Below, piece after piece: positions 1-64,000 of a stretch of 64,000 nucleotides of DNA; the stretch's first letter is position 1; each line of letters starts with the position of its first letter. The DNA lies in NCBI GenBank assembly GCA_964016885.1, contig OZ024740.1, forward strand, positions 337,714,001-337,778,000. The letters run 5' to 3'. The notes beneath the pieces were generated by a model that did not search any database, had not been told where the DNA came from, and saw nothing but the letters and a program-made list of their open reading frames with translations. The stretch comes from Eledone cirrhosa (taxonomy: Eukaryota). Position numbers and translations under genes: made by a program.

Positions 1-518
1 CTATCGTAAATAACTTCTCCAATCCAATTCGTTCTATAAATAATACTAGGTCACTTGTTAATAACTCTGGTAATTTCTCTAATCGTAATTGTAATTGCCC
101 TGTTAGAACTAAATGTCCTATTAATAACCAATGTCTTGATACAAATTTAGTGTATGAATGTAAGGTTATAACTGGTACTAATTCTTTTACCTATTTTGGT
201 TCCACTTCCACTTCCTTTAAAGCAAGATTTTATAATCACAAGTCGTCTTTTAAATACCAGCTTAAAAGAACTAACACGGCACTCTCAGAACTCATATGGT
301 CCTTAAAAGGCACAAATATTAACTACAACATTTCTTGGAGGAAGGTTTGCAACGCCTCTCCTTACCGAAATGCTTCCCTATCCAGAACATGTAATCTTTG
401 CCTAGCCGAGAAATTTACCATTATCTCTAATTTTAATTCTATAATAAATAGACGTACGGATTTATTTTCGCTCTGCTTGCATAAATCCCATAGAACTTTC
501 CATAAAGTATACAGCTAA
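1..518 (+). mobile_element. Penelope-like element 3' fragment: GIY-YIG endonuclease C-terminus
   Basis: CNC..CP..C upstream of ORF 150-518; ORF reads YECKV..YFGST..FKARFYNH..CNLCLAEK..INRRTDLFSLCLH, a PLE GIY-YIG pattern. Confidence 0.85.
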
Positions 519-765
519 TATCTCACCACCTAATTAGTTTAAAATCTTCTTTTCTCAAACGCTTTTATATCTTTTACAAATATACCCATCTTTCTACCTT
601 ATTTCAGTATATTATATTATACAATTCACTCATTCTATGTCGTTAGCGGTCCCCTATTTTCTTCTTTTTATCCTTTTTTCCTTTTTTCTTTTTTAATTTC
701 TAATCTTTAATCTGTAACTTTTACTTTTCAATTACTTCTTAACTCATATTATTTCTCACTATAGC

Positions 766-831
766 GGTTAAATTTGCCTTTCATCCTTACGGGGTCGATA
801 AAATAAAGTACCAGTAATACAGAATTATTGT
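766..831 (+). mobile_element. SINE family A internal fragment
   Basis: ggttaaatttgcctttcatccttacggggtcgataaaataaagtaccagtaat matches the full copy at 19786-19969. Confidence 0.8.
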
Positions 832-3535
832 CAAAGCGGAGAAAACCTCAAATGTGTATACATACAATAGCTTCATACGGAAAGAATTACATAGGAAATA
901 CAAAAAAACTAATGAGACAGCACTGATAAACATCAACAACGAGGCACACAATATAGTCAAACACCTAAGAATAGACGACAGAACGGAGCCACTTAGGCCA
1001 TGTACCCCCACATTTAATCTCAAGGACCACACGGTAAATTTTGATTATAATCCCACAATTAGACTTATATGCCCGTCCAAATCGGACATCGGGAAAATTA
1101 GTAAACATATATTAGACAGAGTGATAGCACAAATGAAGAATAAACTAGTGATTAAACTATGGGGTAACGCTACCGAAACAATTAAGTGGTTTAACAATAT
1201 AGCTAACAAAAAAGTATCTAAATTTATACAATTTGACATTAACGACTATTACTCCTCTATATCCCCCAACACCTTGGATAAAGATTTAGCATTCGCCAAA
1301 GCCAATTCTGACCTAACAGACGACGATATAAAAATCATATTAACTGCTAGGAAAACAATAATTAAATTTGAAAACGCCTATTGGGAACGTAAGGATAGAT
1401 TAAATAACTTTGACATCACGATGGGAGCTAACGACTCGGCTCAAGTCACATATTTAGTAGGTATTTACATAGCCCATAGTTTACAGAGTGAATTTAGCGA
1501 CCTTCACGGTGGAATCTACAGAGACGACGCCCTTCTCCTAGTTAAGAACCTAAATAACCAGAGCATAGAAAGACTCCGTAAGAATATTAGAAAGACTCGG
1601 GAAACTAGGCCTTAGCATAACGTATGAGTATAGCACTAAAACAGTTAACTTTCTAGACGCGACGCTTAACCTAAATACGGGACTTATAAGACCTTTTCAC
1701 AAGATTAATGAAAACTTAGCATACATCAACTGTAACTCAAACCACCCACTATCCATAATTAAATCGATTCCACGCAGCATACCACTTAGGATCTCCCGCC
1801 TCTCGTCTAACCGACAAATCTTCGAGGAACATGCAGAATACTACAATACCGCACTAGACAAGACAGGCCCCTTAGATAGAGTAGAATATATAGATGAAAG
1901 CCTCCGCAAAGCGCACACGAACACGCATAAAACAAACTCCAGAAACACACATACACACGCATAGAACTACAAATTATACGGTAAATAGAAATACAACATC
2001 GAAATCAAACAAGTCACGCAGTAGAAAATATATTTGGTATAACCCCATATTTAGCACCTCTATTAGTACTAACCTACTCTCTACCTTCTTTAGAATAATA
2101 AATAAGCACTTTCCAGATTCACATAGATACAGCAAAATCATTAACACTAAATCTATTAGACTATCTTACTCCACGGCACCAAATATAGAGGCACACATTA
2201 AGATGCTTAACGCTAAAAAGATACATAACAACACCAGAACACAAATTTATAACAATAACAATACAATCACCATTGAACACAACAGAATATCTAATACACA
2301 ACCACCCACTAATAGGCAAACAAAACGTAACACACTTGTACAAGCATCGCAGCCCACCAATAATGCCAAAGTTGCCCATGACAAGAATTGTAACTGCGAC
2401 CTACCTGAAACCTGTCCATTACATAATGAATGTATGCAGTCTAACCTGGTTTACCAATGCACAGTGGAATCAGAAACCAGAAATGGTATTACATCGGAGC
2501 GACTGGGAATACATTTAAAGCCCGTTGGTATACACACCGTTACGCAATGAAACATTCCCAGCATCGTTATGTAACTACCTTTGCAAACAAGACCTGGCAA
2601 CTGAGGGAAAGTAACCATCAATACACCCTGAAGTGGAAAAAATGATCGAATGCGCCCCCATATCGGAGTGGTATGAGAAGCTGTCGATTAAGTGACCTTG
2701 AGCTGTTCCACATTTTGAGTTCGAAGAATAAGTTACTCAACAATAAAATCTAAACACAATTTATTGTAACCATAGACTCAAAGAAAAGTGTTCGCACTAC
2801 AAGTGCAAATCGAACCCTTAACCTCTTACTACCAACTGACAAACTACATATACTTAGACTTTATACCCTCTTATTGTATCTAAACCTTTTAATTCCCCAC
2901 AAAAACCAATACCCATATCCCTCCCTTCTCCTTCATTCCTCTTCTATTTCTTTTCGTTTTCTTCCTTTCTTCCCTCCCCTTTTGGCTATCTTTTCATTTC
3001 TTCTTTCTCCCCCTTCTTTACTTTTATTTTTATCATTATTATTTTTATCTTTATTTTATATATATATATATTTATCTCTTTATATCCCCCCGCCCTCTCT
3101 CCATCCCTCTACTATGATCAATTTAATTCTCTTTAACTCACTACAATCGACGACATGAAGTCTACGTATCAAAACTGATCAAGGAATCCTTTCACCTCTA
3201 CCCCTCCCTCCATCTCAGTTTGTCACTCTATTTCCTAACTCTTCTTCCCCTTCCTCTCTCTCTATACTATTCAGGTTGTCCCCTCACTTTCTAATTCCTC
3301 GTCCTCTCTCTCTATACTAGTAAATACAATTCCAAAAAAATGTTTTTCTCTATATATTAAGAACTATTTCAAGAGTAACTTACTCACTATTTTGAAAATT
3401 TGGACGTGAACAGGAATTATCATTGGGTGGCTGCTATTTGCAGTATAGCAATATAAGGTTGCACTTACCAATGAAACGGTCGTAAATACCTGGATAAATT
3501 CCTTCTCTTAATGCTTACCTGTGTTTTCTCTTTTA
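832..3535 (+). mobile_element. Decayed Penelope-like retroelement (RT + GIY-YIG, YRDD type, possibly Naiad-like), frameshifted
   Basis: IIVKAEKT; QFDINDYYSSI; FDITMGANDSA; GGIYRDD; IWYNP; CNC..CPL..C; YYIGAT..FKARWYTH. Split across ORFs 854-1615, 1894-2550 and 2457-2645; pyrimidine-rich 3' UTR ending at (TA)n. Confidence 0.85.
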
Positions 3536-4080
<545 letters not shown>

Positions 4081-4207
4081 TCTACGTATCAGTTTACCGA
4101 ACATTTATTATAATGCTCGGTTTGTTTGTAAACAAACAAACAGCCCGAACTATGCCGTACAGTGTTTAGGCAACCACGTCACCTTTTTCTTCAACACTGA
4201 CACAGGA

Positions 4208-4250
4208 ACGATGTACTAGTTTGAAGCTTATTAGCTATCTTCAGCATCGT
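4208..4250 (-). ncRNA. Minimal type I hammerhead motif with a G12C core change (probably inactive)
   Basis: Minus strand: acgatg CTGAAGA t agct-aata-agct t CAAA ctag TA catcgt; 6-bp stem I, palindromic stem III ACTAGT. Confidence 0.6.
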
Positions 4251-4441
4251 ATACCTTCCTGCCAGATGGTTGAACGTCTGAAAGTATATACTTTCCTTAT
4301 GTATATTAACGGCTGAGCAGCCTAATTTGCATATCGAGTGAGTTTAAGTAACTGCCGTACTAAGAGTGAGAAATGAAATTTCGTTTCATTCTATTCCATT
4401 TATATATGTATATATATATATATATGTATATATATGTATAT

Positions 4442-4518
<77 letters not shown>

Positions 4519-4641
4519 GGAGGTGAGTTTTATTGTAGTACAATAAAGCAATGCAGATATCGGATAAGAAGCACTCTACAGTTTGTGGGACTGGAGTATG
4601 CATAATATAAGATCAAAAGATGGTTAAAGGAGTTCCATATA

Positions 4642-4708
4642 TTTTATTATGCGCATTTCAAAAACAAACATCATCAAGCAATAATATTTGTGTTTTCATC
4701 AGATAAAA
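4642..4708 (-). ncRNA. Type I hammerhead ribozyme motif
   Basis: Reverse complement of 6961-7027. Confidence 0.75.
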
Positions 4709-6960
4709 CAGGAGAACATGATATGAAGGCTAAAAAACACTTGTTGATAGTGCAGTTTTAAATCAACATATGAAAAGTGGTTTTAGATTGATGTGTGATA
4801 TTGGGAAAAAAATATTTTATTTAGAGAGGGGGGGGGGGGAAAGGATGAGAAGGGAAGGAGATGAGAGGGAGAGATGGGTGATAGAGAGAAAGAGATAGTT
4901 TTTATAACTGAGAGGAGATATATTTTTTATATAGAGGGGTTGAAAACCGTTGGAAGATACTGTATAAATTAAAAATTTTGAAAATTAACGAAGGGAGGAT
5001 ATGTGCGAGGAAAAAATATTTTATTTAGGGAGGGGGGGGGAAGGATGAAAAAAAGGGGGAGGAGATGAGAGTGAAGGTGGAGAGGGAGAGATGGGTGATA
5101 GAGAGAAAGAGATAGTTTTTATAACTGAGAAAAAGATATATTGTTTTAATATAGAGAGGTTGGGAACCGTTGGAAGATAATGTATAAATTAAAGGAATTT
5201 GAAAATTAACGAAGGGAAATTATGTATGAAGATAGAGAGAAAAAAATAATAATTGTGGGTGAATATTCTAACGTCAAAAGAAGAAATGTATGTATTGTGG
5301 CAATTTCAAAATTAGCAAAGAGAGAAATGTTAAGGTTTATGTGTAGAAGGATTTGAGAAAAATAATGTGAAGTTAAAGTTTGTATATTGAATTCATATGT
5401 ATTAATAATGAGTTCGTTGATGGGGAGAAAAAATAATAATAAATTAAGGATGAAATTGAGATTAAAAAGATTTATGATAGAGAGAAAAAATAATAATGAT
5501 TGCGGATGAATATTCAAAATGTCAAAAACAAATGTTATTGTTTTACGAGAAGATAGAATGAGGGTAATGAGTAAACGAGTATTATAGAGTGTATAATGCC
5601 CTTTAAAGTAAGGTAGATGGGTATATTTTAAAGAGGTGTATGTATATGTGCCTTTGAGAAAAGATTCTAAATTGATAAAGAATTGAATATTAACTGTATA
5701 CTTTGTGAAAAGTTCTATGGAATTTATGCAGGCAGATAGAAAACAAATCTGAGCGTCTATTTATTATGGATTCTAGGTTAGAGATAATGGTAAATTTTTC
5801 ATTTAGGCAGAGATTACAGATTTTAGATAGAGAGCTGTTCAAGTATGAGGATGCAGAAGAAATCTTTTTCCAAAAGATGCTATATTTAATGTTTTTGTCT
5901 TTTAAGGACCATATGAGTTCTGAGAGAGCAGTGTTAGTTCTTTTAAGTTTGTATTTGTATTATATTACTATACAGTTAATATTCAATTCTTTATCAATTT
6001 AGAATCTTTTCTCAAAGGCACATATACATACACCTCTTTAAAATATACCCATCTACCTTACTTTAAAGGGCATTATACACTCTATAATACTCGTTTACTC
6101 ATTACCCTCATTCTATCTTCTCGTAAAACAATAACATTTGTTTTTGACATTTTGAATATTCATCCGCAATCATTATTATTTTTTCTCTCTATCATAAATC
6201 TTTTTAATCTCAATTTCATCCTTAATTTATTATTATTTTTTTCTCCCCATCAACGAACTCATTATTAATACATATGAATTCAATATACAAACTTTAACTT
6301 CACATTATTTTTCTCAAATCCTTCTACACATAAACCTTAACATTTCTCTCTTTGCTAATTTTGAAATTGCCACAATACATACATTTCTTCTTTTGACGTT
6401 AGAATATTCACCCACAATTATTATTTTTTTCTCTCTATCTTCATACATAATTTCCCTTCGTTAATTTTCAAATTCCTTTAATTTATACATTATCTTCCAA
6501 CGGTTCCCAACCTCTCTATATTAAAACAATATATCTTTTTCTCAGTTATAAAAACTATCTCTTTCTCTCTATCACCCATCTCTCCCTCTCCACCTTCACT
6601 CTCATCTCCTCCCCCTTTTTTTCATCCTTTCCACCCCACCCTTCCTAAATAAAATATTTTTTCCTCGCACATATCCTCCCTTCGTTAATTTTCAAAATTT
6701 TTAATTTATACAGTATCTTCCAACGGTTTTCAACCCCTCTATATAAAAAATATATCTCCTCTCAGTTATAAAAACTATCTCTTTCTCTCTATCACCCATC
6801 TCTCCCTCTCATCTCCTTCCCTTCTCATCCTTCCCCCCCCCCCTCTCTAAATAAAATATTTTTTTCCCAATATCACATCAATCTAAAACCACTTTTCATA
6901 TGTTGATTTAAAACTGCACTATCAACAAGTGTTTTTTAGCCTTCATATCATGTTCTCCTG

Positions 6961-7027
6961 TTTTATCTGATGAAAACACAAATATTATTGCTTGATGATG
7001 TTTGTTTTTGAAATGCGCATAATAAAA
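6961..7027 (+). ncRNA. Type I hammerhead ribozyme motif
   Basis: ttttat CTGATGA [long stem II] GAAA tgcgca TA ataaaa; palindromic stem III ATGCGCAT. Confidence 0.75.
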
Positions 7028-7211
7028 TATATGGAACTCCTTTAACCATCTTTTGATCTTATATTATATATATATATATATATATGTAGGAGGTGAGTTT
7101 TATTGTAGTACAATAAAGCAATGCAGATATCGGATAGGAAGCACTCTACAGTTTGTAGGACTGGAGTATAAATAATATATAAGATCAAAAGATGGTTAAA
7201 AGAGTTCCATG

Positions 7212-7282
7212 TATTTTATTATGCGCATTTCAAAAACAAATATCATCATGCAATAACATTTGCGTTTTCGTCAGATGAAATA
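7212..7282 (-). ncRNA. Type I hammerhead ribozyme motif
   Basis: Reverse complement of 7401-7471. Confidence 0.7.
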
Positions 7283-7400
7283 GGGAGACATGATATGAAG
7301 GTTAAAACACACTTGTGAATAGTGCAATTTTAAATCAACATATGTTGATTTAAAATTGCACTATTCACAAGTGTGTTTTAACCTTCATATCATGTCTCCC

Positions 7401-7471
7401 TATTTCATCTGACGAAAACGCAAATGTTATTGCATGATGATATTTGTTTTTGAAATGCGCATAATAAAATA
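7401..7471 (+). ncRNA. Type I hammerhead ribozyme motif
   Basis: tatttcat CTGACGA..GAAA tgcgca TA ataaaata. Confidence 0.7.
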
Positions 7472-7499
7472 CATGGAACTCTTTTAACCATCTTTTGAT

Positions 7500-7612
<113 letters not shown>

Positions 7613-7624
7613 ACATATATATAT

Positions 7625-8247
7625 GTAACTCTGGCCGGTGTTAGGGCAGTCTTTCCCGGAAAATTTTTTTATCCTTTACAAGATGTGGTTACAACCTTAC
7701 CATTGTCGATACGCACAGGGTCAGGTAAGCAACGTTTGTTTTGAGACGTTTGTTCGCTGCATCTGCCCGCCTGGGTCATTTGAAGCTGGGTCTGGGATGC
7801 ATGGTTAGTTTCCGGACGTTTTTCGCAGCGCCTGTGCGCCGGGGTGTTAAAGTTTGTTGCAAGGAGACCCGGTATACGGTTTCACTCCTCATCCTTATCC
7901 CATCTGAAGAAGGATATTTTTAAGCGATGTGTACAGCTCATCGTTATTTCAGCTCTGCTGTTGATGAGCTCGTGGGGTGCCGTTATGATGTGGTAGAGCT
8001 CCATGAGGCAAATATCGCACTTCCTCTTGAAGTTGTACGGTGCAGCCCTGCCGACAATATCCCAGTGCGTGGAGAAGTTGATGTTTAAGTCTTTTAATAA
8101 TGTGATGTAGTCAGCGAACGAAGTCGAGTGTCTTAATTTCTTATTTTTGAAGGAGTGGAGATGTGTTCGAAATCTAATTTTGAATGGGCCAGTGGTACCC
8201 TCTATATAATGTTTAATGCTATTCTGGCTAGTTACAGTGCACCTATA
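7625..8247 (-). mobile_element. PLE 3' fragment (GIY-YIG + 3' UTR)
   Basis: ORF 7882-8256: IYRCTV..HYIEGTTGPFKIRFRTH..CDICLMELYHI..LINSRAEITMSCTH. Confidence 0.85.
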
Positions 8248-10420
8248 TATTTGCATTTGAGAATATTTTTCCAGTTTTTGTTTTCATATATTGACCGACG
8301 TGTATGGATTGACATGTGCCACATCGACTATCATTGCATTTAGATACAGTGAATGATTGGTCTTTGTTGTTAAGGTCAAACTTTGCTCTAGTTAGTAATT
8401 ACTTCAAATTTTTCGGCTGTCTTTTACTAAGAGTCAAAGATCGATCTGTGATTAAGCCTTTTAATTCATTACTTTGAGCAATGATCGGTAGGTTTGCTTT
8501 GGCAGTGTTGAAGATATTCTGGTGACATGGGTTGTGTGTCATTATAAATGGTATGACCAGTTCTTGGTTTCTTCTTCCTTGTGTTGTCCTAAGTTGTTGT
8601 ATAGGTAGTGATTGTTGTATAGAGAAGTGATTCCCATCAGATTCACAGCTCCATTTATATTAGACGCAGTTAAACTTATTCTGGAAAACAACACTTTCTT
8701 CTTCAATGGAAAGAATTACATCCAAATTAGAGGCACAGCAATGGGAACGAAGTTTGCTCCCGTTTACGCGAACTCTGTAATGGGATACTTAGAACAACAA
8801 CTCTACCAAGAAATAGAGGAAAAATATAGTACTGACTTTAGAAAGTACATTGAAAAATCTTGGAAGAGATACCTTGCTGACTGTTTCATCATTTGGACAG
8901 AATCTCTAGATACTCTGGATGAGTTCAATATCCTCCTGAATAACCTACACCCATCTCTCCAATTCACAAAAGAGATGAGTTCCTACTCATCTCTTTTGTG
9001 AATTGGAATTACCATTGTGAATTGGAATTACCATTCCTAGATATAATGATAATAAAAAATGACACCACCATTACCACGGATATATATGATAAACACACAG
9101 ACACCCATCAATATCTGAATTTTAAGTCGTGCCATCCACCTCATACAAAACGCAACATCCCATACTGCCTAGCCAGAAGAATTTGTACCATTGTAGAAGA
9201 TACGAATACCATCTACAAACGCCTAACAGAACTAAGAGAATTTTTGCTCAAACAAAAATACCCATCTCTACTTATAGAATATGGCATACAGCGGGCTATA
9301 AAAATACCTATACAACAACTTAGGACAACACAAGGAAGAAGAAACCAAGAACTGGTCATACCATTTATAATGACACACAACCCATGTCACCAGAATATCT
9401 TCAACACTGCCAAAGCAAACCTACCGATCATTGCTCAAAGTAATGAATTGAAAGGCTTAATCACAGATCGATCTTTGACTCTTAGTAAAAGACAGCCGAA
9501 AAATTTGAAGTAATTACAAACAAAAGCAAAGTTTGACCTTAACAACAAAGACCAATCATTCACTGTATCTAAATGCAATGATAGTCGATGTGGCACATGT
9601 CAATCCATACACGCCGGTCAATATATGAAAACAAAAACTGGAAAAATATTCCCAAATGCAAATATGAACTGCAAAAGCAGAAATCTAATTTACTGCATTA
9701 AATGCCCGAATTGTGAAGTCAAACTGGAAATACACTATCGGAGCGTGCACGGGTACACCGACAGCAAATCAGAGACCCAAATGTCCGTCAGATACCCCTA
9801 AGTAACCATCTAGCAACATGTGGTCAGGGAATATTTATAATATTCCCATTCTACAAATTACACAGCCCAAGTGAAAGCAAGAGAAAAATCAAAGAAAAGA
9901 ATTTTATTGACAAATTCAAACCCAAGCTAAATGAACAATAATAATGGGGGATTACTCCTACTATGACTGACTACGACCTTGTCGACTACGACCACTAACA
10001 ACAACAACAATAATAATAATAAAAGTGATGTTGATGGTGATGATTACTAGAAAATGCTATTTTCATCATTTCTAAAAATAGCAAAACAATTGATGCTTTG
10101 GATAGGATCAATTAGTAGTCATTAGACATGCTCAACCAACCATGACGCCTAAACCAATCAGCTTTAGTAATTCAGTGAAACTACACACCGATTGGTCGAA
10201 ATACAGTTTGCAAGATTTAGCATTCTGGAGCCACTTTTCACTGTATATAAGGCACAAAATTTACCCATCTCATTACAGTTGAAAATTGCAAACTTGACTG
10301 TCACCACACATTATGAACCTGAAGATTGCGAAAGCATGAAAGTACTTGTTCAATTAACACTTAACATTTAATATTCTACCATACTATTTCATTCTAATAC
10401 CATTATAAATTCCTTTTATT
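8248..10420 (+). mobile_element. 5'-truncated Neptune-type PLE (RT + GIY-YIG, decayed) with an inverted copy (8248-8608) of 9305-9665
   Basis: YIQIRGTAMGTKFAPVYAN; WKRYLADCF; LPFLD; YLNFKSCHP; linker CNDSRCGTC; NCKSRNLIYCIKC; reverse-complement match of the two arms. Confidence 0.88.
10314..10352 (+). ncRNA. Minimal type I hammerhead ribozyme in the PLE 3' UTR
   Basis: tgaac CTGAAGA t tgc-gaaa-gca t GAAA gtac TT gttca; GNRA-capped stem II, palindromic stem III AGTACT. Confidence 0.75.
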
Positions 10421-10437
10421 AATATATATATATATAT

Positions 10438-10797
10438 AGGTGTCACGACAAAAAAACACACAGTTCACGCTGTAATGTGGCCGTGTAGGCAACACGGTAA
10501 AAACCTCCCAGCCCCACACTGTAAATGTGGTTGGTGTTAGGAAGGGCATCCAGCTGTAGAAAACCCGCCAGACAGTCCACGCTGTAATGTGGCCGTGTAG
10601 GCAACACGGTAAAAACCTCCCAGCCTCACACTGTAAATGTGGTTGGTGTTAGGAAGGGCATCCAGCTGTAGAAAACCCGCCAGATAGTCCTATGCGAGCA
10701 AGATAATCACTCTTGCCTCAAGTGGGAAAACTCCCGTCCAAACCCATGCAAGCGTGGAACACGGACGTTAAACGTTGATGATGATGATGATGATGAT
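10438..10797 (+). mobile_element. RTE 3'-UTR fragment with a 112-bp tandem duplication and (GAT)n tail
   Basis: Matches 25450-25690; repeat unit starts at 10466 and 10578. Confidence 0.8.
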
Positions 10798-11207
10798 ATA
10801 TATATATATTAGAAAAGGAAAGTAAGATTATATAGAAAACAGTGGTTATAGAGAAAAGGTGAAATTGGAAATAGTATGGAAAATATATTTTAGTGTCTGT
10901 TTTTCTTTTTTTCCCCTTTCTTTGATTCGTCAAAGTGAGGGACAATTCTTTTAAATGAGAGGGACAATTCTTTTAATGAGAGGGACAATTCTTTTAAAAA
11001 AGAGTTTTATAATATATATAATGTATTATTGGTTTGGATGAATTATTAAAATTCATCTTATCAAATGTTGAGTAATACAATTAAAAAGAATTAATAAGAA
11101 GTAAAAACTAAAAATTAAAGATTTAAAATTAAGAGGTAAGTTTTTCTCATCTTCCTTGCTATATAACAAAGAGGGTGGACCAGACTACTCGATATTTGGG
11201 GTAGTAG

Positions 11208-11345
11208 AGTGGGTAACATGAAAAGAATTAGAATCTCGATGGCTGAGCTCCGGCAGTTTTGACAGCTAGATCCAAACTCAGATCTAGCTGTCAAAAAGGC
11301 TGACGCTCAGCCGTCGGGGTCCTGAATCTTTTCATATTACCCACT
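11208..11345. repeat. ~138-bp imperfect hairpin (MITE-like)
   Basis: agtgggtaacatgaaaaga..tcttttcatattacccact; perfect 16-bp inner stem ttttgacagctagatc/gatctagctgtcaaaa. Confidence 0.75.
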
Positions 11346-11349
11346 GGAT

Positions 11350-11640
11350 GTTTTGTGGTACCAACATAATTTTACAGAGTAAGGGTGGTGTGGGCAGAGG
11401 TGGCAGGGAGGTGTAGGGTGTATATTGAATTAAGAGGTGCTTACTGAGTGTAGGTTTAAATCCGTATGCAAGGGAAGGCGGGTCTTCTGTGTTACTTCAT
11501 AGTGCCAAAGATGTCGATCCTGTGTCATTGACTTAGAGAGGTGCAAGTGTGCAAGGTCAGCTTTTATCACCTCGTCCCAGGTCTATATATCATCATCATC
11601 ATCACCATTTAACGTGCATTTTTCCACACTAGCATGGGTT
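11350..11640 (-). mobile_element. Decayed RTE 3' end fragment
   Basis: gtgtcattgacttagagagg..ggtcagcttttatcacctcgtcccaggtc homologous to 21410-21472; (CAT)n tail nearby. Confidence 0.65.
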
Positions 11641-11960
11641 AGTTGATACAATCCTTTTGAGACCTTATGCATTTAAAATATTATGGTACCCTCCATACAT
11701 ATATATATGTATGGAGTCTGCAAAAGGAATTTGGTGGGAAGGATAAATACATCTTCCCTCTATTCTTATTTTACTTAATGATTAATCCAGCCCTAGCATG
11801 ATTGTATATGCATGTATGTATATGTCTTACAAATAATATGTATGGTCCCGTAACTCTAGATACAGTCGTAGGTGTGCCGTATTGACAAATAGTCAATTTC
11901 TTCCATACAAAACATAGAAAGTGAGAAAGAGGGAATGAGAAAGAGATATAGAGGAAGAAT

Positions 11961-12116
11961 TGACCCCAGCACTAGACTGGTACTTTTTTATCGACCTCGA
12001 AAGGATGAAAGGCAAAGTTGACCTAAGTGGGATTTGAACTCAGAGAGCAGAGAGCCGGAACGAATACCATAAAGCATTCTATGTGACATTCTAATGACTC
12101 TGTCAATTTGCTGCCT
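11961..12116 (-). mobile_element. SINE family A, diverged
   Basis: tttatcgacctcgaaaggatgaaaggcaaagttgacc..gggatttgaactc. Confidence 0.75.
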
Positions 12117-13382
12117 CACAAATAATATACCTTGATATAATTGTTCTGTATTGTATTGTACACTCCATCCATGTCACAGATGCAGTGAATCAGTGCATAA
12201 CTCATTGGAAACCTGTAATCACCAGCTCATTGTTCACAAATTGTAATATAAAATAAACAAATAAGTACTGGGTTCTATTTAATATTCCTGTAAAGCCTCA
12301 TACATAAATCTGAATGGAATTATAATAGAAATCGAACCCCACAGCAACAACACCAATAAAATGTTAATATCTATAATATCTACTGTGATACTTTGTCAGG
12401 GATTATACCCTTCAAGTATACTCTATGTATCATTAGATTGTTATTGTCTTAATGTTTACATCCTTGAATTATGGGTTTGTTAAAGCGAAAAGATAAAAAC
12501 CTTGTTGAAACTAAAACTTGTTTAACAAGTAGAAATGAGCTAAATAATACAATTTATGTATTATAACATCATGCAGCTATTGGTTACAGTGTAGCTTGCC
12601 TATAGCAAATAATATCCTATGAAGGAATGCAAGTTTATCTTAAGCTCTCTTAATTTAATGTTAACATACTTGCTTTGATCATTGTAGCCTATGATGCAAT
12701 GTAATTTAGCAGCAAAAGACATCCGCATGAAATATCTAGCAATGCTGCTCACCCATACTGCTAAAGTATGTTTAAAAAAATGTTCTTATAACCAAAATAC
12801 AAGTACACTTATTTAACAAGTTGTCACTAATTTATCTTGAGTTTTTCTTGTGGATGTACCTCAGAGCAGTATATTCTCTAACTAATTCAATTTTTCTATT
12901 GTTCAATCTAGTGTACAACCTGATGAATCCATTTAGTGATTCTTCCATCACTACCTTGGCAATTACAATGCTTCACTGATGAGGTCATATTTAAATCAAA
13001 ACATGTTCTGAGTTATCTGCTATACTTACTGAAATATCAAAAATACAATATTAGTCAATGACTAACATTGCTTTGTTTTTCTGCAACACATAATAATTTC
13101 TTGTTAACATTTTAATGGTCTCTGTATTGAATATGTCAACACTAATTTAATAACATCATGTTATAAAATTTTAACCAAATACAACTTTGCTAAAACTGAA
13201 CAAACAAATTATTACATCAATTTAGCACTTTTGTGGCCAGGTTTCTAATAATAAACACTGTATTTAAATTAATTAATGAAGAATGTTGGAGCATACACTA
13301 GAATCATTAATTATTTAATTACAAGATAGTAACTTGATATATATAAAATTGAATTTGAAAAATTTAGACAGGAACTCTTTAA

Positions 13383-13785
13383 CCCTTTAGCATTTAAGCC
13401 AGCTGTATCCGGCCAGAATTCTCTCACTTCTTTCTGTTTAAACCAGCCTTAACTGGCCACTCATAGTGATGTTAAATTATTCTTCTCAAAATAAACAGTA
13501 TCTCATAGATTCGATATTATGTGAGGTAAAGTCTTTACCGTGAAAATATAATTGTTTCTAGTTTAGGCACAAGGCCAGCAAATACCCAGTTCATTACTGG
13601 TATTTTATTTTATCGACCCCGTAAGGATGAAAGGCAAAGTCAACCTCGGCGGGATTTGAACTCAGATCGTAAAGGGACGTAACTATGCTGGAAAGCATGG
13701 CATCCGACCCTCTACTGATACTGCCAATCCACCGCCTACCGTGAAAATATAATAGTACATATAGAGTAATGTGAATGCTAAAGGG
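13383..13785. mobile_element. TTAA (piggyBac-like) MITE interrupted by a SINE
   Basis: TIR ccctttagcatt..aatgctaaaggg preceded by ttaa; homologous to 15371-15591 and 17887-18095. Confidence 0.75.
13553..13736 (-). mobile_element. SINE family A with a 17-bp TSD
   Basis: TSD taccgtgaaaatataat at 13536 and 13737; A and B boxes on the minus strand. Confidence 0.9.
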
Positions 13786-14501
13786 TTACAACATTCAGTT
13801 TTGTGCTATAAAACCAGTTTGGGTCAGGTTGGTATTAAAAGGGTTTAATAGATCCAAACAGTTTATAGACTTACATCCAATGTTATTAAGCCATATACAC
13901 AACTAATGAAATTCCGTATTAATAACATTCAAAGTTTGTTTCCATTATGGCATTAATTTTTTCCAAAATTTCGATGGGCCTACACTTTTTTTTAAATTTT
14001 GGTTTATTGAAATCAATCCAAAATTTCTGAGCTATTTCAATTACCTGACTATCAGTGTCAATTTGTTTCTTAATGTCACCTTGATAATCTAGTGAAAGAT
14101 TTTATTTTATTTTTCAAAGCAGTTTATACAAAAACAATATACACTATTAAAGGGGACAAAATAGGGGAAATGAATAGAGTCGATATTATGTGATATAATT
14201 ATGTAAGATAAAGCCTTTACCATAAAAATACTATAGTATATATAGAGTAATGTAAATGCATTGCAACCAAACCTCTATCATAGCTTGGTCTTTGAGTGAA
14301 AGTTTGTTATTATTTAGTAACAGCATTGTCATGTCTTACAATGTTTATCCAAATGCAGTTGTAGTCCCATGTGATCCTTTACATTGAGAAGTGTTATCCA
14401 ACTGAATAGTCAGAGACTATTACATTGAAATAGTAGTCACTTTCAATGGATCAAATGACCTGCTGATATGTAAATGGCATGCAATAATATTAGCATAATA
14501 A

Positions 14502-14706
14502 TGGTTTCTTATATATGCACATGGCCAATAATTTTGAGGGAAGGGAAAATTGATTAAATTGACCCTAATGCATTATTTTATCGACCTCGTAAGGATGAAA
14601 GGCAAAGCTAACCTCGGCGAGATTTGAACTTAGAATGTAAAGGGCCATAACTATATGCTGCACAGCATGTTGTCAGACGCTCTACCAATCCTGCCAATCC
14701 ACCACC
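14502..14706 (-). mobile_element. SINE family A, diverged
   Basis: Homology to 19786-19969. Confidence 0.75.
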
Positions 14707-14826
14707 CTTCATTAATATAATAATGACATCATAATTTAATTGAAATCTTTTTCATATCTTTATCTAATAAAAGCTCTTGCTTCTCAGTAAGCCAATATAT
14801 TGCAATTTTGTACTGTTTGTACTCAT

Positions 14827-15001
14827 TATCGGTAGAGGGTCGGACGCCATGCTTTGATGCATTGAGTTACGGCCCTTGCCATTCTGAGTTCAAATCCCGC
14901 TGAGGTTAACTTTGCGTTTCATCCTTACGGGGTCGATAAAATAAAGTACCTGTAATACACTGGGTAATTGCTGGCCTTGTGCCAAAAGTAGAAACAATTA
15001 T
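14827..15001 (+). mobile_element. SINE family A
   Basis: gagttcaaatcccgctgagg..ggggtcgataaaataaagtacc..agtagaaacaattatt. Confidence 0.85.
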
Positions 15002-15370
15002 TATCCAAAACTGACCATCACTACTTTCCTCATATCTTATTGTATACTTTAATACTTTAGTAGCCTGTTAGTTTTAGTACAAGTTAGAAATCTGCTTATT
15101 GTAATTACTTTAGAGCAATGAACTGGCAATTAGGTACAGGCAACTGCTTACTGTGCATTTAACAGCTAACAAAGAGATAGCCATTATAATGTATCTTTAT
15201 TTCTTATTTACTGTATAACCATTAATTAGATAATAAATGCATTAGGAAAAAGATTTCTAGGCAAAAAAAAAAATCACCATAGTTGCCATTATTTGAGATT
15301 TGTATTCTAAATAGATGATGTGATTTTGATTCATTCGATATAAAAATATACAGCTCATAGATTACCTTAA

Positions 15371-15591
15371 CCCTTTAGCTTTTGCATTACTCTATATTTA
15401 TTATTTTATTTTCAGGGTAAACACTTTATTTTATATAATTATCTCAAATAATATTGAACCTACGAGATTTCGATATTATATATTTTGAGAACGAAACATT
15501 AACATCAGTATGAGTGGCAAGTTATGGCTGGTTTGAACAGAAAGAGGTGAGAGAATTCTGGACAGATACGGTCAGTTTAAATGCTAAAGGG
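15371..15591. mobile_element. TTAA (piggyBac-like) MITE
   Basis: ttaa|ccctttagc..gctaaaggg|ttaa. Confidence 0.8.
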
Positions 15592-16411
15592 TTAATCTTA
15601 ATTAAGTAGACTAATCAGACAAAGGACTCAATACATTTATCTTTAGGTGGTTTACAGAAGTACTTTTGTTTTGAATATAAATTAACTTATATTCTCTTCA
15701 GAAACACCTAAAATAAATCTAGTCTTGCTCTAAAATAAATCTAAAGGTTTAACTCCCAGAAAGAACATATTGATCTAACAACTGAAAGATTAAGCTTAAA
15801 TCTAGTTATTTCTTTTAGCTTTTCATTACAGTTAGAATCCCACTTGGTTTCTCAGCCAAATTTTATATATAAATCTACATCTCTAGATGACGTAAGTTGT
15901 TAAATGCAAGTGTCTTTTGTTGTTATGAAAACAGAAAAGGAAAGGAAAAGCAAGGGCTCTAGTGTCACAGAAAAATGGGAGAGGGAGGGTGATGTCTCTA
16001 GGCCTAGGGCGTGGCGGTGTTGGGGCTGCACCCCATAGACAAGACTGCAAAAGCATTCCCATGGACAATAGCCAGCAGCACCTGCTGCAATAGCCACTCC
16101 ACCCCGCAGGACTCCTTCCTCAGATGGCTGCTGACGTTGTTGTTGTTTTGCTTCAAGTCAACCCTGATCAAGTAGAAATCTATGACCAAAAGCATTAGAA
16201 CTATGTTTGAGGGAATCTAGAACTACACTATCTAATGTACTCTCTTCTCTAACTTAAGAAAGTATGTGTAATTTGAGGCAGATTTTGTTGCTATTTCTAG
16301 CAGGCTGAGTGGCATTCACCAGTTGTTAAAATTATATGAATGCTGTGAGCTGAAGATATAAACTAGAAGGAGAGGGAGGGAGAGAGGATTTATATATATA
16401 TATATATATAT

Positions 16412-16453
<42 letters not shown>

Positions 16454-16854
16454 GTATACCAAAAATATTGGAACATTATGAAATTTGTGCAGGAATAAAA
16501 GGTTTTTAATGTTGATGACATTATTTAGCCACAGGTCAGCTATGACAAAGAGATTTATGACCAAAGACATTTTAGCCATGCCCATCTCATATTTTAGGGT
16601 TATCTAGCACCATATTATCCAGTGTGTCCTTTGCTTTTGTATGATTGTAGATTGCGATTCAAAATTGATTTGACTGCTATTACTAGCATATTGAGAGAAT
16701 GCAATGTGGCTCCTTTGATGACAAGGTATTGAAAGGTTAAATCAACAAAGGTGAATGTTGTTTAAAGAATGGTAAGTGGTGGAGGAAGTAGATAATATTT
16801 TCAAAGTGTGGGAGTAAATGGTAGAGAGTATGTGTGTAATAATTTACCCACACA

Positions 16855-17090
16855 CATCATCACCATTTTCCATGTTAGCATGGGTTAGACGTGCTGCCTC
16901 GTTGTGAGACATCCAGGTCAAAGGGCAGTGTTTTGCTCACACAGAACTGATTTTGGTTTCGTTTCTATGGTTGGATGTCCTTCCTAATGCCAACCACATT
17001 TACAGCGTGGACTGGGTGCTTTTTATTGTGACTCCTACATGACTGCTTTACAGTATGGACTGGATGCTTTTTATCATGATACCTACATGA
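16855..17090 (-). mobile_element. Decayed RTE 3'-UTR-derived repeat
   Basis: catcatcaccattttccatgttagcatgggttagacg..ggatgtccttcctaatgccaacc homologous to 21043-21230. Confidence 0.65.
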
Positions 17091-17886
17091 GTGTATATGT
17101 ATTTGAATGTACTGGAATGTGTGTTTATGTGTCATATAGCACTTGTTTTAAGTAGTGTGAAGTAGACTCACTTTTTGTCTCAAATTATGCATCAGATAAT
17201 ATAAGAGTGTTTCTATGATTTGTTAATTGTAACTTTATTTTTTTGAAAATTTTGCAACCCTTACCATTGAAAATGACGTTAAGTGATTGACAAGCTAGAA
17301 GAAAGTGTGTGAACTTAAATGTGGTTTAGAAATTACAGCTAATTGGTAAATTAGACAAGACGTTTTAGTAGCACATATTTGTAAAATTTATGGCATAAAA
17401 ATAAAACAGTTTCTGATATATACAAATTAAAGGACAAATTGCAAATTTTCTTTTTAAACCTGGCTCTAAAATGTAAAACATACAAAAGTTGGGCAAAAAT
17501 GAATGTTGTGTATAAGTGATACATTCAATAAAGAGCTTGTGGTGTAAATTTATGAAGTCTTGAGTTAACATATGCATATGAAAGTCTAGGAAAACATAGA
17601 ACTTAATGTTAAGGTAAGTGATAAATGGCTGTGAATGACAATACATTCAAAAAATTTACAAATAAGCTTGTTGGATCTAAGCACTTTATTTAGTATTACA
17701 GGTTTACAAAGCCGGCTTGTTTTTAATATGATATATCTGTAAATAAATTGGTTTACAATCATGAACACATTATGTCATTCTGCAAGTTAAATAAGGTGAA
17801 TTTTTGCCTTATGATATGCAAATGCTGATGGCTTGCATCACTTGAAACCCATGCGGGTAGGATATTAATGAAACTATCACCCTCGA

Positions 17887-18095
17887 CCCTTTAGCATTTA
17901 AACCAGCCATATCCAGCCAGAATTCTCTCACCCCTTTCTGTTCAACCTAGCTGTAACTACCTGTTAAGGTATTGTTCTCAAAATAAATAATATCAAAATC
18001 TCGTAGATTTGATATTATGTGAGATATTTATGTGAAGTAAAGCTTTTACCACAAAAATACAATAGTAAATATTGAGTAATGTAAATGCAAAAAGG
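17887..18095. mobile_element. TTAA MITE, diverged
   Basis: ccctttagcatttaaaccagc..aatgcaaaaaggttaa. Confidence 0.7.
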
Positions 18096-18927
18096 TTAAA
18101 GACATTATGAATTTGTACTATATAATAATTGCCTTTTATAAACACCAGCTCAAAGAATGTGTGAATTGCTTTAGAGATTGTTTTCAGACTACACTTTAAA
18201 CAATTTTGTCATTTTGTCACTGATGTGAAACACTTCAAACAGATGTTTTCAAGAGTTTTCCCATTCAACAATGTAAAGATATTGTTGTTTTTTGACATCA
18301 CCTAAATGCTGAGAAGTTAGTAACACCCTCTGTTACCATCTAAACTATAATAAAGAAAGGAGTGCGGGACTGCATCCAGAAGAATTTTTTTTACCCCATT
18401 TGTAAAATAAGTTGGATTACTTTGAATAAATAATGAATGAATATTACATAATTTATCTACTAAATTTCGTGGCTGTTGATTAAATATATTTTATAGCTTA
18501 TTTAAAGATTCACTTCTTTAAAATTGTCAAATGTCCACTTCCGGTTAGTGGCCGTTATATTATAACACTTATAATCACATATATTTCCGTCGCTAATTTT
18601 CTCTTAATGCAGTTTATATATAATATTGTTTTTTTTTAAATGTATCATGGATTACGCTACTGATTACATAAGACAGTGTAACACAGTCTTCGTTCAATTT
18701 CTGTGGATATTGTCAATTACGATTTTATTTATATGCATATATATTTGTGTATAATATCAATATACACACCACACATGCTAGCAGAAAACACCCCGTGGGC
18801 TGGTTTTTCTGCTAGTATATCTAATGGAAGACACTATCTATAATTTTTATGTAATTTAAAAAATAATGAAGTATGTGAGAGGAATTTAGTAATGCAAATA
18901 ACGTTTTCATTATTATGTTGGTACGAA

Positions 18928-19076
18928 TTGGCAGTAATGGTACACAGTTGGATGCCATGCTTTCCAGCATAGTTACCCCCTTTACGTTCTGAGTTCAAAT
19001 CTTACGGGGTCGATAAAATATAGTACCAGTAATGTACTGGGTAATTGCTGGCCCTGTGCCAAAAGTAGAAACAATT
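18928..19076 (+). mobile_element. SINE family A with an internal deletion
   Basis: gagttcaaat joined directly to cttacggggtcgat. Confidence 0.75.
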
Positions 19077-19334
19077 ATTTTATAGTTGGTACATAACTTA
19101 ACAAAGGTTTTAACATAAAATTACGATAGAAGATTTTTAGATAAATATAAACATGTTTAGCAGAAACAATGTTGTATCGTAGAACCAAGGACAGTTTCAG
19201 GTAGTTTAGTACCAAAAGAGTTAATAGGGATGGCAAAATCAAATGGTTTTTACCTCCTGAGTCAATCAACTGGAAATAATAGTGATTTTCAAAAGGCTGG
19301 ACAAGAAGAAATTATGGAAGAAGTAATGGTTATC

Positions 19335-19685
19335 TCCATGTGTCTAACACACGTGGACATGCCTACAAAATCAGAAAACAGCACAGCTCCCTTGACTTTC
19401 GTAAACATTTTTTCACGCTCAGAGTTGCTGAAGCATGGAACAAACTGCCTGCGTCAGTTGTTAGCTGCTGAGACACTGCATCCTTTAAAACCCTCATGCT
19501 TCCCGAAATACTCCAAAACTACACCTGATGTACCCCTTCCACACACATGCACACATGTGTATATCATGACTCATGCACTGTTCATTTTCCTGACGTTTGT
19601 ACATTACCCTATCTACTATACATACACTTTTTGATGAGTTGTAGTGCAACTGAGCACTGTACACAATATTTCATTATTATTATTA
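19335..19685 (+). mobile_element. CR1-type LINE 3' end
   Basis: Reads TRGHAYKIRKQH..FRKHFFTLRVAEAWNKLPASVV..FK (CR1 ORF2 C-terminus); 3' UTR ends in (ATT)n; 3' end repeated at ~28010-28168 and ~28787-28885. Confidence 0.8.
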
Positions 19686-19785
19686 TATTGAAGGATGAAG
19701 AATGCATAGAAGAAGAGATAAGAGAGAACAGGGCACTTCAGAATCTAGGATCCTATAACATTAAGTTTCTATTATTTAACTATAG

Positions 19786-19969
19786 GGCGGTGGATTGGCA
19801 GTATCGGTAGAGAGTCGGACGCTGTGCTTTCCGGCATAGTTACGTCCCTTTACGGTCTGAGTTCAAATCCCGCCGAGGTTAACTTTGCCTTTCATCCTTA
19901 CGGGGTCGATAAAATAAAGTACCAGTAATGCACTGGGTAATTGCTGGCCTCGTGCCAAAAGTAGAAACA
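19786..19969 (+). mobile_element. SINE family A, full length (tRNA-like head, Meta-like central domain)
   Basis: A-box tggcagtatcgg, B-box gagttcaaatcc, 15-bp TSD attatttaactatag at 19771 and 19970. Confidence 0.9.
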
Positions 19970-20513
19970 ATTATTTAACTATAGTTGCTTAAGATGTGAT
20001 GAAAACTGAGAGTTTAGTAAACAGTTGGAAGAAGTTGTATAGCATTAAACTGGATATTGATTTCGAAGGAATTGAGATAAATTTACCTTCTGCACACATG
20101 ATCATAATTAAGAAACAATGTTAAAAGTTAGAAGCTTTCTTTACAGACTGCCACTCTCATTTCAACTCAAACAGTTTCCATATCACACAATTGTTTACAA
20201 GCACAGAAATAACATCAGTACTTCCATTTCTGCACATTTCAGAAAAATCTGAAGTTGTGAATTCTTCTTCATCACCATTAAACAAACCACTATGGTCATT
20301 AAAAGTTATTACCACTATGGTTATTAAAAGTTATAACCACTATGGTTATTAAAAGTTATGTATTCTCTATTATAATTTAACAATTATATAATATGCAATA
20401 TTGTATTAAAGCATTTTATAAAATTAATATCATTTAAAAAAATGGCCCATAAGTTAATTTTGATTTAACAGATTTTCAACATTCCCCTTGTTAGTCCATT
20501 AATTCAAAGGTTC

Positions 20514-20562
<49 letters not shown>

Positions 20563-20569
20563 TTTTCTT

Positions 20570-21041
20570 TCCTAGTTTGTAGGAAAGAAAATAAGGCACC
20601 GGTCCCAAATGTCACAAATGCAAAGTATGGGTGCATAAAAGATGTAGTGGGATCACAGGTAAGCTAACTAAGAACATAGATTTTACATGTGGCCGGTGCT
20701 CTGGTGCAATAAGTAGCAGCAAGTGCTCAAAAAATACTAGCTCTTTCAATTGCGCAGAGGGTTCTACAGAAATAGTGGACAGCTTCCGTTACCTGGGTGA
20801 CAAAATCAGCAGTGGGGGAGGGTGCTCTGAAAGTACAGTAGCTAGAGTCAGAACTGGATGGAAAAAGTTCAGAGAGCTTATACCACTATTAGCCGCTAAA
20901 GGGTTCTCCCTAAAAATGAAAGGCAGGCTGTATGATGCCTGCATACGAACAGCAATGTTGCATGGCAGTGAGACCTGGGCATTGTGTGCAGAGGATATAC
21001 GCAGACTAGAGAGGAACGAAGCTTGCATGCTCTGCTGGATG
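20570..21041 (+). mobile_element. Older RTE subfamily, 5'-truncated, left part
   Basis: WVHKRCSG..FTCGRC..VDSFRYLG..LERNEACMLCWM, then continues at ~25013. Confidence 0.85.
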
Positions 21042-24000
21042 TCATCATCATCATCATCACCGTTTTACGTCCGTTCTTCCATGCTAGCATGGGTTAGACG
21101 GGTTGTCCTGTTGTGGGCAGTGTCTGGTCGGCTGACCATGCCTTGCTCATACAGGAACTGATTTGGCTTGATTTTTACAGCTGGATGCCCTTCCTAACAC
21201 CAACCTCATTTACAGTGAGTGCTGGGTGCTTTTTTCCGTGGCGCCTACACGTCTGCTTTACAGTGTGGGCTGGGTGCTTTTTTTGCCGTGGTACCTCCAC
21301 GACCACCTTGCGGTGGGGGGTGTGGGGGCATATTGTCTATATGCTTCAGCTTGTACCCATGGGAGGTCAGGTACTCTGTATTACTGCGTGACGCCAGAAG
21401 TCACGGTCGTGTGTCATTACCTTTGAGAGGTGTAATTGGGTAAGGTCAGCTTTTATCACCTAATCCCAGGTCATCTTGGGTCTCCTCACTCCGCGGTTTC
21501 CATCAACTTCTAGTGCTCTGCACCTTTTTATGCAGCTGTCATCCTTCATACGTATCACATGTCCATACCAGCGCAACCGCCTCTCCTGCACACAGCATTT
21601 GATTCCTCTTATGCTCAGTCTCTCTCTCAATTCATTTATGCTTTGTCGTTCACGTATATTACTGTTACACATCCATCGGAGCATGCAGGCTTCGTTTCTC
21701 TCTAATCTATGTAAGTCTTCCACCTTCAGCGCCCAGGTCTCACTACCATGCAACATTGCTGTTCGGATACACGCATCATACAGTCTGCCTTTCATTCTGA
21801 GGGAGAAGCCTTTTGCAGCTAGCAGTGGTAGTAGTTCCCTAAATTTCTTCCATCCCGTTCTTACCCTAGTTATTGTACTTTCTGAACACCCACCTCCGCT
21901 GCTAATTCGGTCACCTAGGTAGCAGAAGCTGTCTACTGTTTCTACAGAGCCCTCCCAGAGATTGGTGGTACTTGTTTCCTGTGGCTGTTTGCTGCTTGCT
22001 GTCTCAGCACAGCTGCTGCATGTGAAGCCTACATTCTTAATTAAGCTTCCTGAGATCCCGCTACATCTCTTGTGTACCCATTGTTTGCATTTGGGGCAGA
22101 GAATGGAGTTCCTACCTATACCTTTCCTACATACTGAGCAAGGCCATTTCCCTGAGGGGATCTGGGTTCTGTTTTCTCGTCTACTTACAAGGACCTTAGT
22201 CTTTGTCATGTTGACTTTGAGACCCTTTCTTTCTAGTCCCTGCTTCCAAGTTTGGAATTTCTTCTCTAGTTCTACCATAGATTCAGCTATGAGTGTGAGG
22301 TCATCAGCATACAGGAATTCCCATGGGCATCCGGTCTTAAACTCCTCCGTTATTTCCTGCAGGACTATGATGAACAGGAGAGGGCTAAGAACAGAGCCCT
22401 GGTGGACCCCAACCTGTACGCTAAATTCCTCGCTATACTCATTGCTAATCCTAACTTTGCTGACTGCTCCCCTATACATGGCTTGTACCGCTTTCACAAG
22501 CCATTCATCTACTCCTAGTTTTCTAAGAGCCCACCAGATTACAGCACGTGGAACTCTGTCAAAGGCTTTCTCAAGGTCGACAAATGTGGAGTGGCTTACA
22601 TTTAGCTAGGTACTTTTCCTGTAACTGCCTGACAAGGAAGAGGGCATCAGTGGTGCCTCTTCCTGGTACAAACCCAAATTGCATCTCGTCTATTTTCAAC
22701 CGGTCCCTAATCAGCTGCGCTATAACTCTTTCTGTTACTTTAATGACCTGGTCCATCAACTTTATACCTCTATAGTTTCCTCTATCTAGTGCATCGCCTT
22801 TACCTTTGTAGCAGTTGACAATGATGCTACTGCACCAATCTTTTGGTATGACACCTAGTATTACCTGGTTAACAATACGTGTGGTTATAGTGTGACCTAC
22901 AGACCCAGATGCCTTCAGCATCTCGGCAGCTATACCCGATGGACCGGCTGCCTCCCCCATCTTCATACCTTTGATTACCTTACTTACTACGCTTATGCTG
23001 ACTTGTACTGCTGGTCCCTCTATAGGGTCTACTTGGGGTAGGGTCTCTTCTTCCCATGCATTCTCCTCATTTAGTAATCTATCATAATGACTCTTCCATG
23101 TATTTTTCTTCTCAGCACTTGTGAGGGCAAGCTCACCTTTATCATTCCGGATACACTTCTCTCCAATGACATCGCAACTATCTCTGACACACTGCCTCGC
23201 AATCTTGAATACCTCCTGTTTCTGGTCCTCACGTTGCAAAACATGCTCGAATTTTCTATCCTTTGCTTCCCTCCTAGCTAAGTATACTTGTCGCCTAGCT
23301 TCCCTCTTGGTCTCTATGTAATGTACCCTGCTCCCCCCGTTCTTCCATTCTTTCCATGCCTGTCTCTTGGCCTTAACTGCTTCATCTACCTTATTGTTCC
23401 ACCACCAAGTCACTCTCCTCCTGCCTGTCGTCTTACTCCAGCCACAGACCTCATCCGTCGCCTCTAGTAAATTATTTTTTAGGAACTCCCAGTGCTCTTC
23501 TACATTAAATGTCTATATCTGTTCTTCTTTACTGTCGTAGGCGTTGAGTAAAATATCTTTAAATCTGTTACTGGTTGAGGGGACTTTCAGCTTCCAGATC
23601 TTTCTTCTCCAGGTTGGCCTCTGTTTCCGGGTTCGTCTGGTTCTGACCGTGAGGTCGCTGACATCTAAGCTATGTTGGGATGTACATTCCTCACTAGGGA
23701 AGGCTTTTGTGTTTACGACCGTCCATCTGTCACGTCCTCTGATGAGGATAAAATCTAACTGACTAGAGTGCTCCCCTGATCTATAGGTGATCAGGTGGTT
23801 GTCGGGTTTTTTAAAGTTTGTGTTATATATCGACATGTCATTGGCGTCGCAGAATTCTAGAAGTCTCAATCCACCCTCATTCCTTGTGCCAACCCCATGG
23901 CCTCCATGTACTCTATTGAAGCCGTCGCAGTGTTTACCTACGTATCCGTTAAAATCTCCTGCGATGATTAGGAAGTCATTGTCGTCTGTTAGAGCAGTAG

Positions 24001-24965
24001 TGTGCATTAGGGACTCGTAAAACCTATCCTTAAGTTCGTCTGGCAGCCCCGATTGGGGTGCGTAAGCTGATATTATTGTGGTAATTGTTTCGTTCAGGAC
24101 TAGTCTGAGTTTAATGATTCTTGCATTTACCCTGTACACTGAGATTACTTTATCTACCCACTTGTCAGCTAGTAGTATACCTACACCACCCATCCCATCG
24201 TCATTTCCCAACCAGAAAAATTTGTAGCACCAACTTTTTCCTACGAGGACTCTGGCAGACTCTCCTCTCCATCTAGTCTCTTGCACACAACATACATCAA
24301 TTTCCTTTCGCTCTAGCATTTCTACGATTTCTCCTGCTCTTCCTTTCATTGAGCCTACATTGATGGTACCAACTCGGAGTTTTGGGCATTTGTCGACACT
24401 CGTAGGGAAGGGTCTCTGGGTTGGCGCTTCACGTGGGTGCTTGGTAGCTCGCAGATTCATATTTCATCTATTGATTCAGAGTTGCTCAAATTTATTCTCA
24501 GCTCATCCATCCATAACGGTGGGAAAATTGAGGGCTAGAAGAACAGTGGTGGTGGGATAATGGCAGGGTGTGTTGGGCTGCGACAGAGTTAGTTAGGTAG
24601 TAGTAGTAGTAGTAGTAGTCGTAGTAGCAGCAGCAGCCGTAGAAATGGCATGTGGGGTTTCATTGGTCGAATAGGCTATAGCGGTGTGAGGGGGTGGGAG
24701 GGAGAGAAATTGTGATGTAGGCAATGAGGGTCGCCTTCAAGACCGCATGGTAAATCCGAAATAATAATAATAGAAAAACAGGGTAAATCCGAAATAATAC
24801 AGCAGAAAACATCAGTTATATTAATAATAATAATGTCATAACAGCTAAGATACCTTCTAAAATTTGTATGGATGGGTGGCTGGAACGAAACCGAATCAAC
24901 TCGAGTGACACATTTTAGCAGATAAGGAGAAAGTGTCTTATCTCTTCAATAGCGTCAAGACGAGT
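21042..24965 (-). mobile_element. Near full-length RTE LINE, ORF broken by stops and a frameshift
   Basis: ORF pieces 23513-24460 (APE), 22571-23413 and 21460-22497 (RT, YADD) nearly identical to 41700-44819; (GAT)n tail at 21042. Confidence 0.95.
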
Positions 24966-25035
24966 CTTGGATGTGTAATAGTAATATACTTGGATGTGTA
25001 ATAGTAATATACTTGGATGTGTAATAGTAATATAC
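24966..25035 (+). repeat. 3 x 23-bp tandem repeat of target DNA at the RTE 5' junction
   Basis: cttggatgtgtaatagtaatata three times. Confidence 0.9.
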
Positions 25036-25691
25036 GTGAACGGCAAAGCATAAACGAACTAAGGGAAAAATTAGAAATAAGAGGGATCAGATGTTGTTTA
25101 CTCAAGAGAAGGCTACGTTGGTATGGTCACGTGATGCGCATGAAAGACGACAGCTGTATAAAAAAGTGCAGGGCGATAAAGATAGACGGTAGCCACGTAG
25201 TAGGCAGACCCAGAAAAACCTGGGATGACCTGATAAATTCTGACCTCACACACTTACACCTCTCCAAGACAATGTCACTGGACCGAGTAATAGAGAAGAT
25301 CCGCCTTACCTAAATACAAAGTAAAACCTACTACAGTCAGTAGGCATCTCTAACAAAATACACCCCCACCCCATCCCATCCACACCGCCCCTTTCAATCT
25401 AAAGTTATGTTGGTGCCACAACATCCAGGCCGAAACAAATGAGATCGTGTAGGTGTCACGACAAAAAAACACACAGTCCACGCTGTAATGTGGCCGTGTA
25501 GGCAACACGGTAAAAACCTCCCAGCCCCACACTGTAAATGTGGTTGGTGTTAGGAAGGGCATCCAGCTGTAGAAAACCCACCAGACAGTCCTATGCGAGC
25601 AAGACAACCACTCTTGCCTCAAGTGGGAAAACTCCCGTCCAAACCCATGCAAGCGTGGAACATGGACGTTAAACGATGATGATGATGATGA
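25013..25691 (+). mobile_element. Older RTE subfamily, right part, with 3' UTR and (GAT)n tail
   Basis: WMCNSNIRERQ..RRLRWYGHVMR..GRPRKTW. Confidence 0.88.
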
Positions 25692-25699
25692 TATATATA

Positions 25700-25955
25700 T
25701 ATATAATAAATGTAATCTGAGTTTTTTTAATATTAATAATAATATTCGATTCGCTTGCCTCTTTTATAAGCCATGTCAGTAGAATGATCCCCTCATTCTC
25801 ACTCTCGTGTTGGCATGCAAACAGAACTGCAGAGACTAATGTTTCTGGGTGATTTCCCTTCATCAGTGCAGTTTACTGCTTACTTACCAACTGTCAGAGC
25901 TAGTGAAAATATATGATATTTTCTGAAATATACAGTGACTGATCGGCCTGATTTG

Positions 25956-26002
<47 letters not shown>

Positions 26003-26300
26003 GCGTGCGTCTGTTTGTGTGTGTGTTGTGGTTGTCTGCTCCTTGCAGAGCTTGACCTCTTCTTGTAACTATAATTGCTTTTTCCTAAAGTGAGATCTTA
26101 TATAACTTTGAGCCCTGAAAAGTGTTTGAAGAGCTGACTGCAAATACTGCATCAATGTTCCATTTCAACATCGGTTCCATTTTCCATTTGTTTATTACGA
26201 ATGTTCAAGTGCTACTTCAATCCTGCATGTGGCTTGAAACTGGTCATCCAGAATGAAAGTCCAATAATTCCTGTGTGCCATGCCTGCATGTGTGCGCAGG
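25700..26300 (-). mobile_element. Highly decayed PLE 3' end with an HHR-like motif at 25825-25873
   Basis: Minus strand: aactgca CTGATGA aggg-aaatca-ccca GAAA cattagtctc tgcagtt; weak GIY-YIG-like remnants upstream. Confidence 0.5.
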
Positions 26301-27449
26301 TGCAATCTCAGACCAGCATGAGGTATGCATACTTTTGTGTATAAAGAACATTTAAAGACAGAATGAAAATCACTCCCAATGCTATTGCTATTAATCTCAT
26401 CATCATCATCATCATCATCTTCGTTTAACGTCCATTTTCCACTTTTGTTTCAGTATGCCTAACTTTACAAAGCTCAACATTTTTAACACCGCTCCGAATC
26501 AAAGCTTCCTAATCTGCTATAAGTGATTCAAGGCATTTGTTTCATAATTTAAGACATTTCAAATTTAATTTTAAATACTCTTTGTATATTTTCTTTGGCT
26601 TACCATTTTTTCTCTTTCCTAGCATAAGCTCACCATAAAACATTTGTTTAGGAATGGGCTCATCATTCATATGGATGAGATGGCCTGTCCTTCATAGTTG
26701 ATTCCGAATAAGTATGGCTTAGATTGATGTGATCCTAGCTCAGTGAGAACCATATTATTCTGTGTATGTGGCAAGGGCATTTCAGGTGAAATCTTTCCAG
26801 CATTTTGGAGACTTCTGGTGTCCTTAGCCCGAGGGCCTCTTCCCTCCTCACACCCATCAGCAGAGAGTTGGCTACCCGCAGGTGTGAGCCTCGTGAGCTG
26901 GAATGGCTCTATCAGTGTATTTCCCCCACCATCCTCTGAGGAAATGCCTTCTCTATTCTGTCTGCTGGGGCTGAAGAGTAGCCAGCGCGTAGGCTCCCAT
27001 TTGCTCATAATAGTGAGAGATGGGGAGAGTGGGAGAGACGGACGCAGAGACAGTGGGTGTTTGGTTCCTTTGTGTTCGGACCTGGTGTATATGTATATAT
27101 TTCATGGACACACACTCACACTGAGGCACATTAATTTATGTGTAGGGTTAATTACCTTGATAGCTTATCTGTATAGCTGTCTGTCTGAACTTATATATTT
27201 ATTGTCTGTTTAGTTGAAAGTTATTTAAGTTATACAATTTCTTTTGTGGTGACATTGTCCAGTTATCCTAAGGCCCTGTACCACATTAGAAAAACATTCT
27301 ATAAAAGTTTGTCACATTAAAAATTAGTTTTTACTTTAGTTTATTGTAACTTTTCACAGCAATCTGTTCACTAGTAAAAATGACAAGTTTCCAAAGAATA
27401 CAGCAGTACAGAAAGAACACATGCAATATAAGATCATGATATATGTCTG

Positions 27450-27519
<70 letters not shown>

Positions 27520-27522
27520 ACG

Positions 27523-27594
<72 letters not shown>

Positions 27595-28168
27595 TGTATA
27601 TATATGTTGAACTTTCTTTCCTCTTTCCAATATAAAGCGTGAAACTAATAAGACTTTTTGTACCTCTGTTTGTTGTCTCCTTGAACTATATATATGTATA
27701 TATCTGTTGACAATTTCAATATAAATTGGTTTATCATAGAACATAGCATGCTTTACTGAAACAATTCTAATTATTTACACCTGAAAAATAACACATTTTA
27801 ACAAATAAAAAAAAAAGCAATATGTAATATAAAAAGAAAGAATCAGATAATGCCAAAGGGATGTCACATCAATACAGTCTACATCTTGTAATTTACAATA
27901 GAAAAAAGTAGCATGTGATTGATTTACAGGATGTAAACAATAAGACCAACTGGAAGTTTACAACATGTTGCCCTGTAAATGCAATGCTAGCATGTGTTAC
28001 ACAATATCCCCCCTCCAAACATATGCACGCATGTATCTATGTGTATATCATGACTCATACAGTATTCACTTTCCTGACATTTATACATTATTATATGTAC
28101 TATACATGCACCTTTGATGAGTTGTAGTGCACCCAAGCACTGTACACAATAATTTTCATTATTATTAT

Positions 28169-28270
28169 GAGGTTAATCTTTGCCTTTCATCCTTGCGGGG
28201 TCGATAAAATAAAGTACCAGTAATGTACTGGGTAATTGCTGGCCTTGTGCCAAAAGTAGAAACAATTATT
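28169..28270 (+). mobile_element. SINE family A, 5'-truncated
   Basis: gaggttaatctttgcctttcatccttgcggggtcgat.. Confidence 0.8.
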
Positions 28271-28535
28271 ATTTATATATATATATATTTGTACATCATC
28301 ATCATCACCATGTATGCACACACACACATGTACACATATGTATATATATATATATAAATATATATCGGTAGTACTGGTACTACAATAAAATGCATCCTGT
28401 ACACCCTGTAAAGTGGTTAGAAGGACATCCAGCTATAGTAAAATGTGATCCCTTGATCCATCTATCCTCAGAGGGTGCTAACACAAACAACCGACCACCC
28501 TATACCAGAATGGAAAATGCATGTAAAATAATAAT

Positions 28536-28712
28536 TGTTTCTATTTTAGGCACAACGCCAGCAATTACCCAGTACATTACTGGTACTTTATTTTATCGAT
28601 CCCGTAAGGATGAAAGGCAAAGTTAACCTCGGCGGGATTTGAACTCAGATCATAAAGGGACGTAACTCTATGCTTCAAAGCATGGTGTCCGACTCTACCG
28701 ATACTGCCAATC
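28536..28712 (-). mobile_element. SINE family A with a 16-bp TSD
   Basis: TSD catgtaaaataataat at 28520 and 28713. Confidence 0.9.
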
Positions 28713-29079
28713 CATGTAAAATAATAATGATGATGATGTATATCAGAAAGTTAAGGAGTGAAAATTGACATTATATGAGCCTGGAATTCCTGATGTTTGT
28801 ACATTACCCCATGTACTATACATACACTTTTTGATGAGTTGTAGTGCACCTGAGCACTGTACATAATATTTTCATTATTATTATATTAATCCTCCTCATT
28901 TCCCGAGCTCACTTTAAGAATCCTTTTAATTGCTATTTACTCAATCAAAAATATTTTATATACACATCCACATCACACAAGCATATTGTGGATGTGTACG
29001 TGAATATATTCATGTTTAGCAAATACAAGTACATAGGTATATATACATGTAAATGGTTGTCTGGGTTTTGAATGTTTGT

Positions 29080-29103
29080 ATGTATGTATAAATGTATGCT
29101 TGT

Positions 29104-29175
<72 letters not shown>

Positions 29176-29191
29176 AAATGTAAGCTTGTAA

Positions 29192-29225
<34 letters not shown>

Positions 29226-30625
29226 AAATGTATGCATGTAAGTGTGCATGTGTGTGTGTATGTGTGCATGTATGCATGTATGTGTGCATGTAAGTGTGTA
29301 TATGCATGTGTGTGTGTATGTATGTATGCATGTAAGTGTGCATGTGTGTGTGTATGTGTGCATGTATGTATGTATGCATGCATGCAAGTGTGCATGTGTC
29401 TGTGTATGTGTGCATGTATGTAAGTATCTATGCATGCAAGTAAGTGTGCATGTGTGTGTGTATGTGTGCATGTATGTATGCATGTAAGTGTGCATGTGTG
29501 TGTGTATGTGTGCATGTATGTATGCATGCATGTAAGTGTGCATGTGTGTGTATGTGTGCATGTATGTATGTATCTATGCATGCATGTAAGTGTGCATGTG
29601 TGTGTGTATGTGTGCATGTATGCATGTATGTGTGCATGTAAGTGTGTATATGCATGTGTGTGTGCATGTATGTATGTATGCATGCATGTAAGTGTGCATG
29701 TGTGTGTGTATGTGTGCATGTATGCATGTATGTGTGCATGTAAGTGTGTATATGCATGTGTGTGTGTGCATGTATGTATGTATGCATGTAAGTGTGCATG
29801 TGTGTGTGTATGTGTGCATGTATGCATGCATGTAAGTGTGTATATGCATGTGTGTGTGTGCATGTATGTATGTATGCATGTAAGTGTGCATGTGTGTGTG
29901 TATGTGTGCATGTATGCATGTATGTGTGCATGTAAGTGTGTATATGCATGTGTGTGTGTGTATGTATGTATGTATGCATGTAAGTGTGCATGTGTGTGTG
30001 TGTATGTGTGCATGTATGTATGTATGTGTGCATGTAAGTGTGTATATGTGTGTGTATGTGTGCATGTATGTATGTATGCATGTAAGTGTGCATGTGTGTG
30101 TGTATGTGTGCATGTATGTATGTATCTATGCATGCATGTAAGTGTGCATATGTGTGTGTATGTGTGCATGTAAATGTGTATATGCATGTGTGTGTGCATG
30201 TATGTATGTATGCATGCATGTAAGTGTGCATGTGTGCATGTATGTGTGCATGTAAGTGTGTATATGCATGTGTGTGTGCATGTATGTATGTATGTATGTA
30301 TGCATGTAAGTGTGCATGTGTGTGTGTATGCGTGCATGTATGTATGTATGCATGTAAGTGTGCATGTGTGTGTGTATGTGTGCATGTATGTGTGCATGTA
30401 AGTGTGTATATGCATGTGTGTGTGCATGTATGTATGTATGTATGTATGCATGTAAGTGTGCATGTGTGTGTGTATGCATGCATGTATGCATGTAAGTGTG
30501 CATGTGTGTGTGTATGTGTGCATGTATGTGTGCATGTAAGTGTGTATATGCATGTGTGTGTGCATGTATGTATGTATGCATGTAAGTGTGCATGTGTCTG
30601 TGTATGTGTGCATGTATTCATGCAT
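29080..30625. repeat. Higher-order purine-pyrimidine microsatellite (TG/TATG/CATG blocks punctuated by catgtaagtgtg)
   Basis: Seen directly; the H/T/Y/M-rich ORFs are artefacts. Confidence 0.95.
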
Positions 30626-30697
30626 ATCTCTCTCTCTCTTAATTCTGTGTTTAATTTTTGTTAAAGAAAAATGAAATTTCTATTACTCCTCATGCAA

Positions 30698-30990
30698 TCA
30701 GTCATATTCTGAATTGTAAGAATGTTTTAGAGATTTGAAGGTTCCAGATATCATAACCATTTGTAGATTCTGAATTAAAAATCTGTGTTCTTTCTCCAAC
30801 AATCCAAATTTAGTTATTATTTGGGCCAGGCAGATTGTAGCTCCAATAACAATAGCTATGAAACTGAATGAGCAGTTTGGATACTGGATCTGCAAACTTC
30901 TCATTAATGGCCCATAGATATTCTCCTTCTCTTGTATATTTCTTACTACACTGACATCATGTGGGCAGCTGACTTCTACAACAAACCATG
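30698..30990 (-). mobile_element. Restriction-like endonuclease (RLE) C-terminal fragment of an R2-group (R4/Dong/HERO-like) LINE
   Basis: Minus strand reads WFVVEVSCPHDVSV..QEKENIYGPLMRSL..IAIVIGA..LIQNLQMVMISGTFK. Confidence 0.65.
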
Positions 30991-31454
30991 TATGTATGTA
31001 TAGAAATACTTGGTTTGGTGCCCGAGCACATGGTTATCCCACTCGGTGTGACAGACCCCTAGTTCTTGTTAGGACATCATTCTAGGTGAAGGAAAATTCT
31101 GATGTAAAACCTGCGACTCAATGGCAGCCAATAATATTGACCTGTTCTTGTTTTGGGATTCCTGTCACTGTTGTTCAGAGAGTGGGATTGGTCCAGTGCA
31201 AGACCATTCTTCATTTTAAAAAAAGTTTCAAGCACAAGCAACACTTGATCTAAACAACTTTCATGTGTGTTGTGTGAGAATGGCCTTTTCTTTTTCTTTC
31301 ACATGCAAAAAAGAATCTAAATCTTTGGAAGGGCTAAAAGGTCATCTTTGAGCCACCCATGCATGATAAAAGGGGCAAGGGATGGCAATTCTCAAAACCG
31401 AGATGCAGCCAATATGTGTGTGTGTGTGTGTGTGTGCTTGTGTATATATATATA

Positions 31455-31800
31455 TCATCATCATCATCATCATCATCAACGTTTAACGTCTAGAGATGCC
31501 TACTGGCTGTAGTTGGTTTTACTATGTATTTAGGTAAGGCGGGTCTTCTCTGTTACTGAGTACCGCCAAAGGTCTCGGTCCAGTGACATTGTCTTGGAGA
31601 GGTGTAAGTGTGTGAGGTCGGAGTTTATCAGCTCGTCCCAGGTTTTTCTAGGTCTGCCTATTCCGTGGCTACCGTCTATCTTTATTGCCCTGCACTTTGT
31701 TATACAGCTATCGACTTTCATGCGCATCACATGTCCATACCAACGTAGCCTTCTCTCGAGTAAACAACATCTGATCCCTCTTATTTCTAATTTTTTCCTT
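31455..31800 (-). mobile_element. Older-subfamily RTE 3' fragment with most of the 3' UTR deleted
   Basis: ORF 31530-31814 matches 25017-25313; ggcatctcta joins directly to gacgttaaacgtt(gat)n. Confidence 0.85.
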
Positions 31801-32404
31801 ATATATATATGCAAATGTGTCTACACAAGAGTATGTTCTTTTCAGTAGAGCTGTATATATAAGAGTATGTTTGTATAAAATTAAATTTACTTCAGTTGGC
31901 TAAATATTTTGTTCATTCAGCAATAAGAATATTCAAAGGGCGTCTTTATCCTGGAATGTTTTTCCCTAGAGGTAGTAATTTTTGGTTTCCAGCATCTCTA
32001 CAAACAATTCCCCACTTCTCTTCATTAATTCAATCCTTCACCTTTCCTTTTTGTTTTGTTAGAGGCATTGACTTTTCCTACCTCTCTATCCAATCCTATA
32101 CTCTTTCTTTTCAATTGTTCACCTTGAACCTAAGACCTTTGACTATCTCATAACACCACACTCTCTCTTTCTAAGCCTACCCCTTCACTTCCACACCAAT
32201 CTTTCAAAATCAAATCTTACATTATATATTTTCCTACACCACCACTTTTCATCTTTTCCTCACTTTTTGATGAAAGAACAAGCCCTGAAATGTTTGAATG
32301 TTCCTTGTGGTAATTGTACTGATTGAACTCTCTTGTGGATCAATTGTTGGTGGTGCAGACCAAAACAACTTTCATCAGATTCTAGATTTTACTTTACATG
32401 TATA

Positions 32405-32479
<75 letters not shown>

Positions 32480-32926
32480 GGTGAGAGAGAGAGAGAGAGA
32501 GGTAGATAGATAGAGGGAGAGAGAAAGAGACAGAGAATGAGAGAGAGAGAGAACTTACCTATAAAGAGTTTCATAACAACTATCTGCAAAATTTAAGCCT
32601 CTGGTATCAGACTTGTTCTTAAGTAAATGGTTATTCATTTATTTATTCAAATCAAAGAAATATCTCATTGAAGATGAGTGAAATACTTGATAGAGATTCT
32701 ATTTCACCAGCCGAGATGGAATTGCTACAAGTATCATGGCTAGACAACCGGATAATAATGACAATAACAAGAAGAACAAGAAGAACAACAACAGTAGAAA
32801 ACAAAAAAACAAAATGAACAAAGTAAAGTCAAAATTAAGAGCATGATTCACACCAGTGATAAATACCAAATGACTGCATATGGGAAGGTAATGTATAAAC
32901 TATATATAACAGATAGGTGAACAAGA

Positions 32927-34270
32927 CTCTTCCACCTGGCTGTGCTAAATATGTATTAGTCTTCTACCTGACTGTATTAAGTATGTATTAGTCTTCTACC
33001 TGACTGTGTTAAATGTGTATTGGTCTTATACCTGACTGTATTAAATATGTATTAGTCTTCTACCTGACTGTATTAAATGTGTATTAGTTTTCTACCTGAC
33101 TGTATTAAATGTGTATTAGTCTTCTACCTGACTGTGTTAAATGTGTATTGGTCTTCTACCTGACTGTATTAAATGTGTATTAGTCTTCTACCTGACTGTA
33201 TTAAATGTGTATTAGTCTTCTACCTGACTGTATTAAATGTGTATTAGTCTTCTACCTGACTGTATTAAATGTGTATTAGTCTACTACCTGGCTGTATTAA
33301 ATGTATATTAGTCTTCTACCTGGCTGTATTAAATGTGTATTAGTCTACTACCTGACTGTATTAAATGTGTATTAGTCTTCTACCTGACTGTATTAAATAT
33401 GTATTGGTCTTCTACCTGACTGTATTAAATGTGTATTAGTCTACTACCTGGCTGTATTAAATGTGTATTAGTCTTCTACCTGGCTGTATTAAATGTGTAT
33501 TACTCTTCTACCTGGCTGTATTAAATGTGTATTAGTCTTCTACCTGGCTGTATTAAATGTGTATTAGTCTTCTACCTGACTGTATTAAATATGTATTGGT
33601 CTTCTACCTGACTGTATTAAATGTGTATTAGTCTTCTACCTGACTGTATTAAATGTGTATTAGTCTTCTACCTGACTGTGTTAAATGTCTATTGGTCTTC
33701 CACCTGGCTGTATTAAATATGTATTAGTTTTCCACCTGACTGTATTAAATGTGTATTGGTCTTCTACCTGACTCTATTAAATGTGTATTAGTCTTCTACC
33801 TGACTGTATTGAATATGTATTAGTCTTCTACCTGGCTGTATTAAATGTGTATTAGTCTTCTACCTGACTGTATTAAATGTGTATTAGTCTTCCACCTGAC
33901 TGTATTAAATGTGTATTAGTCTTCTACCTGACTGTATTAAATATGTATTAGTCTTCCACCTGACTGTATTAAATATGTATTAGTCTTCTACCTGACTGTA
34001 TTAAATATGTATTAGTCTTCTACCTGACTGTATTAAATGTGTATTGGTCTTCTACCTGACTGTATTAAATGTGTATTGGTCTTCTACCTGACTGTGTTAA
34101 ATGTGTATTAGTCTTCTACCTGACTGTATTAAATGTGTATTAGTCTTCTACCTGACTGTATTAAATGTGTATTAGTCTTCTACCTGACTGTGTTAAATAT
34201 GTATTAGTCTTCTACCTGGCTGTATTAAATGTGTATTAGTCTTCTACCTGACTGTGTTAAATATCTATTG
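32927..34270. repeat. 32-bp minisatellite, ~42 copies
   Basis: Unit tattaaatgtgtattagtcttctacctgactg; period 32 (cctgactg at 33191 and 33223). Confidence 0.95.
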
Positions 34271-35900
34271 TTCTTTCCTCTGACTTAGTGACAAAAACAC
34301 AAATAAAAACAAGTGAAGAGTTTAATGGCCGTAATGAATGTGGAATCTAATGTTTTGAGCTTTGCCCTTTGTCTGATATTGGGAAAAAGATAAAACAGTG
34401 TTGCTTGAGTTTTAGATAAGTATGGGAACATGTGATATGTGTATTGAGAGATGTACACTGAGAGTGATGTATGAAAGGATATGAAATCTTGTGCATGAGG
34501 TGAATGAATGTGGAAGAAAATAAGGATTGAGAAGGGATGTTGAACAAGTCAATGTTTCAAACAAAGTAATGAATAAGGAATTCAAGTTAATTCTGGAATA
34601 ATATGTTAAGTAGAAGAATGGGAAAGAAAGAGAAACTGTACCTAGAAAACCTTTTTAAATATTGATGATCTGTAAGAAACTGCAACAAAATATTCTTTTA
34701 ATACTGCCTGCAAAAACGTTTAAATATACATGATAAATTAATACTGAAAACTAGATAGGGTGTTTTGACAAGATGGATAGTTGAACAAGGCATACTTGAC
34801 ACACACTAATATTTTTTACATCATGTGCAAATGTTGTCAGAAAATGACAATGACACGAATCTGCATGAAGCAGGCTCTAAAATATATAAAGATAATTGTT
34901 TTACAAAGTTTAGAGAATGCTTACCTCCAAATAACAACATTTACAAATAATCCAGAAAAATATTTTACAGGGACTGTGATTATCTCCCTTCTCAATGTTA
35001 CAAGTCAGCACAGAAAATATATAAAAATAAACATTCGGCAGACACAATAATCTTTGTAAAGGACAAAAAAAAAAGACTGCAATACAATATCAATAGAGGA
35101 GACACTATCATTAGGGGAGATATCAATTCACACAACTCCTTTTAGCTTTTAAATAGTACAGATAACAAAAGAGGTAACATGATATCACAAACTTACTTTA
35201 TATCCTAAATAAACCATATCAACATACACTTACACCCCACCAAGCCAACTACAACTTTTCCCCTGACATCACTTTCTACTCAACACTATCTACCATAACT
35301 ACTTTGCAAACAATTCCCCAAACTTTGCTTGGACCACCCACTATTTATCAAATCACTTTCAAACATCAGTGAAGAAATCAAAAACACTTTCATAAACTTA
35401 AAAAAATAAATTTAATTGTTCAACCAAGAAACAAAATTTAAATTTTCAAAATTCAACAATACAAACACCGACATAAACATTACAATACAAATAATCAGTG
35501 AAATAATTATAGACACATGCAAAAAAAAATATCTACAAATCAACATAAAAAATAAAATTCAAATTATAGACCAGAAATAGCTAACTTGATAAAAAAAACA
35601 GAGACAATCTTTGACACAAGTAAAATAAAACTCAGCATCAATGAAATAAAGAGACACTACCAGAATACAAGGAGACAACAGCACTCGTGTATGTGTATGG
35701 ACTCTGCCATATCACAGCCATCCCAGGCTTTAGTGATGACTGCGAGCCTTAACAACCTTTGAATGACTGCATTGATTTCATGTGCATATGCCCAATAGGG
35801 AATATTCATTGGCTTATTTTAGTCAGTCTGACACTGACTCTAGCAACACATGGCCACATAGATTCCTCTCTGACAAATCTCCAAAGTTCCTTCAGACCAC

Positions 35901-35937
35901 CTCCCTGATGATAGATGAGAAATCCGAAATATAGGGA
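35901..35937 (+). ncRNA. Minimal hammerhead-like motif
   Basis: ctcc CTGATGA t agat-gagaa-atcc GAAA ta TA ggga. Confidence 0.5.
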
Positions 35938-36086
35938 CTAATAAATCGATTCCAAGGCTTCTCCATCTCTGGTTTTCATTTCGTTTTACATTTCCTTTTC
36001 CTATTTTCTCCCCTTTCTTCCTACTGTCACCTGATTTTGTTCCCTGGAGATTTATCCACCCGCATTGTAGAGGCTTCCAAAAATGA

Positions 36087-36145
<59 letters not shown>

Positions 36146-36147
36146 TT

Positions 36148-36186
36148 CTTGTCTGATGACCCTATGATAAACTCCAGAGTAACAAG
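36148..36186 (+). ncRNA. Degenerate hammerhead motif in a solo pLTR-like piece
   Basis: cttgt CTGATGA..taaa ctc-ca-gag TA acaag; the GAAA is damaged. Confidence 0.45.
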
Positions 36187-36264
36187 CTTTAATAAATTGA
36201 ATATTAAAACTCTACTTCGGTATTGAGTACTCCTTTCTTGCAGCCATCAACTATATATATATAT

Positions 36265-36335
36265 AAATGGCTTCTACAAGGCTTTCCTGATGATTTCTTT
36301 TGAATGAAACAGTTCTAGTCCTGTAGAAGCCATTT
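36265..36335 (+). ncRNA. Hammerhead-like motif in a solo pLTR-like piece
   Basis: CTGATGA tttc-tttt-gaat GAAA enclosed by a 14-bp helix aaatggcttctaca/tgtagaagccattt. Confidence 0.5.
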
Positions 36336-39234
36336 CTATATTAAACAAGTTGTTTACACTCTATTAATGTATTGAGTACCTTACTTACTGTGGTTACCCC
36401 CAATTGAACCCGGGACTCACACATATATATACAAGAACAGTAAACTAGCAAACAACTGTATCCAACATAAGCCACAAACAACAGCAGTAACTACTATAAA
36501 TAGTAATTAATAGTATTAACAAGAACAACAATGGTTACACCATACTCCATGTAACAATGAGAACATCAAATAATAAACCCACACTGCAGTGTCAAGCAAA
36601 GAATCTTATCATACATTTCTTAAATATCAGCCGACAAAAAGTACACGAGGAAGACAGGAAGACAAAACGAGACCACAATCTTGACCCCTTTTTTTCATTA
36701 GACACCCAAAAAATTATAGGGACATCTAAAACCTAAAAAAACCTGTGACAAACAAAATTTTAAACATTCTTTTATAACATAAACCCTGAAAGAATCACTT
36801 CACTCACCAACATCTACAATTAATTGTACTGACACTAAAATTAGAGCAAAAACCCAAGTGAAGTTACATAATGTAAGATTTTCACTTTCCTACATGTACC
36901 CTCAAAACTTCCCAAAAGGCTAATTTTTGACATCACTAACCTCCCTGTCTAATTTACAACAAAATTCAGACCAATACATTCAACCACCAGACTACAGAAA
37001 ATATACGATGTCTAGAGCAATAAAAAAATGTCCAAACATACAATTCTAAGTAACATCGACATCAGCAAACTCCGTTTTACTAAAACAAAAATTATGAACT
37101 TCATCTTAAGAAACAACACAAATGTCAAACAACATGTCAGTTTACCAAGCTCCTGTAGAGTACAAAAAAACAATACTTCCAGAACCTGACAATCAAATAG
37201 AACTGGTCATCATATGAAACAACATAAATATACTGGTCTCAATACAAAAATATTAGACTTACTTGACTTAAAAAGACATGCACACAAGTTCAACAACATT
37301 TCATACAAAGAAATTAATTTCATGAAATATAACATCGGCAACTGATGTTTTCTATGAGTGTATCATGAACAAAACGTTTGAAAACGGTTCATAAAATTTA
37401 ACATAAATTTAATTTCAAAGAGAAGAAACCGGAACAGTTTTCTCTAAGTTCTTTATACCCTGATGAAGGAAATTTTAAGTCCCGAAATATTAGGACAAAA
37501 GAAACAACACCAACAGAAACAAACAAAGATTACCGGGTAACTAAATTTTTCGTTACCATTATCTTATGGGCCATTTTGCACATTATATAAATTTTCCACA
37601 TTATATAAAATATTATATACAATGTTTCAAGCAAACTACAACATTTTATTAAAAATACTAGACTTTTAATACAATTCCTCCACAACATTCACTAAAGAAA
37701 TAAAAAATGATACATGCACAGACAAAGTAATTACAGGAACTAAATTAGACAAACAGGAAGAAACAACAACAATAGTATACAAACATAATGGTGTACAAGT
37801 CATATACAGACCATATCAATAGACCACCTACATAATAGTAAAAATGTAAGAACATGCAACAGTTGTGGCATATTCATTTGGCAAGCTTAAATCAGCGCAG
37901 TCCCTGTTATTTACATGAAGAATCACCACCAAACATCCAGCCTGGCCATATATACAACACCCTAGAGTTCTATTATAACAACATCCTATAAACACTATCC
38001 TTCCTCAGTCAGCATAGACAAATATAAGGAGCACATACAAGGAGAAATAACTGCAGCATCTATAACTTCACTAGCTTCTAAGGATGTACATTACTAACAA
38101 TAAGTACTGAGAAATAGCTGAGTTTGCCTTGCTCTCCTCTCTATATATGTGCAGGTGTTTGGTAACATAGAATATACCTAATTACAGTTTGGCTGGATTA
38201 CAACAATATTATATTATGTTCTCACACATATATTCTAACATATGTTAATGTGGAAGGTGGGCATTAAATGATGATGATGATGATGATATTCTAAAAGTAT
38301 AGCACATTGGTAAATTTCCAAAAGCTGTAATGAGTTAACAGGAAAATCCCTATATAGTAGCTTTACATACTTTACTAATTAATTAAATTTCCAGAATTGT
38401 TTCACTTGACTATTTTTTACTAGAATTAATCATCAAATTAATGATTTGTTTGGGTGTAATTTTTATTAATTAAGCTTTCTTGACTCACTATATTAAGTAT
38501 GCTAGTACGAACTTGACTATTATGTTTTCAGTTAGAAGGAGTCTCTGAGTTTGTTTTCATTCCTTCCTTTAAGTTATCACACCTTGCAGTGTTCATACAT
38601 TAAAATCTGATACATTCTCTAGAAATTCCAAGATCTGCAGACTATGCTTAGTTGATATGGTCTAATGAGACTAAAAACATTATTTGAGTTGTTACTGTAC
38701 TGACTAAGATTAGATTTACTCCCCCACTGCATTCTATATCTAATTAGTTTAACTTATTGGCTTCTGTTGTCTGTTTTCTTGAGCAGGTAGATAACATACA
38801 CTAATCACAAAAAAAAAAACCAGACTTAAAATGATGTATAAATTGAATTCTTAAATTCACACCTGATTTAAGATGGATCTCATACATTGCATCTGTTGCC
38901 GGGATGTGCAGAATTAAATACATAGTATAATTGAAGACGAGCTCTTTCATCATTTCAACCACTAATATTGGCAGAATGTTACAAGATTGTCCCATTTCTA
39001 CTGTTATTTTCATGGAACATGTTTACATGTACCTCATTCCCTGGTACTACTAATCCAATGATTTTTCACCAGTTCTTTGCCAAATTTAGTGAATCATATT
39101 TGTATTTCCTGGATACCTCATGGAGATACAGCAAGTTTCATGCATGAATCTTTTTACCAGAACAGCTGAATAGCAAAATAAACTCTTTCTTCATTGTTTT
39201 TCTGTAGAATACAATATTTATTATTATTTTATTC

Positions 39235-39502
39235 ATAAAATGTAGGAATCCCAAATGTAGGAAAGACTATGACTGTCGACTGCTACAAATAATAGCCTTG
39301 AAAATGAGGTTAAATACCCTTATCGGTGGAAAAATGTGACCAGCAGTCGCTACCAAAAATTGAATTCTCAGGGATACAGAGTTCCCTTTTTTGTAGCTGG
39401 CCAGTTTTTTCCACTTAGGGTATTTTACCTGCTTTTTTAGTCTATTATGTATAGCAATTGACTGTTATAGCCTTTCATGTGTTTGGGATTCCTACATTTT
39501 AT
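39235..39502. mobile_element. ~270-bp fold-back element (MITE-like)
   Basis: 21-bp perfect terminal IR ataaaatgtaggaatcccaaa/tttgggattcctacattttat; imperfect pairing continues inward. Confidence 0.7.
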
Positions 39503-40242
39503 AAAAACCAATTTCATATTACCAGGCACTTCAATAGTTTACAAATTTTATATTCTAATATTTTGAGTTAGCAATTACCTTGCCTAATGTTAGTGGTTTC
39601 CTACATTTTAATATTTTTATTGGTTCTTTTAATGTCATCTGATTTTATTCCATTTTATTAACTCCTTTATTGTTATCTCATTCAACGTATTTTATTGCTA
39701 TCAGTTCTTTTATTACATTCCTATCATATTTAATTTACATCTTTCATCAATTATTTTATTGTCATCTTTCATTTGCTCTCTTTCTGTGTGTGTATCCAGC
39801 TTAGAATAACCACACTGTATTTCTGTGTGTTGTAAGAGGTGACTAATAGGGTTGGTACCTAGAAGGGTATATGTCAGTAAGACACTGCTTCAAAGTGGAT
39901 TCCATGATGAGTATGAAATCTATCATGGGCCTGCAAGGCCTTACTTTCAATGGGGAAATAACATTAATGTGCTGTGTGTTGTGATTTTATTTGTTATGTT
40001 TATAGCTTCATGAAATTAATGTCATTCCTTTATTCTCTTATACATTGGCCTAGAAGTGACCAATGGGCTTTGCTTGGGGTGATTTTAAGTTAAGAAAAAA
40101 TATAAACACCAAATTTAAAGGTATTAAAGGGAAGGAAGCTGCAGTAGAGAAAGACCAAGGCAGATGCTGTGAAAGCCAATCTCAAATGGCTGAAGCTCAG
40201 AGAGGGGGTTACAAAAGACTAACAAACATGGAAAAGCATATA

Positions 40243-40580
40243 TATCATCATTTCATTTTACTTCCGCTTTTTCCCTGCTTGCAAGGGTGGGACGGGAACT
40301 GATTTTGGCTTGATTTCTACAGCTGGATGCCCTTCCTAACACCAACCTCATTTACAGTGAGTGCTGGGTGCTTTTTTGCCGTGGCACCTCCACGACCACT
40401 TTGCAGTGGAATGATAGGGACCCCAGTCCCTATCATCTCATTTCTACAGCTGAGTAAGCTGGAGCAATGTGAAATAAAGTGTCTTGCTCAAGGAAACAAC
40501 ACATCACCCGGTCTGAGAATTGAACTCCCAACCTTTCGATTGCAAGGCCAATGCTCTTACTACTAAGCCATGTGCCTCCA
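40243..40580 (-). mobile_element. SINE family B (tRNA head, CORE-like domain, RTE-derived 3' end)
   Basis: Reverse-complement homology to 58282-58616. Confidence 0.88.
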
Positions 40581-40592
40581 TATATATCTAAG

Positions 40593-40679
<87 letters not shown>

Positions 40680-41073
40680 AGATAACTGTCACTTCTTTAC
40701 AGAAGGGCCATCTCTTCAACAAATTCCTTGCCATTATGAAGCACAGCCAACTGCAGGCTGCTGGCCAGTTTGAGGATGGAACAGCTTTTGTTTAGGTCAT
40801 CTTTTCTAGACTCTTTGCATGTGGTATGGGTAAGCAGTGCATCCCCCAAACGGGCTAATCATTTGGTCATGACGTTAGGTTAAGACTTGAGCTACCCACG
40901 TATAGATTTGTGACTATGTGCTTCTAACTGGTCAAGTCTACACATGTTGCCATTCCTCCATAGGACTTGTGAAGAAATATCAGCACATAAAGATGGCAAT
41001 GCTACATGGTTGTGCTATATATATAGCACCCATATATATATATATATATATATATCTAAGTCTCTCTCTCTAC

Positions 41074-41106
<33 letters not shown>

Positions 41107-41125
41107 CTTAGATATATACACATGA

Positions 41126-41164
<39 letters not shown>

Positions 41165-41649
41165 GTTAATTTTACTGATGTAGTATTGGATATTTACCAT
41201 GCGGTATTCTAATTCTATTGTATCTCTCTCAGTTATTTACCATAGCCTACATATTGTTGTTAATATTAATGATTAATGATGTTCCCTGCTGTATTAGCGA
41301 TAAATTATCCCTGCTGTATTAGCGATAAATTTTCGAGGATTTTTCTTAGTAGTTTTCATGACGTTATTATTGTTAATTTTACTGATGTAGTATTAACTTG
41401 GATATTTACCATGCGGTATTCTAATTCTATTGTATCTCTCTCAGTTATTAACCCTGCGACCCTCACTTCCTACCTCCACCCCCACACACCACCATAGTCT
41501 ATTCGACCAATCAAACCTAGCATGCCATTTCCACTGCTGCTGCTACTACCTGCCTAACTAACTCTCTCCTCCTCTGGCGCATCCCAACACACCCTGCCAT
41601 TACCCCACCACCACTGTTCTTCTAGCCCTCAATTTTCCCACCGTTATGG

Positions 41650-41703
41650 ATGGATGAGCTGAGAATACATTTGAGCAACTCTGAATCAATAGATGAAATA
41701 TGA
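41650..41703 (+). CDS. 17-aa upstream ORF whose stop overlaps the ORF2 start (ATGA)
   Basis: ATG 41650, MDELRIHLSNSESIDEI, TGA 41701-41703; ORF2 ATG 41700-41702; also present in the minus-strand copy. Confidence 0.45.
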   Translation: MDELRIHLSNSESIDEI

Positions 41704-44700
41704 ATCTGCGAGCTACCAAGCACCCACGTGAAGCGCCAACCCAGAGACCCTCCCCTACGAGTGTCGACAAATGCCCAAAACTCCGAGTTGGTACCATCAA
41801 TGTAGGCTCAATGAAAGGAAGAGCAGGAGAAATCGTAGAAATGCTAGAGCGAAAGGAAGTTGATGTATGCTGTGTGCAAGAAACTAGATGGAGAGGAGGG
41901 TCTGCTAGAGTCCTTGTAGGAAAAAGCCAGTGCTACAAATTTTTCTGGGTGGGAAATGACGATGGGATGGGTGGTGTAGGTATACTATTAGCTGACAAGT
42001 GGGTAGATAAAGTAATCTCAGTGTACAGGGTAAATGCAAGAATCATTAAACTCAGACTAGTCCTGAATAAGACAATTACCACAATAATATCAGCTTACGC
42101 ACCCCAATCGGGGCTGCCAGACGAACTTAAGGATAGGTTTTACGAGTCCCTAATACACACTACTGCTCTAACAGACGACAAGGACTTCCTAATCATTGCA
42201 GGAGATTTTAACGGACACGTAGGTAAACACTGCGACGGCTTCAATAGAGTACATGGAGGCCATGGAGTTGGCACAAGGAATGAGGAAGGATTCAGACTTC
42301 TAGAATTCTGCGACGCCAATGACATGTCGATATGTAATACAAACTTTAAAAAACCCGACAATCACCTGATCACCTATAGATCAGGGGAGCACTCTAATCA
42401 GTTAGATTTTATCCTCATCAGAGGACGTGACAGATGGACGGTCGTAAACACAAAAGCCTTCCCTAGTGAGAAATGTACATTCCAACATAGCTTAGTTGTC
42501 AGCGACCTCACGGTCAGAACTAGACGAACCCGGAAACAGAGGCCAACCTGGAGAAGAAAGATCTGGAAGCTGAAAGTCCCCTCAACCAGTAACAGATTTA
42601 AAGATATTTTACTCAACGCCTACGACAGTAAAGAAGAACAGATAGAGACATTTAACGTAGAAGAGAACTGGGAGTTCCTAAAAAATAACTTACTAGAGGC
42701 GACGGATGAGGTTTGTGGCTGGAGTAAGACCTCAAGCAGGAGGAGAGTGACTTGGTGGTGGAACAATAAGGTAGATGAAGCAGTCAAGGCCAAGAGACAG
42801 GCATGGAAAGAATGGAAGAACGGGGGGAGCAGTGTACATTACATAGAGACCAAGAGGGAAGCTAGGCGACAAGTATACTTAGCTAGGAGGGAAGCAGAGG
42901 ATAGAAAATTCAAGCATGTTTTACAACGTGAGGACCAGAAACAGGAGGTATTCAAGATTGCGAGGCAGTGTGTCAGAGATAGTTGTGATGTCATTGGAGA
43001 GAAGTGTATCCGGAATGATAAAGGTGAGCTTGCCCTCACAAGTGCTGAGAAGAAAGATGCATGGAAGAGTCATTATGATAGATTACTAAATGAGGAGAAT
43101 GCATGGGAAGAAGAGACCCTACCCCACGTAGACCCTATAGAGGGACCAGCAGTACAAGTCGGCGGCAGCGTAGTAAGTAAGGCAATCAGAGATATGAAGA
43201 TAGGGCAGGCAACCGGTCCATCGGGTATAGCTGCCGAGATGCTGAAGGCATCTGGGTCTGTAGGTCACACTATAACCACACGTATCGTTAACCAGGTAAT
43301 ACTAGAGGGGGCCATACCAAAAGATTGGTGCAGTAGCATCATTGTCAACTGCTACAAAGGTAAAGGCGATGCACTAGATAGAGGAAACTATAGAGGTATA
43401 AAGTTGATGGACCAGGTCATGAAAGTAACAGAAAGAGTTATAGCACAGCTGATTAGGGACCGGGTGAATATAGACGAGATGCAATTTGGGTTTGTACCAG
43501 GGAAAGGCACCACTGATGCCCTCTTCCTTGTGAGGCAATTACAGGAAAAGTACCTAGCTAAAAGTAAGCCACTCTACTTGGCATTTGTCGACCTTGAGAA
43601 AGCCTTTGACAGAGTTCCACGTGCAGTAATCTGGTGGGCTCTTAGAAAACTAGGAGTAGATGAATGGCTTGTGAAAGCGGTACAAGCCATGTATAGGGGA
43701 GCAGTCAGCAAAGTTAGGATTAGCAATGAGTATAGCGAGGAATTTAGCGTACAGGTTGGGGTCCACCAGGGCTCTGTTCTTAGCCCTCTCCTGTTCATCA
43801 TAGTCCTGCAGGCAATAACGGAGGAGTTTAAGACCGGATGCCCATGGGAACTCCTGTATGCTGATGACCTCGCACTCATAGCTGAATCTATGGTAGAACT
43901 AGAGAATAAATTCCAAACCTGGAAGCAGGGACTAGAGAGAAAGGGCCTCAAAGTCAACATGACAAAGACAAAGGTCCTTATAAGTAGACGAGAAAACAGA
44001 ACCCAGATCCCCTCAGGGAAATGGCCTTGCTCAGTATGTAGGAAAGGTGTAGGTAGGAACTCCATTCTCTGCCCCAAATGCAAACAATGGGTACACAAGA
44101 GATGTAGCGGGATCTCAGGAAGCTTAATTAAGAATGTAGGATTCACATGCAGCAGCTGTGCTGAAACAGCAAGCAAACAGCCACAGGAAACAAGTACCAC
44201 CAATCTCTGGGAGGGCCCTGTAGAAACAGTAGACAGCTTCTGCTACCTAGGTGACCGAATTAGCAGCGGAGGTGGGTGCTCAGAAAGTACAATAACTAGG
44301 GTAAGAACGGGATGGAAGAAGTTTAGGGAACTACTACCACTGCTAGCTGCAAAAGGCTTCTCCCTCAGAATGAAAGGCAGACTGTATGATGCGTGTATCC
44401 GAACAGCGATGTTGCATGGTAGTGAGACCTGGGCGCTGAAGGTGGAAGACTTACGTAGATTAGAGAGAAATGAAGCCTGCATGCTCCGATGGATGTGTAA
44501 CAGTAATATACTTGAACGACAAAGCATAAAGGAATTGAGAGAGAGACTGAGCATAAGAGGAATCAAATGCTGCGTGCAGGAGAGGCGGTTACGCTGGTAT
44601 GGACATGTGATGCGTATGAAGGATGACAGCTGCATAAAAAGGTGCAGAGCACTAGAAGTTGATGGAAACCGCGGAGTGGGGAGACCCAAGATGACTTGGG

Positions 44701-44819
44701 ATGAGGTGATAAAAGCCGACCTTACCCAACTACACCTCTCAAAGTCAATGACACACGACCGTGACTTCTGGCGTCTCGCAGTAATACAGGGTACCCGACC
44801 TCCCATGGGTACATGCTGA
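41700..44819 (+). CDS. RTE polyprotein: APE endonuclease + reverse transcriptase + PHD finger
   Basis: GTINV, CVQETRW, GVGI, SAYAPQ, GDFNGH, QLDFIL; QFGF, FVDLEKAFD, GVHQGSVLSP, YADD; C4HC3 motif at 44028-44159; RRLRWYGH, GRP..TW. Confidence 0.95.
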   Translation: MNLRATKHPREAPTQRPSPTSVDKCPKLRVGTINVGSMKGRAGEIVEMLERKEVDVCCVQETRWRGGSARVLVGKSQCYKFFWVGNDDGMGGVGILLADKWVDKVISVYRVNARIIKLRLVLNKTITTIISAYAPQSGLPDELKDRFYESLIHTTALTDDKDFLIIAGDFNGHVGKHCDGFNRVHGGHGVGTRNEEGFRLLEFCDANDMSICNTNFKKPDNHLITYRSGEHSNQLDFILIRGRDRWTVVNTKAFPSEKCTFQHSLVVSDLTVRTRRTRKQRPTWRRKIWKLKVPSTSNRFKDILLNAYDSKEEQIETFNVEENWEFLKNNLLEATDEVCGWSKTSSRRRVTWWWNNKVDEAVKAKRQAWKEWKNGGSSVHYIETKREARRQVYLARREAEDRKFKHVLQREDQKQEVFKIARQCVRDSCDVIGEKCIRNDKGELALTSAEKKDAWKSHYDRLLNEENAWEEETLPHVDPIEGPAVQVGGSVVSKAIRDMKIGQATGPSGIAAEMLKASGSVGHTITTRIVNQVILEGAIPKDWCSSIIVNCYKGKGDALDRGNYRGIKLMDQVMKVTERVIAQLIRDRVNIDEMQFGFVPGKGTTDALFLVRQLQEKYLAKSKPLYLAFVDLEKAFDRVPRAVIWWALRKLGVDEWLVKAVQAMYRGAVSKVRISNEYSEEFSVQVGVHQGSVLSPLLFIIVLQAITEEFKTGCPWELLYADDLALIAESMVELENKFQTWKQGLERKGLKVNMTKTKVLISRRENRTQIPSGKWPCSVCRKGVGRNSILCPKCKQWVHKRCSGISGSLIKNVGFTCSSCAETASKQPQETSTTNLWEGPVETVDSFCYLGDRISSGGGCSESTITRVRTGWKKFRELLPLLAAKGFSLRMKGRLYDACIRTAMLHGSETWALKVEDLRRLERNEACMLRWMCNSNILERQSIKELRERLSIRGIKCCVQERRLRWYGHVMRMKDDSCIKRCRALEVDGNRGVGRPKMTWDEVIKADLTQLHLSKSMTHDRDFWRLAVIQGTRPPMGTC

Positions 44820-45245
44820 ACCATATAAACAATATGCCCCCACTCCCCCCACCGCAAGGTGGTCGTGGAGGTGCCACGGCAAAAAAGCACTCAGCCCACA
44901 CTGTAAAGTGGACATGTAGGCGCCACGAAAAAGCACCCAGCACTCACTGTAAATGAGGTTGGTGTTAGGAAGGGCATCCAGCTGTAGAAATCAAGCCAGA
45001 TCAGTTCCTGTATGAGCAAGGCATGGTCAGCCGACCAGACACTGCCCACAACAGGACAACCCGTCTAACCCATGCTAGCGTGGAAGAACGGACGTAAAAC
45101 GGTGATGATGATGATGATGATGATGATGATATATATATGAATGTATGTATAGTATATTTGACAATATACCGTATATATTTTGAAGACCTTGTGCTATCAT
45201 TTTAAAGTAGTGACTATGTCACTTCTTTTTTTTTTCGGCAAAGAA

Positions 45246-45307
45246 AGGAGAGAAGCTGACAGAATCTGTTTCACACTGTTGGTGTTCCTCAGAGCAACGT
45301 ACTCCCT
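45246..45307 (-). ncRNA. Type I hammerhead ribozyme (GUC cleavage triplet)
   Basis: gct CTGAGGA acac-caaca-gtgt GAAA cag-att-ctg TC agc. Confidence 0.8.
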
Positions 45308-45522
45308 GCCTTGCCGAAAATTATAGAGGCTGGATTCTTATAGAATTCCAGTAATAATCAGGAACTGATTATACAGATGTATACATTCATGTATACATCG
45401 CTATTTCAGAGCACCAATCCTAATTTTCAATTTTTGCTGGACCGGCAATCGCTCTGTATAATCAGTTCCTGATTATTACTGGGATTCTATAAGAATCCAG
45501 CCTCTATAATTTTAGGCAAGGC

Positions 45523-45585
45523 AGGGAGTACGTTGCTCTGAGGAACACCAACAGTATGAAACAGAATCTGTCAGCTTCTCTCCCT
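45523..45585 (+). ncRNA. Type I hammerhead ribozyme (GUC cleavage triplet)
   Basis: agggag..gct CTGAGGA acaccaacagtat GAAA cag-aat-ctg TC agc..ctccct. Confidence 0.78.
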
Positions 45586-45726
45586 TCTTTGCTGAAAAAA
45601 AAAAGAAGTGACATAGTAAAATGATAGTGCAAGGTCTTCAAAATCTTCTTAATTAAACATATGGTATATTGCCAAATATACTATACATACATTCATGTAT
45701 ACATCGCTATTGCAGAGCACCAATTC

Positions 45727-45779
<53 letters not shown>

Positions 45780-46955
45780 GCACAAAACATTCTTGCATGT
45801 GTTGAATAAATCTTTTCTAACACACCATCCCATCATTCATTAGTCTTTTACCATCACCTCTCTGAGCTTCATGCAAGCATAGAAAACCTGATGTGCATAT
45901 ATAACATCATCATTGTCATTTTAATGTATGCTTTCCCTGCCAGCAAGATATATATATATACACATACAGTGTGTGTGTGTGTGTGTGTGTGGGTGTGAGT
46001 GTTTAAATAAATATATATTGTATAGATTCATGTATATATGAGTATATATATGTATATACAGATTCGTATATATATGTGTGTGTTCATGAGTATTAACAAC
46101 AGCATTTATATAAGTATTTGCATGAGCATATGTTTGTATGGGCACATACAGGAACACAATTTTCTAGCTAATCTTTACCATAACTTTTATTATAACTGTG
46201 ATTAATATTATAATATTAATATTATGATTAATATTATTGTCATTATCAATGCATATATATTACAGGAAATAATACTCCATGACATTTACCCTAAAGGTTG
46301 AATGTTCTTTTCAACAAAAAACAAAATATACTCTAATATATACAAACTAAAATATCATATAAGATTTAAGGATTTTATAATAACTAAACATTTAAAATGA
46401 TATATATATGGATAATATTAACCATATTATACCATAGATGTTTGGGCTTTGAGATGATAATGACAGGCTTATGAATATGAAATTGGCAATAGAAATTCAA
46501 CTTTGTGAGCAGAATTGAATTTTGTAAAACAACATGGTCATATTGTCAGAATAAATTATGTAAAATACATAAACAAATCATGCTGCAGATAATTATGTAT
46601 GAATATCATTATTATAGAGAAACGATGTTATATGAGGGCTGCAGCTTGATAAGATCTGTCTTCCCTATACCAGTGGTTGGTTTAATCGCAGTTGGAAGAA
46701 TATGCATGATTTAAATCACCCTTGAGTCATATGGTAGGGTGTCTGAGGTTGAGTATAGGTGTAAGATCTATGTCTGGCTTGGGTTTGATTTTCTGGATGT
46801 ATTGGGTTAGGGCAATCAATAGTCTTTGTTGCATATATATATATATATATATATGCATTGAAGTTTCCATTGAAAATTGAAAAAGTGATAGGAGTGAAGA
46901 GTGCTCTATGTAAGTTACAGAGCTAAATTTAATGTATAATAAACAATACAATATA

Positions 46956-47031
46956 ATTACCTCATTACCAGAGGTTTCCCGAATAAGACGAATACAATAA
47001 ACGTCCTCATTCGTTCGTCAGACAAGGCAAT
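46956..47031 (-). ncRNA. Type I hammerhead ribozyme motif
   Basis: Reverse complement of 56556-56631. Confidence 0.78.
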
Positions 47032-47771
47032 TTAAAACATAGTGAAATATTTGAAAAATCTCCTCAAGAAAGGCAAAAGTTTAACGGGCAAAAAAAATAT
47101 ATTAATAAAAGTAATGCAAGAGATATATAAAAATAAAATAAGGAAATATAGTTAGGGTATATATATAAATGTGTGTATATGCACTTACAAATGTACGTAT
47201 GTGTGTATATGTACAAATGCATGTGTATAGTGAAAAAATGTGTGCGTAAGTACATACATGAGGGCAAGCATATCAGTCTATGTGTGACCACAAATACGTA
47301 TATAATATATGTTGAAAAAAGAAATTGTAAGATAATGGAGTTAACGTACATACAGACTCAGGGACTAAGGATTGAAATATATACACATACAAGGATGAAA
47401 GCACGCGTATAAACACACACACGCACAACCACATACATGCAAGTGATATATACAGCGAAGAGAGTGTATCAGTCAAAGCAGTGTCAGGCTGAAGGTCGAC
47501 ACATATATAAAAAAATATGAAAATGAAATGAAAATGAAAAAATGAAAAAATATATGAGAATAAAAAAATTAAATCAAAGAGAAAGTAAGAGGGAGGGGTT
47601 ATCAATTATAAAGTAACACTAGAAAAAATAGAAAACATACATAGGTTCGTACATACATATATAAATATATATATAAATACGTACAGTCAAAAGCACATAC
47701 ATGCGTACATACATACACACGAAGCACATATATATGTACGTGTACATCTAATCACACGCACGCACGCGATC

Positions 47772-47804
<33 letters not shown>

Positions 47805-47807
47805 CAT

Positions 47808-47866
<59 letters not shown>

Positions 47867-48135
47867 TAGCGGCGATGAATTAGTTTTGCGAGGTTTTTTA
47901 TATGAAATCGTGTGTCGAAACAGATATTGTTATATTTGGGGAGGGTCATATTTGCGTAATATTGCCAGAATTAATAACAGAACACACTCACTGTTTGGTT
48001 GGTTTTCGCTTCTCGCTGTCTTTTATATATATATATCTGCGATCTAACTTACTCGGTCCTCAATGTTGCCATTGACTGACCGGCGGTCAAAAATAATACA
48101 GATACAATATAGACAAACACATATATATATAGTTT

Positions 48136-48192
48136 ACATAATTTACATAAATCTTTCGTTGCACATCTGCAACATCGTCAGTGGTGTTATAT
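48136..48192 (-). ncRNA. Type I hammerhead ribozyme motif
   Basis: Reverse complement of 55451-55507. Confidence 0.65.
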
Positions 48193-48442
48193 TCATTGTT
48201 CCTCCTGTTGTGTTGTATGTCTACGCCATTTTTTTTTTGTATGTTTATTTATTTATTTGCTTGTTTGTTTATCTTATTTTATTTTGTCTTCTTTGCGCAT
48301 GCGTTTGCGTGTGTGTATAGTGTTATGTGTGGTGTGTGACTAGTGTGTATAGTGTTGTGTCTGCTGGGTGACTAGTGTGTGTTTATGTGCTTGTGTATGT
48401 ATTTATTTATCTTATTTTATTTAATTTAATTTACTTATTTAT

Positions 48443-51400
48443 TTATACTTCTCTTAGGTCAGTGTTGTTTGTTTGGATGTTGTTGTTGTTCCACTCATTC
48501 TTTCTGTTTAGCTTTGGTCTTCTAATTTCTATTTCACTGGCCTCTCTGATTTGCCTATCTGCTGGGTCATTCCTATGTTTAGATATTATTCTAATTTCTA
48601 TGTTGTCTATGTTACCGTCATGTTGTTGTCTAGCATGTTCGTATAGTACTGACCCGTTTTTTCGTCCTTTTAGTTCCCCCCAGTGTTGGTCTATCCTTTC
48701 ACCTATGCTACGAGCTGTCTCACCTATGTATGTTGTTGTCGTGTTTCTGCAAGTACCCTCTGTACATCTTATGCTATAGACTACGTTTCTAGTTTTACAG
48801 TTTATCCGGGGGTTCACCTTACATATGATACATTTCCTATTGGTACAGTGGGTTTTCTTAAAAGGGTAGGTTTTGCTGATCAGGGATTTTATGGTGGTTC
48901 CTGGCTTTTCTACCACCTTTATTTTTAAGTGGGTCTTTCTCAGGGCCTTTCTACACTGGTTAGCTAATTTCCCTCCAGGGGTGGCGTCCACAAACATGAC
49001 ACTCTGATATCTCTGGTTGTCGTACCATGATGTGGCCTTCCCTATCTTATGTCTAGCCCTATCTAAGCTATTCCATGATTTGCTCCTGTATAGTGGGCAA
49101 GTTCCTTTCATGTCCAGTTCTATGAGGGTCTTATACTTTTCCATGGCTCCTTCGTATACTCTGACTCTGTCTCTTTGGTTGTAGCCAGAGAACTGCATGC
49201 GGTTGATGAAGTGTTGGATGTGTCCTTCCATTTTTGTTGGGTCGCACATGCTGGACACATTCTTCATCACTCGTACCAAATCTGCGATCAGAATATTAAA
49301 CTTAGCACTACTGGACATTGCTGAGTTTTTGAGTATCAGGTATTTGGAGGCCATGGGTTTAGCATAGTGTGAGTGGAGAATTTGGGCTCTCTCGTCTATA
49401 GTGTTAATCCAGAGTTCTGTGTCTAATACAGGTAGTCTATTGTTAGGGTGTTTGGAAGGGAAGTCTATAGTTACAGTTATACTCTGGTGTATGGAATTAG
49501 CTATCTGCTGGATGCTTTCCATCGTGCTACGTTCTAAATCAAACTTGTTAGTGCTCTCTAGTGGGGGTGTTCTTATAACTATATTGATATCGTCTACATA
49601 ACGAGAGTACATGATGAGGTCTATGGAGCTTTCATTAAGGAGATCTTTAAGTCTCCTTTCCCACCATACCATGAAAAGGTTGGCAACATCACCAGCTATG
49701 CTGACGCCGATGGCTGCTCCCTCATTTTGGGTGTAGATTTTCTCATTGAACTTAAATATGTGGCCCTTTAGGGTAGTTTTGATACTAGCCCCTATTGCAT
49801 GTGCGACCATTTTTCTTACCTGATCAGTGTTTTGGGGGGTCCGTATAGCTTTGGTCCACCCAATCCACCTTCCTATGGGAGTCTTTTTAGCCATTGAGGT
49901 TATGGTGGGGGGTCTACCTCTTATAGGTCTACTAGGGCAGAAACATCTAAGGTCATGGCTGTCTAGGTAGTCAGTGTCGTAGGTAAGTCTAAGTAGGAGG
50001 CCCAGTTCGTCTGTGTCGACGTCGCAGAACTCCACCTCACTCTCAATGATCATCTCCACACATCTTTTCACAGCAAAATCAATGTTAATGGATGGGTACA
50101 GTGACACCACATCCATGCTGCCTATTATGCAGTTGGATAGGCTCCTGTTTTTGTTGCACTCACTGATTCTGCTGAGGAGGTCCTCTGTACTTTCACATAC
50201 ATCTGGGGACATCTTGATTATGGGGCGTATAACCATTGAGAGGAAGTAGGAGATCCTGTAGTTGCTAGCTATATTAGCTCCGCATACGGGTCTTGTTGGT
50301 GGTCCTGTTGTCGGGTCGTCGACTGTCTTGTGGTCTTTGCGGAGCCCATACAAGGGTGGTATGCCATTGTTAGACGCCTGGAAGTTGTTGGCAGTGCGTC
50401 TGCTTGGCTTTAGGATGTCAGTCCACATCATCATGTGAGCGTTGAGGATTTTTTCTCTCCCATCGTGTGTTAGTTGTGCAACTTCGCTCGTGTTGGTGAT
50501 GTGGGGTTGCATTGCCTCGATGTAGTTCGGCATGCTATCTATTGACATCCTACCAGACTTATCTGTGGGTAGACACACTACCTCACCATCCCTTGTGCGC
50601 TGCTTGAGGCTAACCAAGCCTTCTACAGGTTTTATCCCAAGTTGTTGGGCCTCTGGTCTGCTCTGTCTCATAGTGTACCTGTCTACTACTTGTCTAATCT
50701 TATTTCTAGCTATGGTGAACTGTGCCTCTGTCTCGTCATCTATTTGCTGTGGTATGCAAACTCTTTTATTAAAGGGTAACCTCGTAGGATAGATATTACC
50801 CATCTTATATGTTTTGTCAGCTGGGTTGAAAAATAGTTTCTCTAAGGGGTTGTCGTTATTTCTATCGTCATAGTTGTGTGTGTTGCTATTATTGTTATCA
50901 TGGTGGTTGTTGTTGTTTCTATCATTAGCATTAATATTATTATTGTTATGATTGCTAGATGTATTGTTGTTTACTTCACCGTTATTGTTGTTGTTGTTAC
51001 TGCTATTTCTACCATTGTGGTTGTTACTATTATTATGTTTCTTGTTTTTGTTGATGTTGCTACATGTACTATTTCCATTATTACCACTGTGGTTATTGTT
51101 GTTGTTGTTGTTCGTATTGTTACCGTTATTACTACTGTGGTCACTGTTGCTGTGTCTGTGGTTAACGTTTCTATTATTATTATTATTGTGGTTGTTGTTG
51201 TTCTGTCTATCGCTAGTATTATTACCATTATCACTATTTCTCACTTTCCTGCCATTGTTATGGTTATGGCTGTTATTTCTATACCCAGAGTTATTGTTTA
51301 TATTACTACTACCGTTATTATTGTTGTTGTTGTTTACCTTTGCATTCCAACGTATTTTTGTGAAACACTTTTCCAGCTCCGTTTTGCATTCCATAGGGTT

Positions 51401-51835
51401 AATCTTTTTGTAGATGGCAAATTTTGGTGGTAACTTTAGGATTTGTTGTTCTTGTTCACTGATTAAAGTGTTCCCATAGATATTTACTGTGTGGTCATTG
51501 GTAAATTCTTCCGGTAGTTTTACATCACTCATACGGATGTTGTCGTTGTTATCTGGGTATTTTTGAGAATATTCGATTTTCCTTTCTTGTAGTTTTTTCT
51601 TATTCATCCATTCTAATTTCTTCTTGAAATGCCTACAGCATTCGTTTTGAGCATATTTCGTTTCGCGTCGGATGACGCTCATGAAGTCATCTCTCTCGTT
51701 TGCTGTGATGAGATTTCGGATTTCCTTACCGTTGATGCGTTTTTGTCTGTAGAGTGCGTTGACTTTTGTGTATGTTGTTCTTTTCATATTAACTGTTATT
51801 GTGTGTTTTAGCCGTTCAGCTTGTGTTTTGTTCAA
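48443..51835 (-). CDS. PLE polyprotein (N-terminal region with Asn-rich tract, RT, Cys linker, GIY-YIG); 5'-truncated, frame open up to the inversion junction
   Basis: PTDKSG, LYGLRKDHK, SMDVVSLYPSI, QNEGAAIG, YSRYVDD, LPVLD, CTNRKCIIC, NVVYSIRC..YIGETAR..RIDQH. Confidence 0.92.
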   Translation of the reverse strand: MNKTQAERLKHTITVNMKRTTYTKVNALYRQKRINGKEIRNLITANERDDFMSVIRRETKYAQNECCRHFKKKLEWMNKKKLQERKIEYSQKYPDNNDNIRMSDVKLPEEFTNDHTVNIYGNTLISEQEQQILKLPPKFAIYKKINPMECKTELEKCFTKIRWNAKVNNNNNNNGSSNINNNSGYRNNSHNHNNGRKVRNSDNGNNTSDRQNNNNHNNNNNRNVNHRHSNSDHSSNNGNNTNNNNNNNHSGNNGNSTCSNINKNKKHNNSNNHNGRNSSNNNNNNGEVNNNTSSNHNNNNINANDRNNNNHHDNNNSNTHNYDDRNNDNPLEKLFFNPADKTYKMGNIYPTRLPFNKRVCIPQQIDDETEAQFTIARNKIRQVVDRYTMRQSRPEAQQLGIKPVEGLVSLKQRTRDGEVVCLPTDKSGRMSIDSMPNYIEAMQPHITNTSEVAQLTHDGREKILNAHMMMWTDILKPSRRTANNFQASNNGIPPLYGLRKDHKTVDDPTTGPPTRPVCGANIASNYRISYFLSMVIRPIIKMSPDVCESTEDLLSRISECNKNRSLSNCIIGSMDVVSLYPSINIDFAVKRCVEMIIESEVEFCDVDTDELGLLLRLTYDTDYLDSHDLRCFCPSRPIRGRPPTITSMAKKTPIGRWIGWTKAIRTPQNTDQVRKMVAHAIGASIKTTLKGHIFKFNEKIYTQNEGAAIGVSIAGDVANLFMVWWERRLKDLLNESSIDLIMYSRYVDDINIVIRTPPLESTNKFDLERSTMESIQQIANSIHQSITVTIDFPSKHPNNRLPVLDTELWINTIDERAQILHSHYAKPMASKYLILKNSAMSSSAKFNILIADLVRVMKNVSSMCDPTKMEGHIQHFINRMQFSGYNQRDRVRVYEGAMEKYKTLIELDMKGTCPLYRSKSWNSLDRARHKIGKATSWYDNQRYQSVMFVDATPGGKLANQCRKALRKTHLKIKVVEKPGTTIKSLISKTYPFKKTHCTNRKCIICKVNPRINCKTRNVVYSIRCTEGTCRNTTTTYIGETARSIGERIDQHWGELKGRKNGSVLYEHARQQHDGNIDNIEIRIISKHRNDPADRQIREASEIEIRRPKLNRKNEWNNNNIQTNNTDLREV

Positions 51836-51873
51836 TAATAAATTATTTACTTGTTTTGATATGTTTGTTGTGT

Positions 51874-54800
51874 ATGTTTTGGAGGAAACACAGTGTTTTA
51901 AGACAAAAACGCATCAACGGTAAGGAAATCCGAAATCTCATCACAGCAAACGAGAGAGATGACTTCATGAGCGTCATCCGACGCGAAACGAAATATGCTC
52001 AAAACGAATGCTGTAGGCATTTCAAGAAGAAATTAGAATGGATGAATAAGAAAAAACTACAAGAAAGGAAAATCGAATATTCTCAAAAATACCCAGATAA
52101 CAACGACAACATCCGTATGAGTGATGTAAAACTACCGGAAGAATTTACCAATGACCACACAGTAAATATCTATGGGAACACTTTAATCAGTGAACAAGAA
52201 CAACAAATCCTAAAGTTACCACCAAAATTTGCCATCTACAAAAAGATTAACCCTATGGAATGCAAAACGGAGCTGGAAAAGTGTTTCACAAAAATACGTT
52301 GGAATGCAAAGGTAAACAACAACAACAATAATAACGGTAGTAGTAATATAAACAATAACTCTGGGTATAGAAATAACAGCCATAACCATAACAATGGCAG
52401 GAAAGTGAGAAATAGTGATAATGGTAATAATACTAGCGATAGACAGAACAACAACAACCACAATAATAATAATAATAGAAACGTTAACCACAGACACAGC
52501 AACAGTGACCACAGTAGTAATAACGGTAACAATACGAACAACAACAACAACAATAACCACAGTGGTAATAATGGAAATAGTACATGTAGCAACATCAACA
52601 AAAACAAGAAACATAATAATAGTAACAACCACAATGGTAGAAATAGCAGTAACAACAACAACAATAACGGTGAAGTAAACAACAATACATCTAGCAATCA
52701 TAACAATAATAATATTAATGCTAATGATAGAAACAACAACAACCACCATGATAACAATAATAGCAACACACACAACTATGACGATAGAAATAACGACAAC
52801 CCCTTAGAGAAACTATTTTTCAACCCAGCTGACAAAACATATAAGATGGGTAATATCTATCCTACGAGGTTACCCTTTAATAAAAGAGTTTGCATACCAC
52901 AGCAAATAGATGACGAGACGGAGGCACAGTTCACCATAGCTAGAAATAAGATTAGACAAGTAGTAGACAGGTACACTATGAGACAGAGCAGACCAGAGGC
53001 CCAACAACTTGGGATAAAACCTGTAGAAGGCTTGGTTAGCCTCAAGCAGCGCACAAGGGATGGTGAGGTAGTGTGTCTACCCACAGATAAGTCTGGTAGG
53101 ATGTCAATAGATAGCATGCCGAACTACATCGAGGCAATGCAACCCCACATCACCAACACGAGCGAAGTTGCACAACTAACACACGATGGGAGAGAAAAAA
53201 TCCTCAACGCTCACATGATGATGTGGACTGACATCCTAAAGCCAAGCAGACGCACTGCCAACAACTTCCAGGCGTCTAACAATGGCATACCACCCTTGTA
53301 TGGGCTCCGCAAAGACCACAAGACAGTCGACGACCCGACAACAGGACCACCAACAAGACCCGTATGCGGAGCTAATATAGCTAGCAACTACAGGATCTCC
53401 TACTTCCTCTCAATGGTTATACGCCCCATAATCAAGATGTCCCCAGATGTATGTGAAAGTACAGAGGACCTCCTCAGCAGAATCAGTGAGTGCAACAAAA
53501 ACAGGAGCCTATCCAACTGCATAATAGGCAGCATGGATGTGGTGTCACTGTACCCATCCATTAACATTGATTTTGCTGTGAAAAGATGTGTGGAGATGAT
53601 CATTGAGAGTGAGGTGGAGTTCTGCGACGTCGACACAGACGAACTGGGCCTCCTACTTAGACTTACCTACGACACTGACTACCTAGACAGCCATGACCTT
53701 AGATGTTTCTGCCCTAGTAGACCTATAAGAGGTAGACCCCCCACCATAACCTCAATGGCTAAAAAGACTCCCATAGGAAGGTGGATTGGGTGGACCAAAG
53801 CTATACGGACCCCCCAAAACACTGATCAGGTAAGAAAAATGGTCGCACATGCAATAGGGGCTAGTATCAAAACTACCCTAAAGGGCCACATATTTAAGTT
53901 CAATGAGAAAATCTACACCCAAAATGAGGGAGCAGCCATCGGCGTCAGCATAGCTGGTGATGTTGCCAACCTTTTCATGGTATGGTGGGAAAGGAGACTT
54001 AAAGATCTCCTTAATGAAAGCTCCATAGACCTCATCATGTACTCTCGTTATGTAGACGATATCAATATAGTTATAAGAACACCCCCACTAGAGAGCACTA
54101 ACAAGTTTGATTTAGAACGTAGCACGATGGAAAGCATCCAGCAGATAGCTAATTCCATACACCAGAGTATAACTGTAACTATAGACTTCCCTTCCAAACA
54201 CCCTAACAATAGACTACCTGTATTAGACACAGAACTCTGGATTAACACTATAGACGAGAGAGCCCAAATTCTCCACTCACACTATGCTAAACCCATGGCC
54301 TCCAAATACCTGATACTCAAAAACTCAGCAATGTCCAGTAGTGCTAAGTTTAATATTCTGATCGCAGATTTGGTACGAGTGATGAAGAATGTGTCCAGCA
54401 TGTGCGACCCAACAGAAATGGAAGGACACATCCAACACTTCATCAACCGCATGCAGTTCTCTGGCTACAACCAAAGAGACAGAGTCAGAGTATACGAAGG
54501 AGCCATGGAAAAGTATAAGACCCTCATAGAACTGGACATGAAAGGAACTTGCCCACTATACAGGAGCAAATCATGGAATAGCTTAGATAGGGCTAGACAT
54601 AAGATAGGGAAGGCCACATCATGGTACGACAACCAGAGATATCAGAGTGTCATGTTTGTGGACGCCACCCCTGGAGGGAAATTAGCTAACCAGTGTAGAA
54701 AGGCCCTGAGAAAGACCCACTTAAAAATAAAGGTGGTAGAAAAGCCAGGAACCACCATAAAATCCCTGATCAGCAAAACCTACCCTTTTAAGAAAACCCA

Positions 54801-55206
54801 CTGTACCAATAGGAAATGTATCATATGTAAGGTGAACCCCCGGATAAACTGTAAAACTAGAAACGTAGTCTATAGCATAAGATGTACAGAGGGTACTTGC
54901 AGAAACACGACAACAACATACATAGGTGAGACAGCTCGTAGCATAGGTGAAAGGATAGACCAACACTGGAGGGAACTAAAAGGACGAAAAAACGGGTCAG
55001 TACTATACGAACATGCTAGACAACAACATGACGGTAACATAGACAACATAGAAATTAGAATAATATCTAAACATAGGAATGACCCAGCAGATAGGCAAAT
55101 CAGAGAGGCCAGTGAAATAGAAATTAGAAGACCAAAGCTAAACAGAAAGAATGAGTGGAACAACAACAACACCCAAACAAACAACACTGACCTAAGAGAA
55201 GTATAA
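51874..55206 (+). CDS. PLE polyprotein, inverted copy; ATG and first residues come from the antisense of the spacer
   Basis: Same motifs as the left copy; in-frame ATG at 51874 (MFWRKHSVL-RQKRING); frame is open from 51799. Confidence 0.88.
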   Translation: MFWRKHSVLRQKRINGKEIRNLITANERDDFMSVIRRETKYAQNECCRHFKKKLEWMNKKKLQERKIEYSQKYPDNNDNIRMSDVKLPEEFTNDHTVNIYGNTLISEQEQQILKLPPKFAIYKKINPMECKTELEKCFTKIRWNAKVNNNNNNNGSSNINNNSGYRNNSHNHNNGRKVRNSDNGNNTSDRQNNNNHNNNNNRNVNHRHSNSDHSSNNGNNTNNNNNNNHSGNNGNSTCSNINKNKKHNNSNNHNGRNSSNNNNNNGEVNNNTSSNHNNNNINANDRNNNNHHDNNNSNTHNYDDRNNDNPLEKLFFNPADKTYKMGNIYPTRLPFNKRVCIPQQIDDETEAQFTIARNKIRQVVDRYTMRQSRPEAQQLGIKPVEGLVSLKQRTRDGEVVCLPTDKSGRMSIDSMPNYIEAMQPHITNTSEVAQLTHDGREKILNAHMMMWTDILKPSRRTANNFQASNNGIPPLYGLRKDHKTVDDPTTGPPTRPVCGANIASNYRISYFLSMVIRPIIKMSPDVCESTEDLLSRISECNKNRSLSNCIIGSMDVVSLYPSINIDFAVKRCVEMIIESEVEFCDVDTDELGLLLRLTYDTDYLDSHDLRCFCPSRPIRGRPPTITSMAKKTPIGRWIGWTKAIRTPQNTDQVRKMVAHAIGASIKTTLKGHIFKFNEKIYTQNEGAAIGVSIAGDVANLFMVWWERRLKDLLNESSIDLIMYSRYVDDINIVIRTPPLESTNKFDLERSTMESIQQIANSIHQSITVTIDFPSKHPNNRLPVLDTELWINTIDERAQILHSHYAKPMASKYLILKNSAMSSSAKFNILIADLVRVMKNVSSMCDPTEMEGHIQHFINRMQFSGYNQRDRVRVYEGAMEKYKTLIELDMKGTCPLYRSKSWNSLDRARHKIGKATSWYDNQRYQSVMFVDATPGGKLANQCRKALRKTHLKIKVVEKPGTTIKSLISKTYPFKKTHCTNRKCIICKVNPRINCKTRNVVYSIRCTEGTCRNTTTTYIGETARSIGERIDQHWRELKGRKNGSVLYEHARQQHDGNIDNIEIRIISKHRNDPADRQIREASEIEIRRPKLNRKNEWNNNNTQTNNTDLREV

Positions 55207-55450
55207 ATAAATAAGTAAATTAAATTAAATAAAATAAGATAAATAAATACATACACAAGCACATAAACACACACTAGTCACCCAGCAGACACAACACTAT
55301 ACACACTAGTCACACATAACACTATACACACACGCAAACGCATGCGCAAAGAAGACAAAATAAAATAAGATAAACAAACAAGCAAATAAATAAATAAACA
55401 TACAAAAAAAAAAATGGCGTAGACATACAACACAACAGGAGGAACAATGA

Positions 55451-55507
55451 ATATAACACCACTGACGATGTTGCAGATGTGCAACGAAAGATTTATGTAA
55501 ATTATGT
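55451..55507 (+). ncRNA. Type I hammerhead ribozyme motif in the PLE 3' UTR
   Basis: atataa-cac-ca CTGACGA t gttgca-gatg-tgcaac GAAA gatt TA tg-taaa-ttatgt. Confidence 0.65.
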
Positions 55508-56555
55508 AAACTATATATATATGTGTTTGTCTATATTGTATCTGTATTATTTTTGACCGCCGGTCAGTCAATGGCAACATTGAGGACCGAGTAAGTTAGA
55601 TCGCAGATATATATATATAAAAGACAGCGAGAAGCGAAAACCAACCAAACAGTGAGTGTGTTCTGTTATTAATTCTGGCAATATTACGCAAATATGACCC
55701 TCCCCAAATATAACAATATATATATTCATATATAAATATACACACACACACACACATATACATAAGTATGTAAAAAACATAGAAATAAAAACACACATAC
55801 ACACACATATACACATACACATACGAATGCATTCGTATACATATACAAACACGTATACACACACATGCACGCTCGCACGCATAGATACAATATAAAAACC
55901 AGCCGTATGAATAAATGAGTACAAATTATACGCAAGTAAACATACATAAAAGTGGCTGAGAGACAACAGACTATATCTCAAAACGCAAGTGACATGTGGT
56001 ATCAGGTAGTGAAAGAAAAGGGGGGAAGTAAAATATGTAAAATTGTGAAGATATAAAGTAAGTGAATCAAAATGAGGGGGGGGGGGGGGGGCACTGATGG
56101 ATGTGAAGTAAAAATAAAGTTAAAAATAAAAGTAAATCAGAAAGAGGTCTGTAAAGAGGGTAATTTAAGGAAAGTGAAGAACAAGAGTTTATGGAGGATA
56201 AGTATCTGAAAGTGAGTTAAGTTTATATGAGCTGGAAAGCAAGTGTGATTTCATGTGTGGGCAACTGGTGAAAATTTCTATTTTGGCATTTAGGCAGGTT
56301 TTTGGTGATTTAAGGTATGCTTGCCCTCATGTATGTACTTACACACACATTTTTTCACTATACACATGCATTTGTACATATACACACATATGTACATTTG
56401 TAAGTGCATATACACACATTTATATACATACCCTAACTATATTTCCTTATTTTATTTTTATATATCTCTTGCATTACTTTTATTAATATCTTTTTTTTGC
56501 CTGTTAAACTTTTGCCTTTCTTGAGGAGATTTTTCAAATATTTCACTATGTTTAA

Positions 56556-56631
56556 ATTGCCTTGTCTGACGAACGAATGAGGACGTTTATTGTATTCGTC
56601 TTATTCGGGAAACCTCTGGTAATGAGGTAAT
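56556..56631 (+). ncRNA. Type I hammerhead ribozyme motif
   Basis: attgccttgt CTGACGA ac gaatgaggacg..cgtcttattc gg GAAA cc-tct-gg TA atgaggtaat; 10-bp stem I including G-U pairs. Confidence 0.78.
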
Positions 56632-56768
56632 TATATTGTATTGTTTATTATACATTATATATATATATATATATATATATATAGGAACCTATTACCCACT
56701 CTACTACCTCAAGTATTGAGTACTTTGGTGCGTTATGGTCCACCTGGTTCCTTACCACATTTCCTTCG

Positions 56769-56803
<35 letters not shown>

Positions 56804-57189
56804 CACACACACCTAGCCACTGTCACCATTACCTCATATGCTGTAACACACATGCACATGCATTTGCCTCCTATGGCTCTGTCATGGTCAGAGCCACACT
56901 CTTACAGGTTATACAGACCAACAAGGAGAACACATACACCCTTATATACACTCACATTTACTCACAGCTTTGTACTTACAAACACACACACATATATATA
57001 TACACAAACAAGCAGCTCTATATACAAAACGTTTTTCTCTCCTTTCAGATAGACACATTCGATCACCACGTTTTAAAACAAGTTTATCATACACAAAATG
57101 CCGGCATCAACAGATTTCCTAGAGATGGGGACAGGAATAGACCTGTTTTTTTTCCTCTAAAAAAAATATTGTCCTTTCTGCCACCGGCC

Positions 57190-57355
57190 ATCTCTATTTT
57201 TCTATTTCTTCTTAATTTTCTCATTCTATTTTCAGATGAAGGACTAGCGTCCAAAATGTTAAGACTCTTTTCCTACAATATCAAGTGTAAAACTAATAAT
57301 ATATTTCTTCCTTGTACTATGTCATTTGCTTTGTTATTTCTGTTTGCCTTTTGCT

Positions 57356-57358
<3 letters not shown>
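57190..57358 (+). mobile_element. Solo pLTR-like repeat with a decayed HHR (same family as 62650-62820)
   Basis: cagatgaaggactagcgtccaaaatgttaagac versus ctgatgaaggactatcatctgaaatgttaagac. Confidence 0.55.
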
Positions 57359-57392
<34 letters not shown>

Positions 57393-57539
57393 TTATGTAT
57401 ATATATATATTATTAGTACAGATTACAAGTTTAAGCAATAAATTACTGCTTTCACCCTAAGTGGGATAATCTGAAATTGAGAAAAATCAATCTGTAGGAC
57501 ACACAAGTAAATATTTCAAAATATTTAATTCTGCATCCA

Positions 57540-57640
57540 ACAGAATTTCCCATGGGCATCGAGTCTTAAACTCTTGTTATAGCCTGCAGGATGATGCTAA
57601 ATAGGAAAGGGCTAAGAACGGAGCCCTGATGGAATCCTAC

Positions 57641-57642
<2 letters not shown>
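57540..57642 (-). mobile_element. RTE RT fragment
   Basis: Homologous to 22310-22415 (GFHQGSVLSP). Confidence 0.7.
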
Positions 57643-57698
<56 letters not shown>

Positions 57699-57704
57699 GC
57701 ATGC

Positions 57705-57950
57705 ATGTTGAGCCGGTGCTTATCCCGGTTTCATGGCATGAAGCGACTGAGAGTAGAAGACTCCTCCCGGACAGGATGCTAGTACATCGCAGGGTCAAAC
57801 CCCCAGCCATTGCTAGTACTCATTTTCAGCTGAGTATACTGGAGTAACATGAAATGAAATGTTTTGGCTCAAGAACACAACATACAACCCAGTACAAGTA
57901 TCGAACCCACAACATTACGATCATAAATCCAACAACCTTACCACTAGGTT
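57705..57950 (-). mobile_element. SINE related to family B, diverged
   Basis: cagctgagtatactggagtaacatgaaatgaaatgttttggctcaagaacacaac..tcgaaccc. Confidence 0.6.
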
Positions 57951-58281
57951 ATAGAAATATGTATATATACATTCAATGATTCAATGATTCTACTTTTTAC
58001 AGATAATTGTTTCGTTGAGGAAATGCTGCTGCAAATACTTTAGTGAGAGATTATACAATACTGAGTAATTAAATGGAAAACACACACACACATATATATA
58101 TGTGGATACGATGTACTAGATAAATGACTAGTAAGATGATTATTCAGTTTAGTACTCGACAGAGGGGAGATATTATTCATTATATGTATGCTAAATGGTC
58201 TAGCGTAAACAATATTGAACCTTTGAAATGGTTTAAGCTTCACCACCAGGCATAAATGTAGTGAATAATATATATATATAT

Positions 58282-58616
58282 GGAGGCACATGGCTAAGTG
58301 GTTAGAGCATTAAGCTTGCAATCGAAAGGTTGTGAGTTCAATTCTCAGACCGGGTGATGTGTTGTTTCCTTGAGCAAGACACTTTATTTCACATTGCTCC
58401 AGTTTAGTCAGCTGTAGAAATGAGATGATAGGGCCTGAGGTCCCTATCATTCCACTGCAAATGGTCGTGGAGGTGCCATGGCAAAAAAGCACCCAGCATT
58501 CACTGTAAATGAGGTTGGTGTTAGGAAGTGCATCCAGCTGTAGAAATCAAGCCAGAATCAGTTCCTGTCCCACCCTTGAAAGTAGGGAAAAGCAGACATA
58601 AAATGATGATGATGAT
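58282..58616 (+). mobile_element. SINE family B, full length
   Basis: A-box tggctaagtgg, B-box gagttcaattc, CORE-like gtttccttgagcaagacacttta, 3' part matching RTE 44860-45010, (GAT)n tail. Confidence 0.9.
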
Positions 58617-58639
58617 ATATATACACACATATACTATTC

Positions 58640-59090
58640 ATTTCTTTCTATATTGTCTTCCCCTTTTGCTACTTCTTTCCACATTCATTTCCACCACTCT
58701 CTTCGCCCAGTCACTTTCATCTTTCCTCAACACATGATCTAGTTGTGTCATTCCATTTGTTTTCACAACAATTATCACTGGCTTTATTCCCATCATCCTC
58801 TACAATTCATTGTTTATTTTCTTCTCTCTCAAAGACACTTCACTCATCCACTGGACCATTCTCATTTCTGTTCTTTCAAGACTTCTCTGTGTCTCTACAT
58901 TCATCACATATGTCTTGCTCCTATAAATCATGGCAATCGTCACATATGCAACCCACACTATTTCCATCAGTTTCTGTGACACTCCTCTCCACATAAGTAG
59001 ACCACTTAGTCCCTGGAACTTCTTCCCTACACATCTCACTCTAGATACTGTCACAGAGTCTGATCCCCTTTCTCCATTCAATATATCCCC
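58640..59090 (-). mobile_element. Decayed RTE C-terminal fragment
   Basis: SRVRCVGKKF..RSLERTEMRMVQWM. Confidence 0.6.
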
Positions 59091-59199
59091 AGGGTAATAA
59101 AATGATAATAACAATAATAATCTAAAACTACAGAGTGTCTATAAGGTTTTGTTGAAAATTGTATAGCTTAGAATTGGTTTGAAGAATTTCAAAGAAGAA

Positions 59200-59590
59200 A
59201 TAAATCTTCTTTTGATGAAAACAAATTAAGGGGAGACAGTTGAAACATTCCTTTATAATGGTACATGAACTGGTGGAATACATGGAGCACAAACATATCA
59301 ATCATTGCCAACAGCTTCTATGTGATTGGGAAGGAGAAAAAGAAAAAGATGGACAAATGGATTTCACATGATGTAATTGAAGGGTAGCAAAATTGGTGTT
59401 AACAAATACACTAAACTACTTGTATGGAATCCAAATGATATAATTTCTTGAACAAATAGTCATGTGATAAAAAATAAAATGGATAAGCTTGATAGTGATA
59501 CTGTCTCAAAGTATTTACCAAAACCTAAGTTTCACTAAAGAAAGCTGATGGCAAATGTATCATGTATTGAAGCTTCATCTGCTACAATGT
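59200..59590 (+). mobile_element. mariner/Tc1 transposase remnant
   Basis: Degenerate KWISHD (WVPH), gtcatgtgataaaaa (TCDEK-like) and PKPKFH*RKLM in the expected order. Confidence 0.5.
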
Positions 59591-60759
59591 TCTGATTGAA
59601 ATGAAATGGACCTCCACCAGTTTCAATGATGAGTGTTCCAGTTTTTTTCAATCAACAGAAGTGGCTGAGCATTATGTACTGTTAATTTAATTTCCAGGGA
59701 GATTTCACATGACATGATGCATGACAAAACTTACTCTTTGAATTACAAGTACATTCCATCCAATGGGCTTCCAAAAAGTTTATATCTACCCTAGCTAGAA
59801 ATGGCAGAGTGAGGACACAGAATATTGATGAGTTAGAGGTTGAAATGTGTTAGTGAGTGACTCTATGCCAATCAGTCAGGTGGTATTTTTTTGGATGTGG
59901 TTTAGAATGTTTATCAGTAGCATCACTCTAGACATGGGAGTTGTATTCCATTGTGAATCTCACTTGAGCTTTCTAGTAACTGTTGGGAGCTCAATAGGCT
60001 CTAATGGAGAAAGTCACTATCTTTTCCCTCACACCAATTCTACTTTCTCCTTCCAATTGACTCTGATTGCTCTCTCATTTGCCCTTCTCAAACTCTTCTC
60101 TTTCTCATTTTTCCATTCAAAACCTTCTATCTCTCACCCCCTCCCATCAAAACCTTCTCTCTTATCCCCTCCCATCAAAACCTCTCTCTTTTCCCCTCCC
60201 ACCAAAACTTTCTCTCTCTCCTTTTTCCCTTCCTCCATTTCTTGTCATATATTTACAAGTATAATAATTATATCAATCATTATGTGGTTTCAATTCTGTA
60301 CACTCTATAATTGCGGTTGAAAGGACTCTTTAGTCTGGCTGAACATATAACAACTTCTCTAGTGATGGCTTTACAATAAAATGCACCCAGTACAGCCTGT
60401 AAGATGCTTAGTGTTAAGAAGGGCATCAAGCCATAGAAATGATACCAAATATAGAATTTATGAGCAAGATGAGAGCTCTTCAACTAGTCTAGATTTGGAC
60501 TATAACAACCTGCCCAATCTATGCTGACATGAAATGAGGATGTAAGATGGTTATGATGATGATGAGAAAAAATGACAGTTTGGAAGATGCTGTGTTTCAA
60601 CGTAAGAAATAGTTCAGGAGTTTTTTTGAGTGTTGTATTTTTTTCTTATCCCAAGCACAACTATAAAGCTACTAAAATGCAAGGTGTTACTGAGAAGGGA
60701 GAAGGACAAGACAGAGAGGACACAATTCAAGGAGAGAGAAGATGATGATTGATGCTGCT

Positions 60760-61300
60760 TTTGAATTTTTGCAAATAGTATTGGACAGGAAAGCAAGAAG
60801 CTGGAAGAGAATTTTATAGGTTGAAGAAAGAAACTATAAGAATAGAATTTGTGATTACATTTAGGTATCTCAACTGTAAATTGATGAAACCCAGTTATCA
60901 ATCTGGTGCTCTATCTAAACTCATAGAGGCAAGGTAACAATGAGGAAAACTTATTAGAACAATTCCCATGAAAATATTCATAAAAAAAAGTAAAGATAGG
61001 CAACATTTTTATGGTGTGATAATGATTGAAGCTAACATAAGTCAGGAGCTATAATGTTGACGATTCTTCTTTGGATCTCATATAGATTCTCAAGTTGCAT
61101 AGCAGAAGCACCAGACCAGATGTGGAAACAGTATTCAATATAAGGATAAATGTTGGTCAGGAATATGTGTAGGAAAGAGTACTAATTTTTTACAGAATTG
61201 AGGATAGCAAAAGGGAATGGCTTCTTCACACTCACCATAGATGTAAGAGGAATGCAAGAACTGTGGATATTGAAGCCACAAAGGACAATTACTTTAAAGA
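60760..61300 (-). mobile_element. CR1/L2/Jockey-group RT thumb remnant
   Basis: IYPYIEYCFHIWSGASAMQLENLYEIQRRIVNII. Confidence 0.6.
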
Positions 61301-62340
61301 AGAGTGAATTCAGAAATTCAACAAAATACGTTAAAAAAATTGTGTAGAAAATGAGGTGTTGTTAGTGAATAGTGAACTATTCTTCTTCATGGTATACTAA
61401 TCTGCATGTGTCAAAAATGATGTTTTAGAAATTAAATGAACTGGAAATGAAGACTGAGCTTGATTCACTTTATTATCTGGAACTTTCTTCAAAAGATTTT
61501 TATCTTTTCAAGAAATCTGACAATATTTTATTCAATACCATTTTCAAAACCAGACAACTACAGAAAATCTTTCATTGAATTCATTGTCTCTAAACACTGA
61601 ATTTCATAAGACAAGAATCTTAAACCTCAATACATATTGACAAAAGAATAAGCCATAAAATGGAGTTTACCTTGTTTAAAACATGCTTGAATCAATTATA
61701 TCTGATTATACACTTCCATATGTCATCCCTCAAAATCGACATTAAATTAAAACAACATAATACAAAAGTAAAGCAGTAAACCTATACATGGTATCTATAA
61801 CACCAGTGACTATACCAGATTAATGATGTAAACTAGTGAGGGAAAATCAAAATAGCTTTTTGACCTACCAGAAATAGCAATCAAATCTTCCTTGAAACAC
61901 ATTCTACTATCTAAAATATAGGATATATTAAATAATGTGTTTCTATACCCCCTAAAAAGACAGGATGGTCACAGCTGGAATGCTTTTAATAATAGGTCTA
62001 TAGGAACAGGTTTAATCTGCAGCTAAACAACAAGAGTCACAAGAATTTTTATTTATGCTAATGATTTTTCATTTCATTTTTTATGCAATTTTTATTGATA
62101 AAACATAATTTTGGCCAATTACATTATGTTAGTCCTCCACCTCACTTAACTGTATTTATTTTATTATAATGTATGTGGCTGAGTATTACACATACATATG
62201 TGCCTTTAACATATAAGGCAAACTGGAGAGATGCTGTGCTGAAAAGGACACATCCAACCTATTCAAGCATAGAAAAGCAGACTTAGATGATGATACTGAT
62301 ACACACACACACACACACATATATATATATTTATTGATAT

Positions 62341-62633
62341 GGCAATGGGTAAAGACCCTCTTCGGTCATGAATGACCATGAGATTTTCATCTAGGAGGTT
62401 CCCCCTCCGAGGCACAAATTCAGGCAAGATTGTTTATGGAAGACCAGCAGTCTCCCATGCATACCAGTCTCCCCTCTCTATGACAGCTTGGCACTAGTGA
62501 CATTGCAGCTCATTTCTACAGCTGAGTAAACTGGAGCAATGTGAAGGACACAATGCATCTCCTGCTCTTTGAATCAAACTCACAACCTCACAATTACAAG
62601 CCCAACTTTCTAACAACTAAGCCATGTTCCTTC
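62341..62633 (-). mobile_element. SINE with a family-B head and a different 3' tail
   Basis: catttctacagctgagtaaactggagcaatgtgaa..ctaagccatgt. Confidence 0.6.
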
Positions 62634-62690
62634 ACTTATATATATATATATTCCTCAATCTTTCTATTTCTTCTTTAATTTTTCATTCTC

Positions 62691-62726
62691 TCTTCTGATG
62701 AAGGACTATCATCTGAAATGTTAAGA
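62691..62726 (+). ncRNA. Minimal hammerhead motif in a solo pLTR-like repeat
   Basis: tctt CTGATGA agga-ctatca-tct GAAA tg TT aaga. Confidence 0.55.
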
Positions 62727-63279
62727 CATTCTTCCTGCTATTTCAAGCATTAAACTAATATATTCCTTCCGTTTACTGTGCTATTTGTTTTGTTAGTTTG
62801 TTATTTATGTTTACCATCTACACACACACACACACATATATATATATACTTATATATAAGATGAGCTTATACACAGATTTTGTTTACCAAATTTCAGTAA
62901 CAAAACTATGATTGACCTTAGGCTCTAGTAGAAGCCTGTGAGGTGTCACATAGTGATGTTTAACTGGGAAGCACATGCTTACAAAGTGAATTTAATCACA
63001 TAGCATAGTTGAAGTTAATTAAGTAAAGAGGATCAACTGCTGAAACGTTGAACCTAAAATATCCCTGTCATTATCATTAACCTACCAGCCCTTTAAGGAA
63101 AGCTGTACTACCTTATCTCTATACCCCTTGCCTTATTCACGTCACCTCTACCTACTACTCTACACTAATTTTGACATGAGACAAGACATAGCTTGCAGCA
63201 GACTAATGCATTCAGCTCTGATTGCAACAAAACTGCATGTTAGTCAGAAACAACAATGAAGTAACGGAAATGCATCATT

Positions 63280-64000
63280 GATAGTGGTGGTTTGATGGTG
63301 GTAGTGTGATGGTGATGCTGTTGGCAGTGATGATGTTGTTAGCGATGATGTGATTGGTGTTGCTGGTAATGCTTTTGGATTTGATGCTATTCGTGCTGCT
63401 GTAGTTGAGCCCAAGGTCTATTTTCATTGAACAGATCTATGATCAAAGCTATTCTAACAGCCACCACACTGTCTTTCTCCTTTATGTGGGGAACTTAATT
63501 TCACATTTTCTAAGACAGGGGGGATTATATTGATACCCCCCCCCCCTTCTTCTTGGCTTCATTTCTCCCTCGTAGTATTGGTTGTAGTAATGGCAGTGGT
63601 GATGATGATGGGGTTGGTGAAATTGTTAGTGATGATGGTGATGGTAGTAGTGTTGGTAATTTTGATGTTAATGATTGTTGTGGCACTAAAGGTATTATGG
63701 TGTTGGCAGTGGCTGTGTTGCTGTTGGAGGTATGTGATGGTGTTGGTGTTAGTGTTAGTGCCAGTAATACTTATGTTGTTGGTGGTGGTTATGCTGGTGG
63801 TGGTGATAGGGGTGTAGGTATTGGTGGTGATGGTTGTGTTGGTTTTGTTGTTGGTTGTGGTGGTGTTGGTGATGGTAATGGTGTTGGCAGTGATTGTGTT
63901 GTAGTTATTGTTGTTGCTGAAGGTGGTGGTATTAGTATCAGTGTTGGTGGAGCTATTGGTAGTAGTAATGGTAATATTGAAGATAGTGGTGATTGTGATG
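63280..64000. repeat. Degenerate (GGT/GAT/GTT)n low-complexity tract
   Basis: Seen directly. Confidence 0.85.

Follow-up and report, generated by a model that had tools for sequence, protein, structure and literature searches.

The analyzed stretch of DNA (the window, 64 kb in length) carries a long palindrome that is most likely one genuine insertion. We propose that a Penelope-like element (PLE) targeting (TA)n inserted here once, and recently, and that the two arms of the palindrome probably come from two separate starts of reverse transcription (RT), one on each cut strand of the target. The architecture is already published, and the palindrome is a long, ordinary PLE insertion. The locus itself therefore matters little, being a long example of a published shape; the useful part of the analysis lies in counts made across the family to which it belongs.

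Anatomy of the palindrome and its element family

Self-comparison of the window placed the inverted arms at 47924-51748 and 51901-55719, with 99.69% identity over 3,826 columns, a match for which chance need not be considered. The arms differ by four substitutions, one 7-bp indel, and one 1-bp homopolymer indel, and they enclose a nonmirrored center of 152 bp (51749-51900). The near-identical arms and the 152-bp center described in the initial annotation are thus present in the assembly, as is the tail of ~59 bp that it had placed at the outer end of the left arm only (47865-47923, minus strand). When the unit is numbered with the native ATG as +1, the left arm (47865-51903, minus strand) is a 5'-truncated PLE copy that begins at +173, crosses the 3' UTR, and ends at +85 of the following unit, and its tail corresponds to +27 to +85 of that following unit's ORF. 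The right arm (51901-55719, plus strand) is also a 5'-truncated copy; it runs from +328 to a tail-less end at +26 of the next unit and lies wholly inside the sequence range of the left arm. The 152-bp "spacer" is the surplus 5' ORF sequence of the left arm (minus strand) and contains neither pLTR nor target DNA. At the head-to-head junction, the arms overlap by 3 nt of microhomology (AGA/TCT, 51901-51903).

Stop-free frames were found in both arms, at 48443-51913 on the minus strand and at 51793-55206 on the plus strand. The claim that each arm holds an open RT-GIY-YIG frame was confirmed, the RT by a subthreshold RVT_1 match and the endonuclease motifs by alignment with homologues. The description of the elements as ORF intact had to be given up. 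In natural tandem copies the ORF is 1,211 aa long and begins with MTLPKY, its ATG lies inside the 3' end of the preceding unit (the pLTR), and the N termini of the homologues align to this ATG; both arms of the palindrome are truncated at the 5' end. The left-arm frame (48443-51903, minus strand) covers codons ~59 to 1211, with 58 codons missing at the N terminus and the first in-frame ATG at codon 97 (51787), while the right-arm frame (51901-55206, plus strand) covers codons 110 to 1211, with 109 codons missing and a chance in-frame ATG at 51874 in antisense spacer sequence. The only native ATGs at the locus, at 47949 (minus strand) and 55694 (plus strand), mark the start of the next unit's ORF within the pLTR end (55694-55719 on the plus strand, and its mirror image), and they are located at the outer ends, directed outward into the flanks.

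Along the plus strand of the right arm, an Asn-rich segment of ~185 aa, 85 of them Asn, lies between the N-terminal region and the RT (approximately 52270-52827; mirrored in the left arm). The RT core region with the motif YVDD follows at 53401-54300, where the RVT_1 match (E value = 2e-5, 24.9 bits) was below the Pfam cutoff of 29.6, and alignment placed at 54802-55160 the CX4CxxC linker together with a GIY-YIG-type endonuclease in which R, H, H, H, E, and N are conserved. Pfam searches with the whole arm proteins gave zero matches, and a search with the endonuclease region alone gave none. When aligned with five homologues, the endonuclease motifs show no variation, and one of the five, P0091, has a Pfam GIY-YIG match. 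The linker reads CTNRKCIIC, with C68, C73, and C76 invariant, and the endonuclease carries a CCHH motif (VVY-SIRC-TEGTC-...-YIG) with two Cys between VVY and YIG and with H122, H138, and H143 invariant; the RT motif DKG is present in the form DKS. The top homologue of 355 shared 68% identity and bears the name of an Octopus vulgaris protein in its source record, which suggests an octopus-like host; among 120 homologues listed, 4 have a name of any sort, in no case that of a clade. A PDB sequence search gave best E values of only 0.27 and 1.1.

These results support the Penelope-like identity proposed earlier. The features of endonuclease-bearing PLEs were found together: a single RT plus GIY-YIG ORF, pLTR tandems, an inverted truncated copy, and a target duplication. 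By the motif criteria of PMC8557442, we provisionally place the family among the C-terminal-endonuclease PLEs of the Neptune/Nematis type. In that type, too, the RT is followed by a CX4CxxC linker (one form of a Zn-finger-like CX2-5CxxC linker) and then by a GIY-YIG endonuclease with CCHH, and (TA)n targeting, which PMC8557442 ties to the linker, is likewise seen in the family studied here. The family differs from that type in its Asn-rich segment before the RT and in DKS, and only half of a hammerhead core was found. Two other assignments were rejected: Naiad/Chlamys, which have an N-terminal GIY-YIG domain, whereas the endonuclease here is C terminal, and the Hydra clade (no CCHH, a CxCX5C linker, DKT, and a length of <3 kb), whereas CCHH, CX4CxxC, DKS, and a 4.15-kb unit were observed here.

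The hammerhead-like half core, which consists of CUGACGA, a bulged U, a 6-bp helix II, and GAAA, lies at 55462-55489 on the plus strand and is mirrored at 48154-48181 on the minus strand; its helices I and III were not convincing. Rfam returned no hammerhead for 46 to 58 kb of the window, for one natural pLTR, or for a motif in the host repeat described below, and its matches were microsatellite-driven miRNA and other chance ones, all below the gathering score. Asn-rich inserts are also carried in frame within the PLE ORFs of Pen2a, Pen3, and Pen4 of Adineta vaga (PMC3846280). As described there, they occupy the RT-EN or the RT core-thumb position and measure 460 to 554 aa or ~1.5 kb, whereas the segment here is N terminal to the RT and ~185 aa long. 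The closest named homologue also has a Gly/Ser/Asn-rich stretch upstream of the RT, and more distant homologues have a short linker at this place. The family is young and abundant: its unit of ~4.15 kb occurs in tandem arrays and partial tandems, and exact matches in the assembly numbered 291 for a 5' 28-mer and 2,854 for an endonuclease 30-mer.

Insertion site and the family's usual shape

The palindrome was inserted at a (TA)n run within an older host repeat, which it divides into a left half (46833-47863) and a right half (55716-56316). In 17 of the 19 other copies fetched, the left flank runs via a short microsatellite straight into the match to 55716-56316, so that the two halves directly adjoin each other. 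The insertion is flanked by a direct repeat of at most 15 bp, of which 7 bp are unambiguous: the left copy, ATATATATATTCATA, lies at 47854-47868 (plus strand), its last 4 nt also matching the tail end of the element, and the right copy lies at 55716-55730 (plus strand), its first 4 nt being common with the element end. The base at 52103 is common to both arms and, with just 2 matches in the assembly, private to them, which indicates that both arms derive from one template lineage. Both arms also share a rare deletion in the 3' UTR. The initial annotation had postulated one integration event, and the colinear flanks in the host repeat, the target duplication, and the variant private to both arms all agree with it.

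We considered whether the palindrome could be a fold-back read or an assembly artifact of a single copy. No read or contig of the public runs spanned the junction. Contigs of three of these runs, which need not belong to this assembly, show only the normal continuation of the element at the junction, and the 52103 variant is missing from the contigs of four public runs (compared at 51749-52310); contigs drop rare variants, and the absence of the junction shows neither presence nor absence of the locus. The structure of the locus argues the other way. A fold-back artifact would mirror the flanks, whereas the flanks here differ and are colinear. Each arm carries its own mutations: all four substitutions are C:G>T:A, three derived on the left and one on the right, and the right arm has also lost 7 bp. 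C:G>T:A changes distributed over both arms are what is expected of mutations that followed the insertion. Furthermore, the two ends fall exactly on the +26 and +85 ends of the family, and a target duplication flanks the whole. We therefore judge an artifact to be very unlikely.

Another reading is that two separate insertions entered one microsatellite and were later homogenized by gene conversion. Such a coincidence would be eased by the abundance of the family (the 2,854 endonuclease matches) and by its site preference, all scored copies being located in (TA)n runs. However, the arms join ORF to ORF with the 3-nt overlap and with target DNA absent between them, and a single duplication flanks both. 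Among the first 100 of the 2,854 matches, inspected by eye, neighbors on opposite strands were arranged head to head in 11 cases and tail to tail in 1. Moreover, the distribution of tails described below would not follow from independent insertions. This reading is already largely refuted, and we give it almost no credence. At the other loci, target duplications were mostly uninformative, being pure (TA)n; duplications of 13 to 18 bp with non-TA letters were found at L038, L043, L053, L106, and L111.

Next, we looked at how common the head-to-head shape is in two samples of the family. The first 100 of the 291 matches fall at 85 loci other than the palindrome, and 76 of these make up sample 1, which is biased toward near-full-length copies; sample 2 comprised 40 loci found with an anchor close to the 3' end, including 7 handpicked as pairs. 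The head-to-head pair is the family's usual insertion shape, observed at 51 of the 76 other loci in sample 1 and at 21 of 40 in sample 2, including 14 of the 33 loci not picked as pairs. At the 51 other head-to-head loci of sample 1, the shorter arm had a median length of 1,245 bp; it was <500 bp at 17 loci and at least 1 kb at 31, and it was at least as long as the arms of the palindrome at 4. An inverted arm that spans nearly the whole ORF had been presented as exceptional, and a survey of arm length in the family had been suggested; over the sampled loci, that survey did find long inverted arms, but the exceptional length of this one did not hold, as both arms reached at least 3 kb at 9 of the 51 other loci. 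Complete ORFs were present in both arms at L067 and L087. Among the 14 loci with the longest arms, the unpaired centers ranged from 152 to 3,268 bp, with the palindrome the shortest and the next at 320 bp, and this short unpaired center is the sole distinction of the locus.

The canonical insertion unit of endonuclease-bearing PLEs, as set out by Craig et al. in 2021 (PMC8557442) and seen in Pen2a_Av (PMC3846280), has the same layout: pLTRs in partial tandem with an adjoining inverted, 5'-truncated copy that is mostly head to head, a tail that is often single ended, an ORF start inside the pLTR, and a short target duplication. The tail is given there as 30 to 40 bp, compared with 43 to 59 bp in the family studied here (ends at +69 or +84). 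The family also departs from the canonical unit in that its inverted arms are often kilobases long, and the palindrome locus departs from it in the absence of a direct upstream pLTR.

Several sampled loci had further structure. A 3.3-kb inverted arm precedes the tandem array at L031-L034 (G000:C28:42008000-42047999), which has at least nine units; the 1,211-aa ORF is found in three of them and a common shorter frame of 1,040 aa in the next three, which suggests that part of the array may have expanded later. At L058 and L087, an inverted similarity of 87 to 88% over ~700 bp extends past the element into both flanks, and these insertions also seem to lie within an older inverted repeat. In the window, the summed depth of the public runs over the last ~160 bp of the element (55560-55715) was far above that at the ORF start, which hints at numerous very short copies of the 3' end or at short related repeats.

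Proposed priming of the two target strands

The 3' ends of the arms in sample 1 clustered at +26 (57 arms), +69 (14 arms), and +84/85 (31 arms), and each class finishes in TA-like bases adjoining (TA)n. We scored tails at the 52 head-to-head loci of sample 1, the palindrome included; 44 were scorable, and 8 that were cut off or broken were dropped. One tailed and one tail-less end were found in 43 of the 44 scorable pairs (binomial test, P value = 5e-12), with a single exception, L084, that was tail-less on both arms. The tail was on the longer arm in 21 pairs and on the shorter arm in 22. In sample 2, 14 of 16 scorable pairs were single tailed, the exceptions L137 and L154 being tailed on both arms, and 6 pairs could not be scored. 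With both samples together, 57 of the 60 scorable pairs were single tailed. A hidden, tiny inverted tail piece was also sought in single-arm copies, and none of the 23 had a match of >8 nt.

We also asked whether one arm of a pair was contained in the other. In sample 1, neither arm contained the other at 11 of 48 uncut loci (9 after the removal of 2 with secondary breaks), and in sample 2, this was true of 14 pairs (10 after the removal of 4 broken ones). In total, there were 19 clean loci at which each arm holds sequence absent from the other. At family polymorphisms, the arms of one locus differed at 7 sites in 74 kb, compared with 1.9 per kb between loci, in a comparison where several rows come from one locus. 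Junctions overlapped by at least 2 nt in 15 of the 37 measured, against ~14% by chance; 5 others were blunt, and 14 had extra or mismatched bases.

From the one-tail rule and the mutual non-containment of arms, we infer that the two strands were primed separately rather than by the folding back of one strand. The endonuclease would cut both strands of the (TA)n run in a staggered fashion. Of the two 3' ends of the target, one would then start RT at position +26 of the RNA, and its partner would start at the end of the tail (+69 or +84), with one RNA species serving both strands as the template. Both cDNAs would extend toward the 5' end of the RNA, halt at unrelated points, and be joined at their ends via a few matching bases. 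At the palindrome, both cDNAs would have run nearly the full unit (to +173 and +328), leaving the 152-bp unpaired center. In L1 twin priming, both target strands likewise act as primers and microhomology brings the cDNAs together head to head, but the second primer anneals at an internal site, so that each arm copies a different part of the RNA. In contrast, both arms in the family studied here begin at the 3' end and overlap, which yields a palindrome.

The closest experimental parallel to separate priming of the two strands is PAc (Poseidon of Anolis carolinensis), an anole PLE that cleaves and extends both target strands in vitro and starts RT at two sites flanking the tail; it is predicted to act as a dimer (PMC11167929). 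PAc resembles the family in its discrete ends flanking the tail, its AT-rich targets, and the extension of both strands. It differs in that it belongs to another clade and is without the linker Zn finger. No difference in start site between strands was found for PAc (PMC11167929), and the sections of that study considered here are silent on inverted arms and on the one-tail rule. In the open-access literature searched, we found no statement of the two-strand priming model; Arkhipova 2006 and Evgen'ev and Arkhipova 2005 may already discuss it or the long arms.

Alternatively, one first strand could have folded back or primed itself, on the new cDNA or on an antisense template, and then been copied into the inverted arm; antisense self-priming has been proposed for head-to-head PLE repeats (Arkhipova et al. 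2013, PMC3846280). The palindrome locus alone also fits this scenario, since its right arm lies within its left arm, and both arms share the genome-private base at 52103 and the rare 3' UTR deletion. We rejected shared private variants as proof of fold-back, because direct tandem units likewise share variants private to their locus (18 in 52 kb). Across the family, the 19 mutually non-contained loci rule out simple fold-back at those loci. In addition, the tailed arm was the shorter one in 22 of 43 pairs, and the centers of the 14 longest-armed loci are not the short loops that fold-back calls for. Fold-back is therefore an unlikely origin of the pairs, and we retain separate priming of the two strands.

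Two-strand priming may also be coupled, such that one strand would prime at +26 and the other would be forced onto the still-single-stranded tail; taken as a whole, consequences included, this stands at roughly even chances. If it is true, the tail records the second priming event, and a young family in an octopus-like genome seeds hundreds of multikilobase, near-perfect inverted repeats, some of them capable of forming long hairpin RNA. The origin of the inverted repeats and one-sided tails of PLEs is called unresolved in PMC8557442, and the family-wide counts of tails and of arm containment yield a prediction that can be tested in the existing in vitro system for PLEs.

Functions proposed for the palindrome and its surroundings

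With neither the native start nor an upstream pLTR in either arm, the palindrome is likely a dead-on-arrival copy, and we rejected a transposition-competent full-length copy on the same features (arms beginning at +173 and +328). One alternative, in line with proposals in the initial annotation, is a working unit that expresses protein in both directions or whose RNA folds into a 3.8-kb hairpin and feeds small-RNA silencing or A-to-I editing. Both frames are indeed open and have in-frame ATGs (51787 on the minus strand and 51874 on the plus strand), any transcript crossing both arms would be expected to pair over 3.8 kb, bidirectional pLTR promoters have been raised as a possibility, and antisense small RNAs have been shown for rotifer PLEs (PMC3846280). 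However, the center is ORF sequence from which the pLTR is absent, and both products would miss the conserved first 96 to 109 residues. Open frames are also expected in young copies (~0.1% arm divergence) and are present at other loci. A working unit is thus improbable, and two-way protein expression in particular is unlikely from arms with neither the native ATG nor the conserved N terminus and upstream pLTR. Judged by the sequence, double-stranded RNA would be possible only with a transcript that crosses both arms.

Extrusion of a cruciform, also proposed earlier, is unlikely given the 152-bp spacer (PMC8053094 and PMC3215922). With inverted Alus in yeast, a 9-bp spacer lowers breakage by 80%, and structures form far less readily when the spacer is long (PMC8053094); beyond 100 bp, hairpins are said to be rare (PMC3215922). 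The yeast study also cites breakage at Ty1 repeats separated by ~280 bp, and by analogy, a hairpin may form in single-stranded DNA under replication stress. The family is a large source of long inverted repeats in the genome, a matter of relevance to assembly quality and possibly to the double-stranded RNA load.

The host repeat (46833-47863 plus 55716-56663) gave 1,546 first-look candidates in the assembly. It is bounded by (TA)n on either side and has inverted arms of 349 bp (46924-47272 and 56316-56663, 97.7% identity), with an extension of ~80 bp on the left arm only; near 56566, a motif resembling a hammerhead is predicted to fold as a three-way junction (z = -1.4, no Rfam match). By these features, the host repeat looks like an older head-to-head PLE-type insertion itself. 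Elsewhere in the window, remnants at 3-2547 and 7885-9665 show PLE-like RT and endonuclease motifs by eye, the latter with inverted arms of 361 bp (8247-8607 and 9305-9665, 98% identity). A 1.1-kb inverted repeat (4602-5700 and 5969-7067, 99% identity) with a 268-bp center adjoins (TA)n, and its one long frame had no Pfam match. At 41697-44819, a LINE, which we take to be RTE-like, has an open frame of 1,040 aa with AP endonuclease, RT, and PHD finger; a broken copy in inverted orientation lies 17 kb away at 21042-24697 (95.6% identity). Eight long frames in the 64-kb window were tested as host exons and had no significant Pfam match; stop-free frames of ordinary composition at 26670-27101 (minus strand) and 19161-19631 (plus strand), with no Pfam match, could be exons. 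The window also contains a tandem repeat with a 32/64-bp period (32928-34285) and a complex CA/TG minisatellite (29026-30625).
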